NCBI GenBank assembly: GCA_963713285.1
Contig: CAVQLA010000014.1
Location: 140,566-204,565 of the forward strand
Direction: 5' to 3'
DNA: 64,000 nt
Source of the DNA: an uncultured Chloroflexia bacterium
Lineage (GTDB): Bacteria > Chloroflexota > Limnocylindria > Limnocylindrales > CSP1-4
Shown: positions 1 through 64,000 of the stretch, one piece after another
How the letters are laid out: each line of letters begins with the position of its first letter
How positions within the stretch are numbered: position 1 is the stretch's first letter
Notes under the pieces: model-generated
What the model was told of the DNA's origin: nothing
Seen by the model: only the letters and a program-made list of their open reading frames with translations
Databases searched by the model: none
Program-made: the position numbers and the translations under genes

Positions 1-1020
1 GACACGGGACAGCACTGGGACGAGGCCATGGCCGGCACGTTCTTCGCCGAGCTCGGCCTCCCGCGGCCGGACCACACCCTGGGCGTCGGCGGGGGCGGGC
101 ACGCGGAGCAGACGGCCCGCATGCTGGTCGCCCTCGAGCCGGTCCTGCTGGCGGAGCGACCGGACGCGGTGCTCGTCTACGGCGACACGAACTCCACCCT
201 GGCCGGCGCGCTCGCGGGGGCCAAGCTCGGGATCCCCGTCGCTCACGTGGAAGCCGGCCTGCGCAGCTTCGACCGCCGCATGCCGGAGGAGATCAACCGG
301 GTCGTCGCCGACCATCTCGCGCGCTGGTGCTTCGCCCCGACGCCGGCGGCCGTGGCCAACCTCGCCGCCGAGGGGATCCGCGAGGGTGTCATCGAGGTCG
401 GCGACCTGATGCAGGATCTTGCCGCCCGGGTGAGCGCGGAGGTCCGCGAGGCGGCCGTCGCGGCAGCGATCGGGGAGGCGCTCGGCCTGGACCTGGCTCC
501 GGGCGCGTACCTCTTCGCCACGGTCCACCGGGCCGAGAACCGCGAGCCGGCGGCCCTGGCGGCCTGGGCGGCCCTCCTCGGTGACGCCGCCCGACCCGAC
601 CGACCCGTCGTCCTGGCGCTCCACCCGGGGACGGCGGCGGCCCTCGACGCCGCCGGCGTGGACCTGCCGCCCGACGTGCGGGTGGTCGCTCCCCAGGGCT
701 ACCGGACGACCCTGGCTCTCCAGCTTCACGCGGCGGCCGTCCTCACCGATTCGGGAGGGGTCCAGCGCGAGGCCGCGTGGCTCGGCGTGCCCTGCCTCGT
801 CCTCCGCGGGACCACCGAGTGGGTCGAGGCGGTCGCCGGGTCGGGGGGCCGGATGGTCGTGGTCGGCCTCGACCGCGCGCGGGCGGCGGCCGAGCTCGCG
901 CGCCTCGCGCCGGTGGACCGGGCCCCGGGGCTGGCGCGCGAGCGGGCCCGGGGGCTCGACCTGGCCCCGTCCGGCGCCGCCTTGGCGATCACCCGGGCGC
1001 TGGCGGAGCCGGCGGCGTGA
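1..1020 (+). CDS. wecB: UDP-N-acetylglucosamine 2-epimerase, non-hydrolysing (WecB/MnaA family); 5' end lies outside the window
   Basis: Frame-1 translation from nt 1 reads DTGQHWDEAMAGTFFAELGLPRPDHTLGVGGGGHAEQTARML...HVEAGLRSFDRRMPEEINRVVADHLA, the conserved Epimerase_2 core. There is no start codon in the window. Stop TGA at 1018-1020. Confidence 0.85.
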   Translation, partial: DTGQHWDEAMAGTFFAELGLPRPDHTLGVGGGGHAEQTARMLVALEPVLLAERPDAVLVYGDTNSTLAGALAGAKLGIPVAHVEAGLRSFDRRMPEEINRVVADHLARWCFAPTPAAVANLAAEGIREGVIEVGDLMQDLAARVSAEVREAAVAAAIGEALGLDLAPGAYLFATVHRAENREPAALAAWAALLGDAARPDRPVVLALHPGTAAALDAAGVDLPPDVRVVAPQGYRTTLALQLHAAAVLTDSGGVQREAAWLGVPCLVLRGTTEWVEAVAGSGGRMVVVGLDRARAAAELARLAPVDRAPGLARERARGLDLAPSGAALAITRALAEPAA

Positions 1021-2519
1021 CGGGCGCCGCGGCCGGGTCCGCGGGCACGTCCGCGTCGGCGGGCCCCGCGTCGGCGCCCCCCTCGTCTGCCGGCCCCTCG
1101 GCGGCGGGCGCGCCGGCGACGGGTGCTGCGCCGGTGCCGCAGCGCCTCACGCTCGTGCTGCCGTCCACGGCGGAGTTCGACTCCCGCACCTACCGGATCG
1201 CCAGCGCCGCGGCCGCCCGTGGCCACGCCGTCATGGTGCTCGCCCGCCGCAAGCCCGGGCTCCCGGCCGAGGAGCGGCACCCGGCCGGGTACACGATCCT
1301 CCGCGTGCCCTTCGCCGCGATCGACGGGCTGCCGATGCCGCGCCTGGTCTACGGGGCGCGGGTCGGCGTCCGGCGGCTCCACGCGTGGCGGACGGGCTCC
1401 CCGTACCGACCTCCGACGGCGCCCGGGCAGATCGCCGCCCCCGGGTCACCCGGGGTGGTCGCGGTGACCGCGGTGGCCGCGGCCCCGCCGGCAACCACGC
1501 CCGGCGTGCCCGGACGCCGCGCCTCGCTGCCTCGGCGGGCCGCCGCGGGTCTCGTGCGGCGCCTCGCGATCCCGCTCACGATCCGCTCCCAGGGCCGCTG
1601 GTCGCGCGCCGTGGCCCCGCCCGCCGACCTGTACCACGGCATGGCGTACATGGGGATCCCGATCGCCCTCGGGCTCGCGAAGCGTGACCGCGCGCGGGTC
1701 GTCTACGACGCGCGCGACATCTACCTGGACGCCGCGAACCTCGCCCGGATGACGGGCCCGATGCGGACCCTCCTCGCCCGCGCCGAGCGCGGCTGGGCAC
1801 GCGACGCCGATCGCGTCGTCACCGTCAACCGGCCGTACGCGGAGGTGATGGCCGACCGCTTCGGCGTGCCGCTCCCGCTCATCGTGCTCAACTGCAGCTA
1901 TCGCTTCGACCCGCCGGAGCCTCGGCCGAGACGCCTCCACGAGGCGCTCGGCCTCGAGGCGGCCACGCGAGTCGTCCTCTACCAGGGGGGCTTCAGTCGC
2001 GATCGCGGCATCGAGGAGCTCATCGCGGCGATCCCCTCCGTCCCCGGGGCAATCCTCGTGCTGCTGGGCTACGGCGTGCTCGAGGAGCAGCTGCGGGCCG
2101 CTGCGGCGGCCTCCCTCGGCCGCATCCACGTCCTGCCGGCGGTCGCCCCCACCGAGCTCCTCGCCTGGGTCGCCTCCGCCGACGTCGTCGCCATGCCCAT
2201 CCAGCCCACGACGCTCAACCATCGCCTGACCACGCCGAACAAGCTCTTCGAGGCCATGGCCGCCGGCGTGCCGGTCGTCGCCTCGGACCTGCCCGGGATG
2301 GCGCCGATCGTGCGCGAGACGGGATGCGGGGTCGTGTGCGACCCGACCGACCCGGCCGCGATCGCGGCGGCCCTCCGCGAGATCCTCTCCGCGTCGCCGG
2401 CCGACCTCGACGCCTATCGCCGCCGGGCGCTCGCGGCTGCGCACGGCTCCTACAGCTGGGAGACGCAGGTCGCGCTCCTCTTCGAGGAGTACGGCCGCCT
2501 GACGGGAAGGCCGTGGTGA
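1017..2519 (+). CDS. Glycosyltransferase, GT4 family (GT-B fold)
   Basis: C-terminal motifs: RVVLYQGGFSRDRGIEELIAA...TTPNKLFEAMAAGVPVVASDLPG. Candidate start is GTG 1017, overlapping the wecB stop (GTGA). The N-terminus is low-complexity, so the true start may lie further downstream. Confidence 0.7.
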   Translation: MTGAAAGSAGTSASAGPASAPPSSAGPSAAGAPATGAAPVPQRLTLVLPSTAEFDSRTYRIASAAAARGHAVMVLARRKPGLPAEERHPAGYTILRVPFAAIDGLPMPRLVYGARVGVRRLHAWRTGSPYRPPTAPGQIAAPGSPGVVAVTAVAAAPPATTPGVPGRRASLPRRAAAGLVRRLAIPLTIRSQGRWSRAVAPPADLYHGMAYMGIPIALGLAKRDRARVVYDARDIYLDAANLARMTGPMRTLLARAERGWARDADRVVTVNRPYAEVMADRFGVPLPLIVLNCSYRFDPPEPRPRRLHEALGLEAATRVVLYQGGFSRDRGIEELIAAIPSVPGAILVLLGYGVLEEQLRAAAAASLGRIHVLPAVAPTELLAWVASADVVAMPIQPTTLNHRLTTPNKLFEAMAAGVPVVASDLPGMAPIVRETGCGVVCDPTDPAAIAAALREILSASPADLDAYRRRALAAAHGSYSWETQVALLFEEYGRLTGRPW

Positions 2520-3880
2520 CGGCCCGCGCCCGTCCCCGCGCCGTGCTCCTCGTGGCCAACGCGGCCGCCCCGTACTCCCGCGGCCTGCGGGTCGCGCGAA
2601 GCCTGGCCGCGGCCGGCTACGACGTCGAGATCGCGGCGGTCGCCGAGGGAGACCACCCGCTGGAGGAGCGCGACGGGGCGGTGGTGGTGAGGCGCTACCG
2701 GCCTCGCGGGCCGTGGGTGCGCCGGGCCACTCCCCCGCCGGGTCCGGCACACGGCCTCCGCCGCTGGATCATCCGGGCCCACCGGGCGCTGGGGCGGGTC
2801 GTCCCGCCGCTCCGCCGGTTCCCTGCGCCGACGCCCGAGGCGATCGCCAAGATCGCCTGGTGGCCGGTCCACGTGCGCGGCTGGTGGGCGGCGCTCGATG
2901 CCGACCTGCCGCCGGCCGACCTGTACCACGCCTTCGGGATCCTGACGATCGACGTCGCGAACCGCCTCGCCGCCCGCGCTCGCGCCGAGGGGTTCGCCGG
3001 CCGGGTGGTGTACGACGTCATCGACGTGATCCTCGACTCCAACAACTACAGCAGCGTGCCGGCCCCCATCCTCGCCTGGTACCGCCGGCGCGAGCGGCGC
3101 TGGGTCGGCCGGGCCGACGCGATCGTCACGGTGAACGAGCCGATCGCCCAGCACCTCGAGCGGGCCTGGTCGCTGCGCACGCCGCCGACGGTGCTCCTCA
3201 ACTGCCAGCCCCGCTGGACGCCGCCGGAGCCGCGTCCCGACCACATCCGCGCCGCGACCGGGATCCCGCCGGAGCGGCGGATCGTCCTGTGGCTCGGCCG
3301 GCTGGGCCGCGAGCGCGGCCTGGACGAGGCGGCGGAGGCGGTCCTGCGGCTGGACGACGCCGCGCTCGTCATGCTCGGCTGGGGCCCCTGGGCCGACCAG
3401 CTGCGCGAGCGCGACCATGACCCGCGCTTCGCCGGGCACCACTTCACGCTGCCGCCCGTCCATCCCGACGAGGTCCCGGCCTGGACCGCGTCGGCCGACG
3501 TCTCGGTGATCGCCGTCCCCGCCAACTCGCTGAACCAGCGCCTCTCGACGCCGAACAAGTTCTGGGAGTCGCTGACCGCCGGCACCCCGATCGTGCTGGG
3601 GCGCGACCTGGAGGTGATGCGCGCGATCCTCGAGGCGGACGACCTCGGGCGCACCGCGGACCCCGGGGACCCGGACGACCTCGCCCGGGCCGTGCGGGAG
3701 ATCCTGGACCGCGAGCCGGAGGCCCGCGCGGCGATGCGAGGACGCTGTCTCCGCGTCAGCCGGGAGCGCTACAACTGGGAGACCGCGGTCATCCCGTACC
3801 TCGATCTCGTCGGCCGCCCGGACGGCGGCCCCCGGCGGGACGAGCTCCCGGCCGCCCCGGGTCCGCGTCTCAGCGCTTGA
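2516..3880 (+). CDS. Glycosyltransferase, GT4 family
   Basis: GTG 2516 overlaps the upstream stop (GTGA). Reads VTARARPRAVLLVANAAAPYSRG... Has the GT-B C-terminal motif STPNKFWESLTAGTPIV. Confidence 0.75.
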   Translation: MTARARPRAVLLVANAAAPYSRGLRVARSLAAAGYDVEIAAVAEGDHPLEERDGAVVVRRYRPRGPWVRRATPPPGPAHGLRRWIIRAHRALGRVVPPLRRFPAPTPEAIAKIAWWPVHVRGWWAALDADLPPADLYHAFGILTIDVANRLAARARAEGFAGRVVYDVIDVILDSNNYSSVPAPILAWYRRRERRWVGRADAIVTVNEPIAQHLERAWSLRTPPTVLLNCQPRWTPPEPRPDHIRAATGIPPERRIVLWLGRLGRERGLDEAAEAVLRLDDAALVMLGWGPWADQLRERDHDPRFAGHHFTLPPVHPDEVPAWTASADVSVIAVPANSLNQRLSTPNKFWESLTAGTPIVLGRDLEVMRAILEADDLGRTADPGDPDDLARAVREILDREPEARAAMRGRCLRVSRERYNWETAVIPYLDLVGRPDGGPRRDELPAAPGPRLSA

Positions 3881-4766
3881 TCGTCCCGCCGTAGCGCGCG
3901 ATCTGGGCGGCCTTCTCGGCGCGCTCCCGCGCCGAGTGCTCCTGGTGGATCGCGACGACGTCGGCGGGATCGCCCTCGGCGGCGATCCGCCCGTGCTCCA
4001 GCATGATCGCCCGGTTGCAGTACTCGGTGACCCACTGCATGTCGTGGGTGACGAGCACGATCGCCTTCGCCGACCGGACCAGCTCCAGCACCCGGGCCTT
4101 CGACTTCGCGCGGAAGACCTGGTCGCCCGTCGCGAGGACCTCGTCGAGCAGCAGCACGTCCGGGTCGACCGAGGTCGCGATCGAGAAGCCGAGCCTCGCC
4201 CGCATCCCCGACGAGTACGTCTTGATGGGGGCGTCGATGAACTCGCCGAGGTCGGCGAAGGCGACGATCGGCTCGAGGCGCTCCTCGACCTCGGCCTTCG
4301 TCATGCCCAGGAAGGCTCCGGCGAGCCGGACGTTCTCGCGCCCGGTCAGGTCCTGGTCGAAGCCAGCCCCCAGGGTCAGGAGGCTCGAGATGCGGCCGTG
4401 GACGAGGATCGAGCCCTCGGACGGCATCAGGATGCCCGCGAGCGCCTGCAGGAGGGTGCTCTTCCCCGCACCGTTGGGCCCGATGACCGCGAGCGACTCG
4501 CCGTTGGTGAGGCGGAACGAGACGTCCCGGAGCGCCCAGAACTCGCGGGCCCGCGAGCGGTCGCGCCGGGCGAAGTGGGCGAAGGTCTCGCGGAGGGTCG
4601 TCTTGCGGGTGAAGCGGAGGTTGTAGCGGATCCCGAGCCCGCCGACGTCGATCGCCGGCGATCCGCCGGCCGTCCACGGCGGAGCCGCGTCGTGGTCGTG
4701 GCGGGTGATCTCCCCGAGATCCCGCGCGTCCGCCGGTCCGACGCGCGGGGGTGCCGGCTGCGCCAT
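3870..4766 (-). CDS. wzt: ABC transporter ATP-binding protein of a polysaccharide/teichoic-acid exporter (Wzt/TagH/KpsT-like), 298 aa, no C-terminal carbohydrate-binding domain
   Basis: Walker A GPNGAGKST, ABC signature YSSGMRARLGFS, Walker B LLLDEVLATGD. The start ATG overlaps the stop of the upstream permease (ATGA). The long N-terminal extension in the ORF track is spurious. Confidence 0.85.
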   Translation of the reverse strand: MAQPAPPRVGPADARDLGEITRHDHDAAPPWTAGGSPAIDVGGLGIRYNLRFTRKTTLRETFAHFARRDRSRAREFWALRDVSFRLTNGESLAVIGPNGAGKSTLLQALAGILMPSEGSILVHGRISSLLTLGAGFDQDLTGRENVRLAGAFLGMTKAEVEERLEPIVAFADLGEFIDAPIKTYSSGMRARLGFSIATSVDPDVLLLDEVLATGDQVFRAKSKARVLELVRSAKAIVLVTHDMQWVTEYCNRAIMLEHGRIAAEGDPADVVAIHQEHSARERAEKAAQIARYGGTIKR

Positions 4767-5653
4767 CACAGCACCTTCGCGAACGACGGCTCGAGGCGCT
4801 TGAAGGTGGCGATGGCCACGAGCACCAGCCCGAGCGACACCACGAGCAGGGCGCCGAGCGCGGCCCAGTCCGGGAGGAGCGGCCCACCCTCCGGCGTCCC
4901 GTAGATCACGGCGCGATAGGCCTCGAACAGGATCGCGAACGGGTTGATCCTCAGCAGCGTGAGGATCACCGGGTACTGCTGGAGCAGGTCGCTCTCCTCG
5001 AGCAGCGCGATGGAGTAGAGGCCGGGAGAGAGGTAGAACCAGAGGCGCAGCGCATGCCGGGCGATGTTCCCCACGTCGCGCACGAACACGTTGAGGGCGG
5101 CCAGCACGAGCCCCAGGGCCAGGGTGAACACCAGCTGGACGACCGCGATGACCGGGATCAGGAGGAGCGTGAGGCTGAGGCGGTCGCGGTAGAGCAGGAG
5201 CAGGAGGCCCATGAGCGGGATCATCCCGAAGGCGAAGTTGACGACGCCGGCGAAGATGCCCGCCACGGGCAGCACGATCTTCGGGAACTGGAGCTGGCGG
5301 ATCAGGCTGCCCTGGCTCACGACCGAGGTGATCGAGTCGCCGACGCTGCTGGTGAACCACTTCCAGGGGAGGATCGCGGCGAAGATGAAGAGCGGGTAGT
5401 CCGGCTGCGGACGGGCGAAGATCACCGAGACGAGGATCACGTAGACGGCCATCTGCAGGAGGGGATCCAGCACCCACCAGACGTTGCCGAGCACCGTGTC
5501 GGCGCCCTTCTTGCGGAGGTCCGCCTGGACGAGGTAGCGGATCAGCTGCCGGCGCGAGAGGGCCTCGCGGATCCCTTCGACGACGAGTCCGGGGATGCCG
5601 GGCCGGATCGCCGAGTTCTGGACGGTGACGGGCTGCGCGGCGGGAGCGGACAT
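4766..5653 (-). CDS. wzm: ABC-2 type polysaccharide exporter permease (Wzm/TagG-like)
   Basis: 295 aa with six predicted TM helices and an ABC-2 permease architecture. Immediately upstream of, and coupled to, the ATPase gene. Confidence 0.8.
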   Translation of the reverse strand: MSAPAAQPVTVQNSAIRPGIPGLVVEGIREALSRRQLIRYLVQADLRKKGADTVLGNVWWVLDPLLQMAVYVILVSVIFARPQPDYPLFIFAAILPWKWFTSSVGDSITSVVSQGSLIRQLQFPKIVLPVAGIFAGVVNFAFGMIPLMGLLLLLYRDRLSLTLLLIPVIAVVQLVFTLALGLVLAALNVFVRDVGNIARHALRLWFYLSPGLYSIALLEESDLLQQYPVILTLLRINPFAILFEAYRAVIYGTPEGGPLLPDWAALGALLVVSLGLVLVAIATFKRLEPSFAKVL

Positions 5654-6234
5654 GGGCGGCGGAAGGGTAGCACAGGATCCCGGGCGCGCCGGGCCGGCCG
5701 CCTGGGTGGCCGTCCCGGCCCCGTGCCCCGCGCACCGGCCATCCTCGCCTTTGACCAGACTATCTACTCACCAGCGCCATCCTCCAGCACGGAGGTCACG
5801 CTGAAGTGCGGGTTCGCGTTGAGTCGCACGTTCAGGACTGGCGATCCTGACGAGACTATCTGTTCAGACCGCCACGAACTGCCACGCGAAGCCGGGCGCC
5901 GCCGCAGTCGACGACCCACCGGCCCGCTGCTCCGCCGGCGGCCACACCGCGCCAACGCGGACGGCCCACGGCCGCACCCGAGCGCCGCGCACCGGGGAGC
6001 CAGCCGCCGCCCACGACTCACGGCACTCCACGGCCACGCCGCGCCGCCGCCGAGCACCCCGGGCGACGCACGCGCGTCGCCACCGGGCGCCACCAGCAGC
6101 AGGCTCCACCGGTGCCGACCGCCAGGATCACGGAGCCGACGCGGTGACAGAGTCACGGAGCGTCACGAGGGGGCCGCCGGGGTAGCATTCGATCGATGCG
6201 TTCACGTGGCGCCGGCGGCGCCCGGCCGGTCTGC

Positions 6235-7422
6235 ATGATCACCCACTCCTACTACGAGGAGGATGCCCGCGTGCGGCGGGCCGCCGAGACCCTGGTCCTG
6301 GCCGGCCACCCCGTGGACGTCTTCGCGCTGCGGCGTCCGGGCGACTCGCCCGAGGCGATGCTCGAGGGTGTCCGGCTCCACCGGCTCGACGTGCGGCGCC
6401 ACCAGGGCGCCGGCATCGCGACCTACATGGCGGAGTACCTCGCGTTCCTGGTGCGGGCCACGTTCGCGGTCACGGCCAGCCACCGCCGGCGGCGGTATGG
6501 GCTCGTCCACGTGAACACGCTGCCGGACTTCCTCGCGTTCGCCGGCCTGCCGCTGCGCCTGGCTGCCGGCGTCCCGATCCTCCTGGACCTCCACGAGGCG
6601 ATGCCCGAGTTCTTCCGGGCGCGCTTCCCGGCGCGTGCCTCGCGGCTTGCCCACGAGGCGCTGCTGCTCCAGGAGCGCGCCTCGATCGCCATCGCCGCCG
6701 CGGTCGTGACGGTCAACGACGCGCTCGTCGAGCGCCTGGTGGAGCAGGGCGTGCAGCCGGCGAAGGTCACCGTGATCCTCAACGCCCCCGACCTCCGCCG
6801 GTTCGACCCTGCGGCGCACGCCACGCGCACCTTCGCGGAGGATGGCGTGCTGCGCCTCGTGTACGCCGGTGCGCTCACTCCCACGTACGAGCTCGACGTG
6901 GTCGTCGACGCCGTCGAGCTGCTCGGGCGCCTGCGCCCGGAGCTTCGGGTCACGCTCGACCTCTACGGGCGGGGCGACAGTGAGACCGCCCTCGGCGAGC
7001 GGGTGCGCGCCCACGGGCTCGCGGATCGCATCCGGCTCCACGGCCGCATCCCGCTGGAGGACGTGCCGGCCGCCATCGCGGCCGCCGACATCGGGCTGGC
7101 GCCCACCGCGCGCACCCCCTTCACGGACATGTCGCTCTCCACGAAGCTCTTCGAGTACGCGGCGATGGGCAAGCCGGTCATCGCCAGCTCCCTGCCGACC
7201 GTGGACCGGTACTTCCCGCAGGGGACCGTGGCTCACTACGCTCCGGGGGACCCCGAGGACCTGGCGCGGGCCATCCTGGCGCTGGTCGACGATCCGATCG
7301 CCCGCGAGGCCGGCCGGGCGGCGACGGGTCGGCGGGCCGCGGAGCTCTCGTGGGACGGGCAGGCGGCGCGCTACCTTGCGCTCGTCGAGCGTCTCTGTGC
7401 CGGCCGGGGGACGCGCCGGTGA
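6235..7422 (+). CDS. Glycosyltransferase, GT4 family
   Basis: MITHSYYEEDARVRRAAETLVLAGHPVDVF... with GT-B C-terminal motif TKLFEYAAMGKPVIASSLP. ATG at 6235; an in-frame upstream codon at 6196 is also possible. Divergent from wzm. Confidence 0.75.
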   Translation: MITHSYYEEDARVRRAAETLVLAGHPVDVFALRRPGDSPEAMLEGVRLHRLDVRRHQGAGIATYMAEYLAFLVRATFAVTASHRRRRYGLVHVNTLPDFLAFAGLPLRLAAGVPILLDLHEAMPEFFRARFPARASRLAHEALLLQERASIAIAAAVVTVNDALVERLVEQGVQPAKVTVILNAPDLRRFDPAAHATRTFAEDGVLRLVYAGALTPTYELDVVVDAVELLGRLRPELRVTLDLYGRGDSETALGERVRAHGLADRIRLHGRIPLEDVPAAIAAADIGLAPTARTPFTDMSLSTKLFEYAAMGKPVIASSLPTVDRYFPQGTVAHYAPGDPEDLARAILALVDDPIAREAGRAATGRRAAELSWDGQAARYLALVERLCAGRGTRR

Positions 7423-7612
7423 CCGGTCCCGGGGTGGGTCGCGACCGCCCGGCCTCCCGGGAAGGCGCGCGAGGCGGCAGAATGCGGGCTCGACCGGCAA
7501 CCGGTCGCCGGCCGGCCGGCGCGACGTCGTCCCCCGACGCGTCGGCCGCGGCGCCGCGCGGGACAGCACCGGCCGAGCGCCCGGGTTCGGGCGGCATGCC
7601 ACGGGAGGTCAG

Positions 7613-8929
7613 GTGATCCAGGAAGCATCGCCCGCGGATCGGCGCATCGCCGTCGTCGGGCTCGGGTATGTCGGTCTGCCGCTTGCCCTGGCGTTCGTCG
7701 AATCGGGCACCACCGTGGCCGGGCTCGACGCCAGCCCGAGCCGCGTGGCCGAGCTGGCCGCCGGGCACTCGCCGATCGAGGACGTCCCCGACGCGCGGCT
7801 GGCGGCGGCCCTCGCGGCCGGCTTCCGGCCGGTCGGGCCCGAGCCCTCCGAGATCGCCGCGGCGGACGCGGTCTTCGTCTGCGTCCCGACGCCCGTCACG
7901 GCCACCAAGGACCCCGACCTCGGGCCCGTGCTGGCGGCGGCGGAGCTCGTGCGGGCGGGGCTCCGGGCGGGGCAGCTGGTGGTCCTCCAGTCCACGACCT
8001 TCCCGGGCACGACCACGGGCGCCTTCCGCGCCGCCCTCGAGCGCGAGAGCGGGCTCGTCGCGGGCGTCGACTTCGACCTCGCCTTCGCCCCCGAGCGCGT
8101 CAACCCGGGCGACCCGGCCAGCTCCGGCAAGGCCGTGCCACGGCTGGTCGGCGGCCTCACGCCGCCCGCCACGACCCGCGCGGCCGCCCTGCTGCGCCGC
8201 ATCAACGACACCGTGGTCGAGCTCTCGTCGCCGGACGCCGCGGAGCTCGCGAAGCTCCACGAGAACGTGTTCCGGAACGTCAACATCGCCCTCGTCAACG
8301 AGCTCGCCCTCCTGTGCGAGCGGATGGGCCTCGACGTCTGGGAGATCATCGACGCGGCGGCCACGAAGCCGTTCGGGTTCATGAAGTTCACGCCCGGCCC
8401 CGGCGTCGGCGGCCACTGCATCCCCGTGGACCCGTACTACCTCGCGTGGCGTGCCCGCGAGTTCGACTTCAACGACCGCTTCGTCGAGCTCGCCGCCGAC
8501 GTCAACGTCGGCATGCCGCGCCACGTGGTCGACCTTGCCGCCGAGGCGCTCAACGACCGGGCACGCGCGCTGCGTGGCGCCCGGGTGGGGGTCGTCGGCG
8601 TGGCCTTCAAGCCCAACGTCGGCGACGCCCGCGAGTCGCCGGCTGCCGACGTCCTGGCCGGGCTGCGCGAGCGCGGCGCCGACGTCCGCTACCACGATCC
8701 GCACGTGGAGCGCTTCCGCGACGGCGCCGGCACCGAGAGCACGTCGGTGCCCCTCGCGGACCTGCTCGGCTGGGCCGAGATCGTCATCGTCGTGACCCCC
8801 CACGCCGCCGTGGACTGGGAGGCCGTCTACGGGCGGGCCGACCTCGTCCTCGACACCGTCAACTCCTCGCGCGGCCACCCGGTCCGCCCCCGCCAGGTCC
8901 TCCGCCTGGGTGCGGGGTGGAGCACCTGA
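7613..8929 (+). CDS. Nucleotide-sugar dehydrogenase (UDP-glucose/GDP-mannose dehydrogenase family; WecC/Cap5O-like UDP-ManNAc dehydrogenase is plausible)
   Basis: N-terminal Rossmann motif IAVVGLGYVGLPLALAF and catalytic-Cys motif GGHCIPVDP. GTG 7613 is preceded by GGGAGG. Confidence 0.85.
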   Translation: MIQEASPADRRIAVVGLGYVGLPLALAFVESGTTVAGLDASPSRVAELAAGHSPIEDVPDARLAAALAAGFRPVGPEPSEIAAADAVFVCVPTPVTATKDPDLGPVLAAAELVRAGLRAGQLVVLQSTTFPGTTTGAFRAALERESGLVAGVDFDLAFAPERVNPGDPASSGKAVPRLVGGLTPPATTRAAALLRRINDTVVELSSPDAAELAKLHENVFRNVNIALVNELALLCERMGLDVWEIIDAAATKPFGFMKFTPGPGVGGHCIPVDPYYLAWRAREFDFNDRFVELAADVNVGMPRHVVDLAAEALNDRARALRGARVGVVGVAFKPNVGDARESPAADVLAGLRERGADVRYHDPHVERFRDGAGTESTSVPLADLLGWAEIVIVVTPHAAVDWEAVYGRADLVLDTVNSSRGHPVRPRQVLRLGAGWST

Positions 8930-10950
8930 CGGTGGCCTCGCGACTGGTGCTGGTCGCCGCCGCCGAGGCGGCACCGCGCCCGGCGCCGGACGCGCGCGTC
9001 GTGGTCCTCGACACCGCCTGGACGCCGGGACCGGGCGACCGCGCGGACCTGGTCCCGCTGCGCCCGGCGGTGGCCGCCGCCCTGGAGCGGGAGGACCTGA
9101 TCGACCGGGCCATCGACCTCGTGGACGCCTGGGCCGCGCGCCTCGCCCTCGCCGAGCGGTCCACGTTCCGGGGCGTCAGCTGGTGGCCTCGCCGCGAGGC
9201 CTGGAAGTGGCTCGTCGGGAGCCTGCAGTGGCGCTCGATCCTCGACGAGGTGCTCCGCGACGCGGCGGCCATCGGCGTCGCGATCGACGAGCTGGTCGTG
9301 CCGCCCGGCGACGAGGCGCTCGCGCGCGCCGCCGCCGCCCTCGCCGCGGAGCATGGCCTGCAGGCGACCCGGGATGCCGGGGAGGGCCCGGCCGGGAGCG
9401 CCGCCGACGACCCGGGGGGCGACCCGCCCGGGGTCGCCGCTGCCGCCGCGTCCGGCCTGGGCGACCGGGTCCTCTGGCGCCTGGGCCGGCATCCGCGCCA
9501 GGTCCGCAAGCGCGAGCTCGACCGCCGCGCCGCGTTCCTGGCCGCCCGTGCCGAGCGCCTCGCGGCGGCGGGCGGGGGGCGCCTGCTCGTCATCACCGTG
9601 CCGCGGGTCCACCAGCGGATCGGCGGTGGCGACGCGCCGCTCGTCGACCCGTTCCTCGGCCCGGTGGTCGATCGCCTCCGGGGGACACGGCTCGACCCGA
9701 TCACGATCGCCCTCGGGCTCGACCGCGGCGACGACGCGGCATGGCCGGCGATCGAGGCCGACGAGCGGCTGCTCGCGGAGGCGTTCCTCCCGGCCCGCTG
9801 GTCCACCCTCGAGGACGACACGGCCGCGGCGGCGGCCGCGGCGGCGATCGGCCGAGCGCTCGACGAGGTGACGCCCGCCGACGCGGAAGGGGGAGACCTC
9901 GGCCATCTCGGCGCGGGCCTGCTCGAGGAGGTGCGCCGCGACGCCCGGACCCTCCTGGCCGCCCGGCTGCGGAAGGCGCTCCGGTTCGAGCGGTTCCTGC
10001 GCGAGCTCCGGCCGGCCGGGCTCCTCCTCTACAACGAGTACGGGCGGCTCGACTGGCTGGCGGGAGCGCGCTGGGCCGGGGTGCCGGTCGTCGCCGTCCA
10101 GCACGGCATCATCATCCCGGGCCACGTCGGCTACCGCCACGCCCGCCATCCCGGCCTCGTCCTCCCCGCCCGCACCTGCGTGTTCGGGCCGTACGAGGCG
10201 GGCGTCCTCCGCGACCACGGCGGCTACGCACCCGGGGAGGTCGTCGTCACCGGCTCGCCGCGGCCGGCGGCCGGGGTCGATGCGGCCTCGGCCGGGCCGC
10301 GGGCCGGCCTGCCGGCGGGCGCGCCCGCTCCGGCAGGCGTGCCCGCTGACGATGCCGGGCGGGCGCGCGAGCGCGACGACGTCCGGCGCGAGCTCGGCGT
10401 CGCCGACGGGGATCGCCTGCTCGTGATCTCCACGACCCGCGACCCGGACCTGCGACGGTTCCACCAGGACCATGCGTTCGCCCGCCTCCTGGACGGTCCG
10501 CTGCCCGGCGTGCACCTCGTCTTCAAGCAGCACCCCGCCGAGCCCGACCGCGGCGACTACGAGCGCCTGGTGGCGGGCCTGGCCCGCGCCGGCGGCTATC
10601 CGCCCCCGCCCGTCTCCGTCGTCCGCGACGTCGACCTCTACCGCCTCCTCCGGGCGGCCGACGCCCACCTCGGCCTCTACTCCACCGTCCTCACCGACGC
10701 CGTCGTGGCGGGAACCCCGAACCTCGTGGCGATCACCCAGGCCCGGGCCGACCTCCTCGGCTACGTCGCGGCAGGCGTCGCCGCGCCGGTTCGGACGCAC
10801 GCCGATCTGCGGGCCGCGCTGGAGGCGCCCCCGGTGCCCGATCCGGCCGCGCGCCGGGCGTTCCTCGACGACCACTTCCTGCCCGGCGATGGGACGGCCC
10901 GGATCGCCGACGCGGTGCTCGCCGTAACGGAGCTGGAGGTCCGCGGATGA
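8917..10950 (+). CDS. TagB/TagF- or KpsC/KpsS-like GT-B transferase with a K-x-HP motif; candidate CMP-keto-acid or polyol-phosphate transferase
   Basis: C-terminal half carries HLVFKQHPAEP and LGLYSTVLTDAVVAGTPNLVAI, which match the CDP-glycerol glycerophosphotransferase / capsule_synth pattern. GTG 8917 overlaps the dehydrogenase stop. Confidence 0.55.
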   Translation: MEHLTVASRLVLVAAAEAAPRPAPDARVVVLDTAWTPGPGDRADLVPLRPAVAAALEREDLIDRAIDLVDAWAARLALAERSTFRGVSWWPRREAWKWLVGSLQWRSILDEVLRDAAAIGVAIDELVVPPGDEALARAAAALAAEHGLQATRDAGEGPAGSAADDPGGDPPGVAAAAASGLGDRVLWRLGRHPRQVRKRELDRRAAFLAARAERLAAAGGGRLLVITVPRVHQRIGGGDAPLVDPFLGPVVDRLRGTRLDPITIALGLDRGDDAAWPAIEADERLLAEAFLPARWSTLEDDTAAAAAAAAIGRALDEVTPADAEGGDLGHLGAGLLEEVRRDARTLLAARLRKALRFERFLRELRPAGLLLYNEYGRLDWLAGARWAGVPVVAVQHGIIIPGHVGYRHARHPGLVLPARTCVFGPYEAGVLRDHGGYAPGEVVVTGSPRPAAGVDAASAGPRAGLPAGAPAPAGVPADDAGRARERDDVRRELGVADGDRLLVISTTRDPDLRRFHQDHAFARLLDGPLPGVHLVFKQHPAEPDRGDYERLVAGLARAGGYPPPPVSVVRDVDLYRLLRAADAHLGLYSTVLTDAVVAGTPNLVAITQARADLLGYVAAGVAAPVRTHADLRAALEAPPVPDPAARRAFLDDHFLPGDGTARIADAVLAVTELEVRG

Positions 10951-12710
10951 CCCTGCCGGTGCTCTTCCTGGTCCCGGCGCGCGGCGGCAGTGTCCGCGTC
11001 CCGGGGAAGAACCTGCGATCGGTGGCGGGCATCCCCCTCGTGGCGCACGGCGTGCGGATCGCGCGGGCGGCAGCGGCCCGAACCCCGGGCGGTCCCCACG
11101 CGGTGGCCTGCAGCACGGACGACCCCGCCATCGCGGCCGTCGCCCGCGCGTGGCATGCGGAGATCCCCTTCGAGCGCCCGGCCGCGCTCGCCGGGCCCGA
11201 CGCGTCGTCGGTCGACGTGGCCCTCCACGCCCTGGAGACCCTCGCGGCCCGCGGGCGCCGGTTCCGCGCCATCGTGCTCGTCCAGCCGACCTCACCCCTC
11301 GCCGATCCCGGCGATATCGCCGCGGCGGTCGCCGCGCTCGACGCCGACGGGGCGCCCGTCACGAGCGTCGTCGCCGCTCACCCGGTGGCCTGGCACGTCG
11401 CGCTCGACGCGGACCGGCGCCTGCGCCCGGTCGACGGAGATGCCCGCCACCTCCTGGCGGGGGCCTTCTACGCCATCACGCCCGGGGAGCTGGCGACGGC
11501 CCGGGCCTTCGTCGTTCCCGGCCGGACGCGCGGGCTGGAGGTGGCGGCCGCGACGGCGGTCGACATCGACACGGAGAACGACCTCGCCGTCGCCCGGGCG
11601 CTCGCGGCCTCGCGCCCCGTGCCGCCCGTCGCACTGGCGGGCCGCTCGATCGGGGATGGCCCCTGCTTCGTGATCGCCGAGGGCGGCGTCAACCACGACG
11701 GCGACCCGGCGCGCGCCCACCGGCTCGTCGACGCGGCGGCCGACGCGGCGGCCGACGCCGTGAAGTTCCAGGCGTTCGACCCGGCGCTCCTCGCCGCGGC
11801 CGGCGCCCCGCTGGCCGACTACCAGCGGGCGGCGGGCGAGACCGGGGCCGACCAGCGGGCGATGCTGGCCCGGCTCGCGCTTCCCGCCGGGGCGTGGCCC
11901 GGCCTCCGCGACCACGCCCACGACCGCGGCCTCGTCTTCCTGGCGAGCCCCTTCGACGAGCCGTCGGCGGACCTCCTGGAGGCGCTCGGGATCCCGGCGT
12001 TCAAGGTTGGCTCGGGCGAGCTCACGAACCTCCCGTTCCTCGAGCGGCTGGCGGGCGTCGGGCGGCCGCTCCTCGTCTCCACGGGGATGGCCACGCTGGT
12101 CGAGGTGGCCGATGCCCTCGACGCGATCGCGGGCAGCGGCGACCCGCCGGTGGCGCTTCTCCACTGCGTCTCCGCCTACCCGGCCGACCCGGCGGAGGCG
12201 AACCTCCGCGCGATCGCCACGTTGCGCGCCGCCTTCGGCCGCCCGTCCGGCTGGTCCGACCACACCCCAGGGATCGAGCTGCCCACGGCGGCGGCGGCCC
12301 TGGGCGCCGACCTCCTCGAGAAGCACCTGACGCTCGATCGGTCGCTGCCGGGTCCGGACCACCGGGCGTCGCTCGAGCCGGCCGAGATGACGGCCCTCGT
12401 CCGGGCCGTGCGCACCGTCGAGGTGGCCCGGGGCGACGGCGAGAAGGCGCCGTCCGCGGCGGAGCTGGCCGTGGCGGCGGTGGCCCGCAAGAGCCTCCAC
12501 TGGGCCCGGGCCCTCGCGGCCGGGGCCGCGGTCACGCCGGCCGACCTCGTCGCCCAGCGACCCGGGACGGGGCTGCCGCCCGGCGAGCGCGACCTCGTGA
12601 TCGGGCGCCGCACGAGGCGGCCCGTGCCGGCCGGCAGCCTCGTGACGCTCGCCGACGTCGAGGGCGACGTCGGGGCCGGCGTCGGGGCCGGCGGGGAGCC
12701 GCCCGCATGA
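10947..12710 (+). CDS. Bifunctional fusion: N-terminal CMP-nonulosonate cytidylyltransferase (NeuA/LegF-like) and C-terminal nonulosonate synthase (NeuB/LegI-like, PEP-dependent, with SAF domain)
   Basis: N-terminus LFLVPARGGSVRVPGKNL matches the CTP_transf_3 family. The C-terminal half has FVIAEGGVNHDGD...ADAVKFQAFD, FKVGSGELTNLPFLE and SDHTPGIELP (NeuB motifs), plus a SAF-like tail. ATGA overlap with the upstream gene. Confidence 0.85.
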   Translation: MTLPVLFLVPARGGSVRVPGKNLRSVAGIPLVAHGVRIARAAAARTPGGPHAVACSTDDPAIAAVARAWHAEIPFERPAALAGPDASSVDVALHALETLAARGRRFRAIVLVQPTSPLADPGDIAAAVAALDADGAPVTSVVAAHPVAWHVALDADRRLRPVDGDARHLLAGAFYAITPGELATARAFVVPGRTRGLEVAAATAVDIDTENDLAVARALAASRPVPPVALAGRSIGDGPCFVIAEGGVNHDGDPARAHRLVDAAADAAADAVKFQAFDPALLAAAGAPLADYQRAAGETGADQRAMLARLALPAGAWPGLRDHAHDRGLVFLASPFDEPSADLLEALGIPAFKVGSGELTNLPFLERLAGVGRPLLVSTGMATLVEVADALDAIAGSGDPPVALLHCVSAYPADPAEANLRAIATLRAAFGRPSGWSDHTPGIELPTAAAALGADLLEKHLTLDRSLPGPDHRASLEPAEMTALVRAVRTVEVARGDGEKAPSAAELAVAAVARKSLHWARALAAGAAVTPADLVAQRPGTGLPPGERDLVIGRRTRRPVPAGSLVTLADVEGDVGAGVGAGGEPPA

Positions 12711-13867
12711 CGCGCCGGGTCGCCGTTCTCACGACCGGCCGCCAGGACTGGGGCCTCCTGCGCTCCACGTGCGTGGCGCTCCGCGACGCGCACGGCGCCG
12801 AGGTCCTGGTGCTGGCCGGGGGGATGCACCTGAGCGGGCGCCACGGCAGGCCGATCGCGGCGGTGCGCGAGGACGGCTTCGAGCCGGCGGCGGAGATGCC
12901 CTGGCTGGGCGTCGACGCCGCCGCGGACCCCCCGGCCCACCGCCAGGCGGGCGCGGCGCTGGTGGCCGTGGGCGACGCGCTCGCCCGCCTGGACCCCGAT
13001 GCGCTCGTCGTCGCCGGGGATCGCCTCGAGACGGCCGCCGCCGCGCTGGCCGCGACCGTGGGACGCGTCCCCCTCGTCCATCTCCACGGCGGCGAGCAGA
13101 CGGGCGGCGCCTTCGACGACGCCCTGCGCCACGCGATCACGAAGCTGGCCCACCTCCACCTCGTCAGCCACGCCGAGCACGCCCGCCGCGTGATCGCCCT
13201 GGGCGAGGATCCCGCGACGGTGCACGTGATCGGACCCCCCGGGGTCGACGCCCTGGCGCGCCCGGACCTCCCCGGCCGAGCGGAGCTGGAGGCCGACCTC
13301 GGGATCGCCCTCGCGCCCCCGCTGGTCGTCGTCACCGTGCACCCGGCGACGCTCGACGCGGACCCCGCCGCGGTCGCTGCCCCGGTCGTGGCGGCGATGG
13401 GCGCCGTCGCGGCGACCTATGTCGTCACCCTGCCCAACAGCGATCCCGGCGGCGACGCGATCCGGGCTGCGCTCCTGGCGCACGCCGCCGGGCGCCCCGG
13501 CACGGTCGCCGTCGTCCCGGCGCTCGGCGAGCGTCGCTACTGGGGCCTCCTGCGCCTCGCCGACGCGATGCTCGGCAACAGCTCGAGCGCGATCGTCGAG
13601 GCGCCGGCGGTCGACCTCCCCGCGGTCGACGTCGGGGACCGCCAGGAGGGCCGCCGCCGGGAGGCCAACGTCATCCACGCCCTGTCCGACCCGGACGCCG
13701 TGGAGCGCGCCCTTCGCCGGGCGCTCGAGCCCGGGTACCGGGCGGCCGTCCGCGCTGCCCGCCCGCCCCTCGCCGACGGCCGGGCCGGCGAGCGTGCCGC
13801 CCGTATCATCGCGGCATGGCAGCCCTCCCGACCGCCGCGCAAGGCGCCCATCCCGGTGGACGGGTGA
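12707..13867 (+). CDS. Hydrolysing UDP/GDP-N-acetylglucosamine 2-epimerase (NeuC/LegG-like)
   Basis: MTRRVAVLTTGRQDWG...HLHGGEQTGGAFDDALRHAITKLAHLHL, the Epimerase_2 hydrolysing subtype. ATGA overlap with the upstream gene. Confidence 0.85.
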   Translation: MTRRVAVLTTGRQDWGLLRSTCVALRDAHGAEVLVLAGGMHLSGRHGRPIAAVREDGFEPAAEMPWLGVDAAADPPAHRQAGAALVAVGDALARLDPDALVVAGDRLETAAAALAATVGRVPLVHLHGGEQTGGAFDDALRHAITKLAHLHLVSHAEHARRVIALGEDPATVHVIGPPGVDALARPDLPGRAELEADLGIALAPPLVVVTVHPATLDADPAAVAAPVVAAMGAVAATYVVTLPNSDPGGDAIRAALLAHAAGRPGTVAVVPALGERRYWGLLRLADAMLGNSSSAIVEAPAVDLPAVDVGDRQEGRRREANVIHALSDPDAVERALRRALEPGYRAAVRAARPPLADGRAGERAARIIAAWQPSRPPRKAPIPVDG

Positions 13868-14529
13868 TGCCGCGGCGGCTGGTGGTCCTGGGCGGGGGCG
13901 AGCACGCCCGGGTCGTCGTCGACGCGGCGCGGTCCGCCGTCCCCGGCTGGGATGTCGTCGGGATCGTCGATCCGGGAGCCGCGGAGCGCACGCGGACGCT
14001 CCTCGCGGTCGAGCACCTGGGCGACGACGCGGCGTTCGCCGCCGCGCTGGACGGGATGCGGCCGGCCGAGCGACCGCACCTCGTGCTGGGGCTGGGCGCG
14101 ATGGGCGATCCCGCGGCGCGCCGTGCCCTGGTCGCCCGCTACGAGGGCCGCGCGCCGTGGGCCACGCTCGTCCACGGGGCCGCCTGGGTCGCCCCGTCGG
14201 CCACCCTCGGGCCGGGCGCCGTCATCCTCGCGGGTGCCGTGGTCAACGCGGGCGCCGACGTCGGCGACCACGCTGTCGTCAACAGCGGCGCGATCCTCGA
14301 GCACGACGCGGTCCTCGGCGCGTTCGCCCAGCTGGCGCCGGGCGCGGTCGTCGGCGGCGCCGCGGTCGTCGAGGCGGACGCCTACGTCGCGATCGGCGCG
14401 CTCGTGCGCGACCACGTGACCGTGGGCCGCGGCGCGGTGGTGGGAATGGGCGCGGCCGTCGTGGCCGACGTGCCGGAGGATGCGGTCGTCGTCGGCGTCC
14501 CGGCCCGGCGCCGAGAGGCGTCCCGGTGA
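13867..14529 (+). CDS. Hexapeptide-repeat sugar N/O-acetyltransferase (NeuD/LegH/PglD-like)
   Basis: N-terminal Rossmann-like LVVLGGGEHARVVVD, followed by left-handed beta-helix hexapeptide repeats (GAVVNAGADVGDHAVVNSGAILEHD...). ATG overlaps the NeuC stop. Confidence 0.8.
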   Translation: MPRRLVVLGGGEHARVVVDAARSAVPGWDVVGIVDPGAAERTRTLLAVEHLGDDAAFAAALDGMRPAERPHLVLGLGAMGDPAARRALVARYEGRAPWATLVHGAAWVAPSATLGPGAVILAGAVVNAGADVGDHAVVNSGAILEHDAVLGAFAQLAPGAVVGGAAVVEADAYVAIGALVRDHVTVGRGAVVGMGAAVVADVPEDAVVVGVPARRREASR

Positions 14530-15569
14530 GCGACCGGATCAGCCCGGCCCTCGTGCCCGTCGAGGGCTCACTCCGCGATGCCATGCGGGCGCTCGACGTG
14601 GGCGCCCTGCGCATCGCCCTCGTCGTCGACGGGGAGGGGCGGCTCGTCGGCGTGACCACCGACGGCGACGTCCGCCGCGCGCTCCTCTCCGGCGTCCGCC
14701 TCGACGATCCCCTCGGCCCGCACGTGACGCGCGCGTTCACGGCCGTCACGCCGCGCGACGGCCGGGCCGACGTGATCGACCTGATGCGGGCCCGGCACAT
14801 CGGGGCCGTCCCGGTCCTCGACGACGCCGGCCGGCCGGTGGCGCTCCACCTCCTGGACGAGGCCCTGGCCCCGGCGGAGCGCACGACCTGGGCGGTGGTG
14901 ATGGCCGGCGGCCGGGGCGTCCGCCTCCGTCCCCTCACCGAGAACGTCCCCAAGCCGATGCTGCGCGTCGCCGGGCGGCCGATCCTCGAGCGGATCGTCC
15001 TGCACCTCGTCGGTCACGGCATCACCCGGATCCACCTCGCCATCGGCTACCTCGGGGACAGGATCGAGGAGCACTTCGCGGACGGCAGCCGCTTCGGGGC
15101 CCGGATCTCGTACCTCCGCGAGGACGAGCCGCTGGGCACCGGCGGCGCCCTCGGCCTCCTGCCCGAGCTGCCCCGCGAGCCGCTCCTCGTGATGAACGGC
15201 GACCTCGTCACCCAGGCCGACCTGGGCGCCCTGCTCGACGTCCACGCCGCGCGGGGAGACGTCGCGACGATCGGCGTCCGGCGCTACGTCCACGCCGTCC
15301 CGTTCGGCTGCGTCGAGCGCGCCGGGGACCGCATCGTCGGGCTCGAGGAGAAGCCGACGCTCACGCGCGACGTGAACACCGGCATCTACGCCCTGGCGCC
15401 CGGGCTCGTCGCGCGGGTCGAGCGCGGGCGGCCGGTCGGGATGCCCGACCTCATCGGCGATGCCCTCGCGCGCGGCGAGCCCGTGGGCGCCTTCGAGATC
15501 GAGGACGACTGGATCGACGTCGGGCAGCGCGAGCAGCTCGACCGCGCCCGCGGAGGTGGCGACGCATGA
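14526..15569 (+). CDS. CBS-domain sugar-phosphate nucleotidyltransferase (PtmE-like, putative GlcN/GlcNAc-1-P guanylyltransferase)
   Basis: Tandem CBS pair (LRIALVVDGEGRLVGVTTDGDVRRAL...) followed by an NTP_transferase core WAVVMAGGRGVRLRPLTENVPKPML. GTG overlaps the upstream stop. Confidence 0.8.
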   Translation: MSDRISPALVPVEGSLRDAMRALDVGALRIALVVDGEGRLVGVTTDGDVRRALLSGVRLDDPLGPHVTRAFTAVTPRDGRADVIDLMRARHIGAVPVLDDAGRPVALHLLDEALAPAERTTWAVVMAGGRGVRLRPLTENVPKPMLRVAGRPILERIVLHLVGHGITRIHLAIGYLGDRIEEHFADGSRFGARISYLREDEPLGTGGALGLLPELPREPLLVMNGDLVTQADLGALLDVHAARGDVATIGVRRYVHAVPFGCVERAGDRIVGLEEKPTLTRDVNTGIYALAPGLVARVERGRPVGMPDLIGDALARGEPVGAFEIEDDWIDVGQREQLDRARGGGDA

Positions 15570-16559
15570 CCCTGCGCGACGTGCCCGTGCTCGTCACCGG
15601 CGCGGACGGCTTCATCGGCAGCCACCTCGTGGAGCGCCTTGTCGCGGAGGGCGCCCGCGTGCGGGCGTTCTGCCTCTACACGTCCCGCGGGAGCTGGGGC
15701 TGGCTCGACGAGGCCCCGCCGGACGTGCGCGCCGCGCTCGACGTGCGGCTCGGGGACGTCCGCGACGCCCGCTTCGTCGCCGAGGCGACGGACGGCGTCG
15801 AGGTGGTCTTCCACCTCGCGGCGCTCATCGCGATCCCGTACTCGTACACGGCGCCCGAATCGTTCGTCGACACGAACGTTCGCGGCACCCTCAACGTCCT
15901 CGAGGCGGCCCGAAGGACGGCGGTCCGGCGCGTGATCGTCACGAGCACCAGCGAGGTCTACGGCACGCCGGAGATCCTCCCGATCACCGAGGCCCACCCG
16001 CTCAACGCGCAGTCCCCGTACGCGGCGACCAAGGTGGCGGCCGACCAGCTGGCGCTTGCCTACCACCGCAGCTACGGGGTGCCGGCCGTCATCCTCCGGC
16101 CGTTCAACACGTACGGCCCGCGCCAGTCCGCGCGGGCCGTCCTGCCCACGATGCTCCGCCAGCTGCTCGCCGGCCGGACCCAGGTGCGCCTGGGCCGCCT
16201 GGATCCGCGCCGCGACCTCACGTACGTCGCCGACACCGTGGACGGGTTCGTCCGCGCGGCGACGGCGGCAGGGATCGACGGCGCGACGATCCAGCTCGGG
16301 ACGGGCGGCACCGAGTCGATCGCGGAGCTGTTCGCGCGTGCCTGCCGCCTGCTCGGCGTCGACGCGGTCGCGGTCGAGGATGCCGGGCGCCTGCGGCCCG
16401 ACGCCAGCGAGGTCCTGGCCCTGCAAGTCGGACCCGTCCCGGGCCCGGGAGCTGCTCGGCTGGACGGCGACGACCAGCCTGGACGCGGGCCTCCGGGAGA
16501 CCATCGCCTGGCTCCGCGCCCACCCCGAGCCCGGCGACGTCGACCGTGTCCAGCTCTGA
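15566..16559 (+). CDS. NAD-dependent sugar nucleotide 4,6-dehydratase/epimerase (LegB-like SDR), apparent +1 frameshift near nt 16430
   Basis: MTLRDVPVLVTGADGFIGSHLV..., YxxxK in PYAATKVAAD. The reading frame switches after EVLALQ to continue DPSRARELLGWTATTSLDAGLRETIAWLRAHPE and ends at 16559. ATGA overlap with the upstream gene, GGAGG RBS. Confidence 0.7.
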
Positions 16560-17703
16560 CGCTCGCCGGCGGATCCCGCTCGCGGAGCCGACGCTGGGGG
16601 GCAACGCCGAGCGCTACCTGCGCGAGTGCCTCGCCACGAACTTCGTCTCTTCGGTGGGGCCGTTCGTCGAGCGTTTCGAGCGCGAGTTCGCCGCCGCCGT
16701 CGGCAGCCGCCACGCCGTCGCGTGCTCCTCGGGCACGGCCGCCCTCCACCTGGCGATGCGGGTCCTCGACGTCGGGCCCGGCGACGAGGTCTTCGTCCCG
16801 ACCCTGACCTTCGTCGCCTCCGCCAACCCGATCCGCTACGAACGCGCGACCCCGGTCCTCGTCGACGTCGAGGAGGAGACCCTCAACCTGGACCCCGGCA
16901 TCGTCGCCGACGAGCTCGCCCGCCGGGCTCGCCTGGGCCTGCGGCAGCCCAGGGCGATCGAGGTCGTCCACCTCGTGGGCCACCCCGCGGACATCGTCCC
17001 GCTCCTCGATGCCGCCGCGCGCCACGGGGTGCCGGTCATCGAGGACGCCTCCGAGGCGCTCGGGGCGACGTACCGGGGCGGGAGCCTCGACGGGCGCTCC
17101 GTGGGCACGCTGGGGCGCGTCGGCTGTTTCAGCTTCAACGGCAACAAGATCATCACCACCGGCGGCGGGGGGATGGTGACGACCGACGACGAGGCCCTCG
17201 CCCGGCGCGCGCGCCACCTCTCGACGCAGGCCCGGCTTCCCGGCCGGGCGTACGACCACGACGAGGTCGGGTACAACTACCGGCTCACCAACCTCGCCGC
17301 GGCCCTCGGGGTGGCGCAGCTCGAGCTGCTCCCCGACCTCCTCGCCGCCCGGCGGGCCGTGGCCTCCCGCTACGACACGGCGCTCGCGGCGGCGCCCCTC
17401 CTGCGCCCCGCTCCGCGGGCGCCGTGGGCCGATCCCAGCTTCTGGCTCTACACCGCCCGGCTGGCGGCACCCGACGCCGCGGTGCGCGACCGGGTGCTGG
17501 ATGCCCTCGCGGCCCGCGCCATCGACGCCCGGCCGATCTGGACGCCGATCCACGCCCTGGCGCCGTACGCGGATGCGCCGCGCCTCGGCGGCGCGGTCGC
17601 CGAGCGGATCTTCGCCGCGGCGCTCAGCCTGCCCTCGTCCTCGTCGCTCGCCCCTGCCGACCAGGACCGCGTGGTGGAGGCGCTGCGCGTCGCGCTCGCC
17701 TGA
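16546..17703 (+). CDS. DegT/DnrJ/EryC1/StrS-family PLP-dependent sugar aminotransferase (LegC/PseC-like)
   Basis: IPLAEPTLGGNAERYLRECLATNFVSSVGPFVERFE..., with the PLP-lysine region FSFNGNKIITTGGGGMV. Confidence 0.85.
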   Translation: MSSSDARRRIPLAEPTLGGNAERYLRECLATNFVSSVGPFVERFEREFAAAVGSRHAVACSSGTAALHLAMRVLDVGPGDEVFVPTLTFVASANPIRYERATPVLVDVEEETLNLDPGIVADELARRARLGLRQPRAIEVVHLVGHPADIVPLLDAAARHGVPVIEDASEALGATYRGGSLDGRSVGTLGRVGCFSFNGNKIITTGGGGMVTTDDEALARRARHLSTQARLPGRAYDHDEVGYNYRLTNLAAALGVAQLELLPDLLAARRAVASRYDTALAAAPLLRPAPRAPWADPSFWLYTARLAAPDAAVRDRVLDALAARAIDARPIWTPIHALAPYADAPRLGGAVAERIFAAALSLPSSSSLAPADQDRVVEALRVALA

Positions 17704-17850
17704 GCCCGGCCCGCCCGCGTTGCCGCTTCTTCACCGGGACCACATCGCCCGGCCACCCGGCCACGCGCCCGGGGTGCGGTACGATGCGCCGGGCCCGCCA
17801 CCGTGGCGCCGCGCCCCGGAGCACCCGACCACCAACCGACAAGAGGCACC

Positions 17851-19584
17851 ATGACCTTCCGCGCTCGCCCGACGACGCGGACCGGCCGCCGCAGCGGCTA
17901 CGAGTCCGAGTCCCGGCGGAACCTCTACTTCAACATCGGATTCGGCGCCGTCGTCGTCCTCGCCGTCCTGCTGCTGGTCGGCGCGGCCGCGGCCAGCTGG
18001 TACGACGAGCACCTGGCCCCGGTGGCCCGGGTCAACGGGGAGACGATCACGAAGGACGGCCTGCGCGCGGCGATCGCCCTCGAGACGTTCCGGCTCGACA
18101 CCCTGGAGTCCCGGACGCGCGAGAAGGCCACCGCCGGCCGCATGTCCGCCGCCCAGGGCCAGCAGCTGCTCAACTACATCGCCGAGCAGCAGCAGCAGGT
18201 CGCGAGCGTGGCCTACGAGCGCGAGATCGACACGACGCTCCTCCTGCAGCTGGCGCCCAAGCAGGGCGTCGAGGTGTCGGACGCCGAGATCGACGCCCAG
18301 ATCACCGAGGACGCCACGACACCGGAGAGCCGCCACACCTACCAGGTCCAGGTGGTCCCGGAGGTCAGCACCGGCGCCACCGACCCGACCGCCGAGCAGA
18401 TCGAGGCGGCGCGCAAGAAGGCCGAAGGGCTCCGCGCCGACCTCGAGGGCGGCAAGGCGTGGGAGGACGTCGTCGCGGCGTCCGGCGACGCGGATGCGGC
18501 CGAGACGGACGGCGACCTCTACTTCATCGACGAGCGCTCGACCTCGCCCGACAAGGCATTCGTCGAGGCGATCTTCGCCCTCGCGGCGCCCGGCTACACC
18601 GACGTCGTCGAGGGCGCCGACGGCGTCTTCCGCATCGGCCGGATGACCGAGATCGCACCCGCCGTCGTCGACCCGAACTACCTCCAGGATGCCGAGGACG
18701 CCGGCGTCGACGAGGCCACCTACCGCCGCTCCGCGGAGGCGATCGTCGCGGTCGACAAGATCGAGGCCGACCTCCTCGCCGAGGTCGTCGAGAAGCCGTC
18801 CGAGCAGCGGCGAGCCGGCGAGATCGCCCTCGAGAACAACGGCGGCGACCCGATCGCGCCCGGAGCGGTCCTCGTGAAGCACCTGCTCTACTCGCCCGCC
18901 GACGACCCCGGCGGAGCCGCCGAGCTCGCCGCCGACGACCCGGCGTGGAAGGCGGCGGAGGAGGAGGCCCGGAAGGCCTTCGACGACCTGAAGGCCGGCA
19001 ACCAGCGCTTCGTGGATCTCGCGCCCGGCAGCGACGACGCCACGTCGGCGGCGGCGAACGGGTTCCTGCCGTACTTCGCCAAGGACGACCCAACCGCGCA
19101 GCTCGACCCTGCCTTCTCCGCCGCGATCTTCGCCGAGGGCCTCGAGCCCGGCCAGCTCCTCGAGCCGGTCAAGACCGCCTTCGGCTGGCACGTGATCCAG
19201 TTCGTCACCACGGACGGCCCGGCCGTCCGGTCGCAGGCCGTCCTCGCCGAGGCCTCGCAGCCGGGCGCCGACTTCGCGGCGCTCGCCGCGGAGCATTCCA
19301 TCGCGGCGTCGGCCGTCGACGGCGGCGACCTGGGCTGGATCGCGCGCTACCAGCTCGCCCGCGAGGTGGAAGAGCCGATCTTCGCGACCCAGGCGAAGGG
19401 CTTCACCGAGGCCGTCGCCGGCAGCGAGGGCCTGGTCTTCTACACGGTGAGCGAGATCGCCACCCGGCTGCCCGACCCGGAGCAGGTCACGACCCTGGAA
19501 GCCAGCGCGTTCAGCAACTGGTACCAGGGGATCAAGAACGATCCCGACCAGACGACCATCGAGCGGCTCCTCTCGGCCGCCTGA
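17851..19584 (+). CDS. Membrane-anchored peptidyl-prolyl cis-trans isomerase (PrsA/SurA-like, parvulin domain)
   Basis: N-terminal TM segment (NLYFNIGFGAVVVLAVLLLVGAAAA) and a parvulin core GWHVIQFV. AAGAGG RBS lies 4 nt before the ATG. Confidence 0.8.
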   Translation: MTFRARPTTRTGRRSGYESESRRNLYFNIGFGAVVVLAVLLLVGAAAASWYDEHLAPVARVNGETITKDGLRAAIALETFRLDTLESRTREKATAGRMSAAQGQQLLNYIAEQQQQVASVAYEREIDTTLLLQLAPKQGVEVSDAEIDAQITEDATTPESRHTYQVQVVPEVSTGATDPTAEQIEAARKKAEGLRADLEGGKAWEDVVAASGDADAAETDGDLYFIDERSTSPDKAFVEAIFALAAPGYTDVVEGADGVFRIGRMTEIAPAVVDPNYLQDAEDAGVDEATYRRSAEAIVAVDKIEADLLAEVVEKPSEQRRAGEIALENNGGDPIAPGAVLVKHLLYSPADDPGGAAELAADDPAWKAAEEEARKAFDDLKAGNQRFVDLAPGSDDATSAAANGFLPYFAKDDPTAQLDPAFSAAIFAEGLEPGQLLEPVKTAFGWHVIQFVTTDGPAVRSQAVLAEASQPGADFAALAAEHSIAASAVDGGDLGWIARYQLAREVEEPIFATQAKGFTEAVAGSEGLVFYTVSEIATRLPDPEQVTTLEASAFSNWYQGIKNDPDQTTIERLLSAA

Positions 19585-19596
19585 GCGGAGCAGGGC

Positions 19597-20829
19597 GTGC
19601 TCGATGACCTGCTTGCCGAGGCGCGGCGTCGCTGGGGGCTCGACCCGGCGGACGGCCTGGCGATCGTGCCCGCCGAACGGCTGATCGCGACGCCCCTGGA
19701 GCCCTCCCGGCCGGTGCTCGTCGTCCCGCTGGCGATGCTGCGGACGCCGATCCCGGCCGATCCGCCGGTGCCGCTCCCGGGTCGCCACGGCCCGGCCGGC
19801 CGCGACCCCCTCGCGGTGCTGCAGCGCCTCTATCCGCCCGACCACCCGGTCGGGCGTCTCGGCGCGGCGGAGGGGACGACGATCGGCGACCTGGCGGCGG
19901 AGGATCTGGCGGCGCCTCTCTACCTGGCGCCCGTCGCTCCGGAGCTCGCCGCCGCCTCGCCCTGGGGAATGCCCTGGATCTCGGACCGGCTCCGGGCCCC
20001 GGACGGCTGCCCGTGGGATCGCGAGCAGACCCACGAGTCGCTCCGCAACCACCTCCTCGAGGAGGCCTACGAGGTCTACGACGCGCTGGCGGGCGGCGCC
20101 ACGCCGGAGCTCGCCGCGGAGCTCGGCGATCTCTGGCTGCAGGTCGTGCTCCACGCGCAGCTGGCCGCCGAGGCGGGCGTCTTCGACCTGGCCGACGTCC
20201 AGGCGGCGATCGCCGGCAAGATCGTCCGGCGCCACCCGCACGTCTTCGGCGACGCGCAGGTCCGCACGGCGACCGACGTCAACCGCCAGTGGGAGCGGAT
20301 CAAGCAGGCGGAGCGGGCCGAGGCGGCCGCCGCGTCGGCGGCCGCCTCGGGCGACGGGTCCGCGCCGCGGCCCAAGAGCGCCCTCGACGGCGTGAGCCGC
20401 GCGATGCCGGCGCTCGCCGCCAGCCAGGAGATGCAGGAGCGCGCGGCGCACCTCGGCTACGACTGGCCGTCGATCGACGGGATCCTCGAGAAGGTGGCGG
20501 AGGAGCTCGGCGAGCTGGCCGCGGCCGAGGGCTCGGCCGCCCGGGCGGAGGAGCTCGGCGACCTGCTGATGGTCGTCGTCAACCTGGCGCGCCATCACGA
20601 CGTCGAGGCGGAGGCGGCGCTGCGCGCGGCCAACGACAAGTTCCGGCAGCGTTTCGGCATCGTCGAGAGGCTGGCGGCGGAGCGCGGCGTCGCCCTGCGC
20701 GACCTCTCGTTCGGCGAGCTGGACGAGCTGTGGGACGCGGCGAAGGCCGAGATCTCCGCCGCGGCGCAGGCGGAGCCGCCGGCCGCCGCGCCGGCACGCG
20801 ACAATGGACCCCAGGAGGTGCCGCGATGA
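19597..20829 (+). CDS. mazG: MazG-family nucleoside triphosphate pyrophosphohydrolase (long form)
   Basis: [27 protein letters not shown], and a second EExxE-type repeat [21 protein letters not shown]. Confidence 0.8.
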
Positions 20830-21560
20830 CGATCGGCAACCGGGCGCAGCTGCGCCCGTCGGGCCGCCGGCCGGACGAGCTGCGGCCCGTGACGATGACG
20901 CTCGGCGTGCAGAAGTGGGCCGAGGGGTCCTGCCGCATCCGCGTCGGCGACACCGAGGTCCTGTGCGCGGCCACGATCGAGGACCGGGTCCCGCCCCACC
21001 TGCGCGGCAAGGGGAGTGGCTGGGTCACCGCCGAGTACTCCATGCTGCCGCGCTCCACCGCGGAGCGGACCCAGCGCGAGGCGACGGCCGGCAAGGTGGG
21101 CGGGCGGACCCACGAGATCCAGCGCCTCATCGGGCGCTCCCTGCGCGGGGTGGTCGACCTGGGCCGCCTCGGCGAGCGGACCGTCACGGTGGACTGCGAC
21201 GTCCTCCAGGCCGACGGCGGCACGCGCACCGCCAGCATCACCGGCGGCTACGTGGCGCTGGCGGTGGCCCTGACCACGTACGGCATGGAGCGGCTGCTGG
21301 TCGGGAAGGTGGCCGCCGTCTCGGTCGGCATCCACGAGGGCGTCGCGCTGCTCGACCTCGACTACGCGGAGGACAAGGTCGCCGAGGTCGACTTCAACGT
21401 CGTCGGCACGGACGCCGGGCGCTACGTCGAGCTGCAGGGCACGGCCGAGGGCAAGGCCTTCTCGCGGGACGACCTGGGCCTGCTCCTGGACCTCGCCGGC
21501 ACCGGGCTCGCGCGGCTCTTCGAGGCCCAGGCCGCCGCCCTCGCCACCGTGGCGCGGTGA
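20826..21560 (+). CDS. rph: Ribonuclease PH
   Basis: [38 protein letters not shown]...[27 protein letters not shown] overlap with mazG. Confidence 0.9.
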
Positions 21561-22225
21561 CCGCCGCCCGCTCCGCCCCGGCGCCCGATCCCGGGCCGCG
21601 ACCCCGGCTGCTCGTCGCGACGCGGTCGCGCCACAAGCTCGCCGAGCTGCGCGACCTCCTCCACCTGCAGCACGCCGAGCTGGTCGACCTCGACGACGTC
21701 GGGATCCCCGACGAGGTGGAGGAGACCGGGGCCACGTTCGCCGCGAACGCCGCCCTCAAGGCGCGCTTCTACGCCCGCCGGTCGGGGCTGCCGACGCTCG
21801 CCGACGACTCCGGCCTGGAGGTGGACGCGCTCGGCGGCGGGCCGGGCGTTCGCACGCGGCGCTACGCCGGCGAGGACGCGACCGACCGGGACAACAACGT
21901 GAAGCTCCTGGCCGCGCTCCGGGGCCTGCCGCCGGAGCGGCGCGGCGCACGCTACCGCTGCGTCCTGGCGCTCGCCCTGCCTGACGGCGCGGGCCCGCGG
22001 GGTGGGCTGCCGGTGACGCTGGCGCGCGGCACGTTCGAAGGGCGGATCGGCACGCACCCGCGCGGCACGAACGGCTTCGGCTACGACCCGATCTTCGAGC
22101 CGGCCACGGAGCCGCCGGGCGGCGCGACGGTCGGGGAGTGGCCGGCGGAGCGCAAGCAGGCCGTCTCGCACCGCGCCCGCGCGGCCCGCCGGATGGCGCC
22201 CCACCTCGCGCGCGAGGGCTTCTGA
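21557..22225 (+). CDS. rdgB: Non-canonical purine NTP pyrophosphatase (RdgB/Ham1 family)
   Basis: [18 protein letters not shown]...[13 protein letters not shown]...[13 protein letters not shown] overlap with rph. Confidence 0.85.
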
Positions 22226-22310
22226 CGGCGATCGGGCTACACTCCACACCGGCCGTGCCGCCGCGTGCGACGGCGGCCCGAGTGCCGCACACCGGAGTCT
22301 CGCCCAGCTC

Positions 22311-24486
22311 GTGACCTCCTCCCACGTCCGGCCCGCCGCGGATGCGCCCGACGGCTTCCGGCCGGACATCGAGGGCCTCCGCGCCGTTGCGATCGTCCTC
22401 GTCCTCCTCTACCACGCGTCCGTCCCCGGCTTCGCCGGCGGGTACGTCGGCGTCGACGTCTTCTTCGTCCTCTCCGGCTTCCTGATCACCGGGCTCCTCC
22501 TGCGGGAGGTGCGCCGCACGGGGACGATCTCGCTGCCGAGGTTCTACGCCCGGCGGGCCCGGCGCCTCCTCCCGGCGTCGGCCCTCGTGCTCCTCGTCAC
22601 GGTCGTCGCCTCGGCCGTCATGCTGCCGCCGCTGAGCGTCCCGGACGTCGCGCGCGACGCGGCCTCGGCATCGCTCTACGTCTCGAACATGCGCTTCGCC
22701 CTCCAGGCCACCGACTACCTGCAGGCGGAGCTCGCCCCGTCGCCGATCCTGCACTTCTGGTCGCTGAGCGTGGAGGAGCAGTTCTACGTCTTCTGGCCGG
22801 CGATCGTCCTCCTCCTCGCCCGCGCCGGCGGCGACGTCGGCCGGCGGATCGCCGTCGCCACCGGGTTCATCGCCGTCGTCTCCTTCGGGCTGGCGCTCTG
22901 GCTCACCACCGCCAACCAGCCGTGGGCGTTCTTCTCGCTGCCGACGCGCGCCTGGGAGCTGAGCCTGGGGGCGTTCCTCGCGATCGGGGCGACCCAGCTC
23001 GCCCGGATCCCCGCGCGGCCCGCCGCGATCGCGGCCTGGGCCGGCCTCGGCATGGTGGCGCTGTCCGGCATCGTCCTGGACACCGGCACGCCCTTCCCCG
23101 GGGTCGCGGCGCTCCTCCCGACCGTCGGCAGCGCCCTCGTGATCGCGGGCGGCTTCACCCAGAGCCCGCTCGCGCCGGGCCGCTGGCTCTCGATGGCGAT
23201 CCCCCGGTTCCTGGGCCGCATCTCGTACTCCCTCTACCTGTGGCACTGGCCGCTGCTCGTCCTGCCCGCCGCGGCGCTCGGCGCCGAGCTGCCGTGGTGG
23301 GCCCGCGGCGCTCTCGTCGCCGTCGCGATCGGCCTGGCCGCGGCCACTCAGCGCTGGGTGGAGGATCCCCTGCGCCACGGCCGCGGCATCGGGACCATCC
23401 CGCGACGCAACCTCGCGATGGCGGGGGCCCTGACGCTCGTCGTTGCCGTCACCTCGCTCGGGGTGGGCGCCCGGGCCACGAACGCGCTGGCCGGGTCCGC
23501 CTCGTCCGACGCCACCGCCGACGAGCAGGCCCTCGACGAAATCCTGGGCGGCCTCGCCTCGTCGCCGCCGGGCCCAACCGAGGAACCTGGTGCCACAGCC
23601 CAGCCGTCCTCCACGCCCGCCCCCTCGTCCGCGCCGGCCACGCCCGCGTTGCCCGCCACGACCGGGGGCCCGCTCCCGCCGGGCCTGCGCCCGTCGCTTG
23701 CCGAGGCGCGCGACGACCTGCCCGCGCCCTACGTGGACGGCTGCCACGTTTCCGCGGAGGGGACCGAATCCGCGGCGTGCACCTACGGCGACCCGGCGGC
23801 GACGCGGACCGTCGTGATGTTCGGCGACAGCCACGCGCTCAGCTGGTTCCCGGCCGTCGACCGCCTGGCGGGGGAGCAGGGCTGGCGCTTCGTGAACCTG
23901 ACGAAGTCGGCCTGCTCGTCGGTCGACATCGGCCAGTGGAACGGGAACCTCAAGCGGGTCTACACGGAGTGCGACGCCTGGCGCGAGAGCGCCCTGCGGC
24001 GCATCGAGGCGGAACGTCCGGCGCTGGTCCTCGTGACGAACAGCCGGTCGTTCTCCGCCGTCGGACCGGACGGCACGCTCCTCGAGGGCCCCGAGCGGAC
24101 GGCGGCCTGGCGCGCGGGCATCGCCCGCACGCTGGGGCGGCTGGAGGCGGCCGCCGACCAGGTGGTCCTCATCGCCGACACCCCGCGCTCCATCGTCGAC
24201 GTGCCGGTCTGCCTGTCCGAGCATCCCGACGACACCCTCGCCTGTGCGACCCCGGTCGAGCGGGCGATGAGCCCGGCGTGGCTGGCGGAGGAGCAGGCGG
24301 CCGCCGCGAGCGCCGGGGTCGGCTTCGTCGATCCGACCCGCTGGGTCTGCCCGTCCGGCCCCTGCCCGGCGGTCATCGGCAACTTCATGGTGTTCCGCGA
24401 CGAGCACCACCTCGCGCCGCCCTTCGCGTCGGCCCTGTCGCGGGCGCCTCGGCGACGCGCTGACGATCCTCGTGGCCCAGCGCTAG
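22311..24486 (+). CDS. Acyltransferase-3 (OafA/OatA-like) membrane O-acyltransferase with C-terminal SGNH hydrolase domain; apparent +1 frameshift near nt 24447
   Basis: N-terminal FRPDIEGLRAVAIVLVLLYHA and a ten-TM acyltransferase-3 core. C-terminal SGNH motifs VVMFGDSHAL and LIADTP. The frame-0 ORF runs on through antisense sdhB as a 1046-aa artefact. A switch to frame +1 at about 24447 gives the tail ...SRALGDALTILVAQR with stop TAG at 24484-24486. Confidence 0.65.
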
Positions 24487-24530
24487 GCGCCCGGCCCCGG
24501 ACGCCCCGGTGCTCCCCCCGCGGGGTGCCC

Positions 24531-25364
24531 TCAGTCCGCCGTAACCGTTCGCGGCGGGGCTGCCGGGATCTCCTCGCGCCGCGCGCCGTGGGGCGCCTCG
24601 GCAACCGCGGCCGGCTGCCTCCGCCTGCGCAGCCGCAGCAGGTCGGACACCAGCTCCCGCTTCATCAGCTGGATCGCCTTGGCCGGGTCCACGCCCTTGG
24701 GGCAGACCTGGGAGCACTCGCCGGCGAAGTGGCAGCGCCACGGGCCGCTCCCGCCGGAGAGCACCTCGCGCCGGGCGCCGAAGCCGCCGTCGCGCGTGTC
24801 GCTGTTGTAGCGGTGGGCCTGGCCCAGGGGCATCGGCCCGGCGTACTGGGGGTCCGTGGCCACGGTGGGACAGGCCGCCATGCAGCAGCCGCACTTGATG
24901 CAGTAGCTGAACTGCAGGTACTGCTCCAGCTCGTGCGGCGTCTGCCAGTACTCCCCACTCGGGTCGTCCTGCTCACCCGTGTCGTCGCGGAGCAGGTACG
25001 GCAGGAGCTCGCGGTGGGTCTCGAACATCGGGGAAAGGTCGGGGACCAGGTCCTTGATGATCGCGAAGTTGGGCAGCGGCCCCACGGCCACGACGTCGCT
25101 GTTCAGCTCGCCGATCTGCGTGTTGCAGGCCAGCCGCGGCCGGCCGTTGATGAGCATCCCGCACGAGCCGCAGATGCCCATCCGGCACGAGGAGCGCCAG
25201 GCGAGGCTCGGGGCGGACTGCTCCTTCACCTTCCAGAGGCCGTCCAGCACGGTCATCCCGGGCAGGACCTCGATCCGGTAGTCCTCCCAGTGGGGCTCGC
25301 GGTCCTTCCCGGGCTCGAACCGACGGACGTGGAAGGTGACGGATCTCACGCTCGCGTCGGCCAC
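24531..25364 (-). CDS. sdhB: Succinate dehydrogenase/fumarate reductase iron-sulfur subunit
   Basis: 2Fe-2S CRMGICGSCGM, 4Fe-4S CIKCGCCMAACP, 3Fe-4S CHFAGECSQVCP. GTG start at 25364 directly after the sdhD stop. Confidence 0.9.
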   Translation of the reverse strand: MADASVRSVTFHVRRFEPGKDREPHWEDYRIEVLPGMTVLDGLWKVKEQSAPSLAWRSSCRMGICGSCGMLINGRPRLACNTQIGELNSDVVAVGPLPNFAIIKDLVPDLSPMFETHRELLPYLLRDDTGEQDDPSGEYWQTPHELEQYLQFSYCIKCGCCMAACPTVATDPQYAGPMPLGQAHRYNSDTRDGGFGARREVLSGGSGPWRCHFAGECSQVCPKGVDPAKAIQLMKRELVSDLLRLRRRRQPAAVAEAPHGARREEIPAAPPRTVTAD

Positions 25365-25365
25365 G

Positions 25366-25746
25366 TCAGCCCCCCACCATCGGCGCCGCGCCCGGCGCGG
25401 CGAGGGCCGCCCAGGTCCCGAAGGCGAACAGGGCAAGGCCGAGCACCGTGAGCCCGACGTTGATCGTCCTCCGCAGGCCGGCGCCGGGGTTGAGCTCCAT
25501 CAGGATGTTGCGAAACCCGTAGAACCCGTGGTACAGCGCCGCCCCCAGCAGGAGCACGTACGTCACCGTGAAGAAGACGCTCCCCGCCCGGGCGGCGACG
25601 CTCTCCCACTCGACCGGCTCCGCGCCGGCCGTGCCGAAGATCCCGAGCGTCTGGTCGAGATGCATGATCGCCATGTGCAGGCCGAGGAGGACGAGGATCA
25701 CCACGCCTGCGCCGATGTGCCAGGTCCAGAGGGTCCGGTCGCGCAT
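25366..25746 (-). CDS. sdhD: Succinate dehydrogenase hydrophobic membrane anchor subunit
   Basis: 126 aa with three TM helices and a His-containing helix (LHMAIMH). Confidence 0.75.
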   Translation of the reverse strand: MRDRTLWTWHIGAGVVILVLLGLHMAIMHLDQTLGIFGTAGAEPVEWESVAARAGSVFFTVTYVLLLGAALYHGFYGFRNILMELNPGAGLRRTINVGLTVLGLALFAFGTWAALAAPGAAPMVGG

Positions 25747-25758
25747 CGTTCCGCCCCC

Positions 25759-26193
25759 CTACGCCAGCACGAAGAAGTCGAGGCCGCCCCAGAGGGCGAT
25801 CACGGCGGCGATCATCAGCACGGCCCGCGCCAGCCTCCGCTGCCGGCCCACCGAGGTCGCGTAGGGGTAGACGGGCTCGATCGGGCGCCCGACGGCGTAG
25901 CCGAGCTCGATGATCGCGAGCCGGACCCCGTTGACGGCGTGGAAGGCGAAGGCCGCGAAGACCAGGTACTCCCCGATCATGAACAGCGGTCCGGAGACCA
26001 CTCCCATCGCCTGGTCCCAGGCCTCCGGTCCAAGCGCCCGCGACGAGGTGACGAAGATGTGCATGACGAAGTACGCCAGCAGGCCGAGGCCGGTGAGCCG
26101 GTGGAGCGTGTAGAGGTAGCGCTCGAAGCCCCACCGGCCGCCGCCGACCCAGCCCCGGATGCCCAGCCGATTCGGATGTCCGCGGGATGCCAT
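25759..26193 (-). CDS. sdhC: Succinate dehydrogenase cytochrome b subunit
   Basis: 144 aa with three TM helices and a heme-ligand His in LAYFVMHIF. GGAGG RBS. Only the C-terminal 144 aa of the 618-aa ORF-track entry are real. Confidence 0.75.
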   Translation of the reverse strand: MASRGHPNRLGIRGWVGGGRWGFERYLYTLHRLTGLGLLAYFVMHIFVTSSRALGPEAWDQAMGVVSGPLFMIGEYLVFAAFAFHAVNGVRLAIIELGYAVGRPIEPVYPYATSVGRQRRLARAVLMIAAVIALWGGLDFFVLA

Positions 26194-26207
26194 GGTGTCC
26201 TCCGGGC

Positions 26208-27923
26208 CTAGTACTTGCGCTCGACCGGCTTCCACATGTCGATCGTCACCGGCTTGTGCTCGAACCGGGGACCGTCGGGCGCGTGGAAGGCGAGCGTGTG
26301 CTTGAGCCAGCTCTCGTCGTCGCGGGTGGGGAAGTCCCGCCGGGCGTGGGCGCCGCGGGACTCCTCGCGGGCCAGCGCCCCGGCCACGGTCACCTCGGCC
26401 AGGTCCACGAGGTTCTCCAGCTCGAGGGCGTGGATGAGGTTGGAGTTGTAGACCCGCGACGTGTCGGCGACCGGCGCCCGCTGCGCGCGGCCGCGGACCT
26501 CGCGGACCTGCTGCAGCGCCGTCGCCAGGTCCTGGCCGTTGCGGAAGACGCCGACGCACGTGTCCATCGTCTCGCGCAGCTCGCGGCGCAGCGCGTAGAG
26601 GTTCTCGTCGCCGGTTCGTGCCAGCACCTGCCGGACGCGGTCCTCGGCCCGCCCCACCTGGTCCACGGGCAGTGGCGCGGCGGCCGCCAGCCCGGGCAGC
26701 GCCGCGGCGATCTCGCGCCCGGCGATGCCGCCCCAGACCAGGCACTCGGCCGTCGAGTTCGAGCCCAGCCGGTTCGCGCCGTGCAGCGAGACGCAGGCTG
26801 CCTCGCCGGCGGCCCAGATGCCGGCCACCCGCGTCTGGCCCGTGATGTCGGTCTCGATGCCGCCCATCGAGTAGTGCGCCACGGGGCGGATCGGGATGGG
26901 CTTCTCGATCGGGTCGAGCCCCAGGAACTTGATGGTCACCTCGCGGATCAGCGGCAGCCGCGTGTTGATGCGGTCGGCGCCGAGGTGGGTGAGGTCGAGC
27001 TCCAGGTAGTCCTGCCCGTCGGGGGTCTTGAAGCCGCGCCCGGCGAGGATCTCCTCGGTCTCGGCGCGCGAGACCATGTCGCGCGGTGCCAGCTCCATGA
27101 GCTTGGGCGCGTAGCCCGCCATGAACCGTTCGCCCGTGTTGTTCCTCAGGTAGCCGCCCTCGCCGCGGCAGGCCTCGGTCATGAGGATGCCGTTCGGCAC
27201 CAGGCCGGTCGGGTGGAACTGCAGGAACTCCATGTCCTCCAGCGGCAGGCCGGCCCGGTAGGCCATCGCCATGCCATCGCCCGTCACCGTCTGGGAGTAC
27301 GTCGTGAAGCCGTACAGGCAGCCGCCGCCGCCCGACGCGATCAGCAGCGCCCTGCCGCGGATCGCGACGGTCTCGCCGGTGCCCGTGTCCAGGCCGACCA
27401 GGCCGGCGAACGCACCGTCGTTCACCAGGATGTCGGTGACGAAGAGCTCGTCGTAGCGGGTGAACGTGCGGTAGCGCTGCAGCTGGTCGTACAGCGTCTG
27501 CATCTCGAAGAAGCCGGTCTTGTCGGCCGCCAGCGTCGCCCGCGGGTAGCTGTGCCCGCCGAACGGGCGCTGGGAGATGTAGCCGTCGGGGTCGCGCGTC
27601 CAGGGGATGCCCCAATGGTCGAGCTGGTCGATCTCCTTGGGGATCGTGTCGACGAAGGTCCGCACCACGTCCTGGTCGGCCAGGAAGTCCGAGCCCTTGA
27701 CCGTGTCCCAGGCGTGCAGCTCGCGGGAATCGCCCAGGTCCTCGCGCAGGACGGCCGCCGTGCCGCCCTCGGCGCAGACCGAGTGCGCCCGCATGAGCTG
27801 GACCTTCGACACGATCCCGATGTCGACCTTGCCCTCGAGGCGCCGGGAGATCTCCACGGCAGCACGCAGCCCGGCCAGCCCTGCTCCCAGGATCACGACG
27901 TCGTGCTGCAGCTCACGATCCAT
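26208..27923 (-). CDS. sdhA: Succinate dehydrogenase/fumarate reductase flavoprotein subunit
   Basis: FAD motif VVILGAGLAGLRAA, covalent-FAD histidine region RAHSVCAEGG, active-site HPTGL and RLGSNS. Confidence 0.9.
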   Translation of the reverse strand: MDRELQHDVVILGAGLAGLRAAVEISRRLEGKVDIGIVSKVQLMRAHSVCAEGGTAAVLREDLGDSRELHAWDTVKGSDFLADQDVVRTFVDTIPKEIDQLDHWGIPWTRDPDGYISQRPFGGHSYPRATLAADKTGFFEMQTLYDQLQRYRTFTRYDELFVTDILVNDGAFAGLVGLDTGTGETVAIRGRALLIASGGGGCLYGFTTYSQTVTGDGMAMAYRAGLPLEDMEFLQFHPTGLVPNGILMTEACRGEGGYLRNNTGERFMAGYAPKLMELAPRDMVSRAETEEILAGRGFKTPDGQDYLELDLTHLGADRINTRLPLIREVTIKFLGLDPIEKPIPIRPVAHYSMGGIETDITGQTRVAGIWAAGEAACVSLHGANRLGSNSTAECLVWGGIAGREIAAALPGLAAAAPLPVDQVGRAEDRVRQVLARTGDENLYALRRELRETMDTCVGVFRNGQDLATALQQVREVRGRAQRAPVADTSRVYNSNLIHALELENLVDLAEVTVAGALAREESRGAHARRDFPTRDDESWLKHTLAFHAPDGPRFEHKPVTIDMWKPVERKY

Positions 27924-28495
27924 CGAGGAACCTCATGCGACCTTGCTCCGTCGGGCGGCGGCTGCCACCGCGGGAGGCCCAGCCGGCTCAGGGTAGGCCA
28001 GCGTCACCCATCGGAGAGGTGCCGATGGCCTCGTTCCGTTGGGCCTGCGGTCACGAGGTCCGCTGCGGCCGAGATCGACGCGCCGGCTCCCGGCCGGAGT
28101 CCTCCATCACCATCCTGACGGGCGGCTGCCGGCTCCGAGCCGAGGGAACCGGCCGGTCTCTGCCGCTGCCAACGCGGCGACCGCGGCGATGGCGACGCCG
28201 ATCGCGAGCACGATCACCCCCGCCACGAGAAGGTAGCGTCGCATCTCCAAGCCCTCCGCGATCGGCTGTGCGGGTCGGTCTCGCCAGTGGCTCGGCGCGG
28301 TCCCGGTGGCCGGAACGTGGGCCGCGTCGAGACTCTCCGCACCGGTCACGTTGGGGGCAGCTCGCGCGCCTGGCGAGAGGCGAACGGCCCATGGCTTCGC
28401 GGACCGGCCGGCGGCCGTCGAGCATTCTCGAACCCGCGAGACGCGTGGTCCCTCACGGGTTCACGAGCCAGGGAGGCGGTCCGGTTGGAGGCGCG

Positions 28496-29467
28496 TCAGT
28501 TGACCCACCCGCAGGCAGCGAGCGATGCCGGCTCGTACCAGATGCGCTCGCGGGCGATCTCCCCGTTCTCGGCCTCGAGCACGACACCCACCCTCACGTC
28601 GCACGCCCCACCGTCCGGTCCTGCCGCACGGATCGCGAAGAGCCCGGCTGTGTCACCCGAGCCCGGCTCGGCGAAGCCCTGGAGCAGTTCCCACCGTGCC
28701 GCCGGCGAACCTGACCGACCGAAGAGCCGCGCGGCCGCCTCGCCGATCGCGGCGCGTCCGACGGCGTTGTCGACGAACAGGCCGTCCTCGCGCGTCGCCG
28801 ACCCGGCGTAGAGCGCGGCGACGGCCTCCGGGTCACCCGACGACCACGCGGTCGCGTACGCGTCGAGCAGGGCGGCATCGACCTCGGTGAACCGGTAGTC
28901 GTGGGTGCGGGTCGGGTCGATCAGGAGCTCCCAGGTGGCGATGCGGTCGCCGCGCGTCGTGAAGACGTGGAGCTCCAGGTCGATCAGCGGATCCAGGGCC
29001 GAGTAGGTCGCCTCGTCGACCACCAGCCCCCCGGCGCTCCCGAGGTAGGTGTCGAGGATGGCGACGCGGAAGCCCGTGGCGGTCTCGAGCTGACCACCGG
29101 CGAGCTCGACCATCGCCTCGACGCCGTCCCATTCCATCGAGCCGGAGGACAGGTGGACGTCGTCCGTGTACAGCCCGCGCATCGTCTCCGAGTCGCCTGC
29201 GCTCCAGGCCTCCGCGAAGTGCGCGGCGACCGCATCGAAGGCGGCGGCGTCGGCCGTGACCGCGGCGGCGGTGGGCGGGACTCCCAGCGTCGCCTGCGCG
29301 GCCGGCGTGACCGTCGGCGCGGGCGTGGGAGCCGGTGTCCCGGTCGGAGCCTCCGTCGGGACCGGCGTCGGAGTCGCCGGCGCGGGCGTCGTCGCGGCGG
29401 CGCCGCAGGCCGCCGCCAGACTGCCGGCCAGCGCGAGCGAGGCCAGCGAGCGAGCGATCGAGCGCAT
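28496..29467 (-). CDS. Secreted lipoprotein of unknown function (Ala/Pro/Thr-rich linker, two related C-terminal repeats)
   Basis: Start ATG at 29465-29467 preceded by GGGGAGG. Signal peptide with lipobox LAAAC|G. Last gene of the sigma/anti-sigma operon. Confidence 0.6.
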   Translation of the reverse strand: MRSIARSLASLALAGSLAAACGAAATTPAPATPTPVPTEAPTGTPAPTPAPTVTPAAQATLGVPPTAAAVTADAAAFDAVAAHFAEAWSAGDSETMRGLYTDDVHLSSGSMEWDGVEAMVELAGGQLETATGFRVAILDTYLGSAGGLVVDEATYSALDPLIDLELHVFTTRGDRIATWELLIDPTRTHDYRFTEVDAALLDAYATAWSSGDPEAVAALYAGSATREDGLFVDNAVGRAAIGEAAARLFGRSGSPAARWELLQGFAEPGSGDTAGLFAIRAAGPDGGACDVRVGVVLEAENGEIARERIWYEPASLAACGWVN

Positions 29468-29487
29468 GGCGATGACCTCCCCTGGTT

Positions 29488-30858
29488 CTACGGCGCCGAA
29501 CTCGACCTTGCCTCGGGCTCGAGCAGCCACTGCCACCGGCCGGTCGCGCTGAACGCGGCCATGCCGCCACCCGTGCCTCGACAGACGACCCGTGCGTTGA
29601 GCGCATCGCCGACCGGCGTCCTCGAGTCGCACCAGCCCGTCGCCCCGGCTCGGCCTTCGGTTGACCAGTCGTAGAGCGTCGTCCAGGCGTGGAGCCCAGC
29701 GTCATACCCCTCGAGGCTGGCGTCTCCCGCTCCGAACACGACTTGCCCGAGCTCCTCGTCGAACGCCGCCCCGCTGCCCGACGCGAACCAGCCGTGCCTG
29801 AGCTCGGGCGTGGTCACCCCGGGCACGCGACGCCAGGTGCTCGAGACGGGATCGAAGGTCCACGTCTCCGTGGGCCGACCGTCGGGAGGATCCGCGTACG
29901 CCACGAGCACGTTCGACACCGGGTCATATCCGAGGGCCATGAAGCCGACCGGCAGACCGGCGCCCGCGGGCATCGCCGGGTCCGGCCGCTGGCGCACCGC
30001 CGTCCACGCGTCCACGTCGACGTCGTACCCCCATAGGTCGGTGCCGTCGAAGACGACGACGAGCCCCGAGGGGTCGTGATACACCACGCCGTATCCGCCG
30101 GCCGTTCGATCGGTCACGGGGGCGTCGTCGTGGCGGGTCCAGCGGTTGGCCGAGAGGTCGAAGTCCCAGGTCTGGAGAGGGCCGCCGCCCGATGGCGCCA
30201 CGAGGGCCACGCTGCAATCGGAATCCGCGTCGAACGCCAGCCAGGCGGAAGAGCTCTGCCCCGCGGTCGTCGGGTCGAACGACGCAGCCGCCGGCTCGGA
30301 CGGGCTGGTGACCTGCCAGGTGTTCGTGCACACGTCGAACGTCCACGTCGGGGCCGTGCCGAGCGGCTCGGACAGCAGCACGATGCGGCCGGCCCGGCGG
30401 TCGAACGCCATCGTGTGCTCCAGGGGACCGCTGAGCTGGTCCGGCGGCCGGACCTGGGCGGCCGGCCCAGGGGCGTCCGGATCGGTGCCGGGTGGGCAGG
30501 TCGCGGCCGGCGGCAGCGCGTGCGCCCGCGTCGTCGCGAGCACATTCGTGCCCTGGTCCGCCGCCATCGACGGGCTCGGCGAGGTCGGTGGGACGACGGA
30601 GATCGGCGCGTCCCGCCAGGCCCCGACGAGCAGGGTCGAACCGAGGAGTGCCGCGAGCAGCAGGCCGGCCAACAGCAGCACCAGGGCCGGGCGCGGGACG
30701 GCGACCGGGGGCCAGGAGCCGAGCACCGCTCGCCGGTAGGGATGGGCGTCGGCGAGCCGGCGGGCGATCGCCGCGGCGTCGACCGCCGTCGGGACCTCGT
30801 CGAGGTATCGCCGGTAGGCCGCGGCGAAGCGCGCCTCGAAGACGTCGAGCTCAGGCAT
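29488..30858 (-). CDS. Membrane anti-sigma factor with extracytoplasmic beta-propeller-like (Kelch/YVTN-type) repeats
   Basis: N-terminal cytoplasmic helix, one TM (ALVLLLAGLLLAALLGSTLLV), then repeated blades with TWTFD / TWDFD / TWTFDP motifs. Overlaps the 3' end of the ECF sigma gene by 8 nt. Confidence 0.6.
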   Translation of the reverse strand: MPELDVFEARFAAAYRRYLDEVPTAVDAAAIARRLADAHPYRRAVLGSWPPVAVPRPALVLLLAGLLLAALLGSTLLVGAWRDAPISVVPPTSPSPSMAADQGTNVLATTRAHALPPAATCPPGTDPDAPGPAAQVRPPDQLSGPLEHTMAFDRRAGRIVLLSEPLGTAPTWTFDVCTNTWQVTSPSEPAAASFDPTTAGQSSSAWLAFDADSDCSVALVAPSGGGPLQTWDFDLSANRWTRHDDAPVTDRTAGGYGVVYHDPSGLVVVFDGTDLWGYDVDVDAWTAVRQRPDPAMPAGAGLPVGFMALGYDPVSNVLVAYADPPDGRPTETWTFDPVSSTWRRVPGVTTPELRHGWFASGSGAAFDEELGQVVFGAGDASLEGYDAGLHAWTTLYDWSTEGRAGATGWCDSRTPVGDALNARVVCRGTGGGMAAFSATGRWQWLLEPEARSSSAP

Positions 30859-31396
30859 CGTCGAGCTCCTTCCGGAGGCGGCCCATGACGCGCATCAGGC
30901 GCGCGCGCACGCCGGAGGCCGAGATCCCGAGGAGCGGCGCGATCTCCGCGGAGTCGAGGTCGGCGCCGTAGCGCAACGCGACCAGCGATCGTTCCTCGGG
31001 CGAGAGACGGCGCAGGGCGTTCACCAGGTCGAGCCGGCGGATCTCCGCCGGCGAGTCCACGGTCCGGGGGTCGGGCGGATCGAGATCGATCTCGACGACC
31101 CGTCCCGGGCGCTGGCGGCGAACCAGGTGCCGCGCCTCGTTCGCGGCGACGGCGACGAGCCAGGAGCGGAGGCTGTCCGGCTCCCGCACGGTCCGCAGCT
31201 TGCGCCAGGCGATCAGCCAGGCCGCCTGCACCGCGTCGTCGACCAGCGCCGGATCGCCGCAGATGCCGTAGGCCACGCGGACCATGTCCGGGTGATAGGC
31301 CGCCACGATGCGCGCGAACGCGGCCTCATCCCCCGCGACCGCCTGCTGCAGCGCCGCGGTGATCGCCCCGGTCGTCGTGAGACCCGTCATGCCCAA
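30851..31396 (-). CDS. ECF-type RNA polymerase sigma-70 factor
   Basis: Region 2 (YHPDMVRVAYGICGDPALVDDAVQAAWLIAWRKL) and region 4 (ALRRLSPEERSLVALRYGADLDSAEIA). The start is TTG 31396 or ATG 31390. Confidence 0.85.
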   Translation of the reverse strand: MGMTGLTTTGAITAALQQAVAGDEAAFARIVAAYHPDMVRVAYGICGDPALVDDAVQAAWLIAWRKLRTVREPDSLRSWLVAVAANEARHLVRRQRPGRVVEIDLDPPDPRTVDSPAEIRRLDLVNALRRLSPEERSLVALRYGADLDSAEIAPLLGISASGVRARLMRVMGRLRKELDDA

Positions 31397-31559
31397 GAGA
31401 GGCTTCCCGGGAGGCCTGCTGTTACGCGTCGCCTCGGCGAATCATCGGTCTTGCCCGCCAACCCTAGCGCCGGCCCGCGGAGACCGGCAGAGGCATTCGT
31501 ACCGGTCGCTGGCATACCACGACCCCCGGCGCGGCCACCTGGACCTCCAGCCCCGACGA

Positions 31560-31786
31560 ACCATGCGTTCGCGGCGGCGAACATTCGCGAGCGCAGCCTC
31601 GGCCAGGCCTGGCGCGATCGCGACTACGTCGCGCTGCGCGAACGGTTATTGGACTTCGACTTCGCCCCCTGCGGGACCTGCAACACCTGCGACATTGCCG
31701 ACGAGAACCTGGAGGACTGCTTCGGCAGCCCGACCCCGGCGTGCGGCGGCTGGCCCTGGGCGCAGGGGCTCATCCGCTGCCCCTAG
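31560..31786 (+). pseudogene. Possible 3' remnant of a radical-SAM SPASM/twitch-domain gene (Cys-rich C-terminus without an N-terminal body)
   Basis: Frame reads ...SLGQAWRDRDYVALRERLLDFDFAPCGTCNTCDIADENLEDCFGSPTPACGGWPWAQGLIRCP*. This resembles SPASM C-termini (cf. PqqE ...EIW..S.AF..FRG....PCRSC....GGC.C...). There is no in-frame start, and the upstream sequence in this frame is antisense to the sigma gene. Local GC is slightly lower. Confidence 0.3.
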
Positions 31787-32156
31787 CCTGCGGCGCGATC
31801 GCTTGGGCCGGCTCGCCCCCGCGTCCGCCTGGAGCGATACCAGGCCAGGTACTCGAGCAGCTCCTCCCGTTCGTCGTCCGTGAGATCGGCGAAGAGGGCC
31901 GCCCCCACGGCCTCGACAGGGTTCGCGTCCGACTCGCCGGGCACGTGATAGCCGGAGAGCCGCATGAGCTCCGCGTAGGGCACGGCAAGGGCCCGACCCA
32001 GCTGGTGCAGGACGTGCGGCGAGGGCCGCTTGACCGCGTTGTTCTCGAGCTTGTTGAGGTACGCCGGCGAGATGTCCGCCGCGCGCGCCGCATCGGCGGC
32101 CGACAGCTTGCGAACAAGGCGCGCCTGCCTCAGCACGGCCCCGATCGATGGCGCCA
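31783..32156 (-). CDS. XRE-family helix-turn-helix transcriptional regulator
   Basis: HTH VRKLSAADAARAADISPAYLNKLENN. GTG at 32156 preceded by AAGGAG; the ORF-track start at 32172 lacks an RBS. Confidence 0.75.
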
Positions 32157-32170
32157 CGGCTACTCCTTGC

Positions 32171-32207
32171 ACTACAGTAGATGATGATAACTACAGTTGA
32201 CAATACC
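32171..32207. promoter_or_regulatory. AT-rich operator/promoter element with direct repeat ACTACAGT-N11-ACTACAGT and a -35-like TTGACA
   Basis: ACTACAGTAGATGATGATAACTACAGTTGACAATACC lies in the divergent region between the XRE gene and the 32314 gene, and is strongly AT-rich against the roughly 72% GC background. Confidence 0.5.
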
Positions 32208-32313
32208 ATGCGTCCATGGTTCACTGCAGGCACAGCAGTGGCCGGAGCGTCGCCCGGCGGAGGTCATGAGGCCCCGCTTCCCCGGATGCCTGTGCAGGCA
32301 CACGGAGGCAGTC

Positions 32314-33045
32314 ATGGCCATCGATCAGGTCGACCGGACGGTCGCAGCCCAGGCACCCGCGATACTCGCGGAGCAGGAGACGGTGCCGCCAGTCCCGCCC
32401 GTTTCCTCCAGCCACGACGACCTCGACGCAGGCCCCGAGATGACGGCCCAGGAGCTCGCGAACGAACCCGGCACCACCGCCCCCGCCGACGATCTCGAGA
32501 CGGGCCGGTCGAGCGCCGTCCAGCGCGTGTCGGGCGCGGTGAGGATGGCCCGCACGGGTGTCGTCACGCTGGTCGAGCGGGCGCCCGGAGCCCTGCGCGC
32601 GACAGGCGCCGGGGTGCAGGGAACCACGAGCGCGCTGCAGCGGCTTCCCGACTCGACGCTTCGCTGGCTGGCCGCCGGCTCGGTTGGCCTCGCCGCGGGC
32701 CTCAGGCTCGCCCGTGCGCCGCGGCTGGTCAGGATGGCAGGGACGGCACCCGCGCTGCTCGTGGGCGCGGCCATCGTGCTGCGCCGGACCGAGCCGGCCG
32801 CCCCGGACCGCGAGGACGCCGGCGAGCCGACGGGAGGAAGGACCGAGATGACGGACGAGCACACCAAGGGCGCCATCAGCAAGGCAACGGGGACGGTCGA
32901 GGAGGGCCTCGGCACGCTGACGGGCGACAAGGAACGCCAGGTCCACGGCAAGGCCAAGCAGGTCCAGGGTAAGGCCCAGGAGGCCCTCGGCGACATCGGG
33001 GACGCGGTCGCAGAGGCGACGCACCAGGAGAAGAAGGGCGCCTGA
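32314..33045 (+). CDS. Membrane protein with C-terminal CsbD-like general-stress domain; an internal RBS+ATG at 32848 could also produce a stand-alone CsbD
   Basis: ATG 32314 preceded by ACGGAGG. TM segment around LRWLAAGSVGLAAGL...ALLVGAAIVL. The last 66 aa (MTDEHTKGAISKATGTVEEGLGTLTGDKERQVHGKAKQVQGKAQEALGDIGDA...) are in-frame CsbD and are preceded by GGGAGGAAGG. Confidence 0.6.
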   Translation: MAIDQVDRTVAAQAPAILAEQETVPPVPPVSSSHDDLDAGPEMTAQELANEPGTTAPADDLETGRSSAVQRVSGAVRMARTGVVTLVERAPGALRATGAGVQGTTSALQRLPDSTLRWLAAGSVGLAAGLRLARAPRLVRMAGTAPALLVGAAIVLRRTEPAAPDREDAGEPTGGRTEMTDEHTKGAISKATGTVEEGLGTLTGDKERQVHGKAKQVQGKAQEALGDIGDAVAEATHQEKKGA

Positions 33046-33079
33046 TCCCGCGAACTGGGCCTCCCGGCCGGCATGAGGC

Positions 33080-36000
33080 CTAGCCGAGGACGACCCGGAC
33101 CCGGTGCGTGGCGCCGTCGTCGACGAGCGGGATGGCCGCGCCGCCGCCGGCCAGCACCTGCCCGTCGAGCTCCGACGAAGCGACGCCGCGGCTGACACCG
33201 TTCGGGTTCTCCACGACGATCTCGTACCTGGCAGAGCGATAGCGGAAGTCCATCTCGTAGCTCGGCCAGGCCCGGGGGATGCAGGGATCGACGTGGAGCG
33301 TCGTGCCTCGCAGGCGGAAGCCCAGGATCCCCTCGACGCCGGCCTGGTACATCCAGCCCGCCGACCCCGTGTACCAGGTCCAGCCCCCGCGGCCGACGTG
33401 CGGAGGCTCGGTGTAGACATCGGCCGCCATGACGTACGGCTCGACCTTGTAGCGATGGACCCCGGCCCTCGTGCTGGCGTGGTTGATCGGGTTCAGGATG
33501 GAGAACAGCTCGCCCGCCTTGTCGCCGTCGCCCAGGGCCGCGTAGGCGAGGACCGACCAGATCGCACCGTGGGTGTACTGGCCGCCGTTCTCGCGGATGC
33601 CGGGCAGATACCCCTTGACGTACCCCGGATCCACGTCGGAATGGTCGAACGGCGGGGTGAACAGCAGCACGAGGCCGTCGCCCCGCCGAATGAGGTACTC
33701 CTCCACTGCGGCCATCGCCCGCTCGGCGTGGGCTGGATCGGCGGCTCCCGACAGGACCGCCCAGGACTGGGCGATCGAGTCGATGCGGCACTCCACGTTC
33801 TGGGCGGAGCCGAGCGGGGTGCCATCGTCGAAGAAGGCTCGGCGGTACCAGTCGCCGTCCCAGCCGTGACGCTCGAGGGCCCGCCGCAGGGACTTCATGC
33901 GGGCCCGCCACCGCTCCGCGCGAGGACGATCGCCGCGGGCCTCGGCGATCGGCGCGAAGGCGGCCAGGACGGTGTGCAGGAACCAGGCCAGCCAGACGCT
34001 CTCGCCCCGGCCCTCCGCGCCCACCCGGTTCATGCCGTCGTTCCAGTCGCCCGACCCGATGAGCGGCAGCCCGTGCGCCCCGACGGCGAGGCTCCGGTCG
34101 AGGGCCGCCGCGCAGTGGTCGAACAGCGACGCCGACGCCGACGACGGGTCCGGCTCGAAGTAGGCGTCGGCCTGGTCCGGCTGGAGGGCGGGCCCCTCGA
34201 GGTAGGGGACGGTCTCGTCGAGGACCGACGTGTCGCCCGTCACGGCGAGGTAGCGATCGACCGCGTACGGCAGCCAGAGGCGATCGTCGGAGATCCGGGT
34301 CCGGACGCCCCGATCCGATGGCGGATGCCACCAGTGCTGGACGTCACCCTCGACGAACTGGTGGGCCGCCGCGCGCAGCAGGTGCTCGCGCGCGAGGTCG
34401 CGCCCCGTGGTCACCAGGGCGACGACGTCCTGGAGCTGGTCGCGGAACCCGTAGGCGCCGCCGGCCTGGTAGAACGCCGTCCTGGCCCACAGCCGGCACG
34501 CGAGCGCCTGGTAGATGAGCCAGCGGTTGAGCAGGATGTCCATCGAGCGGTCGGGTGTCCGCACCTGGACGGTGCCCTGCGTGTCATCCCAGAAGGTCGC
34601 GACCCGGTGCAGGCTCGCCTGGTGGTCGGCAGCCCGCGTGCGCCGGACGAGCTCCGCCGCCGCCGCGGCATCGTCCGCCTCGCCCAGCAGGACGAGCACC
34701 TGGGTCCGCGCCCCGTTGGCCAGCTCGAAGCTGGTCTGGAGGGCCGCGCACGGATCCAGCCCGGCGCCGACGGCTCCTCGCAGCCGGGATCCCCGCCCCA
34801 GGGCGGCGGGCCGCTCCGGGGACCCATTGCGGCCCAGGAACTCGGTCCGATCGGCCGTCCACGCCGCCTGGCGTCCGCCGAGGTCGAGGAAGGCGACCCG
34901 GCTGCCGAAGTCGATGTTCCACGGGTTGCGGGCGAGGAGCGCCCCGGACTCCGGCTCGAGGGCCGTGACGATCCTGGCTGCGCCGGCCCCGCGCGAGGTT
35001 CCCAGCGCCCACTCGGCGTAGGCCGTGACCGACAGGTGCCGGGTCCGCCCGGATCGGTTCTCGATCGTCAGCACCGAGATCTTCACGGGGTCGTCGAGCG
35101 GTACGAACTGGACGAGATCGAGGTGGATCCCACCGTGGAGGTGCTCGAAGCGGCTGTATCCGGCGCCGTGCCGGGCGATGTACGTCGACGCGTCGCGACG
35201 GATCGGCTGGATCGTCGGGCTCCACAGGTCGCCGCTCTCGTCATCCCGGACGTAGATCGCCTCGCTTGCCGGGTCGGTGACGGGGTCGTTGGACCACGGC
35301 GTGAGCTGGTTCTCGCGGCTGTTCCCCGACCACGTGTAACCCGCGCCGGACTCGGAGACGAGGAACCCGAACGACGGGTTGGCGATCACGTTCAGCCACG
35401 GTGCCGGCGTGGCCTGTCCCGGGCCGAGCATCGTGACGTACTCGCGGCCGCCGTCCGCGAAGCCGCCGAGGCCGTTGAAGAACTCGAGCTCGGGACGCGG
35501 CGCGGCCGCGTCGCTGCCGGACTCCCTCGAGGGCGGCGGTGCCGGGGGCCGGGCACTCGGCCCGGGACGCTCGAGGCGGATGACCTGGTCGGCGAGCGTG
35601 CCGCGGCGGCTCAGCAGGACGGCCCGGGCGGCGGCCTGGAGGAGCGTGCGGTCCTCGCTGGAGAGCTGGTCGCCGCGCAGGATGTGGACCCCGCCACGGC
35701 CGGGCTGGCCCTCGTGGGCCAGGGTCGACCGGCTGGTCCGCACCAGGGCCTCGAGCGAGTCGTGGAGGTTCTGGGCGTAGGTGGCGCCGTGCTCGTTGAG
35801 GATGACGAGGTCGACGTCGAGGAGCTTCAGCCGCCAGTACTCGTGGGCGCGGAGCAGCTGCCGAACGATGTCGAGGTCCTCGAGCTCGTCGATGCGGACC
35901 ATGACGATCGGCAGGTCGCCGGAGATGCCATGGGCCCAGAGGCCAGGCGCCCCTCGCTCGTTGCGTGCCAGCAGGGCCCCGGACGGTCGCAGCGAGGGGT

Positions 36001-39000
36001 CCGAGAAGAGGATCCGGTTGGCCAGGCGCTGGAAGAGATGGGCTTCGTCGCTCTCGATCCCCAGGTGATGCAGCTGGACCTGGGCCTGCGTCCACGCGAG
36101 GGTCGCCGCCCGCTCGAACGTGGCAGCCTCGCGGTACTTGTCGGCCAGGTCCAGGACCTGCTCGCGGGACTCGGCGACGACCGTGGAGAAGATCGCGTGG
36201 GCGGTCGCGCCCGGAGCGAGCCTGACCCGGCAGCGGAGGCTGAAGATCGGGTCCAGCACCGGGCCGACCGTGTTGGAGAGCGGACGCCCGTCGATCACGG
36301 ACACCGGCGAGCGGACCGACCGGCCCCGGCCCAGGAAGCGGGCGCGATCCGTCTCGTACTGCACGACCCCGTCCGCCTCCCCCTCGACCGCCGCGACATG
36401 CGCGGCCCAGATCGGCTGCTCGTCGCTGGATCGCGGACGGCGGGTCGCCAGGAGGGCGCCGATCTCGGGGGCGAACTCCGTCTGCACGAACAGGTTCTGG
36501 AACGCCGGGTGAGCGACATCCGCCGCCTGGGGCGCGAGGACGATCTCCGCGTAGGACGTCAGCTCGACCTCGCGAGCCTGCGAGCCGAGATTGGTCAACG
36601 AGACGCGGCGGATCTCCGCGTCGTGCTCCGTCGACACGACGATGGTCAGGCCGGTCGCGATGGAGCCGTCCCGACGCGCGAACTCGGCATGCTCCTCCGA
36701 GTAGGTGACCTCGTAGCTGTCCGCCTCGGCGCCGCTGGGCTGGTGCGTCGCGGACCAGACTGCGCCGGTCTGCATGTCGCGCAGGAAGAGGTAGCTGCCC
36801 CACGAGTCGCGTGTCACGTCTTCGCGCCACCGGGTGACGGCCATGTCGCCCCAGCGGCTGTAGCCGGATCCCGCTGCCGTCACCATGACCGCGTACCGCC
36901 CGTTCGAGAGCAGGTGCGAGCGCGGGATTGCGTCGTGGGGCGAGGTGAAGCGCCGGACGACCGGCGGCACGAGCTCGCGCACGTCGGCGGCGCTCTTCAC
37001 CTCTTCCGCCCGCGGCCGCGCCACGAGCACGTCGCGCGGCATCCGCTCCTGGAGCAGCAGCTCCGTGGCCTCGACGACCGGGTCGGCGTGGAAGCGGTCC
37101 ACCATCACGCGGTTGTTGAGGACGTTGCCGAGCGCAACCAGCGCCATCCCCTGGTGGTGCGCCATGTAGCTCTTGACCACCGCCACCGACTCGCCCTCGG
37201 GCAGCCGTCGCGCCGTGTAGTCGAGCGCCTCACGGAATCCGTACCGCCCGCCTGCCCCGGCCTTCGTCAGCCGGGTGAAGTTCCGGACCGCGGCCCCGGG
37301 GTCGACCATCGCCGCAAGGGCGGTCGCGTACGGCGCCACGACCACATCTTCGCTCAGGCCCCGCTTCAGGCCGAGGCCGGGCACCCCGAAGCCCGAGTAC
37401 TGGTACGTCTGCGCGAGGTCGCGCGCGTTGAACGCCGATTCGGAGATGCCCCATGGCACCCCGAGCTCCGCGGCGTAGCTCATCTGGCGCGCCACGACGA
37501 GCTCGTACGTGTGGTCGAGCAGGCTGTTGGCCGGAGCGCGCATGACGAGGGCGGGCATGAGGTACTCGAACATGGACCCCGACCACGAGATGAGGGCCGA
37601 GCCACGGCCGACGGGCGTCAGCGCGCGGCCGAGCCGGAACCAGTGGTCCGGCGCGACATCGCCCTTGGCGATCGCGAGGAAGCTCGCGAGGCGGGCCTCG
37701 GAGGCGAGGAGGTCGTAGTAGCTCGGATCCAGCGTGCCGTCCCGGACCCTGAACCCGATGGAGAAGAGCTTGCGGGTCGGGTCGAACAGGAAGCTGAAGT
37801 CCATCTCCCGGAAGAGCTGCTGGGCCCGGTCGGCGATCGCCTGGAGCCGTCGGACGAGCGTCGCCGCGGCCGGCGATCCTTCGCCGGGCTGCCGGTCCGG
37901 TGGATCGGACAGCTCGGCGATCGTCGGGAAGGCATCCACCGGTGCCAGGGGCCGCAGCAGCGCGAGATCCCGGACGTGGCTGCTCACTGACGCCCGGGCC
38001 GCCTCGGCCCATGTCACGAGATCGCCCTCCTGGCCCTCCTCACGCTCCGCGGTCAGGGCCGCGGCGACGTCCGAGAGGGTCCGGGCGTGGGCGGAGAGCT
38101 CGTCCAGGCGTGCCTCCCAGGCTTCGGGCGAGGCGGGGACGACGGAACCGGCCTCGGCGAGCGGCGCGAGGGCTTCGGCGAGCTGCCGCCGGGTGAGCGT
38201 CTGGCTTCGCCGGTCGTCGCCGATCGCGCCGGCAGCCTGGCGGGCCAGCGCGACCCCGTCGCCGATCCCGGCCAGCGCCGCCGCGACCGGAAGGGGCTGG
38301 TCGATCATCTGGCGGCAGGCATTCGAGAGCGCGAGCAGGTGGCCGGCGAGATTGCCGCTGTCGACCGACGACACGTACTCGGGCTCGAGCCGGTGCAGGT
38401 CGCGGGTGTCGTACCAGTTGTAGAGGTGCCCGCGGAACCGCTCGAGCCTGCCGATGGTCGAGAGGGTCGCCTCCAGGCGCTCGACCATCTCCAGCGTCCC
38501 GATCCAGCCGAGGTCGCGGGCCGTCACGGTCGCCAGCAGGTACATGCCGATGTTCGTCGGCGAGGTGCGATGCTCGACGACCGGCCGGGGATCGTCCTGG
38601 AAGTTGTCCGGCGGCAGCGCGTGATCCTCCGGGCCCACGAAGGTCTCGAAGAACCGCCAGGTCCGGCGCGCGATCAGGCGGAGTGCCCCGACCTCGGCCG
38701 CCGAGAGCTGCTGCGCAGCCGATTCGGGGGGCGGCAGGCTGACCCGGTGGGCGACGAGCGGCGCGACCAGCCACAGGACGACGAACGGTGCGGCGATCCA
38801 GGCCGCGCCCGGCTTGAGGGCGAGGACGAGCACGCCGGTGGCGATCGCGAGCGCGACGCCGCCCGCCATCTGCCGGTAGAACCCGGCGAGGTCGAGGTCG
38901 CGGCTGGCCGTGGCCTGCGCGGCGGTCATCCATTCGAGCAGGTTCCGCCGGGTGACGTACACGCGCGCCAGGGTTCGCAGGATCGCGTCGCCCATCAGCC

Positions 39001-41740
39001 ACGCCTGGTGGGCCAGGAACGTGAGGCCGAGGCCCACGTGGGCCGCGGCAAGCGCGACGTCCTCGCCCAGGGCTCGCAGGTGGCTGCGCTTGGAGATGCC
39101 CTGCCGTTGCGGCAGCAGCCCACCCAGGACGGGCAATGCCGCGGGGACGATCACCGACGCCAGGACGAACGCGGTCCAGGCGCCGGCCGAGACGGACGGG
39201 AGCGTCCAGGCCGCGACGAGCGTGGCCAGCGTGAGCGGGGCGGACAGCGTCCGGCGCAGGTTGTCGACCATCTTCCAGCGCGCGATGCCGGGGATCGAGC
39301 CACGCGGTCGCCGGCCCGTGGCGTCGCGGGCGCGGCCGAGGATCCACGGCAGGAGCTGCCAGTCGCCCCGCGCCCATCGGTGCTGGCGGGACGACGCGAC
39401 CAGGTAGTCGGAGGGGAACTCGTCGAAGAGCTCGACGTCGGTCACCAGCCCCGCCCGGGCGAAGGTGCCCTCGAACAGGTCGTGGCTCAGGAGCGCGTTC
39501 TCGGGAACCCGGTCCGCCATCGCAGCCCCGAAGGCGTCGAGGTCGTAGATCCCCTTGCCCGTGAAGCTCCCCTCGCCGAACAGGTCCTGGTAGACGTCGG
39601 AGACGGCCGATGCATACGGGTCGATCCCGGCCGGCCCGGAGAAGATCCGCTGGAAGCGCGATCCTCCATGCTCCGCCGGGAGCGTCGAGGTGATCCGCGG
39701 CTGGAGGACGCCGTAGCCCTGGGTCACCCGGCCGGCCCGCGCATCGAACGACGCGTGGTTGAGCGGATGGGCGATCGTCCCCACCAGGCGCCCCACCGCG
39801 CCCCGGGGCAGCCGGGTGTCGGCGTCGAGCGTGACGACATAGCGCACGTCCGTCGGCGGGGTCGACGCGGCCCGCCCCGTCGTGAGGATGCCGGTGGTCG
39901 CGGAGCCGCGCAGCAGCGCATTCAGCTCCAGGAGCTTGCCGCGCTTGCGCTCCCAGCCCATCCAGCAGCCCTCGGCCTCGTTCCACGTGCGATTCCGGTG
40001 GAACAGCAGGAACCGGGCGCCTCCCCCGGGCGCCTCCCCGTGGCGCTCGTTGAGCCGGTCGATGGCCGCCGCTGCCGCCGAGAGGAGCTCGTCGTCGCCG
40101 GGGACGTGCTCGGTCGGGGCGTCGAGCCAGTCCGAGAGCAGCGCGAAGCGCAGGTCGCCCTCGCGGTTGCCCAGGTAGTGGACCTCCAGGCCGTGGACCT
40201 GGGCCTCGACGTCCGCTTCGCCGGTGAGGAGCATCGGCACGACGACGAGGGTCCGCAGCCGGACCGGCACGCCGTCGTCCAGGTCGAGCCGGGGCAATGC
40301 CTTCGGGCCCAGCACGTTCGTGACCACGCGGTTGACGACGGCGATGGCGACGTCGGAGGCCGGGCCGAGCGCGAGGATCGCGATCACGACGATGCCGACA
40401 CCCGCGGCGCCTCCGTCCCAGGACAGCAGGATCGGCACGGCCAGGATCAGCGCCGTCACCGCCGCGAACGTCCCCAGGTAGCCGAGGGCTCCGGCTCGCA
40501 CATAGGCGCGCCGCAGCCTGGCTCCCCTGGGCACCCGAACGTGGAGGGCGCGTTCGAACGCGGAGCGGCCGTCCGAGATGAGGTAGTAGCCGGGCTCCCG
40601 GCGTCGACCCGCCAGGGCAGGCTCGTCGTCGCCGGCCGTCGTTGCGGCGTCCGCCATCTCCACGGCCAGCCGGGCGACCTCGACCTCGGTGAGGCCGGAG
40701 CCCCGGGCCAGCACCTCCACGGCGTGCCGGTAGCGATCGCGCGTCGCGAAGTCCATCTCGCCGAACGGACCTCGCGCGCGCAGGACGTCGTCGACCAGGC
40801 TGACGCTCTCGACGAACTCGGCCCAGTCGAACCACGAGATGAGGCGCATGCTCGTGATCACGTTCCGGACCGTCACGTTCATCGTCGCCTGGCGCTGGTG
40901 CTCCAGGCGGACCATCTCCTCGACGGTGGTCCCCGGGGCCGCGAGGAGCTCCTCCAGCCCGCGGAGGGCGGGGGTGACCGCCGGGTCCTGCTCGCGCAGG
41001 CGCTGGAAGAGCTGGACGCGGGCCGCCGTGGGAAGCCCCGTCCGCGCGAGCCGCCGCAGCGACGCCCCCGCGACCTCCGGGCTGTCCTTGCCGAGGCCGA
41101 GGAGGCCGTCGGCGAGCTTGTCTGCCTTCTCGCGCGCCGCTCGGCTGCGCACGATCTGCTCGGCGAGGCGGCGGAGGTTCTCGACCAGGAGGATGCGGAT
41201 GCTGATCGCGATCGCCCACAGCTCGCCGATCGTCAGCGGCTCCACCTCCTGGTAGCTCCGCACCATGCGCCGCAGGCTCTCGGGGTCGAACCGGCTGTCC
41301 GTGTGGGCGATGTAGGCCCAGGCGAGGCCGAGGACCCGCGGGTAACCGGCGAGATGGCCGTCGGCCAGCTTGGGGAGCTCGCGGTAGTAGTCCGGGGGAA
41401 GGTCGTCGCGGATCTCGCGGAGCTGCTCGTCGACGATGGGGAAGTTGTCGACGAGCCATTCGGCGGCCGGCGTGATCGCCCGCTCGTCCTTGATCGCCCG
41501 GGCCAGCACGCGGTACGCGTCGAGCAGGACGCGGCCGTTGTCGGCGATGCGGGGCCCGACGGCCTGCCCCCGGCCGGGCGTGTCCGTGACCGCCTGGGCG
41601 GCGGCCAGGGTCTGGGCGTGCTGCTCCAGCCGCTCCACGCTGAAGAGCTCCGCGAGGATCGGCTCCTCGAGCTCGGCATCCGGGCGAGCTCGTCCGCGAT
41701 CGCGACCGGGCAGGGATCCGAGGGGCTGGTTCGATCTCAT
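33080..41740 (-). CDS. ndvB: Cyclic beta-1,2-glucan synthase (GT84 glycosyltransferase + GH94 phosphorylase domains), 2886 aa
   Basis: N-terminal multi-TM GT region with the QHRW motif (SSRQHRWARGDWQLLPW). C-terminal GH94 / cellobiose-phosphorylase-like region (alpha/alpha toroid, GDWNDGMNRVG). Size and domain order match Cgs/ChvB/NdvB. Confidence 0.85.
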   Translation of the reverse strand: MRSNQPLGSLPGRDRGRARPDAELEEPILAELFSVERLEQHAQTLAAAQAVTDTPGRGQAVGPRIADNGRVLLDAYRVLARAIKDERAITPAAEWLVDNFPIVDEQLREIRDDLPPDYYRELPKLADGHLAGYPRVLGLAWAYIAHTDSRFDPESLRRMVRSYQEVEPLTIGELWAIAISIRILLVENLRRLAEQIVRSRAAREKADKLADGLLGLGKDSPEVAGASLRRLARTGLPTAARVQLFQRLREQDPAVTPALRGLEELLAAPGTTVEEMVRLEHQRQATMNVTVRNVITSMRLISWFDWAEFVESVSLVDDVLRARGPFGEMDFATRDRYRHAVEVLARGSGLTEVEVARLAVEMADAATTAGDDEPALAGRRREPGYYLISDGRSAFERALHVRVPRGARLRRAYVRAGALGYLGTFAAVTALILAVPILLSWDGGAAGVGIVVIAILALGPASDVAIAVVNRVVTNVLGPKALPRLDLDDGVPVRLRTLVVVPMLLTGEADVEAQVHGLEVHYLGNREGDLRFALLSDWLDAPTEHVPGDDELLSAAAAAIDRLNERHGEAPGGGARFLLFHRNRTWNEAEGCWMGWERKRGKLLELNALLRGSATTGILTTGRAASTPPTDVRYVVTLDADTRLPRGAVGRLVGTIAHPLNHASFDARAGRVTQGYGVLQPRITSTLPAEHGGSRFQRIFSGPAGIDPYASAVSDVYQDLFGEGSFTGKGIYDLDAFGAAMADRVPENALLSHDLFEGTFARAGLVTDVELFDEFPSDYLVASSRQHRWARGDWQLLPWILGRARDATGRRPRGSIPGIARWKMVDNLRRTLSAPLTLATLVAAWTLPSVSAGAWTAFVLASVIVPAALPVLGGLLPQRQGISKRSHLRALGEDVALAAAHVGLGLTFLAHQAWLMGDAILRTLARVYVTRRNLLEWMTAAQATASRDLDLAGFYRQMAGGVALAIATGVLVLALKPGAAWIAAPFVVLWLVAPLVAHRVSLPPPESAAQQLSAAEVGALRLIARRTWRFFETFVGPEDHALPPDNFQDDPRPVVEHRTSPTNIGMYLLATVTARDLGWIGTLEMVERLEATLSTIGRLERFRGHLYNWYDTRDLHRLEPEYVSSVDSGNLAGHLLALSNACRQMIDQPLPVAAALAGIGDGVALARQAAGAIGDDRRSQTLTRRQLAEALAPLAEAGSVVPASPEAWEARLDELSAHARTLSDVAAALTAEREEGQEGDLVTWAEAARASVSSHVRDLALLRPLAPVDAFPTIAELSDPPDRQPGEGSPAAATLVRRLQAIADRAQQLFREMDFSFLFDPTRKLFSIGFRVRDGTLDPSYYDLLASEARLASFLAIAKGDVAPDHWFRLGRALTPVGRGSALISWSGSMFEYLMPALVMRAPANSLLDHTYELVVARQMSYAAELGVPWGISESAFNARDLAQTYQYSGFGVPGLGLKRGLSEDVVVAPYATALAAMVDPGAAVRNFTRLTKAGAGGRYGFREALDYTARRLPEGESVAVVKSYMAHHQGMALVALGNVLNNRVMVDRFHADPVVEATELLLQERMPRDVLVARPRAEEVKSAADVRELVPPVVRRFTSPHDAIPRSHLLSNGRYAVMVTAAGSGYSRWGDMAVTRWREDVTRDSWGSYLFLRDMQTGAVWSATHQPSGAEADSYEVTYSEEHAEFARRDGSIATGLTIVVSTEHDAEIRRVSLTNLGSQAREVELTSYAEIVLAPQAADVAHPAFQNLFVQTEFAPEIGALLATRRPRSSDEQPIWAAHVAAVEGEADGVVQYETDRARFLGRGRSVRSPVSVIDGRPLSNTVGPVLDPIFSLRCRVRLAPGATAHAIFSTVVAESREQVLDLADKYREAATFERAATLAWTQAQVQLHHLGIESDEAHLFQRLANRILFSDPSLRPSGALLARNERGAPGLWAHGISGDLPIVMVRIDELEDLDIVRQLLRAHEYWRLKLLDVDLVILNEHGATYAQNLHDSLEALVRTSRSTLAHEGQPGRGGVHILRGDQLSSEDRTLLQAAARAVLLSRRGTLADQVIRLERPGPSARPPAPPPSRESGSDAAAPRPELEFFNGLGGFADGGREYVTMLGPGQATPAPWLNVIANPSFGFLVSESGAGYTWSGNSRENQLTPWSNDPVTDPASEAIYVRDDESGDLWSPTIQPIRRDASTYIARHGAGYSRFEHLHGGIHLDLVQFVPLDDPVKISVLTIENRSGRTRHLSVTAYAEWALGTSRGAGAARIVTALEPESGALLARNPWNIDFGSRVAFLDLGGRQAAWTADRTEFLGRNGSPERPAALGRGSRLRGAVGAGLDPCAALQTSFELANGARTQVLVLLGEADDAAAAAELVRRTRAADHQASLHRVATFWDDTQGTVQVRTPDRSMDILLNRWLIYQALACRLWARTAFYQAGGAYGFRDQLQDVVALVTTGRDLAREHLLRAAAHQFVEGDVQHWWHPPSDRGVRTRISDDRLWLPYAVDRYLAVTGDTSVLDETVPYLEGPALQPDQADAYFEPDPSSASASLFDHCAAALDRSLAVGAHGLPLIGSGDWNDGMNRVGAEGRGESVWLAWFLHTVLAAFAPIAEARGDRPRAERWRARMKSLRRALERHGWDGDWYRRAFFDDGTPLGSAQNVECRIDSIAQSWAVLSGAADPAHAERAMAAVEEYLIRRGDGLVLLFTPPFDHSDVDPGYVKGYLPGIRENGGQYTHGAIWSVLAYAALGDGDKAGELFSILNPINHASTRAGVHRYKVEPYVMAADVYTEPPHVGRGGWTWYTGSAGWMYQAGVEGILGFRLRGTTLHVDPCIPRAWPSYEMDFRYRSARYEIVVENPNGVSRGVASSELDGQVLAGGGAAIPLVDDGATHRVRVVLG

Positions 41741-41927
41741 GGTCCGCCGTCAGCGCAGGGCCTGACCTGGTCAGCCCTCGCCTCGACGGGGGGAGACCTG
41801 GCGATCATAGCGACCGCCCCCCGGATGCACGAGCGAGCCTGTCGAGGCGCGGGGGTCGATGCCCGGCGGGGAGCCGGTTGCGACGGCGGCCAGGGTGGGG
41901 CCCGGGAGGCACCCGGGTCACCCGCGA

Positions 41928-42965
41928 TCAGGGAGCGGGCGTCGCCTCGGGCGTCGGTGTCGGCGTCGGGTCTGGCGTGGGTGACGGTGTCGTGTCTGGT
42001 GGCGGCGTCGGTGACGGCGTCGCGTCTGGAGTCGGTGACGGCGTCGCGTCTGGAGTCGGTGTCGGCGTCGGGTCTGGTGTCGGCGTCGGGTCTGGTGTCG
42101 GCGTCGGTGTAGGTGTTGGCGTCGGGCGAGGTCTCGGCGTCGGCCGAGGCGTCGGTGTCGGTGTCGGTACTGGGGTCGGCGGCAGCGTCGCCTCCGGTGT
42201 CGGCGTCGGGGTCGGGTCCGGGGTGACCTCGGGCGTGGGGGTCGGCTCCGGGGTGAGCTCGGGCGTCGGGGTCGGCTCGGGCGAAGGGGTCGCCTCGGGT
42301 GTCGCCTCGGGTGTCGGCGTCACCTCCATCGACGGAGGGGGCGTGACCGTGTCGGGCCCCGTCCCCGGGTTCTGTTTCGGGTCCGGCGCCGGCGTGGGAT
42401 CGGGCGTTGTGACGGGCATCTCGCCGGGGGCCCTCGAGCCGTCCTGGGATCGCAGCTCGCAGTTCTCGAAGCGGTCCTTCGCCGTGCCGTAGCAGGCGTC
42501 CGCGTTCCCGGCGCCGCCGTCGAGCAGGTCCCTTCCGTTGCCGCCCTCGATCATGTCGTCGTCGCCGCCACCGTGGAGCGTGTCGGCGCCCTCGCCGCCC
42601 AGCAGCACGTCCTTTCCGTTCCCGCCGACTAGGCTGTCGTTGCCCTCCCCGCCGACCAGGCAGTCCTTGCCGTTGCCGCCGTCGATCGTGTCGTCGCCGC
42701 CGAGCCCGAAGACGAGCGCGCCCCCGTTGCCGGCGACGAGGTCATCGTCTCCCGACGTTCCGACGATGACCTGGGCGAACTCCATGTCGGCGCATTCGGG
42801 CGGCACGGCCGGCGTGGGAGTCGGTTCGGGAATCTGCGCGATGAGCTGCAGGGCGAACGTGATCGAGTCCGAGAAGTAGGCCGACGAGCTCCCGATGCCC
42901 ACGGCCAATCCCGCGACGACCAGGCCGGCTACCGCGAGGCGCAGGTGGCGTGGGCCTCTACGCAT
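41928..42965 (-). CDS. Secreted SipW-cognate protein with RTX-like Gly/Asp calcium-binding-type repeats and a Pro/Thr-rich tandem-repeat C-terminal tail
   Basis: N-terminus ...[18 protein letters not shown] (AYFSD-type SipW-cognate signal). Middle region [59 protein letters not shown]. The C-terminal ~150 aa are (T/P)PTP(E/D)(A/P)TP repeats. AAGGAG RBS. Confidence 0.7.
41931..42380. repeat. Tandem degenerate short repeats (GTCGGTGTCGGCGTCGGG-like units) encoding the Pro/Thr-rich tail
   Basis: Visible periodic ggcgtcggtgtcggcgtcgggtctgg... units. This is a coding low-complexity repeat, not a CRISPR array (no spacers, no constant repeat). Confidence 0.7.
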
Positions 42966-43503
42966 CGGGGTTCGGCTCCTTGCCGCTCACCGGGACGGCG
43001 GCCGCGCGTCGACGACGGATCGTGCTCACCTCGTCACCGATGGTGCGCACCTGCCCGAGGATGAGCACACCGAGCGTCGCGATGAGAACGCCGAAGAACA
43101 CGATCGGTTGGTGCAACACATAGAGCAGGTATCCGAGGTAGGGGACGCTGAGCCGGACGGTCCCGAGGACGTCCGAGGACGAGCGGGGCGTCACGTCGAC
43201 GCTGTTGTTCGCGTCGCCCTTTGTCTGGAATGACGCCGATCCGACGGCGACTACGCGATGGGTGACGATGCCCTCGGTCGCATCATGGAACATCACGACC
43301 GCCCCGACCTCGGGGACCAGCTCGGTCCGGTCGACCACGACGACGCTGCCGAGGTGGATGGCGGGCTCCATGCTCCCGCCGCTCACCACGCGCACGTCAT
43401 ATGGCGAGATGCGCGGCAGCGCGAGCACGACGACGACCGCGACGAGCAGCGCCAGGAAGGCGCCCTGGATCGCCGACCGGGTGAAGCGCAACACACCGCG
43501 CAC
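42958..43503 (-). CDS. sipW: Type I signal peptidase of the SipW subtype (archaeal/ER-like S26B)
   Basis: Catalytic SGGSMEP motif preceded by a TM ([15 protein letters not shown]). GTG at 43503 preceded by GAGGAG; the ORF-track start at 43563 is probably too long. Confidence 0.8.
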
Positions 43504-43575
43504 GGTTCCGACTCCTCGTGGTCCGACTGCGGGAAGGGCGGGATGGCCCGCCCCTCCCTTCACGACGGACGCGGC

Positions 43576-44121
43576 TCAGTGCGGGGTGGTCCCCGTGATG
43601 GTGCCGGTGATCGTGAACCCGGTGTAGCCCTGCAGGTTGTTCTGATTCAGTTGGTCGGCTGCTGCGTTCCAATGGAGGCGCAGGACGGCGTAGGAGGTGG
43701 CTCCGACAGCCAGCGTCGGGCCGAGCGACTGCGGGTTGTTCGGGACGAGGTAGGCGCTAAGGAGGTAGTCCGTCCCGTAGCCGGTGCAGTCGGGGGTGGG
43801 GTTGATGCTGAGATCCAGCGCATTCTGGACGGCGAGGGCCAACCTATCCGCAGGGGGCGTGCTGAGCGTCAAGGTCACGTCCAGCGCGTAGTCCCCGGTA
43901 TTGTGGATTCGAATGCACGTGTACTCGTCGAAGCCGGGACCAACCATCAGCGGCGAGCCGGTGAGGGTGCCGTCGACCTGGGCCACGTCGAGATCGGCGG
44001 TGCCGGTCGTGAGCGTGAACCCGGGCCCTGCCTGCTGGACCTGGAAGTAGGCGGCAGTCGCGAAGACGCCGACGCCGAGGAGCGCGGAGATGACGAACAA
44101 CGATGCGAGAAGCTTTCGCAC
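43576..44121 (-). CDS. TasA/camelysin-like SipW-cognate secreted protein
   Basis: Signal peptide MRKLLASLFVISALLGVGVFATAAYFQVQ (AYF SipW-cognate motif), followed by a beta-rich domain. GTG 44121 preceded by GAGGGA. Confidence 0.7.
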   Translation of the reverse strand: MRKLLASLFVISALLGVGVFATAAYFQVQQAGPGFTLTTGTADLDVAQVDGTLTGSPLMVGPGFDEYTCIRIHNTGDYALDVTLTLSTPPADRLALAVQNALDLSINPTPDCTGYGTDYLLSAYLVPNNPQSLGPTLAVGATSYAVLRLHWNAAADQLNQNNLQGYTGFTITGTITGTTPH

Positions 44122-44511
44122 GATTAATCCCTCGGTGAGCACCGCGGGCTGCGGATACTTGGCAGCGACGGCGGTGCGGACAGACGCTCGGTCAGCGGAT
44201 CGCGTCGGTCCGAGACCTCAGGTGCCGTGGTCGCCGGCGTCTGCTCGGCGACACGGGTGCGCGGCCACCGCGTGGGCACTCGCGGCCGGCTCTCCCTCGG
44301 GATGTCACGGGGACCAGGTGCCACCTGGTCGGAGGAACGCCGGCCGAACGTACTAGGTGATTCGACCTAGGGATATACCGCTTGTCCGATTCCGGTTCGG
44401 CGATCGCCCTGGCGGTGCCTCAAAGCACCGGCTCTCGGCCGGGTCAGCAACCGGAGGAAGGGCGCCCTGTGGCGCGGCGACCACCGCGCGCGGTCGCCGG
44501 CCGCCCGCTCG

Positions 44512-45213
44512 TCAGAGAGCCGGAGCGCCGTCCGGGGCGGCCACTTCAACCAGTCGGGCGAGCCCCTCCTCGTCGAGGACGATGATCCCGCCGCCCCGTT
44601 CGCGCTTCACGAGGCCGTCTGCTTCCAGTCGGCTCAGCGTCCGGTACATCATCACGCGGCTCGTGCCGATCATGGCCGCCAGGTCGGCGCGCAGCGCGAC
44701 CGGGTGGGGCGTGTCGAAGATCACCTTCCCGTACCGAAGGAGAATGGCGGCCATCCGCTGGCGCGCGCTCGCGAAGGACCGTTCGTCGAGCCGCACATTG
44801 AGGACCACCGCGAAATCCGAGGCCAGGTCGAGCAGGCCCACGGCCAGCCCGGCGTCCTGGAGCGCGAGCTCGCGCATGAAGACCGGATCCCACGTCGCCC
44901 ACGTCCCGTCGCTCAACGCGACGAGCTCGTACAGCGCGTCGGCGGTCGGGTCGCTGATCGAGCGGAGTCCGCCGAAATAGCCAGGGCCCGCGATCAGCGC
45001 TGCGTACACCTGTCCCGTCTCCACCACGCGGCGGTTCATGACGTGCCCGTCGAGCACGACGAACGGGGGCAGCTGGATCCCCCTCGAGTGCAACAGGTCA
45101 CGGCGAGAGAAGGCCTGCAGGCGAGCCCCCCGCTCCAGGCGACGCAGCGTGCTGGCTTCCATGCCTGGGAGAAGCCGTGCCAGGTGATCACCAACTGGTT
45201 CGATCGCACCCAT
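44512..45213 (-). CDS. Crp/Fnr-family transcriptional regulator (cNMP-binding domain + C-terminal HTH)
   Basis: cNMP-binding beta-roll (FSRRDLLHSRGIQLPPFVVLDGHV...) and HTH RADLAAMIGTSRVMMYRTLSRLEADGLV. ATG at 45211-45213. Confidence 0.8.
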   Translation of the reverse strand: MGAIEPVGDHLARLLPGMEASTLRRLERGARLQAFSRRDLLHSRGIQLPPFVVLDGHVMNRRVVETGQVYAALIAGPGYFGGLRSISDPTADALYELVALSDGTWATWDPVFMRELALQDAGLAVGLLDLASDFAVVLNVRLDERSFASARQRMAAILLRYGKVIFDTPHPVALRADLAAMIGTSRVMMYRTLSRLEADGLVKRERGGGIIVLDEEGLARLVEVAAPDGAPAL

Positions 45214-45585
45214 GGAGGCCCTCTTCGAGTACGGCCGATGGCACCGAGCCTGGATTCCGACTCGCAGGTGAACTTTGACATTGCCGGCGTTGGAAAGAAA
45301 GGTACGTTGCGATCTACGACGGTCCCGCCGCCTTCGTGCCCGGGCGCGATGGGAACGCCGCGCGCCAGGCTCCACGGGCCTGGGGTCCCGCAGGGGGGGA
45401 GCCTGGCGCGGCGAGGCGAGATGCGCGAGGAGGTGGTCGCGGGCGTGGCATCGGGAACAGCTGTCCGGGTCGTGCGGGCCAGGGGCGACGCTCGCCGGGC
45501 AAGATCGCAGGCGCCCGACCCGACTCAGGCCGGGCCTGCATTTGCGGATGTCTTGCCGGTGTCTTCCACCGTGGGAGGATGAGCC

Positions 45586-46380
45586 ATGATTCCCGGCCTC
45601 GTGAGCGACCCGGAGGTCGAGGCGCACCGCGCGCTGGTGCTCCACGATCGCCCGCTGGTCGTGGACCTGATCGAGCTGACGCTGAACCACGGCATCTTCG
45701 TCGTCCGGGCCGCGAGCAGCCTGGCAGACGCCGAGGCGATCCTGGACGAGTGGCGCCCGCACCTCGCCGTCATCGACATGGACCACGACGACAGCACGGC
45801 GCTGCTCCAGCGTATCGGCGCCTCGAACACCTTGACCCGCAGCGTGACGCCGGCCCTGGGCCTGACCCGGCGCGGCGACCTCAAGACCAAGCTGCGGGCC
45901 TTCGAGCTCGGCGTCGACGACATCCTGACGGTGCCGTTCTCACCTGAGGAGCTCCTGGCCCGGTCGATCGTCATCACCCGTCGCGCCTCAGGGACCGACC
46001 GACCCATCGTGCCGACGATCAGGCTCGGCGAGATCGAGATCGACATCCTCAGCCGCCAGGTGCGGGCCGGCGACTCGGTCATCCACCTGAGCGGCATCGA
46101 GCAGAGCCTGCTGTACCTCCTCGCGAGTCGCGGCGGACGCGTCGTCACGCGCGAGGAGATCCTCGACGCCGTCTGGGGCACCGACTTCCTGACCGAGAGC
46201 AACATCGTGGATCGCCACGTTCGCAGCCTGCGGGTCAAGCTGCAGAACGACTACCGGCATCCGCGCTTCATCGCCACGGTCCCCGGCCAGGGGTACCGTT
46301 TCATCCCCACCTTCACGAACACGGGCTGGGGTGCCGGGGTCGAGCCGGTGGGGCGGCCGCCCGAGCGGCGTCGCAACTGA
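45586..46380 (+). CDS. OmpR-family response regulator (orphan; receiver domain with atypical acidic pocket)
   Basis: Receiver VIDMDHDD...K in LKTKLRAFELGVDDILTVPF. Winged-helix DNA-binding domain ...VIHLSGIEQSLLYLLASRGGRVVTREEILDAVWG...GQGYRF. No histidine kinase adjacent. Confidence 0.8.
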   Translation: MIPGLVSDPEVEAHRALVLHDRPLVVDLIELTLNHGIFVVRAASSLADAEAILDEWRPHLAVIDMDHDDSTALLQRIGASNTLTRSVTPALGLTRRGDLKTKLRAFELGVDDILTVPFSPEELLARSIVITRRASGTDRPIVPTIRLGEIEIDILSRQVRAGDSVIHLSGIEQSLLYLLASRGGRVVTREEILDAVWGTDFLTESNIVDRHVRSLRVKLQNDYRHPRFIATVPGQGYRFIPTFTNTGWGAGVEPVGRPPERRRN

Positions 46381-46517
46381 GCGTCGCAGGGTCATTCGCC
46401 CGTCGCCCGCGGGCTTCCGGGTAACGGCATGCGACCGGTGGCCCGAGGAGGCGGACGACCGGGCGAACGCTCCTCCGCGGGTACGATCAGCAGGACGGCG
46501 GCGGCGCTCGGCAGGGG

Positions 46518-46534
46518 ATCCCCCGGACATGACG
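46518..46534. promoter_or_regulatory. Perfect 8-N1-8 palindrome CATGACGG-A-CCGTCATG (copy 1)
   Basis: Read directly from the sequence. Lies 138 nt after the response-regulator stop and about 140 nt upstream of the 29-aa peptide ORF. Confidence 0.5.
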
Positions 46535-46674
46535 GACCGTCATGACGCGCCGATGGCGGCGCGACACACTGGCATCGCGAAGGCGTCGTCGCGCTGAGGC
46601 ATCACGCACGTGAGCGCGATCCCCACCCCGACGACCGGCGGAACGGCCTTGCCAGTCCGGAACGGGAGATCGTC

Positions 46675-46764
46675 ATGAATACCAGAAGCGGTGGCATCGG
46701 GATCATCGGCGTGATCGTCATCGTGGTGGTGATCCTCTTCGTGCTCGGCGTCATCAACCTGTGA
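46675..46764 (+). CDS. Small hydrophobic peptide (29 aa, single TM; type-I-toxin-like or small membrane protein)
   Basis: ATG preceded by GGGAG. MNTRSGGIGIIGVIVIVVVILFVLGVINL*. Codon usage is atypical for this genome (AAT, AGA, AGC). Not in the ORF track because of its length. Confidence 0.4.
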   Translation: MNTRSGGIGIIGVIVIVVVILFVLGVINL

Positions 46765-46889
46765 GCACAGGGGGCGGCCGCGTGTCGCCGTGGCTCGGCC
46801 TGAGAGTGCCGGGTTTCGGGCCGAGCCTCGGGCGCGCCGAATGATCGCTGGAACGCGGCATCGTGCCCCGCCCGCCGGAGGATCGTGAA

Positions 46890-47783
46890 ATGTCGTTCAA
46901 CCCCGGCGCAAAGCTCGATCCATCTCAGGTCGAGGACGTCCGCGGGTCGCGGATCGGGAGGCGTGGACTGACCGTCGGCGGCGGCGGGATCGGGCTCGTC
47001 GTCGCCCTCGTGTGGGTCCTCCTGGGAGGCAGCCCGTCGACCGGCGGGACACTCGGCAGCCTGGTCGACCAGACGGTCGGCGGTGGCGCCGGCGAGCCGG
47101 CGCCGGCCAGCACTGCCCTCGCCAACGAGTGCAGGACCGGTGCCGACGCGAACGCCCGGGACGACTGCCGGATCGTCGGCTACATCAACAGCATCCAGGC
47201 CTACTGGACCAGCGAGTTCGCCGCCTCGGGCCAGCGCTACGTCGGGGCGAAGACCACCTTCTTCACCGAGCAGATCAGCACCGGCTGCGGCGTCGCGTCG
47301 TCGGCCAGCGGTCCGTTCTACTGCCCGAGCGACACGTCCGTCTACATCGACCTCGGCTTCTTCGACGAGCTGCGCTCGAAGTTCGGGGCCCAGGGAGGCC
47401 CGTTCGCGCAGGCATACATCCTGGCTCATGAGTACGGCCACCACGTCCAGGATCTCGTCGGAACGCTCTCGGGCGGGACAAGCCAGGAGGGGGAGGCCGG
47501 GCAGTCGGTCCGGACCGAGCTCCAGGCCGACTGCTACGCTGGCGTCTGGGCGAACCACGCGGCCGCGACCAACTACCTCGTGCCGCTCACGGGCGCGGAC
47601 ATTGCCGACGCCCTCGATGCCGCGAGGGCCGTCGGAGACGACCGGATCCAGAAGGAGATGCAGGGCCAGGTCAACCCCGAGACCTGGACCCACGGCTCGT
47701 CCACCCAGCGCCAGAAGTGGTTCACGATCGGCTACGAGTCCGGGTTGCCGGATCGCTGCGACACGTTCAGCGGTAGCCCCTGA
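46890..47783 (+). CDS. Putative neutral zinc metallopeptidase (YpfJ-like), membrane-anchored
   Basis: N-terminal TM ([16 protein letters not shown]), HEYGHH zinc-binding motif, and conserved Cys pairs. Confidence 0.8.
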
Positions 47784-47846
47784 GACCAGGAGGGACGGAG
47801 CGGCCGACGAGCTGGACGGGCTCGTCGGCCGCCGATGTCGGGACGA

Positions 47847-48233
47847 CTACGCCGGGACGAAGTGGTCGGCCTCGTCGCCGTCGGCCTCGGCCTTCGTGCG
47901 GTGGATCGTGCCCGGCGCGTGCTGCGGCGGTGCATACACCGTGTAGAGGCGGAGGTCGCCGGACCCGGAGTTGACGAAGTTGTGGCGTGTTCCCGCCGGG
48001 ACGTGGACGAGACGGTCGGGTCCCACCGGACTCTCCTGGCCATCGAGAGTGGCGACTCCCTCACCCTGGACGAACGCGAGGACCTGGTCCACGTGCTCGT
48101 GGGTCTCCTCGCCGATCTCGCCCCCGGGCGGGATGCTCATCACGACGACCTGGGCGTTCGCCCCCGTCGAGAGGACCTGTCGGAAGAAGGCGTTCGCCTT
48201 TGCGGCTGCGACGATGTCGACGTTGAATGCCAT
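47847..48233 (-). CDS. Cupin-domain protein
   Basis: Cupin motifs G(X)5HxH-like (ETHEHVDQVLAFVQGEG) and GxxxxxPxGxxH (VHVPAGTRHNF). ATG at 48231-48233 preceded by GAGAGG. Confidence 0.65.
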   Translation of the reverse strand: MAFNVDIVAAAKANAFFRQVLSTGANAQVVVMSIPPGGEIGEETHEHVDQVLAFVQGEGVATLDGQESPVGPDRLVHVPAGTRHNFVNSGSGDLRLYTVYAPPQHAPGTIHRTKAEADGDEADHFVPA

Positions 48234-48370
48234 GTTGCACCTCTCGTGGTGGGCCGCCGACGCACGGTCGCCACCTTCAGGACGAAGTCCCGCGCCATCC
48301 GGCAACCGGTGACGCTCGGCTGGATGGGTGGACAGACAGGGCCGGCCCGGCCACGGTCACAGGTGTCGGG

Positions 48371-48778
48371 TCAGGCCGGCTGGCGCCGGAAGATGCCGAC
48401 GGCCCACAGCACGATGAGCTCGATGACCGTCCAGCCGACGAGGGCCACGACGGCGGCGACGTCGAGCGTCGATCCCGCGGCGTTGAGGGAGTCCGTCCGG
48501 AGGATCCCCTCGAACGGGGCGACGAAGACCTGGCTGACGTCGAGGATGCCAGCCACGAGGGCGTTCGCCTCCCGCGCGTCCAGGAGCAGCAGGACGATCC
48601 GCGCCCCGATGACGAGCTGGATCAGCCCGAAGACGAGGACGACGATCCGCCGGGCCATCTCGGAGCCCCCGGGGCCCGTCCTGGTGATGCGCCGGCTGTC
48701 GGTCCGCACGGTTTCCTGGCCCGCGGGGGTGATGGGTGCCTGGGTGACGACCGTCCGGTCGACCTGGTCGATGGCCAT
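48371..48778 (-). CDS. YggT-family small membrane protein
   Basis: ARIVLLLLDAREANALVAGILDVSQVFVAPFEGILRTDSL...LDVAAVVALV matches the YggT pattern (R.LL.W....N.....I...T.P.L.P.R..IP...G.DLSP). ATG at 48776-48778. Confidence 0.65.
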   Translation of the reverse strand: MAIDQVDRTVVTQAPITPAGQETVRTDSRRITRTGPGGSEMARRIVVLVFGLIQLVIGARIVLLLLDAREANALVAGILDVSQVFVAPFEGILRTDSLNAAGSTLDVAAVVALVGWTVIELIVLWAVGIFRRQPA

Positions 48779-48874
48779 GGTGTTCTCCGTGTGCCTGTGG
48801 GGCATCCGGGGGAAGCGGGTGTACCCGCACCCCGTGGGATGCTGCTCCCGAGTGTCACCCGGAGCTGACCAATC

Positions 48875-48895
48875 GTCATGACGGCCCGTCATGAC
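48875..48895. promoter_or_regulatory. Near-perfect palindrome GTCATGACGG-C-CCGTCATGAC (copy 2 of the CATGACGG-N-CCGTCATG motif)
   Basis: Read directly from the sequence. Lies in the divergent intergenic region between the YggT-family gene (-) and the GlsB/YeaQ gene (+). Confidence 0.5.
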
Positions 48896-49004
48896 ACGGC
48901 GGGTCTCCCACGGGACACTGGCAGTCGCCTCGACCCTCCGCCGGGGGTGTTCTGCTGAAGCCGAGCACCGACGCGGCGGCGGAAGGCGGGATCCGGAGGG
49001 CCAC

Positions 49005-49271
49005 ATGGGGATCATCGCCTGGATCGTCGTCGGCGCGATCGCCGGCGTCATCGCCACCTTCATCACGGGGACCCGGGCGGGCATCGTGATGACGGTCGTT
49101 CTCGGCATCGTCGGAGCGCTCGTCGGCGGCTTCCTTGCCGGTGCCTTGTTCGGCGTCAAGGATCCGACCGGCTTCAACCTCGAGACGATCGTGGTGGCCG
49201 TGATCGGCGCGGTCATCGTCGTCTTCGTCGCCGGCCTGCTGGGCCTCGGTGGGGGCCGAAGGACGGCTTGA
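49005..49271 (+). CDS. GlsB/YeaQ/YmgE-family stress membrane protein (transglycosylase-associated protein)
   Basis: MGIIAWIVVGAIAGVIATFITGTRAGIVMTVVLGIVGALVGGFLAGALFG. GGAGGG RBS. Confidence 0.8.
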   Translation: MGIIAWIVVGAIAGVIATFITGTRAGIVMTVVLGIVGALVGGFLAGALFGVKDPTGFNLETIVVAVIGAVIVVFVAGLLGLGGGRRTA

Positions 49272-49306
49272 CCCTCATCGACAAGACGGTTTGACCCTCA
49301 TCGACA
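49267..49306. promoter_or_regulatory. Perfect 16-bp direct repeat TTGACCCTCATCGACA x2 (23-bp spacing) immediately upstream of csbD
   Basis: Copies at 49268-49283 and 49291-49306. Each contains a -35-like TTGAC. The element ends 24 nt before the csbD ATG. Confidence 0.5.
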
Positions 49307-49329
49307 GCAGACGCAGGAGAACGTTCGAC

Positions 49330-49527
49330 ATGGCAGACGAGCACACCAAGGGCGCCATCAGCAAGGCCACGGGCAAGGTCGAGGAAGGGCTCGGCAAGCT
49401 GACCGGCAACAAGGAGCAGGAGCTCCACGGCAAGGTCAAGCAGGTCCAGGGGGCAGGGCAGCAGACCCTGGGCGACATCCAGGACGCCGTCCGGGGGCCC
49501 AAGGACAAGGACAAGGAAGAGGCCTGA
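49330..49527 (+). CDS. csbD: CsbD-family general stress protein
   Basis: MADEHTKGAISKATGKVEEGLGKLTGNKEQELHGKVKQVQGAGQQTLGDIQDAV... AGGAGA RBS. Confidence 0.8.
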   Translation: MADEHTKGAISKATGKVEEGLGKLTGNKEQELHGKVKQVQGAGQQTLGDIQDAVRGPKDKDKEEA

Positions 49528-49600
49528 CCGCCTGGCCAGCGCATGACCGGCTGCCAGCGACAGGCGTCATGCCCACGATGCCACCCGCGGAGGCACGCGA

Positions 49601-49807
49601 ATGCCCGCGATTCGAGCTCCTGAGGCGTTTCGACCCTCGATCCTGGCTCCGATCGCCGGCGAGCCTGTCGGGCTCGCCGGCCCCGCCCTCCTGCTGATCG
49701 CGTCGGTCGCGCTGCGCAGCCTCGCCCTCATCGCGATCGCGGGGCTTCTGATCCTCATGGTCCTCCCTGCGGTGCTCGCTGTGGCTGCCGAGGCGACCGC
49801 CGCCTGA
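49601..49807 (+). CDS. Possible small membrane protein (68 aa)
   Basis: ATG preceded by GGAGG. Two hydrophobic segments (LLLIASVALRSLALIAIAGLLILMVLPAVLAVAA). No similarity was recognised, so coding status is uncertain. Confidence 0.3.
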   Translation: MPAIRAPEAFRPSILAPIAGEPVGLAGPALLLIASVALRSLALIAIAGLLILMVLPAVLAVAAEATAA

Positions 49808-50027
49808 GCCGCGCGCAGCAGGACGAGCCGAGAGCCGAGTCAACGTCGACGAGAACGACCACGCTCGACGAAGGAAGACGACGCGGCAGCCCGCATCGTG
49901 AGGCTGCGCATCTGCCGCGATGAGCACGTTGGTGGAGCCCAACCAGATGACGGGGCGTAATGACACCCCGTCCGTCGCGGACGACAGTGGACGAACGAAC
50001 GGCGGACCGCCCGTCTCTTCGATCGGG

Positions 50028-50043
50028 TCGCACGATCGTGCGA
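50028..50043. promoter_or_regulatory. Perfect 16-bp palindrome TCGCACGATCGTGCGA
   Basis: Read directly from the sequence. Lies 55 nt upstream of the 50098 start codon, in a locally lower-GC stretch. Confidence 0.45.
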
Positions 50044-50097
50044 GTGGCACGCATTCGCGGCAGCCGCGCCTGGCGGTTCAACCAGAAGGAGAGACAG

Positions 50098-50355
50098 ATG
50101 ATTGACAAGCCACCGCCGGCGCCCGTGATGCCCGGCGACTTCGCGTCCGGGGAGCGGACCGACACCCCGACACCGGAGGAAGCGCGGGAGGAGGCCCTCC
50201 AGGGCGACTTCGCCTCTGGCGAGCGGTCCGAGCTCCCGACACAGGAGGAAGTGCTCGAGGAGGGCCTCCACGGCGACTTCGCCGCTGGCGAGCGCACGGA
50301 GCCCCTCACCCCGGAGGACGACACTGCGGGGACCTTCGCCGACACCAGCCGCTAG
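50098..50355 (+). CDS. Small acidic repeat protein (85 aa; three 23-aa GDFA(S/A)GER...PT.EE repeats), predicted disordered
   Basis: AAGGAGAGACAG precedes the ATG. Reads MIDKPPPAPVMP, then GDFASGERTDTPTPEEAREEALQ / GDFASGERSELPTQEEVLEEGLH / GDFAAGERTEPLTPEDDTAGTFADTSR. Confidence 0.5.
   Translation: MIDKPPPAPVMPGDFASGERTDTPTPEEAREEALQGDFASGERSELPTQEEVLEEGLHGDFAAGERTEPLTPEDDTAGTFADTSR
50134..50340. repeat. 3 x 69-bp tandem direct repeat (ggcgacttcgc...ggcgagcg...) inside the 50098 gene
   Basis: Repeat units start at 50134, 50203 and 50272 (period 69 bp). Confidence 0.8.
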
Positions 50356-50778
50356 ATCGTTCGCCAGGCGCCCGCCGCCGCCCCCCGCCGCCCCCCGGCG
50401 GCCCCGCCCCGTGAATGCGCGGAGCCCCGGCCAGTTGAGCCGGGGCTCTGTTCGTTGGGGCCGTGGTTGGCTGCGGCCGGCTGCGCCTACAGGATGCTCT
50501 GGCCGGTCCGCCGGTCGAGTGCCGTTCAGCCGGCACCGGGCCCGACGAGCAGCTACTCGGTTCTCACCAGGGGGTTCTCGACGAGAACGGAGCCGTAGGT
50601 GAGGGTGCGCTGGCGCTTCGTCGGGTCGGCGGTGTCGACCGCGTAGCCCGCGTAGCGCTCGAGGAGCGACGGGGCAGTACTTGTTCGTCCTGCCACAAAG
50701 GCCCGGTGGTCATCTGGGCACCGCCACCTCGGCGCGGTACGGTGGTCACGATCACGCGCAGCCAAGGGGGGACCGAGA

Positions 50779-51531
50779 GTGCCGGATCAGCGTCCCGGGC
50801 GGACGGCAGCCCGACCACATGTCATCCGGATGGTTCTCGTCGAGAAGCACGCCCTGGTGCGCGCCCTGCTGCGGGAGATCGTCGGGGGGCAGCCCGACAT
50901 CGACATCGTCGCCGAGGTCGCCGACGTCGAGGACGCGATCGAGATCATCCGGGACGAGACACCCGATGTCGTCCTCGTCGATACGGACGTACCGATCTCC
51001 CTGGTGGTCCCGGCGGTCCAGCGGCTGAAGCGTGAATGCCCGGGCTCGCCGGTCGTCCTCCTGGGTCATCGCCGCAACGACGACGATCTCTTCGCGGCAC
51101 TTCAGGCTGGAGTCGCTGCCCACGTTCTCGACGACGCCCGGCCGAGTGAGCTTCTCCGTACCATCCGCGCCGCGGCCGCGGGCGAGTATCCGATCGACGC
51201 CGCCGTCGCGGCGCGGCCGGTCGTGGCGCGCCACGTGCTGGAGGCATTTCGGGACGCGTCGCTTCTCGGCGAGGTCGCGTCGGCCGACCTCGCGGCAACC
51301 GCCTTCACGCCGCTGTCGCCACGCGAGATGGAGGTCCTGGAGGCGATCGCGCAGGGCCTGACGAACAGGGCCGTCGGCGAGGCGCTGTCGATCAGCGAGC
51401 GCACCGTCAAGAACCACGTGTCGAGCATCCTGCGCAAGCTTGCGGTCAACGGCCGCACGCAGGCCGTGCTGTTCGCGCTGAAGAAGAGCTGGATCGGCAT
51501 CTCGGACGCGCCGCCGCTCCGTCGCAACTGA
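50779..51531 (+). CDS. NarL/LuxR-family response regulator (orphan; receiver with VEKH in place of the usual DD pocket)
   Basis: Receiver RMVLVEKHALVRALL...VVLVDTDVP. C-terminal LuxR HTH LSPREMEVLEAIAQGLTNRAVGEALSISERTVKNHVSSILRKL. The start is at 50779 or ATG 50830. Confidence 0.8.
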   Translation: MPDQRPGRTAARPHVIRMVLVEKHALVRALLREIVGGQPDIDIVAEVADVEDAIEIIRDETPDVVLVDTDVPISLVVPAVQRLKRECPGSPVVLLGHRRNDDDLFAALQAGVAAHVLDDARPSELLRTIRAAAAGEYPIDAAVAARPVVARHVLEAFRDASLLGEVASADLAATAFTPLSPREMEVLEAIAQGLTNRAVGEALSISERTVKNHVSSILRKLAVNGRTQAVLFALKKSWIGISDAPPLRRN

Positions 51532-52277
51532 GACCTCACCAGGCCCCCAGCCGATGCGGGCTCGCGGGCACCGATGACGTCGGGCCCCGTCGCCCTGCGT
51601 CGGGCGCGGCCGCCCTGGGCCGGTCCACAGGCCGGCCCGCCGCTCAGCCTGCGCTCGCCGCCTCGTCGTCGAGGCCCGCGACGCGCCATCGTCCGAGCTC
51701 GGCGACCTCGCGCATCGAGATCAGTCGCTGGACCTCGTCCATGGTCCAGGCTGTGTCGCCGACCAGGATGTCGGCGAGCAAGGCGAGAGCCGCCTCTTCT
51801 GCGGCAGGGCGCGCCGGTGGGCGGCGTTCAGGGTGGGGATGCGGGCCGGTGGCCCGCGGCGGCCGGATGCGCGGAGGGGGGCACGCGCTGCCCGGGGATC
51901 GGCGGTTGCGTTGTCGGTTCATGGTCCAGGCCCGTGCATGTCGGGATGACATGGACGCGCGGACGGGCACGCACGGCCCGCTCACGCACGAGCCGAAGGG
52001 GTCGCGCCACGGCGCGGGCGCCCGAGGAGGGCTGGCCGGCGCGGAGCGAGATGAACGAGCGATGAACGATCGATGAGTGCGAGGCCTGTCGTCCGCGCCC
52101 GCGGCGACGATCCATCTTCGGTTGTGCGATGACGGTACATCGGCTCGCGCGAATTGCCACAGGTCCGAGGCATCCGGCCCCGAGATGTGGTGCGCGCTGG
52201 CACTCGATGCGGCCGATGCCCGGGCGCGGCCAGGGGCCCCTCCGTTCCGAGGGGCGCGGCGCCGTCGAGGCGTGTCG

Positions 52278-54635
52278 TCAGCGGAACGGGAACCCGGCCT
52301 CGGCCAGGCTCTGCGGCGTCACGAGCGGCGACGCCTCGCCGAAGACGCGACGGAGAAGGAAGTACTCGGGCAGGGGCCGGTCGTCCGTGACCAGGGGACC
52401 CGAGCCCGCGAACGAGGCGACCTGCCCTCCGTCGAGCCAGATGAGGCCGGGGATCGCCTCCGTCCAGCCGTCCACGGTCTTCTGCGGCGAGTCGTAGGCC
52501 CCGGAGATGTCCTCCAGGATGCCCGGCCGGGCCAGCACCTCGCGCACGGTCGCGTCGGCGAACGCCATCGGCAGGTCCGAGCCCAGCATGAAGAACCCGT
52601 AGCCACCCGGGCCCCGCAGCACCAGGACCTGCGGGAAGACGGAGGCGAACGTCCGGACGTGGGCCCGGAACTCGTCGATCGTCTGGCCGTACGGCACCCA
52701 CTGCATCATGATCCCGCCCGGGTTCAGGCGGTCGTGGCCGGCCCGGTAGTACTCCAGCGACGAGATCACGGAGACCCCGGAGCTCTCGATCGGCGGCGGC
52801 GGGTCGGTGACGACGATGTCGTACCGGCTCTCGGTGAGCGCCATGAAGTTGCGGCCGTCGGTCACCACCACGCGCCCGTTCGGGCTCGCGAGGATCTGCG
52901 CCGCGTCGGGGTAGTAGTAGCCGAACATCGTCGGGACGGACGGCACCAGCTCCACGGCATCGGTCCGCAGGCCCGCGATGACACCCGACCGGAACGCCGA
53001 TCCCATCCCGAAGGCGACCGTCAGGGCGCTCGTCGACTCCGGCCTGAGCATCAGCGGCAGGATCGGCATGAGCTTGGCATCCACCGTGAGCAGGGTCATC
53101 GACGTGCCCGTCACCCACAGCTCCGGGTACCCGGCGATCATGCCGGCCTGGACCGACGCGATCTCGTCCTCCCGGCTCGCGAAGAGCTCCCCCTTGGCCG
53201 CCTCGATCCTCGCCACCGTCGGGTCCACGAGGATGCCGCTCGTCGCGAGCGCGACGACGAGGACCACCGCCGTCCCCGTGCCGAGGCCGTACGTCGTGAG
53301 GCGCCCCAGGGCGGACCGGATCGGCGCCTTGTACGCGAGGACGATGCCCAGGCCCACGTTGACGAGGGCGATGAGGCCGATCGCGTCGGGCGAGCCGATG
53401 GCCGGGATGACGAAGAACGGGACCACGAAGGTCCCGACGATGGCGCCGACCGTGTTCGCCGCGAGCAGCAGGCCGGCGCTCGTCGCCACCTTGCCCTCCC
53501 GGCCGGCGACCAGCGCGGAGGAGGCCGGGAAGCTCAGGCCCATGATGATCGTGACCGGGAGGACCACGACCAGGACCCGCCAGAACAGGACGCTGATCAC
53601 GCCGTCGATGCGGCCCCATTCGAGGGTGAACTCGACGGGCTGGGACAGCACGAAGGCGACCCCCGCGAGCGCCAGGAAGCCGACGATCACGTTGGTCCGC
53701 GCGAGCAGGGCCACCGGGTGCCGGATCCGTCGCCGGAGCACGGTGAACAGCACGGCGCCGATCGCGATCCCGGCCAGGAAGACCACCAGGATCAACGTGA
53801 AGACGTACGTGTAGTTGCCGGTCCCCGAGGCGAGGAGCCGGGTCCACAGGACCTGGTAGGCGAGGGAGGTCAGGCCGGAGACGAACGCGACGACGAGCGC
53901 GAGCCGGGGCCGCGGGTCCTGGTCGGCGACCTCGTCCGGGATGGCCGGCGGTCCGGGTGCCGGCTCGCCGCGCGCGACCGCCTCGCCGCGCGCGACCGCC
54001 TCGGACGCCGTCGCCCGCCGCCGGAGGTCGAGGACGACCGCCATCAGCCCCGCGAGCGCGGAGCAGGCGGCCCCCACGACCAGGGTCTCGGTGAGCCCGA
54101 CGATCTCGATCAGCACCAGGCCCGCCGCCGCGGCGCCGAGGATCGCCCCGATCGTGTTCGCCGCGTACAGCCGACCGAACGCCGAGCTCAGGTGGGCCGC
54201 GTCCCGCGAGAGGTAGCGCGTGAGCGTCGGCAGCGTCGCCCCCATGAGGATCGTCGCCGGCGCCAGCGCGAGGAGGGCCAGCCCGAAGCGGACGAGGGCG
54301 AGAGCCTGGGGCGCCCCCTCGAGCGACGCGAAGGCGCCGCGGTAGACGTCGCCGATGAGCTGGAACGTGAACGGCGTCAGGAGGACGACGACGACCAGGA
54401 TCCCCTCGAGCACGCCGTAGAGGCGGAGCGGGCGCCGCACCCGGTCGGCGAAGCGCCCGCCGGCCCAGGAGCCGATCGCCATGCCGCCGAAGAACCCGGT
54501 GAGGATCGTCGAGACGGCCTGGGTGGTGTTGCCGAAGACGAGGACGAGCTGGCGCGACCACACCACCTCGTACATGAGGCCGGCCGCGCCGGACAGGATG
54601 AAGATGGCGAGGATCGGCCAGCGTCGAGAGGTCAC
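52278..54635 (-). CDS. Fused MFS-like membrane domain / spermidine-synthase-like (polyamine aminopropyltransferase) protein
   Basis: About 12 TM helices over the first ~500 aa. Then a Spermine_synth-like domain (…YDIVVTDPPPPIESSGVSVISSLEYYRAGHDRLNPGGIMMQW…). Confidence 0.85.
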   Translation of the reverse strand: MTSRRWPILAIFILSGAAGLMYEVVWSRQLVLVFGNTTQAVSTILTGFFGGMAIGSWAGGRFADRVRRPLRLYGVLEGILVVVVLLTPFTFQLIGDVYRGAFASLEGAPQALALVRFGLALLALAPATILMGATLPTLTRYLSRDAAHLSSAFGRLYAANTIGAILGAAAAGLVLIEIVGLTETLVVGAACSALAGLMAVVLDLRRRATASEAVARGEAVARGEPAPGPPAIPDEVADQDPRPRLALVVAFVSGLTSLAYQVLWTRLLASGTGNYTYVFTLILVVFLAGIAIGAVLFTVLRRRIRHPVALLARTNVIVGFLALAGVAFVLSQPVEFTLEWGRIDGVISVLFWRVLVVVLPVTIIMGLSFPASSALVAGREGKVATSAGLLLAANTVGAIVGTFVVPFFVIPAIGSPDAIGLIALVNVGLGIVLAYKAPIRSALGRLTTYGLGTGTAVVLVVALATSGILVDPTVARIEAAKGELFASREDEIASVQAGMIAGYPELWVTGTSMTLLTVDAKLMPILPLMLRPESTSALTVAFGMGSAFRSGVIAGLRTDAVELVPSVPTMFGYYYPDAAQILASPNGRVVVTDGRNFMALTESRYDIVVTDPPPPIESSGVSVISSLEYYRAGHDRLNPGGIMMQWVPYGQTIDEFRAHVRTFASVFPQVLVLRGPGGYGFFMLGSDLPMAFADATVREVLARPGILEDISGAYDSPQKTVDGWTEAIPGLIWLDGGQVASFAGSGPLVTDDRPLPEYFLLRRVFGEASPLVTPQSLAEAGFPFR

Positions 54636-54853
54636 CGGGCGTGAGGACGCACGCGCCCGGGCGACGGGCGCGTGGCACGAGTCGGGCGCGGGTTCGGCGG
54701 CACGGCCGGAAGTATGCAGCCCGATGCAGGCCCGGGCAGTGCCGTTCGCGACGACGACACTTTCGTGAGCGCCGTCGCGACGGCGTCAACCAGGTGGTCA
54801 GGGGTGCTCAGATCGGCCCGAGCGCCGCGGGTGATGCCCGGCTCACCCCGGAG

Positions 54854-55210
54854 TCACGGCTTGGCGTAGTCCGTCGCGCCGGAGAAGTCGACCACGACGA
54901 CCGGCTCGCTGCCGACGACCCACGCGTCGTGACCGGCCGGGAGCGACGAGATCCCGCCCGGGCCCACGTCGAACTCGGTGCCATCGGACATTCGGACGTG
55001 GAGCGTCCCCGACGCGTGGTACTGGAGGTGGGGCGCCTCGCACCACTCCGTCCCGGCGGCCGGCTTGACGTCCTCGGACCAGCGCCAGCCCGGCTCCAGC
55101 ACGAGCCGGCCGATCACCCCGGCTGAGGTGTTGAGGATCTCGGCCCGGCCGTGTCCGAAGGTGCGAACCTCGTCCGGCTTGGAGAAGTCTGGGTGCTCGA
55201 CCGTGCGCAT
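54854..55210 (-). CDS. Cupin-domain protein
   Basis: MRTVEHPDF...; cupin beta-barrel motifs (GHGRAEILNTSAGVIGRLVLEPGWRWSEDVKP...HLQYHASGTLHVRMSDGTEFDVGPG). ATG 55210 preceded by AAGGGGGG. Confidence 0.6.
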   Translation of the reverse strand: MRTVEHPDFSKPDEVRTFGHGRAEILNTSAGVIGRLVLEPGWRWSEDVKPAAGTEWCEAPHLQYHASGTLHVRMSDGTEFDVGPGGISSLPAGHDAWVVGSEPVVVVDFSGATDYAKP

Positions 55211-55822
55211 GAGGCGCCCCCCTTGAAGCGTGAGGCGGGTCGGACTCGCCATTGGCCCCGCGCGACGATCTAGGCGACCGTGTTGGGACGCCGCGCTGGT
55301 GGGAACCCAGAGTCCCCGTGCCCCCCACCTTGATGCCGGAATGTTCCGCCGGGTTCATGAGAGCGTCATGAGAACGTGACTCCCCGGGCCGACCGGGCCG
55401 GGAGGATCGGGCACGCGGGCGCGGAGCGGGTCAGCATCCCGACGATCTCGTCGAGAGAGCGCGGTGTTCGCCGCGCAACGAGCCGGGCGATCCGCCAGGG
55501 ATCTCCTCGCGTCCGGGCGAGCCGGTGCGGATCAAGGCGCGGCCACAGAAGGAGGGCCTGTCGGCGGCAGGCGCGTGCGGCCTCGCGACGGGACACCGAG
55601 CCGGCGTCGATCCGCCAGCGGATCGGCATCCCGAGCGCGCCGAGGTCGCCCCCACGGTTGATCGCTGGACGTGTCGGCGGGGCGAGTCCGGTGGACGGGA
55701 TCGGCTGACCTGCGGTCACGGCGGGCATCTCCGGAGCGGCTCGTCGCCCGCCGGTCGCCTCGGGGGGCGGTCGAGGTTCACGATGATCGAGGAGCCGGGA
55801 TGTGACGACGATGAGAGCCGGC

Positions 55823-57136
55823 TCAGGCCGGGATCCAGAACCAGAACCGGGCGCCGCCCCCCTGGCGATCCTCGTAGCCGATGGTCCCGCCGTGTGCGTG
55901 GACGGCGGCCGCCGCGGTGGCCAGGCCCAGCCCGGAGCCGGGCGACCCGGCCGGCCGCGCCCTGGCGAACGGCTCGAACAGCGACGAGCGGAAGTCCGGT
56001 GAGACGCCCGGCCCTCGGTCGAGCACCTCCACGCGAAGGACACGCGTCGCCTCGCGGAGGCCGAGCTCGGCAGTCAGCTCGACGGCAGACTCCGCCGGCG
56101 CGAAGCGCGCGGCGTTGGCGAGCAGGTTGGCGATCGCCTGGACCAGGCGCGATGGATCGACGTGGACCAGGACGTCGGGAGCCGTGACCTCGATTGCCAC
56201 GTTGCGGGCCGAGGCGGACGCGGTCACGAGCTCCACGCCGCCCTGGATCAGCTGCGGCAGGCGCACGTCCTCGCAATCGAGCCGTCGCCCGTCCGGCTCG
56301 GCGGCCGCCAGGCGCAGGAGGCCGTTGGCGAGCTCACTCAGGCGGACCGCGTCCGCGTGAGCGGCCTCGACTGCTGCCCGCAGGGCCGGCCCATCGGCTG
56401 GATGGCGCAGCGCGAGCTCGAGCTCGGTCCGGAGTGCCGCCAGCGGCGTCCGGAGATCGTGCGAGGCGCCGACGACGAACGCGCGCTGGCGCCGGACGGA
56501 TGCCTCGACTCGCGCGAGCATCCGGTTCAGGGTCCGGGCGAGCGCTCCCAGCTCGTCGTCGCCCTCGACCCCGACCAGCCGGCGGTCGAGCTCGCTGCTC
56601 CCGATCGCGTCGGCCTCGCGAGCGAGGCGCGAGACGGGAGCAAGGGCCCGCCCGACCAGCCACCAGCCCCCGAGCACGGAGAGGACGACCAGCGCGCCGC
56701 CGGCGACGGCCATCGTCTCCGCGAGGCTGCGGAGGTTCCGATCGATCTCTGCGAGGGTGCTGCCGGCGACCACGGTCCGGCCGTCCGGTGCCGGCACCGC
56801 GTAGACGGCGTCGCTCGCCCCGTCCCGGACCTGGAGCGTGGAGAGGCCCGGCGAGGGCGGCGCCACGGCCGGTGCGCCGGCGGTCGCGTGGACCAGGCTG
56901 CCAGAGGGGTCCAGGATCACGATGTAGATGCCGCGCGGAAGCGTGCCCGGATCAGGTTGACCCTTGGGGTCGACCTCCAGGAGGTCGACCGTTGCCATCG
57001 CGGTCGCCTGGAGGACCTCGTCGAGGCCGCGCCGGAGGGCGGCCCCGTAGAGCAGCCAGAAGACGACGGCCACGACCAGCAGCGTCGCCGTGAAGGCGAG
57101 GGCATTCCAGGCCGTGAGGCGGAGCCGAAGCGTCAC
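55823..57136 (-). CDS. Sensor histidine kinase (HisKA + HATPase_c) with periplasmic sensor domain
   Basis: Two TM helices flank a ~130-aa extracytoplasmic domain. H-box VGASHDLRTPLAAL. N/G boxes LANAARFAP...LDRGPGV...GSGLGLA. Start overlaps the RR stop. Confidence 0.85.
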   Translation of the reverse strand: MTLRLRLTAWNALAFTATLLVVAVVFWLLYGAALRRGLDEVLQATAMATVDLLEVDPKGQPDPGTLPRGIYIVILDPSGSLVHATAGAPAVAPPSPGLSTLQVRDGASDAVYAVPAPDGRTVVAGSTLAEIDRNLRSLAETMAVAGGALVVLSVLGGWWLVGRALAPVSRLAREADAIGSSELDRRLVGVEGDDELGALARTLNRMLARVEASVRRQRAFVVGASHDLRTPLAALRTELELALRHPADGPALRAAVEAAHADAVRLSELANGLLRLAAAEPDGRRLDCEDVRLPQLIQGGVELVTASASARNVAIEVTAPDVLVHVDPSRLVQAIANLLANAARFAPAESAVELTAELGLREATRVLRVEVLDRGPGVSPDFRSSLFEPFARARPAGSPGSGLGLATAAAAVHAHGGTIGYEDRQGGGARFWFWIPA

Positions 57137-57891
57137 GGTTGATCCGCCGCCCTCGCCCGGCGCGCGCGGCGGCCGCGCCTCTTCAGCGGCGTGCGCGGCG
57201 GACGCGCCGCGGCGGCCCCGTCGACCACCCGGAGGACATAGCCGACGCCCCGGGCGGTTTCGATCCGGGGCGCGGAGGGGTGCGGTGCCAGCTTGGTCCG
57301 CAGGTACCGGACGTACACGTCGACGACGTTCGAGGTCCCGTCATACGCCCAGTCCCAGACGCGCTCGATGATCTCGGTCCGCGTCAGCACGTCCCCCGCG
57401 CGGCGGACGAAGAGCTCCAGGAGCGCGTACTCGCGCGGGGACAGGCCCAGGGGCACACCGTCGACCTCGACGGCCCGGGTGGCTGGATCGATGGTGAGCG
57501 TGCCGGCCACCAGGATCGTGGGGCGCTCCGGCGCGCCCCGCCGGGCCAGCGCCCGCAGCCGCGCGCTCAGCTCCGCGAACGCGAACGGCTTCACGAGGTA
57601 GTCGTCGGCCCCGACGTCGAGCCCGCGCACGCGATCGCTCACGGCGTCCCGGGCGGTGAGCATGAGGACGGGTGTCCAGACCCCCGCGCGACGGATCTCG
57701 CCGCACAGGTCGAAGCCGTCCCCGTCGGGGAGCATCACGTCCAGGACGAGGACGTCGTAGGGGTTCTCGGTCGCCAGCCATCGTCCGTCCTCGACCCGCG
57801 CAGCCACGTCGACCGCGTGCCCCTCCGCCCGCAGGCCTCGCTGGAGCAGCCCCGCGAGTCGGATGTCGTCTTCGAGCAGCAGCAGGCGCAT
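57133..57891 (-). CDS. OmpR-family response regulator
   Basis: MRLLLLEDDIRLAGLL...VLVLDVMLPDGDGFDL...LTARDAVSDRVRGLDVGADDYLVKPF, and winged helix ...LSPREYALLELF...GVGYVL. Confidence 0.9.
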   Translation of the reverse strand: MRLLLLEDDIRLAGLLQRGLRAEGHAVDVAARVEDGRWLATENPYDVLVLDVMLPDGDGFDLCGEIRRAGVWTPVLMLTARDAVSDRVRGLDVGADDYLVKPFAFAELSARLRALARRGAPERPTILVAGTLTIDPATRAVEVDGVPLGLSPREYALLELFVRRAGDVLTRTEIIERVWDWAYDGTSNVVDVYVRYLRTKLAPHPSAPRIETARGVGYVLRVVDGAAAARPPRTPLKRRGRRARRARAADQP

Positions 57892-58255
57892 GGCCGAACC
57901 CCCGGCGCTATGGTGCGCCCCGGACGGCAAACGGGTTGTCCGCGACGGGTGAGGTTCTTGAGCCAGGGGCACGAGGTGGCAGCGCCCGCGGACCGTCCTC
58001 TCATGCGGAGGCCCCCGGCGGTCCTCCGTCGCCGCGCTCCCCCCCCAGTTGCGGAGCGGGCGACAGAGTTGCGCCGGGGGCCGTGGGGTGCGGCCCCGGT
58101 TCCCGGGTACCGGCCCGGAGGAGAGCCGGGTGGCGGAGCCAGTGGCCGCGTTGAATGCCCCGGACGGACCATGCCGCACCGTTGATTAAAGAACCATGAG
58201 AGCGAGAACGCGGACGGCCCCCCGGGGTGCAGCTTCCCGATGCCGGGGGTCGGGA

Positions 58256-58567
58256 TCAGGCGCGGCGGGATCCAGCGCCAGCCCTGCCCCGAACCGGGTG
58301 CAACATCGCCACCTTGCAGACGACGGTCAGGCCGCCCCCGTCCGAGACGAGGGCCACTCTGCCGATGCTCCCGTCTGGAAGGAGGCATCGGACGTCCGTC
58401 TTCGACTGGATGTCGGCGATGGTCGCCCGGGCGAGCGCTCGATCCCGGTGCACCCACGCGGCGGAGCGGCCCTCTGCGCTCGGCGGAAGCTCCTCCGGCT
58501 CGCGATGCTTCGCTGGCGACGCCCGCCGGCCGGCCAGGTACATCCACACGACAGCAGCCAGACTCAT
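58256..58567 (-). CDS. Hypothetical small protein, paralogue A (conserved C-x-LPDG-x-IGR...GG..T.VC.VA motif)
   Basis: ...DVRCLLPDGSIGRVALVSDGGGLTVVCKVA... No family recognised. Coding is inferred from paralogy with the 58638 gene. Confidence 0.4.
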   Translation of the reverse strand: MSLAAVVWMYLAGRRASPAKHREPEELPPSAEGRSAAWVHRDRALARATIADIQSKTDVRCLLPDGSIGRVALVSDGGGLTVVCKVAMLHPVRGRAGAGSRRA

Positions 58568-58637
58568 GTGCGGGACCTCCCGTGCACCGTCAGCGGGTAG
58601 GACCGACGAGCGTGATCGCCGGCAGGCACGGCCATGG

Positions 58638-58910
58638 TTACGCGACCCGGCAGACCAGGGTCCACTCGCCTCCGTTCAGGACGACCGCTGTCCGACCGAT
58701 CCGCCCGTCAGGAAGTCGACATGGGTAGCTCGCATGCCGGTTCCGCCCCACGATCCGCATCGTCGCGGCGAGGAGCCTCGTCCGGATCGCCGGCCGCTCG
58801 GCCTGCGTCTCGCGCAGGGCGCGATGGTGAGCGTGGCGCCGCTCTTCGCCGCGGTGGCGGTCTTCCTCGAAGGTGTCGGCGAGATGGTGCAGAAGCATGG
58901 TAACCCCCAA
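58638..58910 (-). CDS. Hypothetical small protein, paralogue B
   Basis: ...ASYPCRLPDGRIGRTAVVLNGGEWTLVCRVA* shares a roughly 30-aa C-terminal motif with the 58256 gene. Confidence 0.4.
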   Translation of the reverse strand: MGVTMLLHHLADTFEEDRHRGEERRHAHHRALRETQAERPAIRTRLLAATMRIVGRNRHASYPCRLPDGRIGRTAVVLNGGEWTLVCRVA

Positions 58911-59098
58911 TCCCCCCGGCGCGGCTCGCCTGGTTCGCGGGACGGCAGACCAGGGAGGATCGCCTCAGGGTCGCCCGCGCATCGTTGGAGGACGATGAGA
59001 AGGGTCGGACGAGGCCCCTACGCCGCCAGGGGAGCAGGGCGCCCGGGTGACCCGAGGTTGGGCGTTCAGGTGGCCCCGGTGACGACCCCCGGGTGCCT

Positions 59099-59290
59099 GC
59101 TGGAGCAGCTCGACCGCGTCGGTCAGGCCCCACGTGGCGACGATGGCCTGCATCGTGCCGTCGGCGTACATCGCGTCGATGGCCTCGGCGACGGTGTCCT
59201 TCGTGCCCGCGTCGCCCTTGCGGATGGCGATCCCGAGGGGCTGCGGGTCGAGCGCCGGTCGGACCGCCCGGAGCCCGGCACCCGCCGGAA
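59099..59290 (-). pseudogene. Gene fragment: C-terminal piece of a polar-amino-acid ABC transporter substrate-binding protein (family 3 SBP)
   Basis: ...LRAVRPALDPQPLGIAIRKGDAGTKDTVAEAIDAMYADGTMQAIVATWGL... matches SBP_bac_3 C-termini (GIAVRKGD...ADGT...I..KWGL). There is no N-terminal domain, signal peptide or partner ABC genes. Embedded in an otherwise junk ORF. Confidence 0.5.
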
Positions 59291-59406
59291 CCGACGCGCG
59301 GTCGAGCGGCTCAGGGGCGCCCGGCCCGGCGTCGCGTAGGATTCGGCGGGGATCCGCGCCGCTGCGATCCCCGCCGTCACCAGCCGCCTCAGGAAGGTCG
59401 CACCCG

Positions 59407-60264
59407 ATGATCCGCGAGGGAGCCGAGCGCTCGCTGCTGCTCGTCACGGTCTCGTTCGCCATCGCCGTGGTGGGCACCCGCTGGTTCCTCCAGGCGACCG
59501 GCTACCCGCAGGTCGGGGGCGGCGAGCTGCACGTCGCTCACATGCTCTGGGGCGGCCTGGCGCTCGTGATCGCGGCCCTGCTCGGCCTCGTCGTCAGCGC
59601 GTCGTGGGTGCCGCCGGTCACCGCGATCCTCGCGGGCGCGGGCACCGGGCTGTTCATCGACGAGGTGGGCAAGTTCATCACCGCCTCCAACGACTACTTC
59701 TATCCTCTCGCCGCGCCGCTCATCTACGGGCTCCTGCTGGCGTTCGCGCTGGTCTTCCTCCTCGTCCGCCACCGGCGCGGGGGAGCGCCTGCCGTCGGAC
59801 GGCCGGCACGCGTGTCCGCGTGGGAGGAGGCCCACCTGTCCCGGCGACGGTATCGACGCCTGCTGGTGGCGCTGCTCCTGGTGGTCGGGCTTGCATGGCT
59901 GGCGTCCCTCGTGCTCTTCGTCGCGCTCGACGCCGCGACCCTTCGTGACCTGATCGAGTCCATCGCCAGGGTCCCGGGCGACCGGGTGGAACGGCCGACG
60001 GAGCCGGCGTTCTACCTCCTCGAGGCGGCCGTTCTCGGGGTCGGCGGGTTGCTGCTGGTGACGGCTGCCGTCGTCCTGGCGCGCGGGCGCGAAGCCCTCG
60101 GTGTCGCCATCGCCACGGTCGGGCTCGTCATCGCCCTCACGGCCGGTGCCCTCTTGAGCCTCTACGTGGAGCAGGTGTCCGCCATCGGCTCCACGATCGG
60201 GCATGCCCTGCTGCTGTTCGCCGTCGTCCACTACCGCAACCGGTTCCTCGCGGGCGAGCGGTGA
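59407..60264 (+). CDS. Hypothetical integral membrane protein (~8 TM)
   Basis: ATG 59407 preceded by AGGAAGG. Continuous hydrophobic helices. Family not recognised. Confidence 0.6.
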   Translation: MIREGAERSLLLVTVSFAIAVVGTRWFLQATGYPQVGGGELHVAHMLWGGLALVIAALLGLVVSASWVPPVTAILAGAGTGLFIDEVGKFITASNDYFYPLAAPLIYGLLLAFALVFLLVRHRRGGAPAVGRPARVSAWEEAHLSRRRYRRLLVALLLVVGLAWLASLVLFVALDAATLRDLIESIARVPGDRVERPTEPAFYLLEAAVLGVGGLLLVTAAVVLARGREALGVAIATVGLVIALTAGALLSLYVEQVSAIGSTIGHALLLFAVVHYRNRFLAGER

Positions 60265-61033
60265 AGGCACCGATGATGGTGCGGTTCGTGAGCACGAAGA
60301 GGGTCTCGACCCGGTGGATGGCAGTGGGTTCGGCGACACCCGAGGATGCGGCGACGACGAGGCCGGAGATTGGATCGTAGGCCCAGGGCCTCGCGTAGGG
60401 CGGAGCAAGCCCCTTCTCGGTCCACGTGTCGGCCTGGAGGTCGTAGGCCCACACCTTCCCGGTGCTCCGGTTGACGGCGATCGTCACCTGTGAGTCGATG
60501 TCGTAGACCGGCCGGTCCCAGCCATTCATGCCATCCGGTTCCCGGTCGGGATGCATGCGCGTCCAGGTGTTCGTGCAGACGTCGAACGTCCACGTCTCGA
60601 CGGCGTCGTCGACGCCCACGAGGGCAACCAGCCTGCCCGCACGGCGGTCGAACGCCATCGACAAGTCAGGAACCCCCAACGGCCGGGCCTGGTCGGCCGG
60701 CCCGGGCTTGTCGGGGTCCGTCCCGGGCGGACATTCGAACACCTCGCCGACGGGCGGCACCACGGCCGGGAGCTTCGGCTCCCCCTGCGAGCCGACGAAC
60801 AGCATCCCGCCGACCAGCGCGGCCAGCAGGCCCGCCAACAGGAGCAGCGCCCAGGCAGCCCGTGGGATCGCGATCCCGCGCCACCCGACGACGGCCGCGA
60901 ACCCGTGGCGGCGGGGCTCTCCTTCGGCGATTCGGTGGGCCAGGCTTGCCGGGTCAAGCTCGGACGAGACGCTCCCGACGTAGCCGCGGATCGCGGCGTG
61001 GAGGCGGGCTTCGAAGGCGTCGCGCTCAGTCAT
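60137..61033 (-). CDS. Membrane anti-sigma factor, paralogue of the 29488-30858 gene (shorter beta-propeller-like ectodomain; C-terminus uncertain)
   Basis: N-terminus MTERDAFEARLHAAIRGYVG... and a TM segment parallel the first anti-sigma. Shared ectodomain motifs (PPGTDPD.PGPA.Q.RP, MAFDRRAGR.V, TWTFDVCTNTW). The last ~40 aa are Arg-rich and overlap the convergent membrane-protein gene. Confidence 0.55.
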   Translation of the reverse strand: MTERDAFEARLHAAIRGYVGSVSSELDPASLAHRIAEGEPRRHGFAAVVGWRGIAIPRAAWALLLLAGLLAALVGGMLFVGSQGEPKLPAVVPPVGEVFECPPGTDPDKPGPADQARPLGVPDLSMAFDRRAGRLVALVGVDDAVETWTFDVCTNTWTRMHPDREPDGMNGWDRPVYDIDSQVTIAVNRSTGKVWAYDLQADTWTEKGLAPPYARPWAYDPISGLVVAASSGVAEPTAIHRVETLFVLTNRTIIGAFTARPRGTGCGSGRRRTAAGHARSWSRWRTPAPRRGSRGHRP

Positions 61034-61568
61034 CGCCGAGCTCCTTCCGCAGCCGGTCGAGCAGCCGGGAGAGCCGTGTCCGCACGCCCGACGGGGAGAT
61101 GCCGAGGACCGGGCCCAGCTCGGTCGAGTCCAGGTCCGCCGCGTAGCGGAGGGCGACGAGCGCCCGGTCCTCCGGCTTCAGGTGGCGCAGGGCGTTGGCG
61201 AGGTCGACGTGGTCGATCCCGACGGTGGGGTCGGTCCCCGGGGATGGGTCGGCCGCGACCTTGAGCTCCACGACCCCGTGCCGCTGCTCCCGCTTGAGGA
61301 ACTTGCGCGCCTCGTTGGCGGCGACCGCGACGAGCCAGGGTCGAAGGCGCTCCGGGTCACGCAGCGAGGGGAGCTTCCGCCAGGCGATCCACCAGGCCGC
61401 CTGGGCGGCGTCCTCAGCCAGGCTCTCGTCGCCGCAGATGACGTAGGCGACCCGGACCAGGTCGAGGTGGTAGGCACCGACGATCCGGGCGAAGGCGAGC
61501 TCATCGCCCGCGATGGCGCGCTCCACCGTGGTGGCGATCGCGGCGCTGTCGAGGGCGAGGCTCGTCAT
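61026..61568 (-). CDS. ECF-type RNA polymerase sigma factor, paralogue of the 30851-31396 gene
   Basis: MTSLALDSAAIATTVERAIAGDELAFARIVGAYHLDLVRVAYVICGDESLAEDAAQAAWWIAWRKL...LRHLKPEDRALVALRYAADLDSTEL. ATG at 61566-61568. Overlaps the anti-sigma start by 8 nt. Confidence 0.85.
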   Translation of the reverse strand: MTSLALDSAAIATTVERAIAGDELAFARIVGAYHLDLVRVAYVICGDESLAEDAAQAAWWIAWRKLPSLRDPERLRPWLVAVAANEARKFLKREQRHGVVELKVAADPSPGTDPTVGIDHVDLANALRHLKPEDRALVALRYAADLDSTELGPVLGISPSGVRTRLSRLLDRLRKELGDD

Positions 61569-61639
61569 GACATAGAGATACCGGCAGGGCGCCCAGGTGT
61601 CCCATCGTGCTTCGGGGCGGGCCCGGGCGCCAGTGCCGT

Positions 61640-61941
61640 TGGGCCGGCATCTCTGCGACGTCGTGTTGCAGGTCTGGCCCTCGGGCGACCAAGCATCGGC
61701 TCCCATGCTCGTGGAACCGAGCGGCCGTCGAGCGACATCGACCTGCTGGTCATCGGCCGCGTCGATCGGACGGCCCTCTCGGAGCGGCTCGTCGAGGGTG
61801 GAGCAGGAGCTGGGACGCGACGTGAACGTGGTCGCGTACACGCGGGGGGAGCTCGCCGACCTCGTGTCGGCCGGCGACCCGTTCATCTCGGACGTGCTGG
61901 CGGGCCCGCGCACGCGCGTCACCGTCGCAGAGGATCGCTGA
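61640..61941 (+). pseudogene. Degraded nucleotidyltransferase gene (MNT/Pol-beta superfamily, antitoxin-like), frameshifted near 61796, no canonical start found
   Basis: Frame 0 reads ...LGRPSIGSHARGTERPSSDIDLLVIGRVDRTALSERLVE. After a +1 shift at the GGG run (61796-61798) it continues VEQELGRDVNVVAYTRGELADLVSAGDPFISDVLAGPRTRVTVAEDR*. Together these match the GSxARG...SD(I/V)DLLV nucleotidyltransferase fold. Confidence 0.4.
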
Positions 61942-62184
61942 TGCGTTGCCGGGACCTCGAGGAGCTCGTGGCGCTGGGCCAGCTGGAGAGGAAGCCGCCG
62001 GATCCGCAGCGTGTCCACGCAATACCCCATTTCGGCGAGCCGGAGCGGAGCGCCCGGTGCGGGCACACGCACCTCCGCGGTCCTCCCGCCGAGCTGCGGC
62101 GTGTCACACTCGCGGCGGCGGAACGTTCACGGAGGGCCACGTGCGCAGAGTTCGACCGGCAGAGGAAGCGCGAGGTGATCGCCG

Positions 62185-62571
62185 GTGACGTTCGAGGCTG
62201 CGATGGAAGCCGTCGTGAGAGGCTTCGAGATCGCCGGGATCGCCATTCTCGCGGTCGGCTCGCTGCGTGCGGCGGTGGTGGCCGCGGCGGCGTTGATTCG
62301 CGGCGAGCGGGCGGGGGTGTACGAGCGGACCCGTGTCCAGGTGGGGCAGGCCATCCTCCTCGGCCTCGAGGTGTTGATCATCGCCGACATCGTCCAGACG
62401 GTGACGATCGACCCGACCATCGAGAGCGCCGCCACCCTCGGCATCATCGTGCTGGTTCGGACGTTCCTGAGCTTCTCGCTGGAGATCGAGCTCGAGGGCG
62501 TCGTGCCGTGGCGCCGACGCGACTCGCAACGCGAGAGCCGTCACGCCGAGAAGCCGGCCGCGTCGGTCTGA
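62185..62571 (+). CDS. DUF1622-family small membrane protein
   Basis: VTFEAAMEAVVRGFEIAGIAILAVGSL...LLGLEVLIIADIVQTV...IIVLVRTFLSFSLEIELEG matches the DUF1622 pattern. Start is GTG 62185 or ATG 62203. Confidence 0.7.
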   Translation: MTFEAAMEAVVRGFEIAGIAILAVGSLRAAVVAAAALIRGERAGVYERTRVQVGQAILLGLEVLIIADIVQTVTIDPTIESAATLGIIVLVRTFLSFSLEIELEGVVPWRRRDSQRESRHAEKPAASV

Positions 62572-62727
62572 CGCGGAGACGACGGACGAGTCGTCCCGTC
62601 CTCCGAGGAGGGTGGAGTGCCCGCCGGCGGCGGGTCCGGGGATCGCGTGATGCGCGCGGCAGTTGCCTTGATCACCCCCGTCGCAGCATGATGCTTGCGA
62701 TGGGGAATGCGATCGGAGGGTCCTCGA

Positions 62728-63246
62728 ATGGCTGATCACCAGGTGGTCCTGGGCATCTTCCCGAACGAGGCTGCCGCGGACGCGGCCGTCGAATCGCTCA
62801 AGAGCTGGGATCAGGCGACGGACGAGATCAAGCTCAGCGCGATCGGCGTCCTCGTCACCGATGAGCACGGCGATCTCAAGCAGCAGAAGCTGGGTGCGCG
62901 AAGCGGCAGGAAGGGCGCCGGCATCGGGCTCGTCCTGGCCGTGATCGCACCGCCGACGCTGCTCGCCGGGGTGGTCGGGGGCGGCATCCTCGGTCACTTC
63001 CACCACAAGGGGCTGGGCCTGCGCTTCGAGGACGAGGAGCGAATCGGCGCCGAGATCGTGGGTGGCAAGGCGGCCGTGGGCGTCCTCGCCACGGACGCCG
63101 AAGCGGGCGCCATCGCCGGCAAGCTCGCCGAGCTGGGCGGCGCCGTCGAGCTCTTCGAGGTCACCACGGAGGCGCTCGATGCTGTCGCGGACGCCGCGCA
63201 GGCGGAGCCCGAGGCCGCACCCGAGACCCCGACCGCCACGGACTGA
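62728..63246 (+). CDS. DUF1269-like membrane/stress protein (Gly-zipper region)
   Basis: ATG 62728 preceded by GGAGGG. MADHQVVLGIFPNEAAADAAVESLK...GAGIGLVLAVIAPPTLLAGVVGGGILGHFHHKGLG. Confidence 0.6.
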   Translation: MADHQVVLGIFPNEAAADAAVESLKSWDQATDEIKLSAIGVLVTDEHGDLKQQKLGARSGRKGAGIGLVLAVIAPPTLLAGVVGGGILGHFHHKGLGLRFEDEERIGAEIVGGKAAVGVLATDAEAGAIAGKLAELGGAVELFEVTTEALDAVADAAQAEPEAAPETPTATD

Positions 63247-63604
63247 TCGAAGCCAATCCACGGTCGACGGCGGCATCCTGCGGTTCGAGCGCTGTAGGCC
63301 AGGCTTCTGGGCGTCGCCCGGGAAGCATGCGTTTCGCGAGCATGGACCGGCCGGGGTGTGGCGCAGTGGTAGCGCACGTGCTTCGGGAGCCGCTGGGGCC
63401 TATGCGGCGTAGGGTCGGCAGTCCTGAGCACGAGTCGCCGAGCGGCGAAGGCACCGACTATCGTGCGGTTCGCGCGCTCCAACCGATCGCGATCCCACCG
63501 TCGGGCGGTGCGAACGGAGTCATGCTCTCTGGGTCCGGTGTCGCCTACCCGTGATCGTCGCCCGTCACGAGTGGCCGTCACTGACGACCGGCCGGCACGA
63601 CGAT

Positions 63605-63633
63605 GGGCGCCCCGAGCGTGGCTCGGGGCGCCC
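63605..63633. terminator. Strong GC hairpin (13-bp perfect stem GGGCGCCCCGAGC / GCTCGGGGCGCCC, loop GTG), candidate bidirectional terminator
   Basis: Read directly from the sequence. Lies between convergent genes (DUF1269-like + strand, ALDH - strand). No U-tract, which is common for high-GC Gram-positives. Confidence 0.5.
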
Positions 63634-63719
63634 AGACGGTCTCGGCCGGCGACCGCAGCGTGAGCCGCAGCGGCGGGCTTGGGGTTCCCGGCAGTCTCGG
63701 CCGCCGGGTTCCAGGGAGG

Positions 63720-64000
63720 TTACGGCCGGCCGGCCGCCATGTCGTATTGCAGATAGACGACGTGGGTTCGCGTGTACTCGAGCACGCCGTACTTGCCGTC
63801 CGCGCCCCCGATCCCTGACTTGCGCCAGCCGGCATGGAACCCCTGCATGTTCTCCATCATGTTCTCGCGATTGACGTACGTCTCCCCGAATCGGAGCTCG
63901 TTACACGCTCGCATGATCACGTCGACGTTCTTGGTGAAGATCGACGAGGCGAGACCGTAGATCGAGTCGTTCGCCCAGGCAATCGCTTCGTCGAGGTCGT
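63720..64000 (-). CDS. Aldehyde dehydrogenase family protein, 3' (C-terminal) portion only; gene continues beyond the window end
   Basis: Reverse-strand translation reads DDLDEAIAWANDSIYGLASSIFTKNVDVIMRACNELRFGETYVNRENMMENMQGFHAGWRKSGIGGADGKYGVLEYTRTHVVYLQ..*, the ALDH C-terminal signature. The ORF track truncates it at an internal Met. Confidence 0.85.
   Translation of the reverse strand, partial: DLDEAIAWANDSIYGLASSIFTKNVDVIMRACNELRFGETYVNRENMMENMQGFHAGWRKSGIGGADGKYGVLEYTRTHVVYLQYDMAAGRP

Follow-up and report, generated by a model that had tools for sequence, protein, structure and literature searches.

The legF-legI fusion gene and its operon

We analyzed a 64-kb stretch of DNA (the window) in which one gene encodes a CMP-nonulosonate synthetase domain followed by NeuB and SAF domains. 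Its plus-strand translation starts with ATG and runs through 587 codons with zero internal stops; this ATG is preceded, 7 nt away, by the Shine-Dalgarno sequence GGAGG. GC3 stayed at 0.93-0.99 in one frame across 10961-12640, the junction at ~11613-11633 included. A preliminary description had stated that neither a stop nor a frameshift separates the two domains; the single ORF and the single GC3 frame uphold this. Scanning the junction for an internal start of a separate NeuB revealed no Shine-Dalgarno plus start signal, and production of a separate NeuB by internal translation initiation was dismissed on this ground. The fusion gene is the sole CTP_transf_3 or NeuB homologue within the window, and the identical 587-aa protein has already been deposited in NCBI/ENA.

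The fusion gene lies in a co-directional, translationally coupled operon in the order legF-legI fusion, legG, legH, ptmE-like, legB and legC. Its stop codon overlaps the legG start, so that ATGA overlaps flank the gene on both sides. Neither Pfam, relaxed to E = 5, nor NCBIfam nor a sequence search of the PDB produced a match to the upstream 678-aa ORF; at the equivalent position, locus L081 has a 657-aa gene, also without a Pfam match. PtmE is part of the GDP-linked Leg route (PMC5378307), and all five members of that gene set (LegB, LegC, an N-acetyltransferase, LegG and a PtmE-like protein) are encoded directly downstream on the same strand. The NeuC and NeuD profiles scored above their cutoffs; LegB and LegC were the best matches of their genes yet fell below theirs (397 versus 475 and 397.9 versus 420 bits, respectively). 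The set is not intact here: legB matches profile positions 1-279 of 297 only, and its C-terminus resumes in the +1 frame. Because legB is frameshifted, the pathway may be inactive in the source genome if the indel is real. The operon order is repeated in loci L081, L082 and L083, and L082 contains an intact 331-aa LegB. An additional stand-alone CTP_transf_3 gene adjoins oxidoreductases in L082.

Table 1. Positions of the fusion gene, its domains and the neighboring genes in the window
Feature	Coordinates	Strand	Basis
ORF, ~660-678 aa, no family match, start uncertain	8914..10950	+	stop overlaps fusion start (ATGA)
legF-legI fusion gene, 587 aa (CMP-nonulosonate synthetase domain + NeuB + SAF)	10947..12710	+	ORF, Pfam, NCBIfam, GC3
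Cytidylyltransferase (LegF/NeuA-like) domain, residues 1-222	10947..11612	+	Pfam, PseF profile, motifs, Foldseek
Hinge RPVPPVA, residues 223-229	11613..11633	+	fixed length, AF2 pLDDT, substitution pattern
NeuB TIM-barrel nonulosonate synthase (LegI-like), residues 230-507	11634..12467	+	Pfam, TIGR03569, aligned residues, Foldseek
SAF (antifreeze-like) domain, residues 517-572	12495..12662	+	Pfam; R538 aligned with NmNeuB R314
legG/neuC-type hydrolysing NDP-sugar 2-epimerase	12707..13867	+	TIGR03568, 325 bits (cutoff 235.9); Pfam Epimerase_2
legH/PglD/NeuD-family N-acetyltransferase	13864..14529	+	TIGR03570, 174.7 bits (cutoff 160.8); PglD_N + Hexapep
ptmE-like, CBS + nucleotidyltransferase, putative GlcN-1-P guanylyltransferase	14526..15569	+	Pfam CBS + NTP_transferase
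legB 4,6-dehydratase, 1-nt frameshift near 16424	15566..16559	+	TIGR04180 LegB, 397 bits
legC aminotransferase	16546..17703	+	TIGR04181, 397.9 bits; Pfam DegT_DnrJ_EryC1, E = 1.8e-102

The two enzyme halves and their junction

The assignment of a cytidylyltransferase in front of a synthase with a SAF domain, made earlier from the sequence, was borne out by Pfam (CTP_transf_3, NeuB and SAF) and by NCBIfam profile search, and both domains are complete. In the N-terminal half, CTP_transf_3 (PF02348) aligned to residues 7-136 with 48.5 bits (cutoff 22.6), and the domain span was taken as ~5-222. This match reaches profile positions 2-119 of 217 only; the PseF profile aligned to residues 8-218 over positions 3-218 of its 222, and the cytidylyltransferase domain is therefore full length. 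The PseF equivalog (TIGR03584) cutoff was missed (85.9 versus 205.7 bits). The motif quoted in the preliminary description, LFLVPARGGSVRVPGKNL, was located at residues 6-23. The PARGGSxRxPxKN (R12, S15, R17, K21 and N22), QPTSP (Q113, T115 and P117) and VDID (D206 and D208) motifs are invariant across 63 family members. The P-loop, QPTSP and Mg-binding DxD motifs line up with the corresponding motifs in NmCSS and mouse CSS. Foldseek matched the N-terminal half to 6ifd, 1eyr and 9ftb with target-normalised TM scores of ~0.8. Residues ~141-170, the sugar-binding and dimerisation subdomain, are variable in the family and were modelled less confidently by AF2, with pLDDT 75-86.

The C-terminal half matched NeuB (PF03102) at residues 260-500 with 268.8 bits (cutoff 22.1, E = 5.3e-80), covering profile positions 1-241 of 241. 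In NCBIfam, TIGR03569 (NeuB_NnaB) scored 359.9 bits compared with 238.6 for PseI. The score lies below the N-acetylneuraminate synthase equivalog cutoff of 399.65, and we therefore do not class the protein with the Neu5Ac synthases; gene context points to a LegI identity for this half. Alignment placed E245, K273/Q275 and K353/S356/E358 opposite NmNeuB E25, K53/Q55 and K129/S132/E134, and Y411, S437/H439, E458/H460 and D471 opposite Y186, S213/H215, E234/H236 and D247. In NmNeuB, H215 and H236 are the metal-binding histidine pair, and E25, K53, K129 and E134 are the catalytic Glu and Lys residues. The catalytic motif residues of this half are invariant in 63 homologues, and Foldseek gave a target-normalised TM score of 0.90 against 1xuu. 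The SAF domain scored 35.3 bits (cutoff 21); its R538-P539-G542 is invariant and aligned with the 'RPG' motif of NmNeuB, in which R314 is reportedly the SAF-domain arginine completing the active site of the partner chain.

The hinge between the halves is constant in length, without indels in the 44 relatives displayed, and has the consensus ARP(V/I)R-P. Substitutions among relatives fall mostly at third codon positions throughout residues 200-260, in both halves and the junction. The AF2 model of the fusion had a pLDDT of 93.9 and a pTM of 0.89, with pLDDT 94-97 in the 221-240 blocks around the hinge. No solved chain found by Foldseek spans both halves, the best query-normalised TM being 0.55. 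The model suggests rigid packing of the two domains.

Spread and origin of the fusion

The survey of relatives proposed in the preliminary description was run, and the rarity that the description implied proved mistaken: of the top 120 database clusters, at 59-94% identity and from many independent assemblies, 119 contain both domains. At 50% identity there are at least 42 full-length fused clusters, with end-to-end matches in 42 of the best 150 representatives. Their MAGs bear the labels of at least seven groups at phylum level, one archaeon included; among named relatives, MAGs of Chloroflexota and Candidatus Limnocylindrales are the closest. The fusion is conserved and polyphyletic, and it has been gained or retained in several lineages. 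Some fused proteins carry the JGI label 'sialic acid synthase SpsE/CMP-N-acetylneuraminic acid synthetase', while the NCBI label, 'N-acetylneuraminate synthase family protein', names the synthase half alone. A full-text literature search turned up no paper in which a natural fusion of NeuA with NeuB, or of LegF with LegI, is described. The fusion, common in environmental microbes and present in public databases, is uncharacterised rather than surprising.

Loci retrieved by tblastn were sorted into fused and unfused by an HMM-based classification; high-GC DNA holds long spurious ORFs. In unfused relatives, legF lies directly upstream of legI, with an ATGA overlap or a single in-frame stop at the junction. 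Since the genes are adjacent and their stop and start codons overlap or are in frame, the fusion arises easily. Single-stop junctions in frame made up 8 of 20 adjacent legF-legI pairs against a chance expectation of about one third; we do not claim stop-codon readthrough at these junctions. We propose that the fusion was born when the stop codon between adjacent, translationally coupled legF and legI was lost, which would suffice to explain its origin without any kinetic benefit. Close relatives show fused, overlapping and in-frame single-stop states, which makes the family well suited to work on how genes fuse and split and on whether fusion brings a kinetic benefit.

Predicted function and comparison with known systems

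The protein is probably a real bifunctional enzyme, a member of a large uncharacterised LegF-LegI fusion family that arose by stop-codon loss and serves Leg synthesis and CMP activation. We infer both enzymatic activities and the identity of the sugar. The downstream ptmE-like, legB, legC, legH and legG products would supply the sugar precursor; the NeuB and SAF half would condense a 2,4-diacetamido-2,4,6-trideoxy-hexose with phosphoenolpyruvate into a legionaminic-acid-type nonulosonate, and the cytidylyltransferase half would use CTP to activate the nonulosonate with CMP, ready for a glycosyltransferase. The predicted product is most likely Leg5Ac7Ac and then CMP-Leg5Ac7Ac. The fusion would ensure 1:1 co-expression and co-localisation for the last two steps of the pathway.

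The fusion may also bring a kinetic benefit. In a channelling mechanism, which the preliminary description had suggested, rigidly packed domains would pass the free nonulosonate from the synthase to the cytidylyltransferase, and the kinetic benefit would maintain the fusion; we consider this possible but rather unlikely. The hinge is short, conserved and constant in length, and the pTM together with the junction pLDDT implies a defined inter-domain arrangement; such a short, fixed and confidently modelled junction is compatible with proximity effects. That several lineages gained or kept the fusion also speaks for a benefit. Against it, separate genes serve many close relatives, and losing the stop codon that separates two overlapping genes is a mechanistically trivial event that might be almost neutral. 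Both NmNeuB and NmCSS are reportedly homodimers with partner-chain residues in their active sites, and the geometry of a monomer model therefore says little about channelling. It is similarly doubtful that Leg5Ac7Ac is handed directly between the halves and that this was independently evolved or retained in several phyla for a real kinetic or protective advantage. If it were so, a single natural polypeptide would generate CMP-legionaminic acid and could serve glyco-engineering.

It is less likely still that the N-terminal domain does not carry out the LegF step, being dead, regulatory or specific for another sugar, or that the product is Neu5Ac, 8-epi- or 4-epi-legionaminic acid or another derivative. 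The NCBIfam scores for NeuB_NnaB, PseF, LegB and LegC all lie under the equivalog cutoffs, and the exact substrate is therefore putative. The truncated CTP_transf_3 match, the variable sugar-binding subdomain and the extra cytidylyltransferase gene of L082 point the same way. A dead domain is opposed by the invariant P-loop, QPTSP and DxD motifs. Also against these readings, the window contains no second cytidylyltransferase, and its combination of LegB and LegC with a PtmE-like protein and a hydrolysing 2-epimerase is the hallmark of the GDP-linked Leg pathway (PMC5378307). Least of all do we credit an assembly or sequencing artefact merging adjacent genes through a missed stop codon or indel: the legB frameshift makes indel errors in this assembly conceivable and one base separates unfused relatives from the fused state, but an independent JGI metagenome (L083) holds the 587-aa fusion at 94% identity and an NCBI MAG (L081) holds it at 85%, nearly all top clusters are fused, the junction length is fixed and the coding-type substitution pattern spans the junction. 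An assembly chimera was ruled out by the same recurrence and substitution pattern.

The bifunctional LegF-LegI reading has practical consequences. The NCBI name covers the synthase only. Any survey that expects NeuA or LegF to have a gene of its own would wrongly count Limnocylindria-type Chloroflexota, and other lineages bearing the fusion, as lacking a complete pathway. A one-chain enzyme converting a 6-carbon precursor, PEP and CTP into CMP-legionaminic acid would, if the reading is true, be handy for chemoenzymatic synthesis. The practical value is modest, and known nonulosonate biosynthesis is not overturned.

That the two enzymes are normally encoded separately, as the preliminary description held, is true of the characterised systems of C. 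jejuni (legI, Cj1327; legF, Cj1331) and T. forsythia (BFO_1066 and BFO_1063, respectively) (PMC5378307). The same two reactions are predicted here, with a synthase of the NeuB family and a cytidylyltransferase of the CTP_transf_3 type, and LegB, LegC, LegH/PglD, LegG and PtmE genes likewise accompany them. Those enzymes are separate polypeptides whose genes do not adjoin; in the present protein both belong to a single 587-aa chain, and the enzyme of the later step occupies its N-terminus. The folds match those of N. meningitidis NeuB (1XUU/1XUZ) and CMP-Neu5Ac synthetase (1EYR), and the catalytic and metal-binding residues are conserved, but identity is only 27-28%, NmNeuB N184 is replaced by serine (S409), and in place of ManNAc the protein probably takes a 6-deoxy sugar with two N-acetyl groups.

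Other natural fusions are known in nonulosonate pathways. Mammalian GNE is an epimerase/kinase fusion. The Leptospira NeuB-phosphatase was the only natural fusion that our literature search found described (PMC3438082), and E. coli K1 NeuA is, as cited in PMC6137143, a synthetase-esterase fusion (Liu et al., 2004). Like these three, the present protein joins adjacent pathway activities in one ORF; the partner domains differ, and none of the three pairs a synthase with a CMP-synthetase. Database proteins built like the present fusion have the identical domain order, a length of ~575-590 aa and the same junction, and there is no difference in kind between them and the protein described here.

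Architecture and proposed activity of the fusion

The fusion gene is a 587-codon ORF with an ATG start, zero internal stops and a Shine-Dalgarno-type GGAGG 7 nt 5' of the ATG. Because G+C in the region is 78%, long spurious ORFs are frequent; the codon-position GC plot (GC3 0.93-0.99 in one frame throughout 10961-12640, no frame switch at the junction) was decisive for the coding frame. At the domain boundary, no start codon is accompanied by a Shine-Dalgarno motif. The claim of the preliminary description that both domains share one polypeptide with no stop between them was thus borne out, and domain annotation confirmed the N-terminal cytidylyltransferase and the full NeuB and SAF domains behind it. 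The N-half covers only the first half of the Pfam CTP_transf_3 profile; the NCBIfam PseF profile aligned over positions 3-218 of 222 to residues 8-218, so the cytidylyltransferase domain is complete. The synthase half scored below the equivalog cutoffs of both NeuB_NnaB (359.9 bits) and PseI (238.6 bits) in NCBIfam.

An AF2 model from an alignment of 63 homologues had a mean pLDDT of 93.9 and a pTM of 0.89. Foldseek matched the C-half to Neisseria meningitidis NeuB (NmNeuB; target-normalised TM 0.90) and the N-half to CMP-Neu5Ac, CMP-Pse and CMP-Kdn synthetases (∼0.8); no solved chain spanning both halves was returned by Foldseek or sequence search (top query-normalised TM 0.55). The P-loop (R12, S15, R17, K21, N22), QPTSP (Q113, T115, P117) and DxD (D206, D208) residues of the N-half are invariant in 63 family members and align with the motif positions of the N. 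meningitidis (NmCSS) and mouse CMP-Neu5Ac synthetases. In the C-half, E245, K273/Q275, K353/S356/E358, Y411, S437/H439, E458/H460, D471 and R538 align with NmNeuB E25, K53/Q55, K129/S132/E134, Y186, S213/H215, E234/H236, D247 and R314, respectively. We take these residues to have the roles described in the NmNeuB and NmCSS structure papers. The sole substitution relative to NmNeuB is Ser (S409) for N184, a position that is also Ser in the 6ncs sequence and Ala in SpsE (1vli). Residues ∼141-170, with the lowest conservation and model confidence (pLDDT 75-86), correspond to the subdomain that, in CMP-sialic acid synthetases, builds the dimer and the sugar-binding lid.

The fusion is best supported as a bifunctional enzyme for the last two pathway steps, which would give equimolar co-expression and co-localisation of both activities. 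That the later-acting enzyme is at the N-terminus is most probably a legacy of an ancestral legF-then-legI gene order. Substrate channelling between the halves is rather doubtful: the high pTM and well-ordered hinge suggest that the domain packing of the model is fixed, but each parent enzyme is a homodimer whose chains share active sites.

Authenticity and distribution of the fusion

An identical protein is present in the public NCBI/ENA collection (204,872-bp contig). The same 587-aa protein is found at 94% identity on an independent JGI metagenome contig (L083), where the neighbouring genes are the same and overlap alike, and an NCBI Chloroflexota MAG (L081) carries the fusion at 85% identity. 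Differences from the window at codon positions 1, 2 and 3 number 18, 21 and 65 for L083 and 50, 49 and 167 for L081; within residues 200-260 they number 2, 1 and 7 and 9, 4 and 18, respectively. This third-position bias indicates a single frame under purifying selection through the junction. In a database of 5.8 billion proteins, PF02348 and PF03102 occur together in 119 of the best 120 clusters, and lengths are 560-646 aa in all 120. The junction is of constant length across the 44 relatives displayed, with zero indels and a conserved ARP(V/I)R-P hinge that leads straight into the NeuB N-terminal β-strand. An assembly artefact was rejected on the independent contig and MAG, the fixed junction and the coding-type substitutions, and the fusion stands as real and free of a frameshift at the junction, as initially proposed.

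The survey of relatives found the architecture to be recurrent. When 1.84 billion representatives at 50% identity were scanned exhaustively with HMMER, 4076 proteins reached E ≤ 1e-30; among the best 150 of these, at least 42 (hand count) matched the query end to end (∼550-605 aa, identity down to 35%), and roughly 15 more were junction-spanning fragments or two-stretch matches. A junction-spanning profile was also run against one genome per GTDB species and the ORFs were classified by HMM. This gave 10 single-ORF fusions, all in MAGs, labelled Candidatus Limnocylindrales (two), Chloroflexota bacterium, Anaeromyxobacter, Archangium, Gemmatimonadales, Ramlibacter, Phycisphaerae, Thermoplasmata archaeon and unclassified bacterium. 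Separate ORFs with legF directly 5' of legI were found at 18 loci, for example in Paenibacillus azoreducens, Clostridium aestuarii, Aporhodopirellula rubra, Prosthecobacter and Neptunomonas. One Actinomycetota MAG (L035) has two separate adjacent neuA-neuB pairs on one 7-kb contig. Other NeuB homologues bear different large N- or C-terminal extensions (P0176, 743 aa; P0221, 963 aa; P0236, 724 aa with the NeuB match at residues 388-720; P0266 and P0271, ∼545 aa; P0217; P0178), and the synthase appears to be fused to various partners in nature.

Unfused legF/legI junctions show either an ATGA stop-start overlap or an in-frame arrangement with one stop and a few codons between, so one substitution or 1-nt indel interconverts the fused and unfused states. 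At loci L006, L009, L012, L014, L017 and L032 the genes are in the same frame, one stop and 4-9 codons apart, and the fused state is one mutation away; L013 and L034 have more than one stop between in-frame genes. In-frame pairs (8 of 20 adjacent pairs versus about one third by chance) are not clearly enriched. Fused sequences were monophyletic in 0 of 200 neighbour-joining bootstraps of the synthase domain, each replicate containing at least three separate all-fused clades (mode 5-6), an event count that is only indicative given the crude tree and small sampling. Junction sequences vary by lineage; the Ramlibacter fusion lacks the N-terminal hairpin, and the Phycisphaerae fusion (L020, 7920-9950) has ∼100-160 extra residues within or after the cytidylyltransferase domain. 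These data point to repeated fusion or fission.

Genomic context and comparison with known pathways

The fusion gene sits within a co-directional, closely packed run that extends from the GT4 glycosyltransferase gene at 6196-7422 to legC, with ATGA overlaps at both ends of the fusion gene, and no further NeuA or NeuB homologue was found within the 64-kb window.

Features of the fusion protein and its locus
Feature	Position	Strand	Remark
Upstream glycan gene	28-1020	+	
Upstream glycan gene	2324-3880	+	
Upstream glycan gene	4766-5653	-	
GT4 glycosyltransferase	6196-7422	+	
UDP-ManNAc-dehydrogenase-like NDP-sugar dehydrogenase	∼7610-8929	+	
Unannotated ORF, ∼660-678 aa	∼8914-10950	+	strong coding GC3
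Fusion	10947-12710	+	
CTP_transf_3	residues 7-136		48.5 bits, above Pfam gathering cutoff
NeuB	residues 260-500		268.8 bits, entire profile, above Pfam gathering cutoff
SAF	residues 517-572		35.3 bits, above Pfam gathering cutoff
NeuC/LegG-type hydrolysing 2-epimerase	12707-13867	+	TIGR03568 above cutoff
NeuD/PglD-family acetyltransferase	∼13864-14529	+	above cutoff
CBS + NTP_transferase (PtmE architecture)	∼14526-15569	+	
LegB	15566-16559	+	TIGR04180 top match; 1-nt frameshift
LegC	downstream of LegB	+	TIGR04181 top match
2886-aa ORF	33080-41740	-	strong coding signal, GC3 0.94

A relative with 64% identity on a 2.69-Mb contig (L082) likewise has the order fusion-legG-legH-ptmE-legB-legC. Pathway completion identifies the C-half as LegI and the N-half as LegF; the assignment of the exact sugar is provisional because LegB, LegC, NeuB and PseF scores fall below equivalog cutoffs. 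In legB, with the indel near 16424-16426, the main frame reads ...RLRPDASEVLALQ, then nonsense to 16807, and the conserved C-terminus SDPSRARELLGWTATTSLDAGLRETIAWL...VQL* resumes in the +1 frame (stop at 16557-16559). LegB of L082 is intact (331 aa). Either the assembly carries an indel here, or legB is a true pseudogene, which would block the pathway. L082 also carries a stand-alone 237-aa CTP_transf_3 gene (7128-7841, minus strand), divergent from the fusion and with GFO_IDH_MocA and short-chain dehydrogenase genes on its flanks; it may mark a second CMP-sugar pathway.

The ∼660-678-aa ORF, whose stop overlaps the fusion start (ATGA), had zero matches in Pfam, NCBIfam and PDB sequence searches; its position in L081 is occupied by a 657-aa gene with no Pfam match. 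It is a candidate CMP-Leg-dependent transferase or polymerase. The five upstream glycan genes comprise a WecB-type non-hydrolysing UDP-GlcNAc 2-epimerase, two GT4 glycosyltransferases, an ABC-2 transporter permease and the dehydrogenase-like gene; the locus probably assembles and exports a glycan with ManNAcA plus the nonulosonate.

Our full-text literature search found no description of a natural NeuA-NeuB or LegF-LegI fusion. Some members carry the JGI name 'sialic acid synthase SpsE/CMP-N-acetylneuraminic acid synthetase'; the architecture is already catalogued in databases, and the window fusion therefore counts as one ordinary member of a fusion family that is widespread and uncharacterised. 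A natural NeuB-phosphatase fusion has been described in Leptospira, with mammalian GNE cited as an analogy (PMC3438082). The window gene set matches the one that C. jejuni and T. forsythia use in their GDP-linked legionaminic acid pathway, but LegI and LegF are separate proteins there (PMC5378307), in agreement with the earlier statement that nonulosonate synthase and CMP-nonulosonate synthetase are usually separate genes.

Follow-up and report, generated by a model that had tools for sequence, protein, structure and literature searches.

Among described regulatory leaders, the closest to those examined here are the translational riboswitch platforms and the RNA thermometers (ROSE, fourU), structured leaders in which the SD pairs with a CU-rich anti-SD across a nested hairpin with G-U pairs. 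Invertons and shufflons are multi-gene segments flanked by inverted arms, and exchange between the arms re-pairs regulatory regions with genes. Gene fusion by internal deletion, a third relevant process, brings an upstream start and its first codons in frame with a downstream gene while the intervening DNA is lost. On the protein side, YggT (PF02325), GlsB (PF04226) and CsbD (PF05532) are small membrane or general-stress-type proteins. The stretch of DNA analysed here, called the window in what follows, comprises 64,000 nucleotides from an uncultured Chloroflexia bacterium (GCA_963713285.1 CAVQLA010000014.1:140566-204565). An earlier note on it had described an inverted repeat of about 120 bp that brackets a segment of some 16 kb and lies ahead of two unrelated genes, one encoding a membrane/CsbD protein (gene A, with repeat copy A) and the other a YggT-like protein (with repeat copy B).

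The locus compares with these systems as follows. Like the translational riboswitches and thermometers, the leader of the yggT-like gene has a predicted pairing of the SD with a CU-rich anti-SD across a nested hairpin with G-U pairs, lacks a terminator, contains an upstream segment that could compete for the motif GGAUGC and keeps a conserved core while its loops vary. It is unlike them in that one 3' platform is joined to at least two unrelated 5' halves, in having no Rfam match and in that its alternative helix is without covariation support, and it is not known to have a ligand, temperature response or protein partner. The coding part resembles a gene fusion by internal deletion but differs in apparently being recurrent at one locus and in having similar relics on several other gene families, which suggests more than a single accident. 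As in invertons and shufflons, inverted arms flank a multi-gene segment, whereas the arms in the window are short and diverged, no recombinase was found among the genes scanned and two assemblies have the same single orientation. The operon content (yggT, glsB, CsbD-domain gene) is that expected of the three protein families, but the YggT-like protein does not reach the Pfam cut-off and carries an N-terminal extension of ~45 aa, with a MAIDQVDRTVVT motif, outside the Pfam domain. We consider it probable that the two arms are paralogous yggT leader platforms, that copy A was left behind by a deletion and that the leader is a translational module. As stated, the finding is an ordinary one, namely a leader conserved between paralogues together with a fusion by deletion.

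A repeat search of 30-51 kb returned, as the longest inverted repeat, 92-nt ungapped arms at 32295-32386 and 48706-48797, which are 79% complementary and have a spacing of 16,319 nt. With one 1-nt indel the arms extend 5' to CCCGCTTCCCC at 32274 / 48819, and the copies so defined (Table 1) align over ~113 nt at ~78% identity, with 31 of 42 aligned columns identical in the 5'UTR part and 60 of the first 75 coding nt identical in the coding part. The longest exact run common to both is 19 nt (CAGGTCGACCGGACGGTCG, 32326-32344). Identity falls to ~48% in the flanks (60 nt upstream, 120 nt downstream), which is background at such G+C. A degenerate 50-nt core pattern matches the window twice, at the two arms only, and has no match in 100 shuffles; the covariance model of the leader (described below) likewise matches the window at the two leaders of Table 1 and nowhere else. 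The inverted repeat of the earlier note is thus real, its arms agreeing at ~78% over ~113 nt and not at the level of chance similarity (below about 70% over less than 40 bp), although the identity described as very high measures ~78-80% overall. Translation confirmed the start codons at 32314 and 48778, with both ORFs beginning MAIDQVDRTV, and also the complete divergence of the two ORFs past the leader, where the bodies of the CsbD-containing and the YggT-like protein are unrelated. The description of the repeat as a promoter-plus-leader duplication holds for the leader, the RBS and the first codons, which are common to two different genes, but not for the promoter, since upstream of CCCGCTTCCCC the copies differ in both the 5' leader half and the promoter region; nor is the duplication recent.

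Table 1. Positions of the features at the two copies of the repeat, numbered from the first nucleotide of the window
Feature	Position	Strand	Basis or remarks
Divergent regulator (up195)	31646-32233	-	ORF as listed; true start probably further downstream
Predicted promoter/operator, copy A	32171-32225	+	Position conserved among aligned type-1 loci
Type-1 yggT leader RNA	32227-32313	+	Covariance-model match 32227-32319, 93 bits
Repeat copy A	32274-32386	+	P2 3' strand, anti-SD, P3, SD, start codon, ~25 yggT-derived codons
Chimeric gene A, 243 aa	32314-33045	+	Translation
YggT-like membrane protein gene, 135 aa	48371-48778	-	Family N-terminus MAIDQVDRTVVTQAP
Repeat copy B	48706-48819	-	Identical module make-up, native setting ahead of intact yggT
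Type-2 yggT leader and predicted -10	48779-48863	-	Covariance-model match 48773-48863, 34 bits
Putative palindromic operator GTCATGACGGGCCGTCATGAC	48875-48895	.	Read from sequence; centre about -41 from predicted start
glsB-like gene (Transgly_assoc)	49005-49271	+	PF04226, E=2.3e-11; divergent from yggT
Stand-alone csbD	49327-49527	+	PF05532, E=7.7e-13, 48.6 bits (cut-off 40 bits)

At the copy B locus, the YggT-like protein matches the Pfam YGGT profile with E=8.4e-4 and 20.1 bits, below the 27-bit cut-off, over profile positions 2-69 of 70. Its homologues number 4,059, with full-length coverage in the 120 matches listed, and one of them (P0088) is named 'YGGT family' by JGI. The motif MAIDQVDRTVVTQxP is nearly invariant across 20 aligned YggT-like members and, judged from this alignment, is a native part of the family. 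The 5' half of the copy B leader (GCAGCAUCCCACGGGGUGCGGGUACA) is unlike type 1 and places the leader in the class of L026, L047, L095, L029, L012 and others. In the promoter, the palindrome GTCATGACGGGCCGTCATGAC is followed 19 nt later by the predicted -10, GACACT, at 48851-48856; the same palindrome is found at 46519-46552 and upstream of many yggT leaders elsewhere, and its inferred function is likely that of a class-II-type activator site. The 16-kb block carries a Crp-like regulator gene at 44.5-45.8 kb. The glsB-like gene and the stand-alone csbD run divergently from yggT, and gene A ends in a domain paralogous to the latter. The two csbD sequences form a direct repeat that was absent from the earlier note (32837-33045 versus 49319-49527, 209 nt, 78%), which corresponds to 74.5% amino acid identity between the domain and the stand-alone protein.

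At the copy A locus, the divergent regulator up195 is, by orthology, of the XRE/HTH_31 type: a Pfam search of the window protein gave no match at E<0.01, and PF13560 (HTH_31) is present in its orthologues of L157 and L158. Homologues of up195 were located by tblastn divergently upstream of type-1 leaders in seven loci (L003, L007, L009, L013, L016, L018, L035). The intervening promoter region contains a direct repeat of ACTACAGT (32171-32178 and 32190-32197), a predicted -35 TTGACA (32197-32202), a 17-nt spacer ending in TGG and a -10-like TTCACT (32220-32225), that is, AACTACAGTTGACA-N17-TTCACT. A strict sigma-70 scan of both regions found neither predicted promoter, that of copy A being missed because position 2 of its -10 is not A, and the promoters of both copies are predicted from their positional conservation across genomes. 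Downstream of the leader, codons 1 to ~25 of gene A (up to ..AEQETVP) are a relic of the yggT N-terminus and codons ~26-42 a linker, followed by a membrane region and then by a CsbD domain at aa 184-232 (32863-33009), which matches PF05532 with E=3.7e-12 and 46.4 bits, above the 40-bit cut-off. Most gene A homologues are ~200 aa long, start near M43 and have no MAID... N-terminus; among the homologues compared, the extension is found only in the window, in P0121-P0124 (the first three, P0121-P0123, being close relatives) and in L051, L133 and L143. As the N-terminus is native to the YggT-like family and missing from most gene A homologues, gene A is its recipient, and the ancestral start was probably M43, the ATG at 32440. 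Three metagenome variants (L051, L133, L143) have the fused ORF uninterrupted; substitutions on the extension are too few for dN/dS to show selection, and gene A may be translated either from the upstream AUG or from M43.

Scanning species-representative genomes for the back-translated N-terminus gave 35 loci, 34 of them in uncultured Chloroflexota MAGs (several titled Limnocylindria/Limnocylindrales) and one in a MAG titled uncultured Gaiellaceae; a metagenome scan added at least 120 further loci. The window itself comes from an uncultured member of class Limnocylindria in the Chloroflexota. The leaders fall into classes. The commonest, type 1, reads ACAGCAGUGGCCGG-loop-CCCGGCGGUGGUC-loop-GRCCCCGCUUCCCCGGAUGCC-loop-GGCAC-N-GGAG, and copy A is a full type 1. 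In type 2, to which copy B belongs, a different 5' half (..CGGCAUYCCAC.GGGUG.GGGUA..) is joined to a 3' part identical in class to that of type 1. By this alignment, the repeat first reported in the window is the portion common to types 1 and 2 plus the conserved first codons. Dozens of species-level genomes, and about 100 contigs from metagenomes, have kept its 40-nt untranslated part. When 151 leaders were ranked by similarity, copy B came 13th (UTR) and 8th (CDS) for copy A, and copy A came 17th (UTR) and 33rd (CDS) for copy B. Leaders from other genomes are thus closer to each copy than its partner is, so that the similarity of the two reflects family-wide constraint and not recent duplication or gene conversion; gene conversion between copies A and B was ruled out by this ranking.

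A covariance model was built from 26 type-1 leaders with four helices: Pa (GCCGG..CCGGC), P2 (GG.GGUC..GRCCCC), the anti-SD:SD helix (CUUCC with GGAG(G)) and P3 (UGCC..GGCA). P3 is nested within the anti-SD:SD helix, and the SD and start codon lie inside the nested hairpin. In copy A the order is Pa (GCCGG..CCGGC), P2 (GGAGGUC..GGCCCC), anti-SD CUUCC, P3 (UGCCU..AGGCA) and SD GGAGG. With cmsearch, the model has 98 matches at E<0.01 in leader-bearing loci, and 87% of cells are paired in their alignment. In this alignment, which is fitted to the covariance model and hence biased toward structure, 17 of 22 pairs are changed on both sides; shuffles give 6.7 +/- 1.5 such pairs (0/500) and slid controls no more than 11. 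In the unfitted seed alignment there are 6 such pairs, against 2.2. Compensatory changes can also be read directly from sequences, in P2 (GCGACGAUCC / GGAUGGUCGC in L075; GCGCA / UGCGC in L037) and in P3 (UGCG/CGCA in L068; UGUCU/AGACA in L086; AUGUC/GACGU in L019). This covariation supports three hairpins in the leader, a predicted fold conserved across homologues. RNAalifold on 22 type-1 leaders, which are too conserved to be informative, gave a nested long-range fold with 0 compensatory pairs, and single-sequence folding z-scores (-0.3 for copy A, -2.0 for copy B) are not decisive for either copy. The MFE fold of copy A pairs a 5' GUGGCC with the start-codon region AUGGCCAU; this pairing was rejected, GUGGCC being unchanged where the second codon is ACC or CCC. 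Searches of both copies and 20 other leader-bearing loci against Rfam 15 (4,227 families) at permissive E-value thresholds gave scattered chance matches only, none of them consistent; the sole match in a gathering-threshold Rfam scan of the window is a c-di-GMP-II-GAG riboswitch at 28264-28346. Nothing relevant on a leader or riboswitch of yggT came from a literature search.

The origin of copy A can be read from synteny. In L013, L016 and L009, tblastn places a divergent regulator, a type-1 leader, yggT, glsB and the gene A body in one operon arrangement, and L002, L003, L007 and L014 have the leader, yggT, glsB and the gene A body in that order. In the window, locus A has the regulator upstream and a converging giant gene downstream, and the leader runs directly into gene A. 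L157 has an XRE/HTH_31 regulator, the leader, MAIDQVDRTVVTPGLTHHA-stop, glsB, gene A and a converging GH94 gene; 12 yggT codons are followed there by out-of-frame sequence, which leaves a 19-codon mini-ORF. L158 has flanks as in L157, with gene A fused after ~14 codons and a converging giant gene without a Pfam entry on record. The fusion point in the window comes after ~25 yggT codons and cannot derive from the L157 (12) or L158 (~14) state; judged from these junctions, the yggT losses in the window, L157 and L158 are independent deletions at one locus. We propose that a second, type-1 yggT operon, with an XRE regulator diverging from leader-yggT-glsB-membrane/CsbD gene, was ancestral at locus A, and that a deletion in the lineage of the window removed the yggT body and glsB. 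The membrane/CsbD gene would thereby have been brought into frame behind the yggT start and ~25 codons. Copy B would be in its native place, ahead of an intact yggT and with a type-2 5' half and a palindrome-containing promoter, and the arms of the inverted repeat would be two paralogues of one 'expression platform', that of a conserved yggT leader, alike through family-wide constraint.

Two rival readings of the arms were considered. The segment could be invertible, with homologous or site-specific recombination between the arms flipping 32.4-48.7 kb and swapping the leaders of yggT and the CsbD gene, as the earlier note had suggested for homologous exchange. The geometry fits, with inverted arms of 92-113 nt at ~78% identity bracketing 16.3 kb, and a crossover inside the module would neatly swap the 5' leader halves between both genes. 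Efficient RecA-dependent exchange, however, usually needs roughly 20-30 bp of perfect identity, and mismatches suppress it further, whereas the longest perfect run between these arms is 19 nt. Profile searches of several block genes (cupin, Zn peptidase, OmpR-type regulator, Crp-like regulator, a weakly matching S26 peptidase and an RTX-repeat protein, in addition to the giant gene, which is of GH94 type by orthology with L157) roughly bore out the block content listed earlier, a glucan synthase, a SipW/TasA operon, a Crp regulator, a response regulator and a peptidase, but included no recombinase or integrase. L156, an independent 8.8-kb contig with an identical YggT, matches the window junctions for about 6 kb into the block and has the same order (csbD, glsB / yggT, cupin, Zn-peptidase, response regulator, Crp-like regulator). 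Two independent assemblies, the window and L156, thus have one and the same orientation, and on the left-hand side L157 and L158 keep the order regulator, leader, gene A, converging giant gene. The comparison with related genomes that the earlier note had put forward as a check consequently speaks against an inverted isomer, as does the 151-leader ranking, in which the copies bear no sign of sequence exchange; we regard an invertible segment as exceedingly unlikely. A recent promoter-plus-leader duplication, or a gene conversion, that put a yggT leader ahead of an unrelated gene is very unlikely as well. Leader duplications do occur in the group (L077, L013, L072), but the copies in the window differ in their 5' leader halves and promoters, each ranks only 8th to 33rd of 151 for the other, and the surroundings of locus A are those of intact type-1 yggT operons and of loci with different deletion junctions.

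A further alternative denies the leader any role as RNA: the similarity would come from protein-level conservation only, of an N-terminal peptide, together with an ordinary RBS in a genome of high GC. The synonymous variation in the coding part across genomes (GAT/GAC, CAG/CAA, CGG/CGC/CGA, ACG/ACC) is what such conservation would produce, and predicted sequestration of the SD is weakly above chance. The explanation does not extend, however, to the 40-nt untranslated part, which is conserved over the same dozens of genomes and about 100 contigs and persists even where another gene has taken the place of the downstream one; within it the stems hold while the loops vary, and several of the stem changes are compensatory. 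Conservation of the protein alone is therefore unlikely, and a functional structured leader acting on translation initiation is the likely reading of the predicted fold.

Under the preferred reading of the arms as paralogous leader platforms, the module would control translation initiation. No intrinsic terminator was found by scanning both regions, which argues against transcription attenuation and makes control most likely translational. In one state, the SD would be paired to the CUUCC that precedes P3, with that hairpin enclosed between them. In the other, GGAUGC, the 5' strand of P3, could instead pair with a GCAU(C/U)C-like segment of the 5' half to form a helix P1, leaving the SD free. 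Which fold forms, in response to some signal, would depend on the 5' half, whether type 1, type 2 or another. In type 2, the alternative pairing is GCAUCC:GGAUGC extended by GGGG:CCCC, which is the MFE fold of copy B, and in type 1 GCA..CCGG pairs with CCGG.UGC. The P3/anti-SD fold and the alternative P1 are each 89-100% compatible with the sequences, and both use GGAUGC. Helix P1 has no covariation, being conserved in type 2 and invariant in type 1, and P2 is not scorable in the mixed type-2 MAFFT alignment, where its columns are misaligned. L004 and L135 retain P3, with a compensatory change, and lose P1. The predicted SD pairing probability is 0.71 versus 0.63 with shuffled upstream sequence, and type 2 is not enriched (0.57 versus 0.60). 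The putative -10 of type 2, CACUCG, is complementary to a downstream CGGGUG, an observation that would be relevant only if this segment were transcribed. That the leader is a ligand-sensing riboswitch is possible but unproven. The gene context (yggT, glsB, csbD) merely hints at stress, osmotic or ion signals.

The fusion in the window has counterparts on other genes. Among the leader-bearing loci compared, the leader plus 12-27 yggT codons is also found ahead of genes other than yggT. Fusions with the leader and N-terminus involve a Cys-rich protein, secreted or anchored (L049/L137, L077, L130), and a 70-aa membrane protein (L036); in ten loci, a TTG-start small membrane ORF beginning LAIGRTVV lies ahead of yggT; and in L086, a single contig, the recipient is a KdpA without its first ~196 profile positions, possibly a pseudogene or chimera. 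Short mini-ORFs follow the leader in L041 and L043/L151. Extra leader copies occur as well: L077 has two at a distance of 1.1 kb; in L013 a second, truncated copy adjoins a second regulator paralogue; and in L072 a copy that lacks the coding part precedes a secreted-protein gene, whose N-terminal region, recognised by eye, we take to be DUF3494-like. Were control exerted at the start codon, a gene could come under it only by being joined to that codon, and the in-frame relics would then be explained by the passing on of control through such fusions; neutral deletion remnants remain an alternative origin. We can offer only tentatively, as a rather doubtful proposition, that the leaders of Limnocylindria (Chloroflexota) constitute a riboregulator family that is new and undescribed, perhaps a riboswitch, with one SD-masking platform, interchangeable 5' sensor halves and a 'start-codon cassette' that spreads by in-frame fusion to 12-27 yggT codons and so takes control of further genes, namely those of the CsbD/membrane protein, the Cys-rich secreted protein and the small membrane protein.

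The attractive but unsupported reading of the segment as a 16-kb invertible regulatory block is thus replaced by one in which the repeat is the relic of a gene loss that probably re-wired a stress gene onto the leader of another gene. The wider significance lies in the leader itself, a widespread structured 5' leader without an Rfam match and with about 100 examples with covariation, in an abundant uncultured class of soil and freshwater bacteria. It can be tested directly for a role in the translational control of the stress genes yggT, glsB and csbD. The N-terminal relics that recur in frame may illustrate how start-codon control can pass to new genes.

At least three more classes of conserved long leaders precede yggT homologues and are unrelated to types 1 and 2, the two yggT leader classes with different 5' halves and a common 3' half. 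One has the core ..GCGACGGGAUCCUGCCG.., another a GUGCGC...GCGCAC-AAGGAG hairpin, and a further one GGGACAUAGUGGCCUCACG. Three single contigs, carrying the leader-bearing loci L077, L013 and L072, each hold two tandem-oriented leader copies that stand before different genes, and in L013 the divergent regulator is likewise duplicated alongside them. Two yggT genes on CAWEIJ010000003.1 (L021 and L027) encode identical 143-aa proteins and differ in their leaders, one of which is type 2 and the other unclassified; this pair is a recent gene duplication accompanied by leader replacement.

At yggT leaders, a palindrome, ATGACGGnCCGTCAT, overlaps the -35 position; it is centred at about -41 relative to the predicted start and recurs at many other loci (e.g. 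L017, L022, L024, L005, L012, L026). Its second occurrence in the window lies between the response-regulator and Zn-peptidase genes. The palindrome looks like a putative site of a class-II-type activator. In type-2 leaders, for example those of the window (48836-48856, minus strand), L046, L059 and L062, CGGGUG(UCUC) lies about 25 nt downstream of the putative -10 segment, GACACUCG, and is its complement; the stem between them is longest in L046, where it reaches 13 bp. If transcribed, this segment would form a hairpin with GGCAUUCC displayed in the loop, which is at odds with GACACT as the -10 of copy B, the type-2 leader heading the intact yggT.

Other repeats are also present in the window. 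A direct repeat pairs the CsbD domain of gene A, the membrane/CsbD gene headed by the type-1 leader, with the stand-alone csbD gene adjoining copy B, so that gene A has likeness to genes on either side of locus B. Tandem repeats fall within an ORF in which Pfam finds RTX calcium-binding nonapeptide repeats (E=8e-27), and a 69-nt unit is followed by copies 81% and 65% identical to the first. In an Rfam scan of the whole window, a c-di-GMP-II-GAG aptamer was the sole match at gathering level (threshold for RF03169, 40 bits).

Features of the window and of leader-bearing loci from other genomes or metagenome contigs
Feature	Position	Strand	Remarks
c-di-GMP-II-GAG riboswitch aptamer	28264-28346	-	RF03169, 48.4 bits, E=1.9e-6
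Direct repeat	32837-33045 and 49319-49527		209 nt, 78%
Tandem repeats, 24/30-nt and 27/54-nt	41914-42302 and 42535-42752		within ORF 41928-42965 (-)
Crp-like regulator gene	44512-45786	-	
Palindrome ATGACGGnCCGTCAT	48875-48895 and 46519-46552		composed of GTCATGAC units
69-nt unit	50134-50340		three tandem copies
Leader pair, L077	378-468 and 1503-1592		
Leader pair, L013	5345-5442 and 7207-7294		
Leader pair, L072	18-108 and 1455-1544		
KdpA fusion, L086	345-1526	+	
Further leader classes, group 1			L052, L057, L069, L082, L099, L104, L106, L107, L124, L155
Further leader classes, group 2			L042, L066, L073, L103, L112, L116, L117, L126, L142, L146
Further leader classes, group 3			L020, L025, L121, L125, L131, L141, L150

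At locus L086, a type-1 leader and MAIDQVDQTVVTQTPTTAGGQQ head a fusion in which KdpA is represented by its C-terminal two thirds, covering positions 197-547 of the 548-position Pfam profile. This fusion could be a pseudogene, the product of a rearrangement or a chimera of the assembly, and it possibly hints at a connection with K+.

Follow-up and report, generated by a model that had tools for sequence, protein, structure and literature searches.

A candidate TasA-type fiber operon with a SipW-like signal peptidase, an RTX accessory protein, and a conserved 5′ leader in an uncultured Chloroflexota bacterium

In the window (the whole 64,000-nt stretch of DNA analyzed), a signal peptidase gene lies between the genes of two secreted proteins, designated P1 and P3. 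The locus raises the question of whether these three genes form a TasA-type fiber system and, if so, what an RTX protein would do in it. TasA-type donor-strand fibers are emerging as a matrix scaffold common to bacteria and archaea, but they are known almost exclusively from work on Bacillus and a small number of hyperthermophilic archaea. The locus belongs to this known kind of system, a TasA-type fiber with its dedicated peptidase. It is a compact, minimal version from a poorly known soil lineage, consisting of a 157-residue subunit, a 181-residue peptidase, and a single accessory protein.

The operon, its peptidase, and the SipW-type signals

P1, the signal peptidase, and P3 are encoded by a genuine three-gene operon (Table 1), and the three co-oriented minus-strand ORFs of the first-pass annotation were recovered with exactly the same coordinates. 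GTG is the start codon of both P1 and the peptidase gene. GAGGGA lies 6 nt before that of P1 and GAGGAG before that of the peptidase gene, and the NCBI and ENA gene calls of the identical contig have the same two starts. The ATG of P3 and the stop codon of the peptidase gene overlap by 8 nt. The intergenic stretch between P1 and the peptidase (86 nt) has a folding energy of −46.9 kcal/mol (z = −3.18), and none of 200 shuffled sequences was equally stable. The same hairpin is found in two other loci (L003 and L005), and in a third (L007) this position is taken by a hairpin of another sequence. The neighbors of the operon are genes for a GH94 glucan synthase-like protein, a Crp-type regulator, an OmpR-type regulator, and a Zn peptidase.

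Table 1. Coordinates of the operon and associated features (positions in the window)
Feature	Position	Strand	Remarks
P1, candidate TasA-fold fiber subunit	43576..44121	-	181-aa precursor
Signal peptidase I, ER/archaeal-type (SipW-like), dedicated	42958..43503	-	181 aa
P3, accessory protein	41928..42965	-	345 aa; translationally coupled to the peptidase gene
Candidate donor strand (predicted mature N-terminus of P3, residues 30–45)	42831..42878	-	Pro-rich linker follows
RTX beta-roll region of P3, ten nonapeptides (residues 69–158)	42492..42761	-	HemolysinCabind
Pro/Thr-rich tail of P3 (residues 185–345)	41931..42413	-	161 aa
Intercistronic GC-rich hairpin, 12-bp stem, in the P1–peptidase gap	43531..43558	-	Folding
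Conserved 5′ leader, candidate structured cis-regulatory RNA	44122..44340	-	Covariance model, covariation
AT-rich promoter-/operator-like spot	44347..44370	-	Palindrome CTAGGT-N6-ACCTAG, then TACGTT
Crp-family transcription regulator, 233 aa	44512..45213	-	Pfam HTH_Crp_2, 49.8 bits

The peptidase had been annotated as SipW-type, and this assignment is confirmed while a canonical LepB is refuted. It scored 80.1 bits against TIGR02228, which covers archaeal/ER-type peptidases including SipW (cut-off, 51.85), and 29.4 bits against TIGR02227, the bacterial P-type family of LepB (cut-off, 47). The score with the Bacillus SipW equivalog NF046067 was 76.3 bits, below the cut-off of 190, and the enzyme is therefore SipW-like but not an orthologue of SipW in the NCBI sense. 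When the peptidase profile was compared with the PDB, the only solved relatives were human SEC11A/C (E ~1e-13), and no LepB structures were among the matches. Ser44 lies in the catalytic signature SGGSMEP, as the annotation had it, and is invariant in 15 sequences, as are His82 (VTHRV), Asp97 (GDAN), and Asp103. These motifs align with SGSMEP, VHRV, and GDNN of SEC11A. The peptidase thus has Ser-His(-Asp) catalytic residues instead of a Ser-Lys dyad, and one hydrophobic span is located at each end of the protein.

Both flanking proteins carry the AYF-type motif reported in the first-pass annotation. The signal of P1 ends with GVFATAAYFQ, and cleavage is predicted after Ala24, between TAA and YFQ; the predicted site in P3 is between SSA and YFSD. 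A six-frame regular-expression search of the whole 64 kb for the motif [YFW][FWY] combined with a basic N-region and a hydrophobic core retrieved the P1 and P3 ORFs only. The expected conservation among orthologues was also found: Ala24 and Phe26 are invariant in 22 P1 homologues, and Tyr25 is conserved in at least 90% of them. With the SipW-cognate signal model TIGR04088, P3 scored 16.0 bits (cut-off, 19) and P1 gave no match, while 10 of 40 P3 relatives (E ≤ 0.05) and 12 of 44 remote P1 homologues (E ≤ 0.01) matched it. In every locus with enough sequence, a TIGR02228 peptidase gene lies next to that of the P1 homologue, and its product would expose the conserved N-terminal strand, probably by cleavage at the site predicted here. 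Two other readings of these signals were rejected. Export of P3 by the Tat pathway is disfavored by an incomplete twin-arginine consensus and by the expectation that RTX proteins cross the membrane unfolded. The JGI label "ribosomally synthesized peptide with SipW-like signal", given to some homologues, implies a RiPP, but the proteins have 150–345 residues with folded domains.

The P1–peptidase–accessory module is kept in nine other loci (L003, L005, L007, L009, L010, L012, L013, L090, and L107), and the version with an RTX protein recurs in several Chloroflexota MAGs. The accessory proteins of L003 and L005 have no RTX region. Two actinobacterial-type loci (L087 and L088) combine the peptidase with a TasA-like protein and a short RTX member of the P3 family. 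A coincidental arrangement, in which a housekeeping signal peptidase happens to lie between two unrelated secreted proteins, is refuted and retains a negligible probability. Nothing in its favor was found, and several results contradict it: the enzyme is of the ER type, the motif is limited to its two neighbors, and the gene order is kept in many unrelated contigs.

The two predicted substrates P1 and P3

The predicted mature P1 consists of 157 residues with a pI of 4.1, no lysine, and two conserved cysteines. It has a TasA-type β-sandwich fold, and TasA is its closest structural relative. At the sequence level, P1 gave no match at E ≤ 1 in Pfam or NCBIfam, including PF12389 (Peptidase_M73) and the TasA model NF046066; camelysin and SipW-signal HMMs, TIGR04089 (RER_14450), and TIGR04090 (BsaA) were likewise unmatched. 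A profile of the close clade did not find TasA among the PDB sequences. A broad profile of 44 sequences found AbpX (7e-5) and TasA (1.2e-4), and the first mature residue of TasA was aligned opposite Tyr25 of P1. Moreover, 12 of the 44 remote homologues match PF12389. The link between P1 and TasA therefore rests on the fold, the intermediate sequences, and the genomic context. The description of P1 as TasA/camelysin-like is sustained by the fold and the broad profile, but P1 itself fails the Peptidase_M73 and TasA HMMs. P1 might also function without donor-strand fibers, either as a monomeric secreted or surface β-sandwich (camelysin-like or spore-coat-like) or as an isopeptide-bonded polymer like BsaA. 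This reading is improbable, and its second form is rejected because TIGR04090 is unmatched and mature P1, being free of lysine, cannot polymerize in that way. A fiber subunit of the TasA type remains the preferred reading of P1.

In P3, the Gly/Asp nonapeptide repeats of the RTX type noticed earlier are confirmed by Pfam HemolysinCabind (PF00353; 93.2 bits, cut-off 23). The repeats follow the consensus GGxGxDxUx and are in register, and the encoding DNA shows periodicities of 27 and 54 nt. The region is flanked by four cysteines, which are fully or almost fully conserved in the family. Scores with full-length RTX toxin models were far below the cut-offs. The Pro/Thr stretch, previously estimated at about 150 residues, proved slightly longer (Table 1). 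It contains 42% Pro and 29% Thr, and its DNA is a degenerate tandem array. No C-terminal anchor motif was found on the tail, and an LPXTG-type signal occurs nowhere in the window. The N-terminal plus RTX part has 493 metagenomic homologues, in which the position of the tail is occupied by nothing, a Pro/Thr tail, or LysM or PKD domains. Apart from these parts, P3 has a short β-prone segment and no TasA-like body. The TapA/YqxM model TIGR04087 was not among its NCBIfam matches at E ≤ 1, so that any relation to TapA is a functional one only.

The predicted mature N-terminus of P3 has a pattern, Y[FL]xx followed by a β-prone stretch and a Pro linker, that recurs in P3 from L003, L005, and L007–L012. 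When the first six mature residues of P3 and P1 were compared within the same locus, 31 of 60 were identical versus 18.1 ± 3.0 after shuffling, in a test that treats related loci as independent. The covariation of the two N-termini is also explicable by their shared recognition by the peptidase alone.

P3 may instead act on its own as a secreted surface protein or adhesin that binds Ca2+; it would then share the peptidase but stay outside the fiber, and its N-terminal likeness to P1 would reflect only the needs of the enzyme. We regard this as rather unlikely. In the wider RTX family, the motif that is conserved lies in the signal-plus-cleavage region, (Y/F)A(A/S)(W/F)SD, and the tracking of N-termini within a locus would be expected from coevolution with one peptidase. 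A single-chain model joining the P1 core, a Pro/Thr linker, and the P3 strand, calculated without an alignment, gave no structural sign of docking, at a confidence (pLDDT 50.6) so low that it says nothing either way. On the other hand, the 10–16 residues past the motif are always β-prone and followed by a Pro-rich linker, even in L003 and L005, where the bodies of the proteins differ, and such constancy would suit a functional free strand. A joint function is also favored by the invariable location beside a TasA-fold gene and by the precedent of TapA. We therefore retain P3 as a candidate partner of the P1 fiber.

The conserved 5′ leader and the upstream region

The stretch directly upstream of P1 is conserved as a leader of ~180–240 nt overall, which is composed of a 5′ hairpin and a multi-helix element of ~180 nt. 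In the predicted structure, the last helix pairs GUCUGUCC with the ribosome-binding site of P1 (GGAGGGA). The leader was detected in nine copies, all of which extend up to the start codon of a P1-type gene and score 88–194 bits with the covariance model (R1). In a pattern scan of metagenomes, 9 of the 14 matches were chance hits that had neither similarity nor a P1 gene. The leader is 75–91% identical in nucleotides between the window and the eight other loci, compared with 64–74% (nucleotides) and 35–57% (amino acids) for the coding sequence, which in one of these loci (L012) is a P1-type reading frame that stops after 8 codons. The presence of 1- and 2-nt indels in the leader speaks against its being a coding region. 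The element is missing from L003, L005, L008–L011, L013, and L105–L108, and hence only part of the P1 family has it. No Rfam family matched the leader at the gathering score, and a search of positions 44050–44560 at E ≤ 10 returned one irrelevant plus-strand match (18.5 bits).

Whether this stretch acts as RNA was judged from base pairing. Eleven pairs have changes on both sides (4.6 ± 1.6 after shuffling), and the share of paired cells is 91.9%, compared with 32–49% for slid partners; these values come from nine related sequences aligned to the model itself. For example, an A-U pair of helix 6 is replaced by G-C in L004 and L012. The leader could alternatively be a DNA-level regulatory region with sites for Crp-type or two-component regulators, or a remnant of recent transfer, and we regard this as rather unlikely. 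A Crp-type regulator or a HisKA_3/GerE pair adjoins the operon in most loci, the single-sequence folding energy of the leader is unremarkable (z = −1.05), and the sequences are few, all of which would suit such a region. These points are countered by the compensatory changes, which exceed both the shuffles and the slid controls, and by the constant position of the end of the element at the ribosome-binding site, together with its conserved anti-SD stretch. The adjoining coding sequence is far more diverged than the leader, which speaks against recent transfer. A structured RNA is accordingly the reading that we carry forward.

Upstream of the leader, the core CTAGTAC(G/C/T)(T/C)T precedes 8 of the 9 copies, the exception being L007, and the exact palindrome in Table 1 is confined to this genome. 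A scan with the sigma-70 consensus gave no promoter sites. The Crp-family gene lies directly upstream of the operon in the same orientation, and the same gene is also upstream of the P1 homologue in L006; its position makes its product a candidate regulator of the operon.

Proposed mechanism and comparison with known systems

We propose that the locus encodes a self-contained extracellular fiber module of the TasA superfamily, in which P3 caps or nucleates the fiber and expression is regulated by the leader and the hairpin. Taken as a whole, this proposal is moderately probable. P1 and P3 would be exported unfolded by Sec, and the membrane-bound ER-type peptidase would cut both precursors just before the conserved Tyr-Phe. 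Mature P1, an acidic β-sandwich, may then polymerize by donor-strand complementation like TasA, the freed N-terminal strand of one subunit completing the fold of the next. TasA is known to polymerize via an N-terminal donor strand, which the N-terminus of TapA resembles (PMC9674648), and TapA, which is coupled to sipW, donates its N-terminus (PMC10151520). Since P3 has a P1-like N-terminus and no TasA-like body, it could only donate a strand. By filling the groove left open in the first P1 subunit, this strand would nucleate or cap one end of the fiber, as TapA does for TasA, and would hang the Ca2+-dependent RTX β-roll and the long Pro/Thr tail on that end as an anchor or adhesin. The hairpin after P1 and the peptidase–P3 gene overlap may together result in much P1 and little peptidase and P3. 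The leader RNA would set expression by sequestering the ribosome-binding site of P1, and the adjacent Crp-type regulator probably contributes. TasA-superfamily loci with a TIGR02228 peptidase and tip and anchor proteins are common (bioRxiv 10.64898/2026.01.04.697558).

The recurrence of an RTX β-roll behind a SipW-type signal would tie calcium to fiber ends and would mean that RTX proteins are exported here by Sec, not by type I secretion. The leader is a candidate RNA regulator of TasA-type operons. It is tempting to go further and see in the leader a new riboswitch-like, ribosome-binding-site-sequestering class for TasA-type fiber operons of uncultured Chloroflexota and, at the same time, in SipW-signal RTX proteins new strand-donating fiber-end subunits, but this combined claim is speculative and, in our view, doubtful. 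If RTX proteins do serve as such subunits, extracellular calcium would gate fiber nucleation or anchoring. Should P3 and the leader not play the proposed roles, the locus would simply add a member to a known system. The idea of a novel system for this lineage thus holds in part: the RTX accessory protein and the conserved RNA leader appear to be undescribed so far, but the system is of a known kind, and the RTX protein recurs elsewhere.

P3 shares bona fide PF00353 nonapeptides with the RTX proteins of type I secretion (hemolysins, serralysins, and RTX adhesins), its best NCBIfam alignments are with hemolysin repeat blocks, and extracellular Ca2+-dependent folding is expected for it too. Those proteins have a C-terminal signal, whereas P3 has an N-terminal cleavable Sec/SipW-type signal and ends with the Pro/Thr tail. 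P3 also differs in its small size, its four conserved cysteines, and its apparently Chloroflexota-like lineage, and no type I secretion genes are among the operon neighbors examined. The actinobacterial and clostridial SipW-dependent matrix proteins of TIGR04089/TIGR04090 resemble P1 and P3 in the type of signal and in having a dedicated peptidase. Their loci encode an extra, LPXTG-anchored fourth protein, which is absent here, and BsaA polymerizes through isopeptide bonds.

The archaeal and bacterial AbpX-AbpA bundling-pilus loci of the TasA superfamily (bioRxiv 10.64898/2026.01.04.697558; PMC9245690) resemble the present locus in the small acidic subunit (pI about 4), the aromatic residue at mature position 2, the adjacent TIGR02228 peptidase, the variable tip/anchor proteins, and the nearby regulators, and AbpX homologues have been reported in Chloroflexota (same sources). 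For the peptidase associated with AbpX, ten transmembrane helices have been reported, whereas that of the present locus has 181 residues and two hydrophobic spans. The acidic residue at position 4 of AbpX is absent in P1, which has Val there and thus differs from the Ca-dependent AbpX strand, and present in P3. The broad P1 profile matches AbpX slightly better than TasA, yet in structure P1 is closest to TasA. RTX is mentioned in bioRxiv 10.64898/2026.01.04.697558 only as an analogy, and no RTX-type accessory protein is reported there.

The first-pass annotation had likened the locus to tapA-sipW-tasA of Bacillus subtilis. A fiber candidate, a SipW-type peptidase, and a second substrate are indeed all present, but the roles are reversed: the fiber subunit comes first, the peptidase in the middle, and the accessory protein last. 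Mature TasA has 234 residues, compared with 157 in P1. TapA has an Ig-like domain, in place of which the nonhomologous P3 has an RTX β-roll and a Pro/Thr tail. Regulation is also different, as SinR is absent from the present locus, which has a leader RNA and a Crp-type regulator instead.

Operon architecture, P1, and the signal peptidase

The three ORFs assigned to a SipW–TasA-type matrix operon by the first-pass annotation are present as consecutive genes on the minus strand, and that observation is confirmed overall, with its interpretation supported. The GC content of the window is 69–79%. All three starts are preceded by good ribosome-binding sites, and those of P1 (the candidate TasA-fold fibre subunit) and the peptidase match the public gene calls for an identical contig. 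A gap of 72 nt separates the P1 and peptidase genes, and the latter overlaps the gene of P3 (the RTX accessory protein) by 8 nt. When all six frames of the 64-kb window were scanned with a regular expression for the signal motif (basic N-region, hydrophobic core, and aromatic pair), only P1 (GVFATAAYFQ) and P3 were returned. HMMs built from each protein detected no paralogues of P1, the peptidase, or P3 in the window, and no LPXTG-type protein was found there. The operon is a solid finding.

Features of the operon, its surroundings, and related loci
Feature	Position	Strand	Description
P1 gene	43576-44121	minus	ORF; GAGGGA-6 nt-GTG start
Signal peptidase gene	42958-43503	minus	ORF; GAGGAG-8 nt-GTG start
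P3 gene	41928-42965	minus	ORF; AAGGAG-10 nt-ATG start
P3 signal	residues 1-29
P3 predicted mature N-terminus	residues 30-45		then Pro-rich linker
P3 RTX region	residues 69-158		ten in-register nonapeptides after a Cys; PF00353, 93 bits
P3 tail	residues 185-345		42% Pro, 29% Thr
Intercistronic hairpin	43531-43558		12-bp GC hairpin between P1 and peptidase genes
Antisense ORF	41878-42492	plus	204 aa; GVGVGSGVG repeats
GH94 protein gene	33080-41740	minus	2886 aa; two GH94 supersandwich, GH94 catalytic, and glucoamylase-like domains
c-di-GMP-II-GAG riboswitch aptamer	28264-28346	minus	RF03169, 48.4 bits (gathering score 40)
Succinate dehydrogenase / fumarate reductase flavoprotein gene	26208-27923	minus
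OmpR-type response regulator gene	45586-46380	plus	beyond Crp-type regulator; no adjacent kinase gene
Putative neutral Zn metallopeptidase gene	46863-47783	plus	PF04228; beyond Crp-type regulator
HisKA_3 kinase and GerE-type response regulator genes	L003 305-2944; L007 2286-4998; L090 693-3455		precede operon
Tandem modules	L107 1-5575
Actinobacterial-type modules	L087 3340-6475; L088 45-2213		fourth gene, following short RTX gene: ~280-300 aa; ordinary signal peptide; C-terminal LP(L/F)TG sorting signal
Leader copy and broken P1 frame	L012 5128-5330		full leader copy (88 bits), P1-type start codon, frame stops after 8 codons

P1 has no match in Pfam or NCBIfam. Only five relatives emerged from a word-indexed protein search, and 294 cluster representatives at E ≤ 1e-3 (26 at E ≤ 1e-10) from an exhaustive profile search. 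In 22 close homologues, the TGTA-L strand, GPG, Cys69 and Cys112, and the C-terminal NQNxLQG...GxT are invariant or nearly so, as are A24, Y25, and F26, showing that the AYF motif is conserved among orthologues. Peptidase_M73 (camelysin/TasA family) is matched by 12 of 44 aligned relatives, TIGR04088 by 12, and the TasA and BsaA models by two each. Against the PDB, the 44-sequence profile reached AbpX (7.3e-5), TasA 5OF1/8AUR (1.2e-4), and a second AbpX entry (7e-4), with the first mature TasA residue aligned opposite Tyr25; TasA was not reached by the close-clade profile alone. The AlphaFold model of P1 is confident (pLDDT 88, pTM 0.75), and at E ≤ 0.001 Foldseek matches it to one structure only, the TasA fibre 8AUR (E = 5e-6). 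The profile matches and the modeled fold place P1 in the TasA superfamily, of which it is a compact representative. Mature P1 is predicted to span Tyr25–His181 (157 aa, pI 4.1). BsaA-like isopeptide cross-linking of P1 is ruled out because the mature protein contains no lysine.

The peptidase had been identified as SipW from its SGGSMEP signature, with a canonical SPase I (LepB) as the contrary outcome. It scores 80.1 bits on TIGR02228 (archaeal/ER-type signal peptidase I, including SipW; cut-off 51.85) and 29.4 bits on TIGR02227 (bacterial LepB-type), under the cut-off of 47, and is thus not LepB. The score on the Bacillus SipW equivalog model is 76 bits, under the cut-off of 190. With a profile of 15 peptidase relatives, human SEC11A and SEC11C were the only PDB-sequence matches (E ~1e-13), and SGGSMEP, VTHRV, and TKGDAN of the peptidase align with their SGSMEP, VHRV, and TKGDNN. 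Ser44, His82, Asp97, and Asp103 are invariant in the relatives, and the peptidase is, judging from its sequence, a Ser–His type enzyme. SipW and Sec11 are established Ser–His enzymes. Because it comprises 181 aa with a single hydrophobic span at either end, the peptidase has the small SipW-like form, unlike the ten-helix form reported beside AbpX genes (bioRxiv 10.64898/2026.01.04.697558).

The P3 family and conservation of the module

As first described, the second substrate combines hemolysin-type repeats with a Pro/Thr stretch. P3 scores 16 bits on TIGR04088, slightly under the cut-off of 19. A search with its N-terminal and RTX part gave 493 homologues at E ≤ 1e-5, mostly of 150–320 aa; the signal ends in (Y/F)A(A/S)(W/F)SD in many of them, and 10 of the 40 scanned match TIGR04088 at E ≤ 0.05. 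In the family, Cys58, Cys102, and Cys158 are invariant, and Cys169 is at least 90% conserved. The C-termini differ, being absent, a PT-rich tail, LysM (homologues P0282 and P0290), or PKD (P0286 and locus L107). Because the homologues keep the signal and RTX region while their C-termini vary, this design characterizes the family, and the long PT tail is one among several C-terminal options. The antisense ORF was rejected as a gene: it is a repeat artefact that arises when the P3 array encoding Pro and Thr is read in reverse complement.

The order of P1-like, peptidase, and P3-like genes recurs in the metagenomic loci L003 and L005 (P3 body not RTX), in L007, L009, and L010 (Chloroflexota MAGs; RTX and PT tail), in L012 and L013, in L090 (RTX and LysM), and in L107 (RTX and PKD, after two more TasA-like/peptidase pairs). 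Among 80 genome loci that encode related peptidases, five have an RTX gene directly downstream; these are five of the seven closest loci (L007–L013), and all come from Chloroflexota MAGs. L107 encodes, in order, a TasA-like protein, a peptidase, a TasA-like protein (weak Peptidase_M73 match), a second peptidase, a P1-type protein, a third peptidase, the RTX–PKD protein, and another PKD protein. In L012, the peptidase and RTX genes downstream of the broken P1 frame are intact, and the short frame reflects either disruption of the P1 gene or an indel introduced by the assembly of this long-read MAG. In the actinobacterial-type loci L087 and L088, the peptidase is followed by a short P3-family RTX protein and then by an LPXTG-anchored protein, whose body looks TasA-like by eye only and which is possibly a wall-anchored acceptor subunit.

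Expression signals and neighbouring genes

The 86-nt intergenic fold containing the hairpin has a z-score of −3.18, and none of 200 shuffles was equally stable. The same hairpin is found in L003 and L005, and one of different sequence occupies this position in L007. By analogy with pilus operons, the hairpin and the peptidase/P3 gene overlap would fit high subunit and low accessory output.

The non-coding DNA upstream of P1 is strikingly conserved. A pattern scan and covariance model gave nine copies of this leader (88–194 bits), each ending at a P1-type GTG. Its identity between the window and eight loci is 75–91%, whereas that of the adjacent coding sequence is 64–74% (nt) and 35–57% (aa); in L012, the P1-type frame ends after 8 codons. 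Indels of 1 and 2 nt rule out a coding region. In the nine sequences, which are few and related and whose alignment was fitted to the model, 91.9% of cells are paired versus 32–49% with slid partners, and eleven pairs show two-sided changes versus 4.6 ± 1.6 after shuffling (0/500). The nearly invariant GUCUGUCC pairs with the ribosome-binding site in the last helix. The leader has no Rfam match, an unremarkable single-sequence folding energy (z −1.05), and no copy in several other P1-type loci. Conservation extends further upstream, to a CTAGTAC(G/C/T)(T/C)T motif and a 5' hairpin. The mechanism proposed for the leader is plausible and can be tested but is unproven.

Upstream, the window genome and L006 both have a Crp-type regulator gene. 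The OmpR-type regulator and Zn metallopeptidase also neighbour the operon on the identical ENA contig (L001). L003, L007, and L090 have the HisKA_3–GerE pair, where the window has Crp-type and OmpR-type regulators instead, and share a conserved divergent gene (~165 aa, no known family). The GH94 gene shares the strand of P3 and begins 187 nt downstream of it; its product resembles, by its domains, a cyclic β-1,2-glucan synthase; the candidate GH94–fibre link is unproven because this gene is not beside the operon in related loci. The RF03169 aptamer, the only Rfam match in the window, lies ~340 nt upstream of the flavoprotein gene, which is followed by membrane-anchor-like and Fe–S subunit-like ORFs. 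For this riboswitch, succinate dehydrogenase / fumarate reductase would be an unusual target.

Proposed role of P3 and comparison with known systems

In the TasA polymer, the N-terminal strand (residues 28–38) inserts into the next subunit, and the similar N-terminus of TapA is the predicted source of the first strand (PMC9674648). TapA donates its N-terminus and no other part to the filament, is scarce, and is encoded by a gene overlapping sipW (PMC10151520). As a rule, the TasA superfamily combines a TIGR02228 peptidase with variable tip or anchor proteins (bioRxiv 10.64898/2026.01.04.697558). In every locus, the first residues past the predicted cut are common to the P3-type protein and the local P1. 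Ten loci together give 31 identical positions out of 60 versus 18.1 ± 3.0 with shuffled partners, a level reached in ~1 per 10,000 shuffles in a crude test that ignores relatedness. Alternatively, this similarity may serve peptidase recognition only. In P3-type proteins, the shared residues are followed by a beta-prone stretch and a Pro-rich break, irrespective of the remaining body.

Here, we propose that P3 is a strand donor. Having a donor strand and no acceptor fold, it would be limited to the groove end of the P1 fibre, where it may act as nucleator, cap, anchor, or adhesin. Its RTX roll would need extracellular calcium to fold. A single-chain docking model of the P1 core, a PT linker, and the P3 strand was of low confidence (pLDDT 50.6). 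The LysM C-terminus of some homologues suggests wall binding, and the LPXTG partner in the actinobacterial-type loci suggests that the other fibre end is anchored there. This mechanism is plausible and testable but unproven.

The window system falls outside the Pfam/NCBIfam TasA, TapA, BsaA, and Bacillus-SipW families as defined. In full-text literature searches, no RTX accessory was described for operons of this type, and TasA-like systems in Chloroflexota came up only through a mention of AbpX homologues. The system would work like tapA-sipW-tasA, to which the first-pass annotation likened its gene order, and like the AbpX and AbpA loci. On the basis of fold and context, it belongs to the TasA superfamily.
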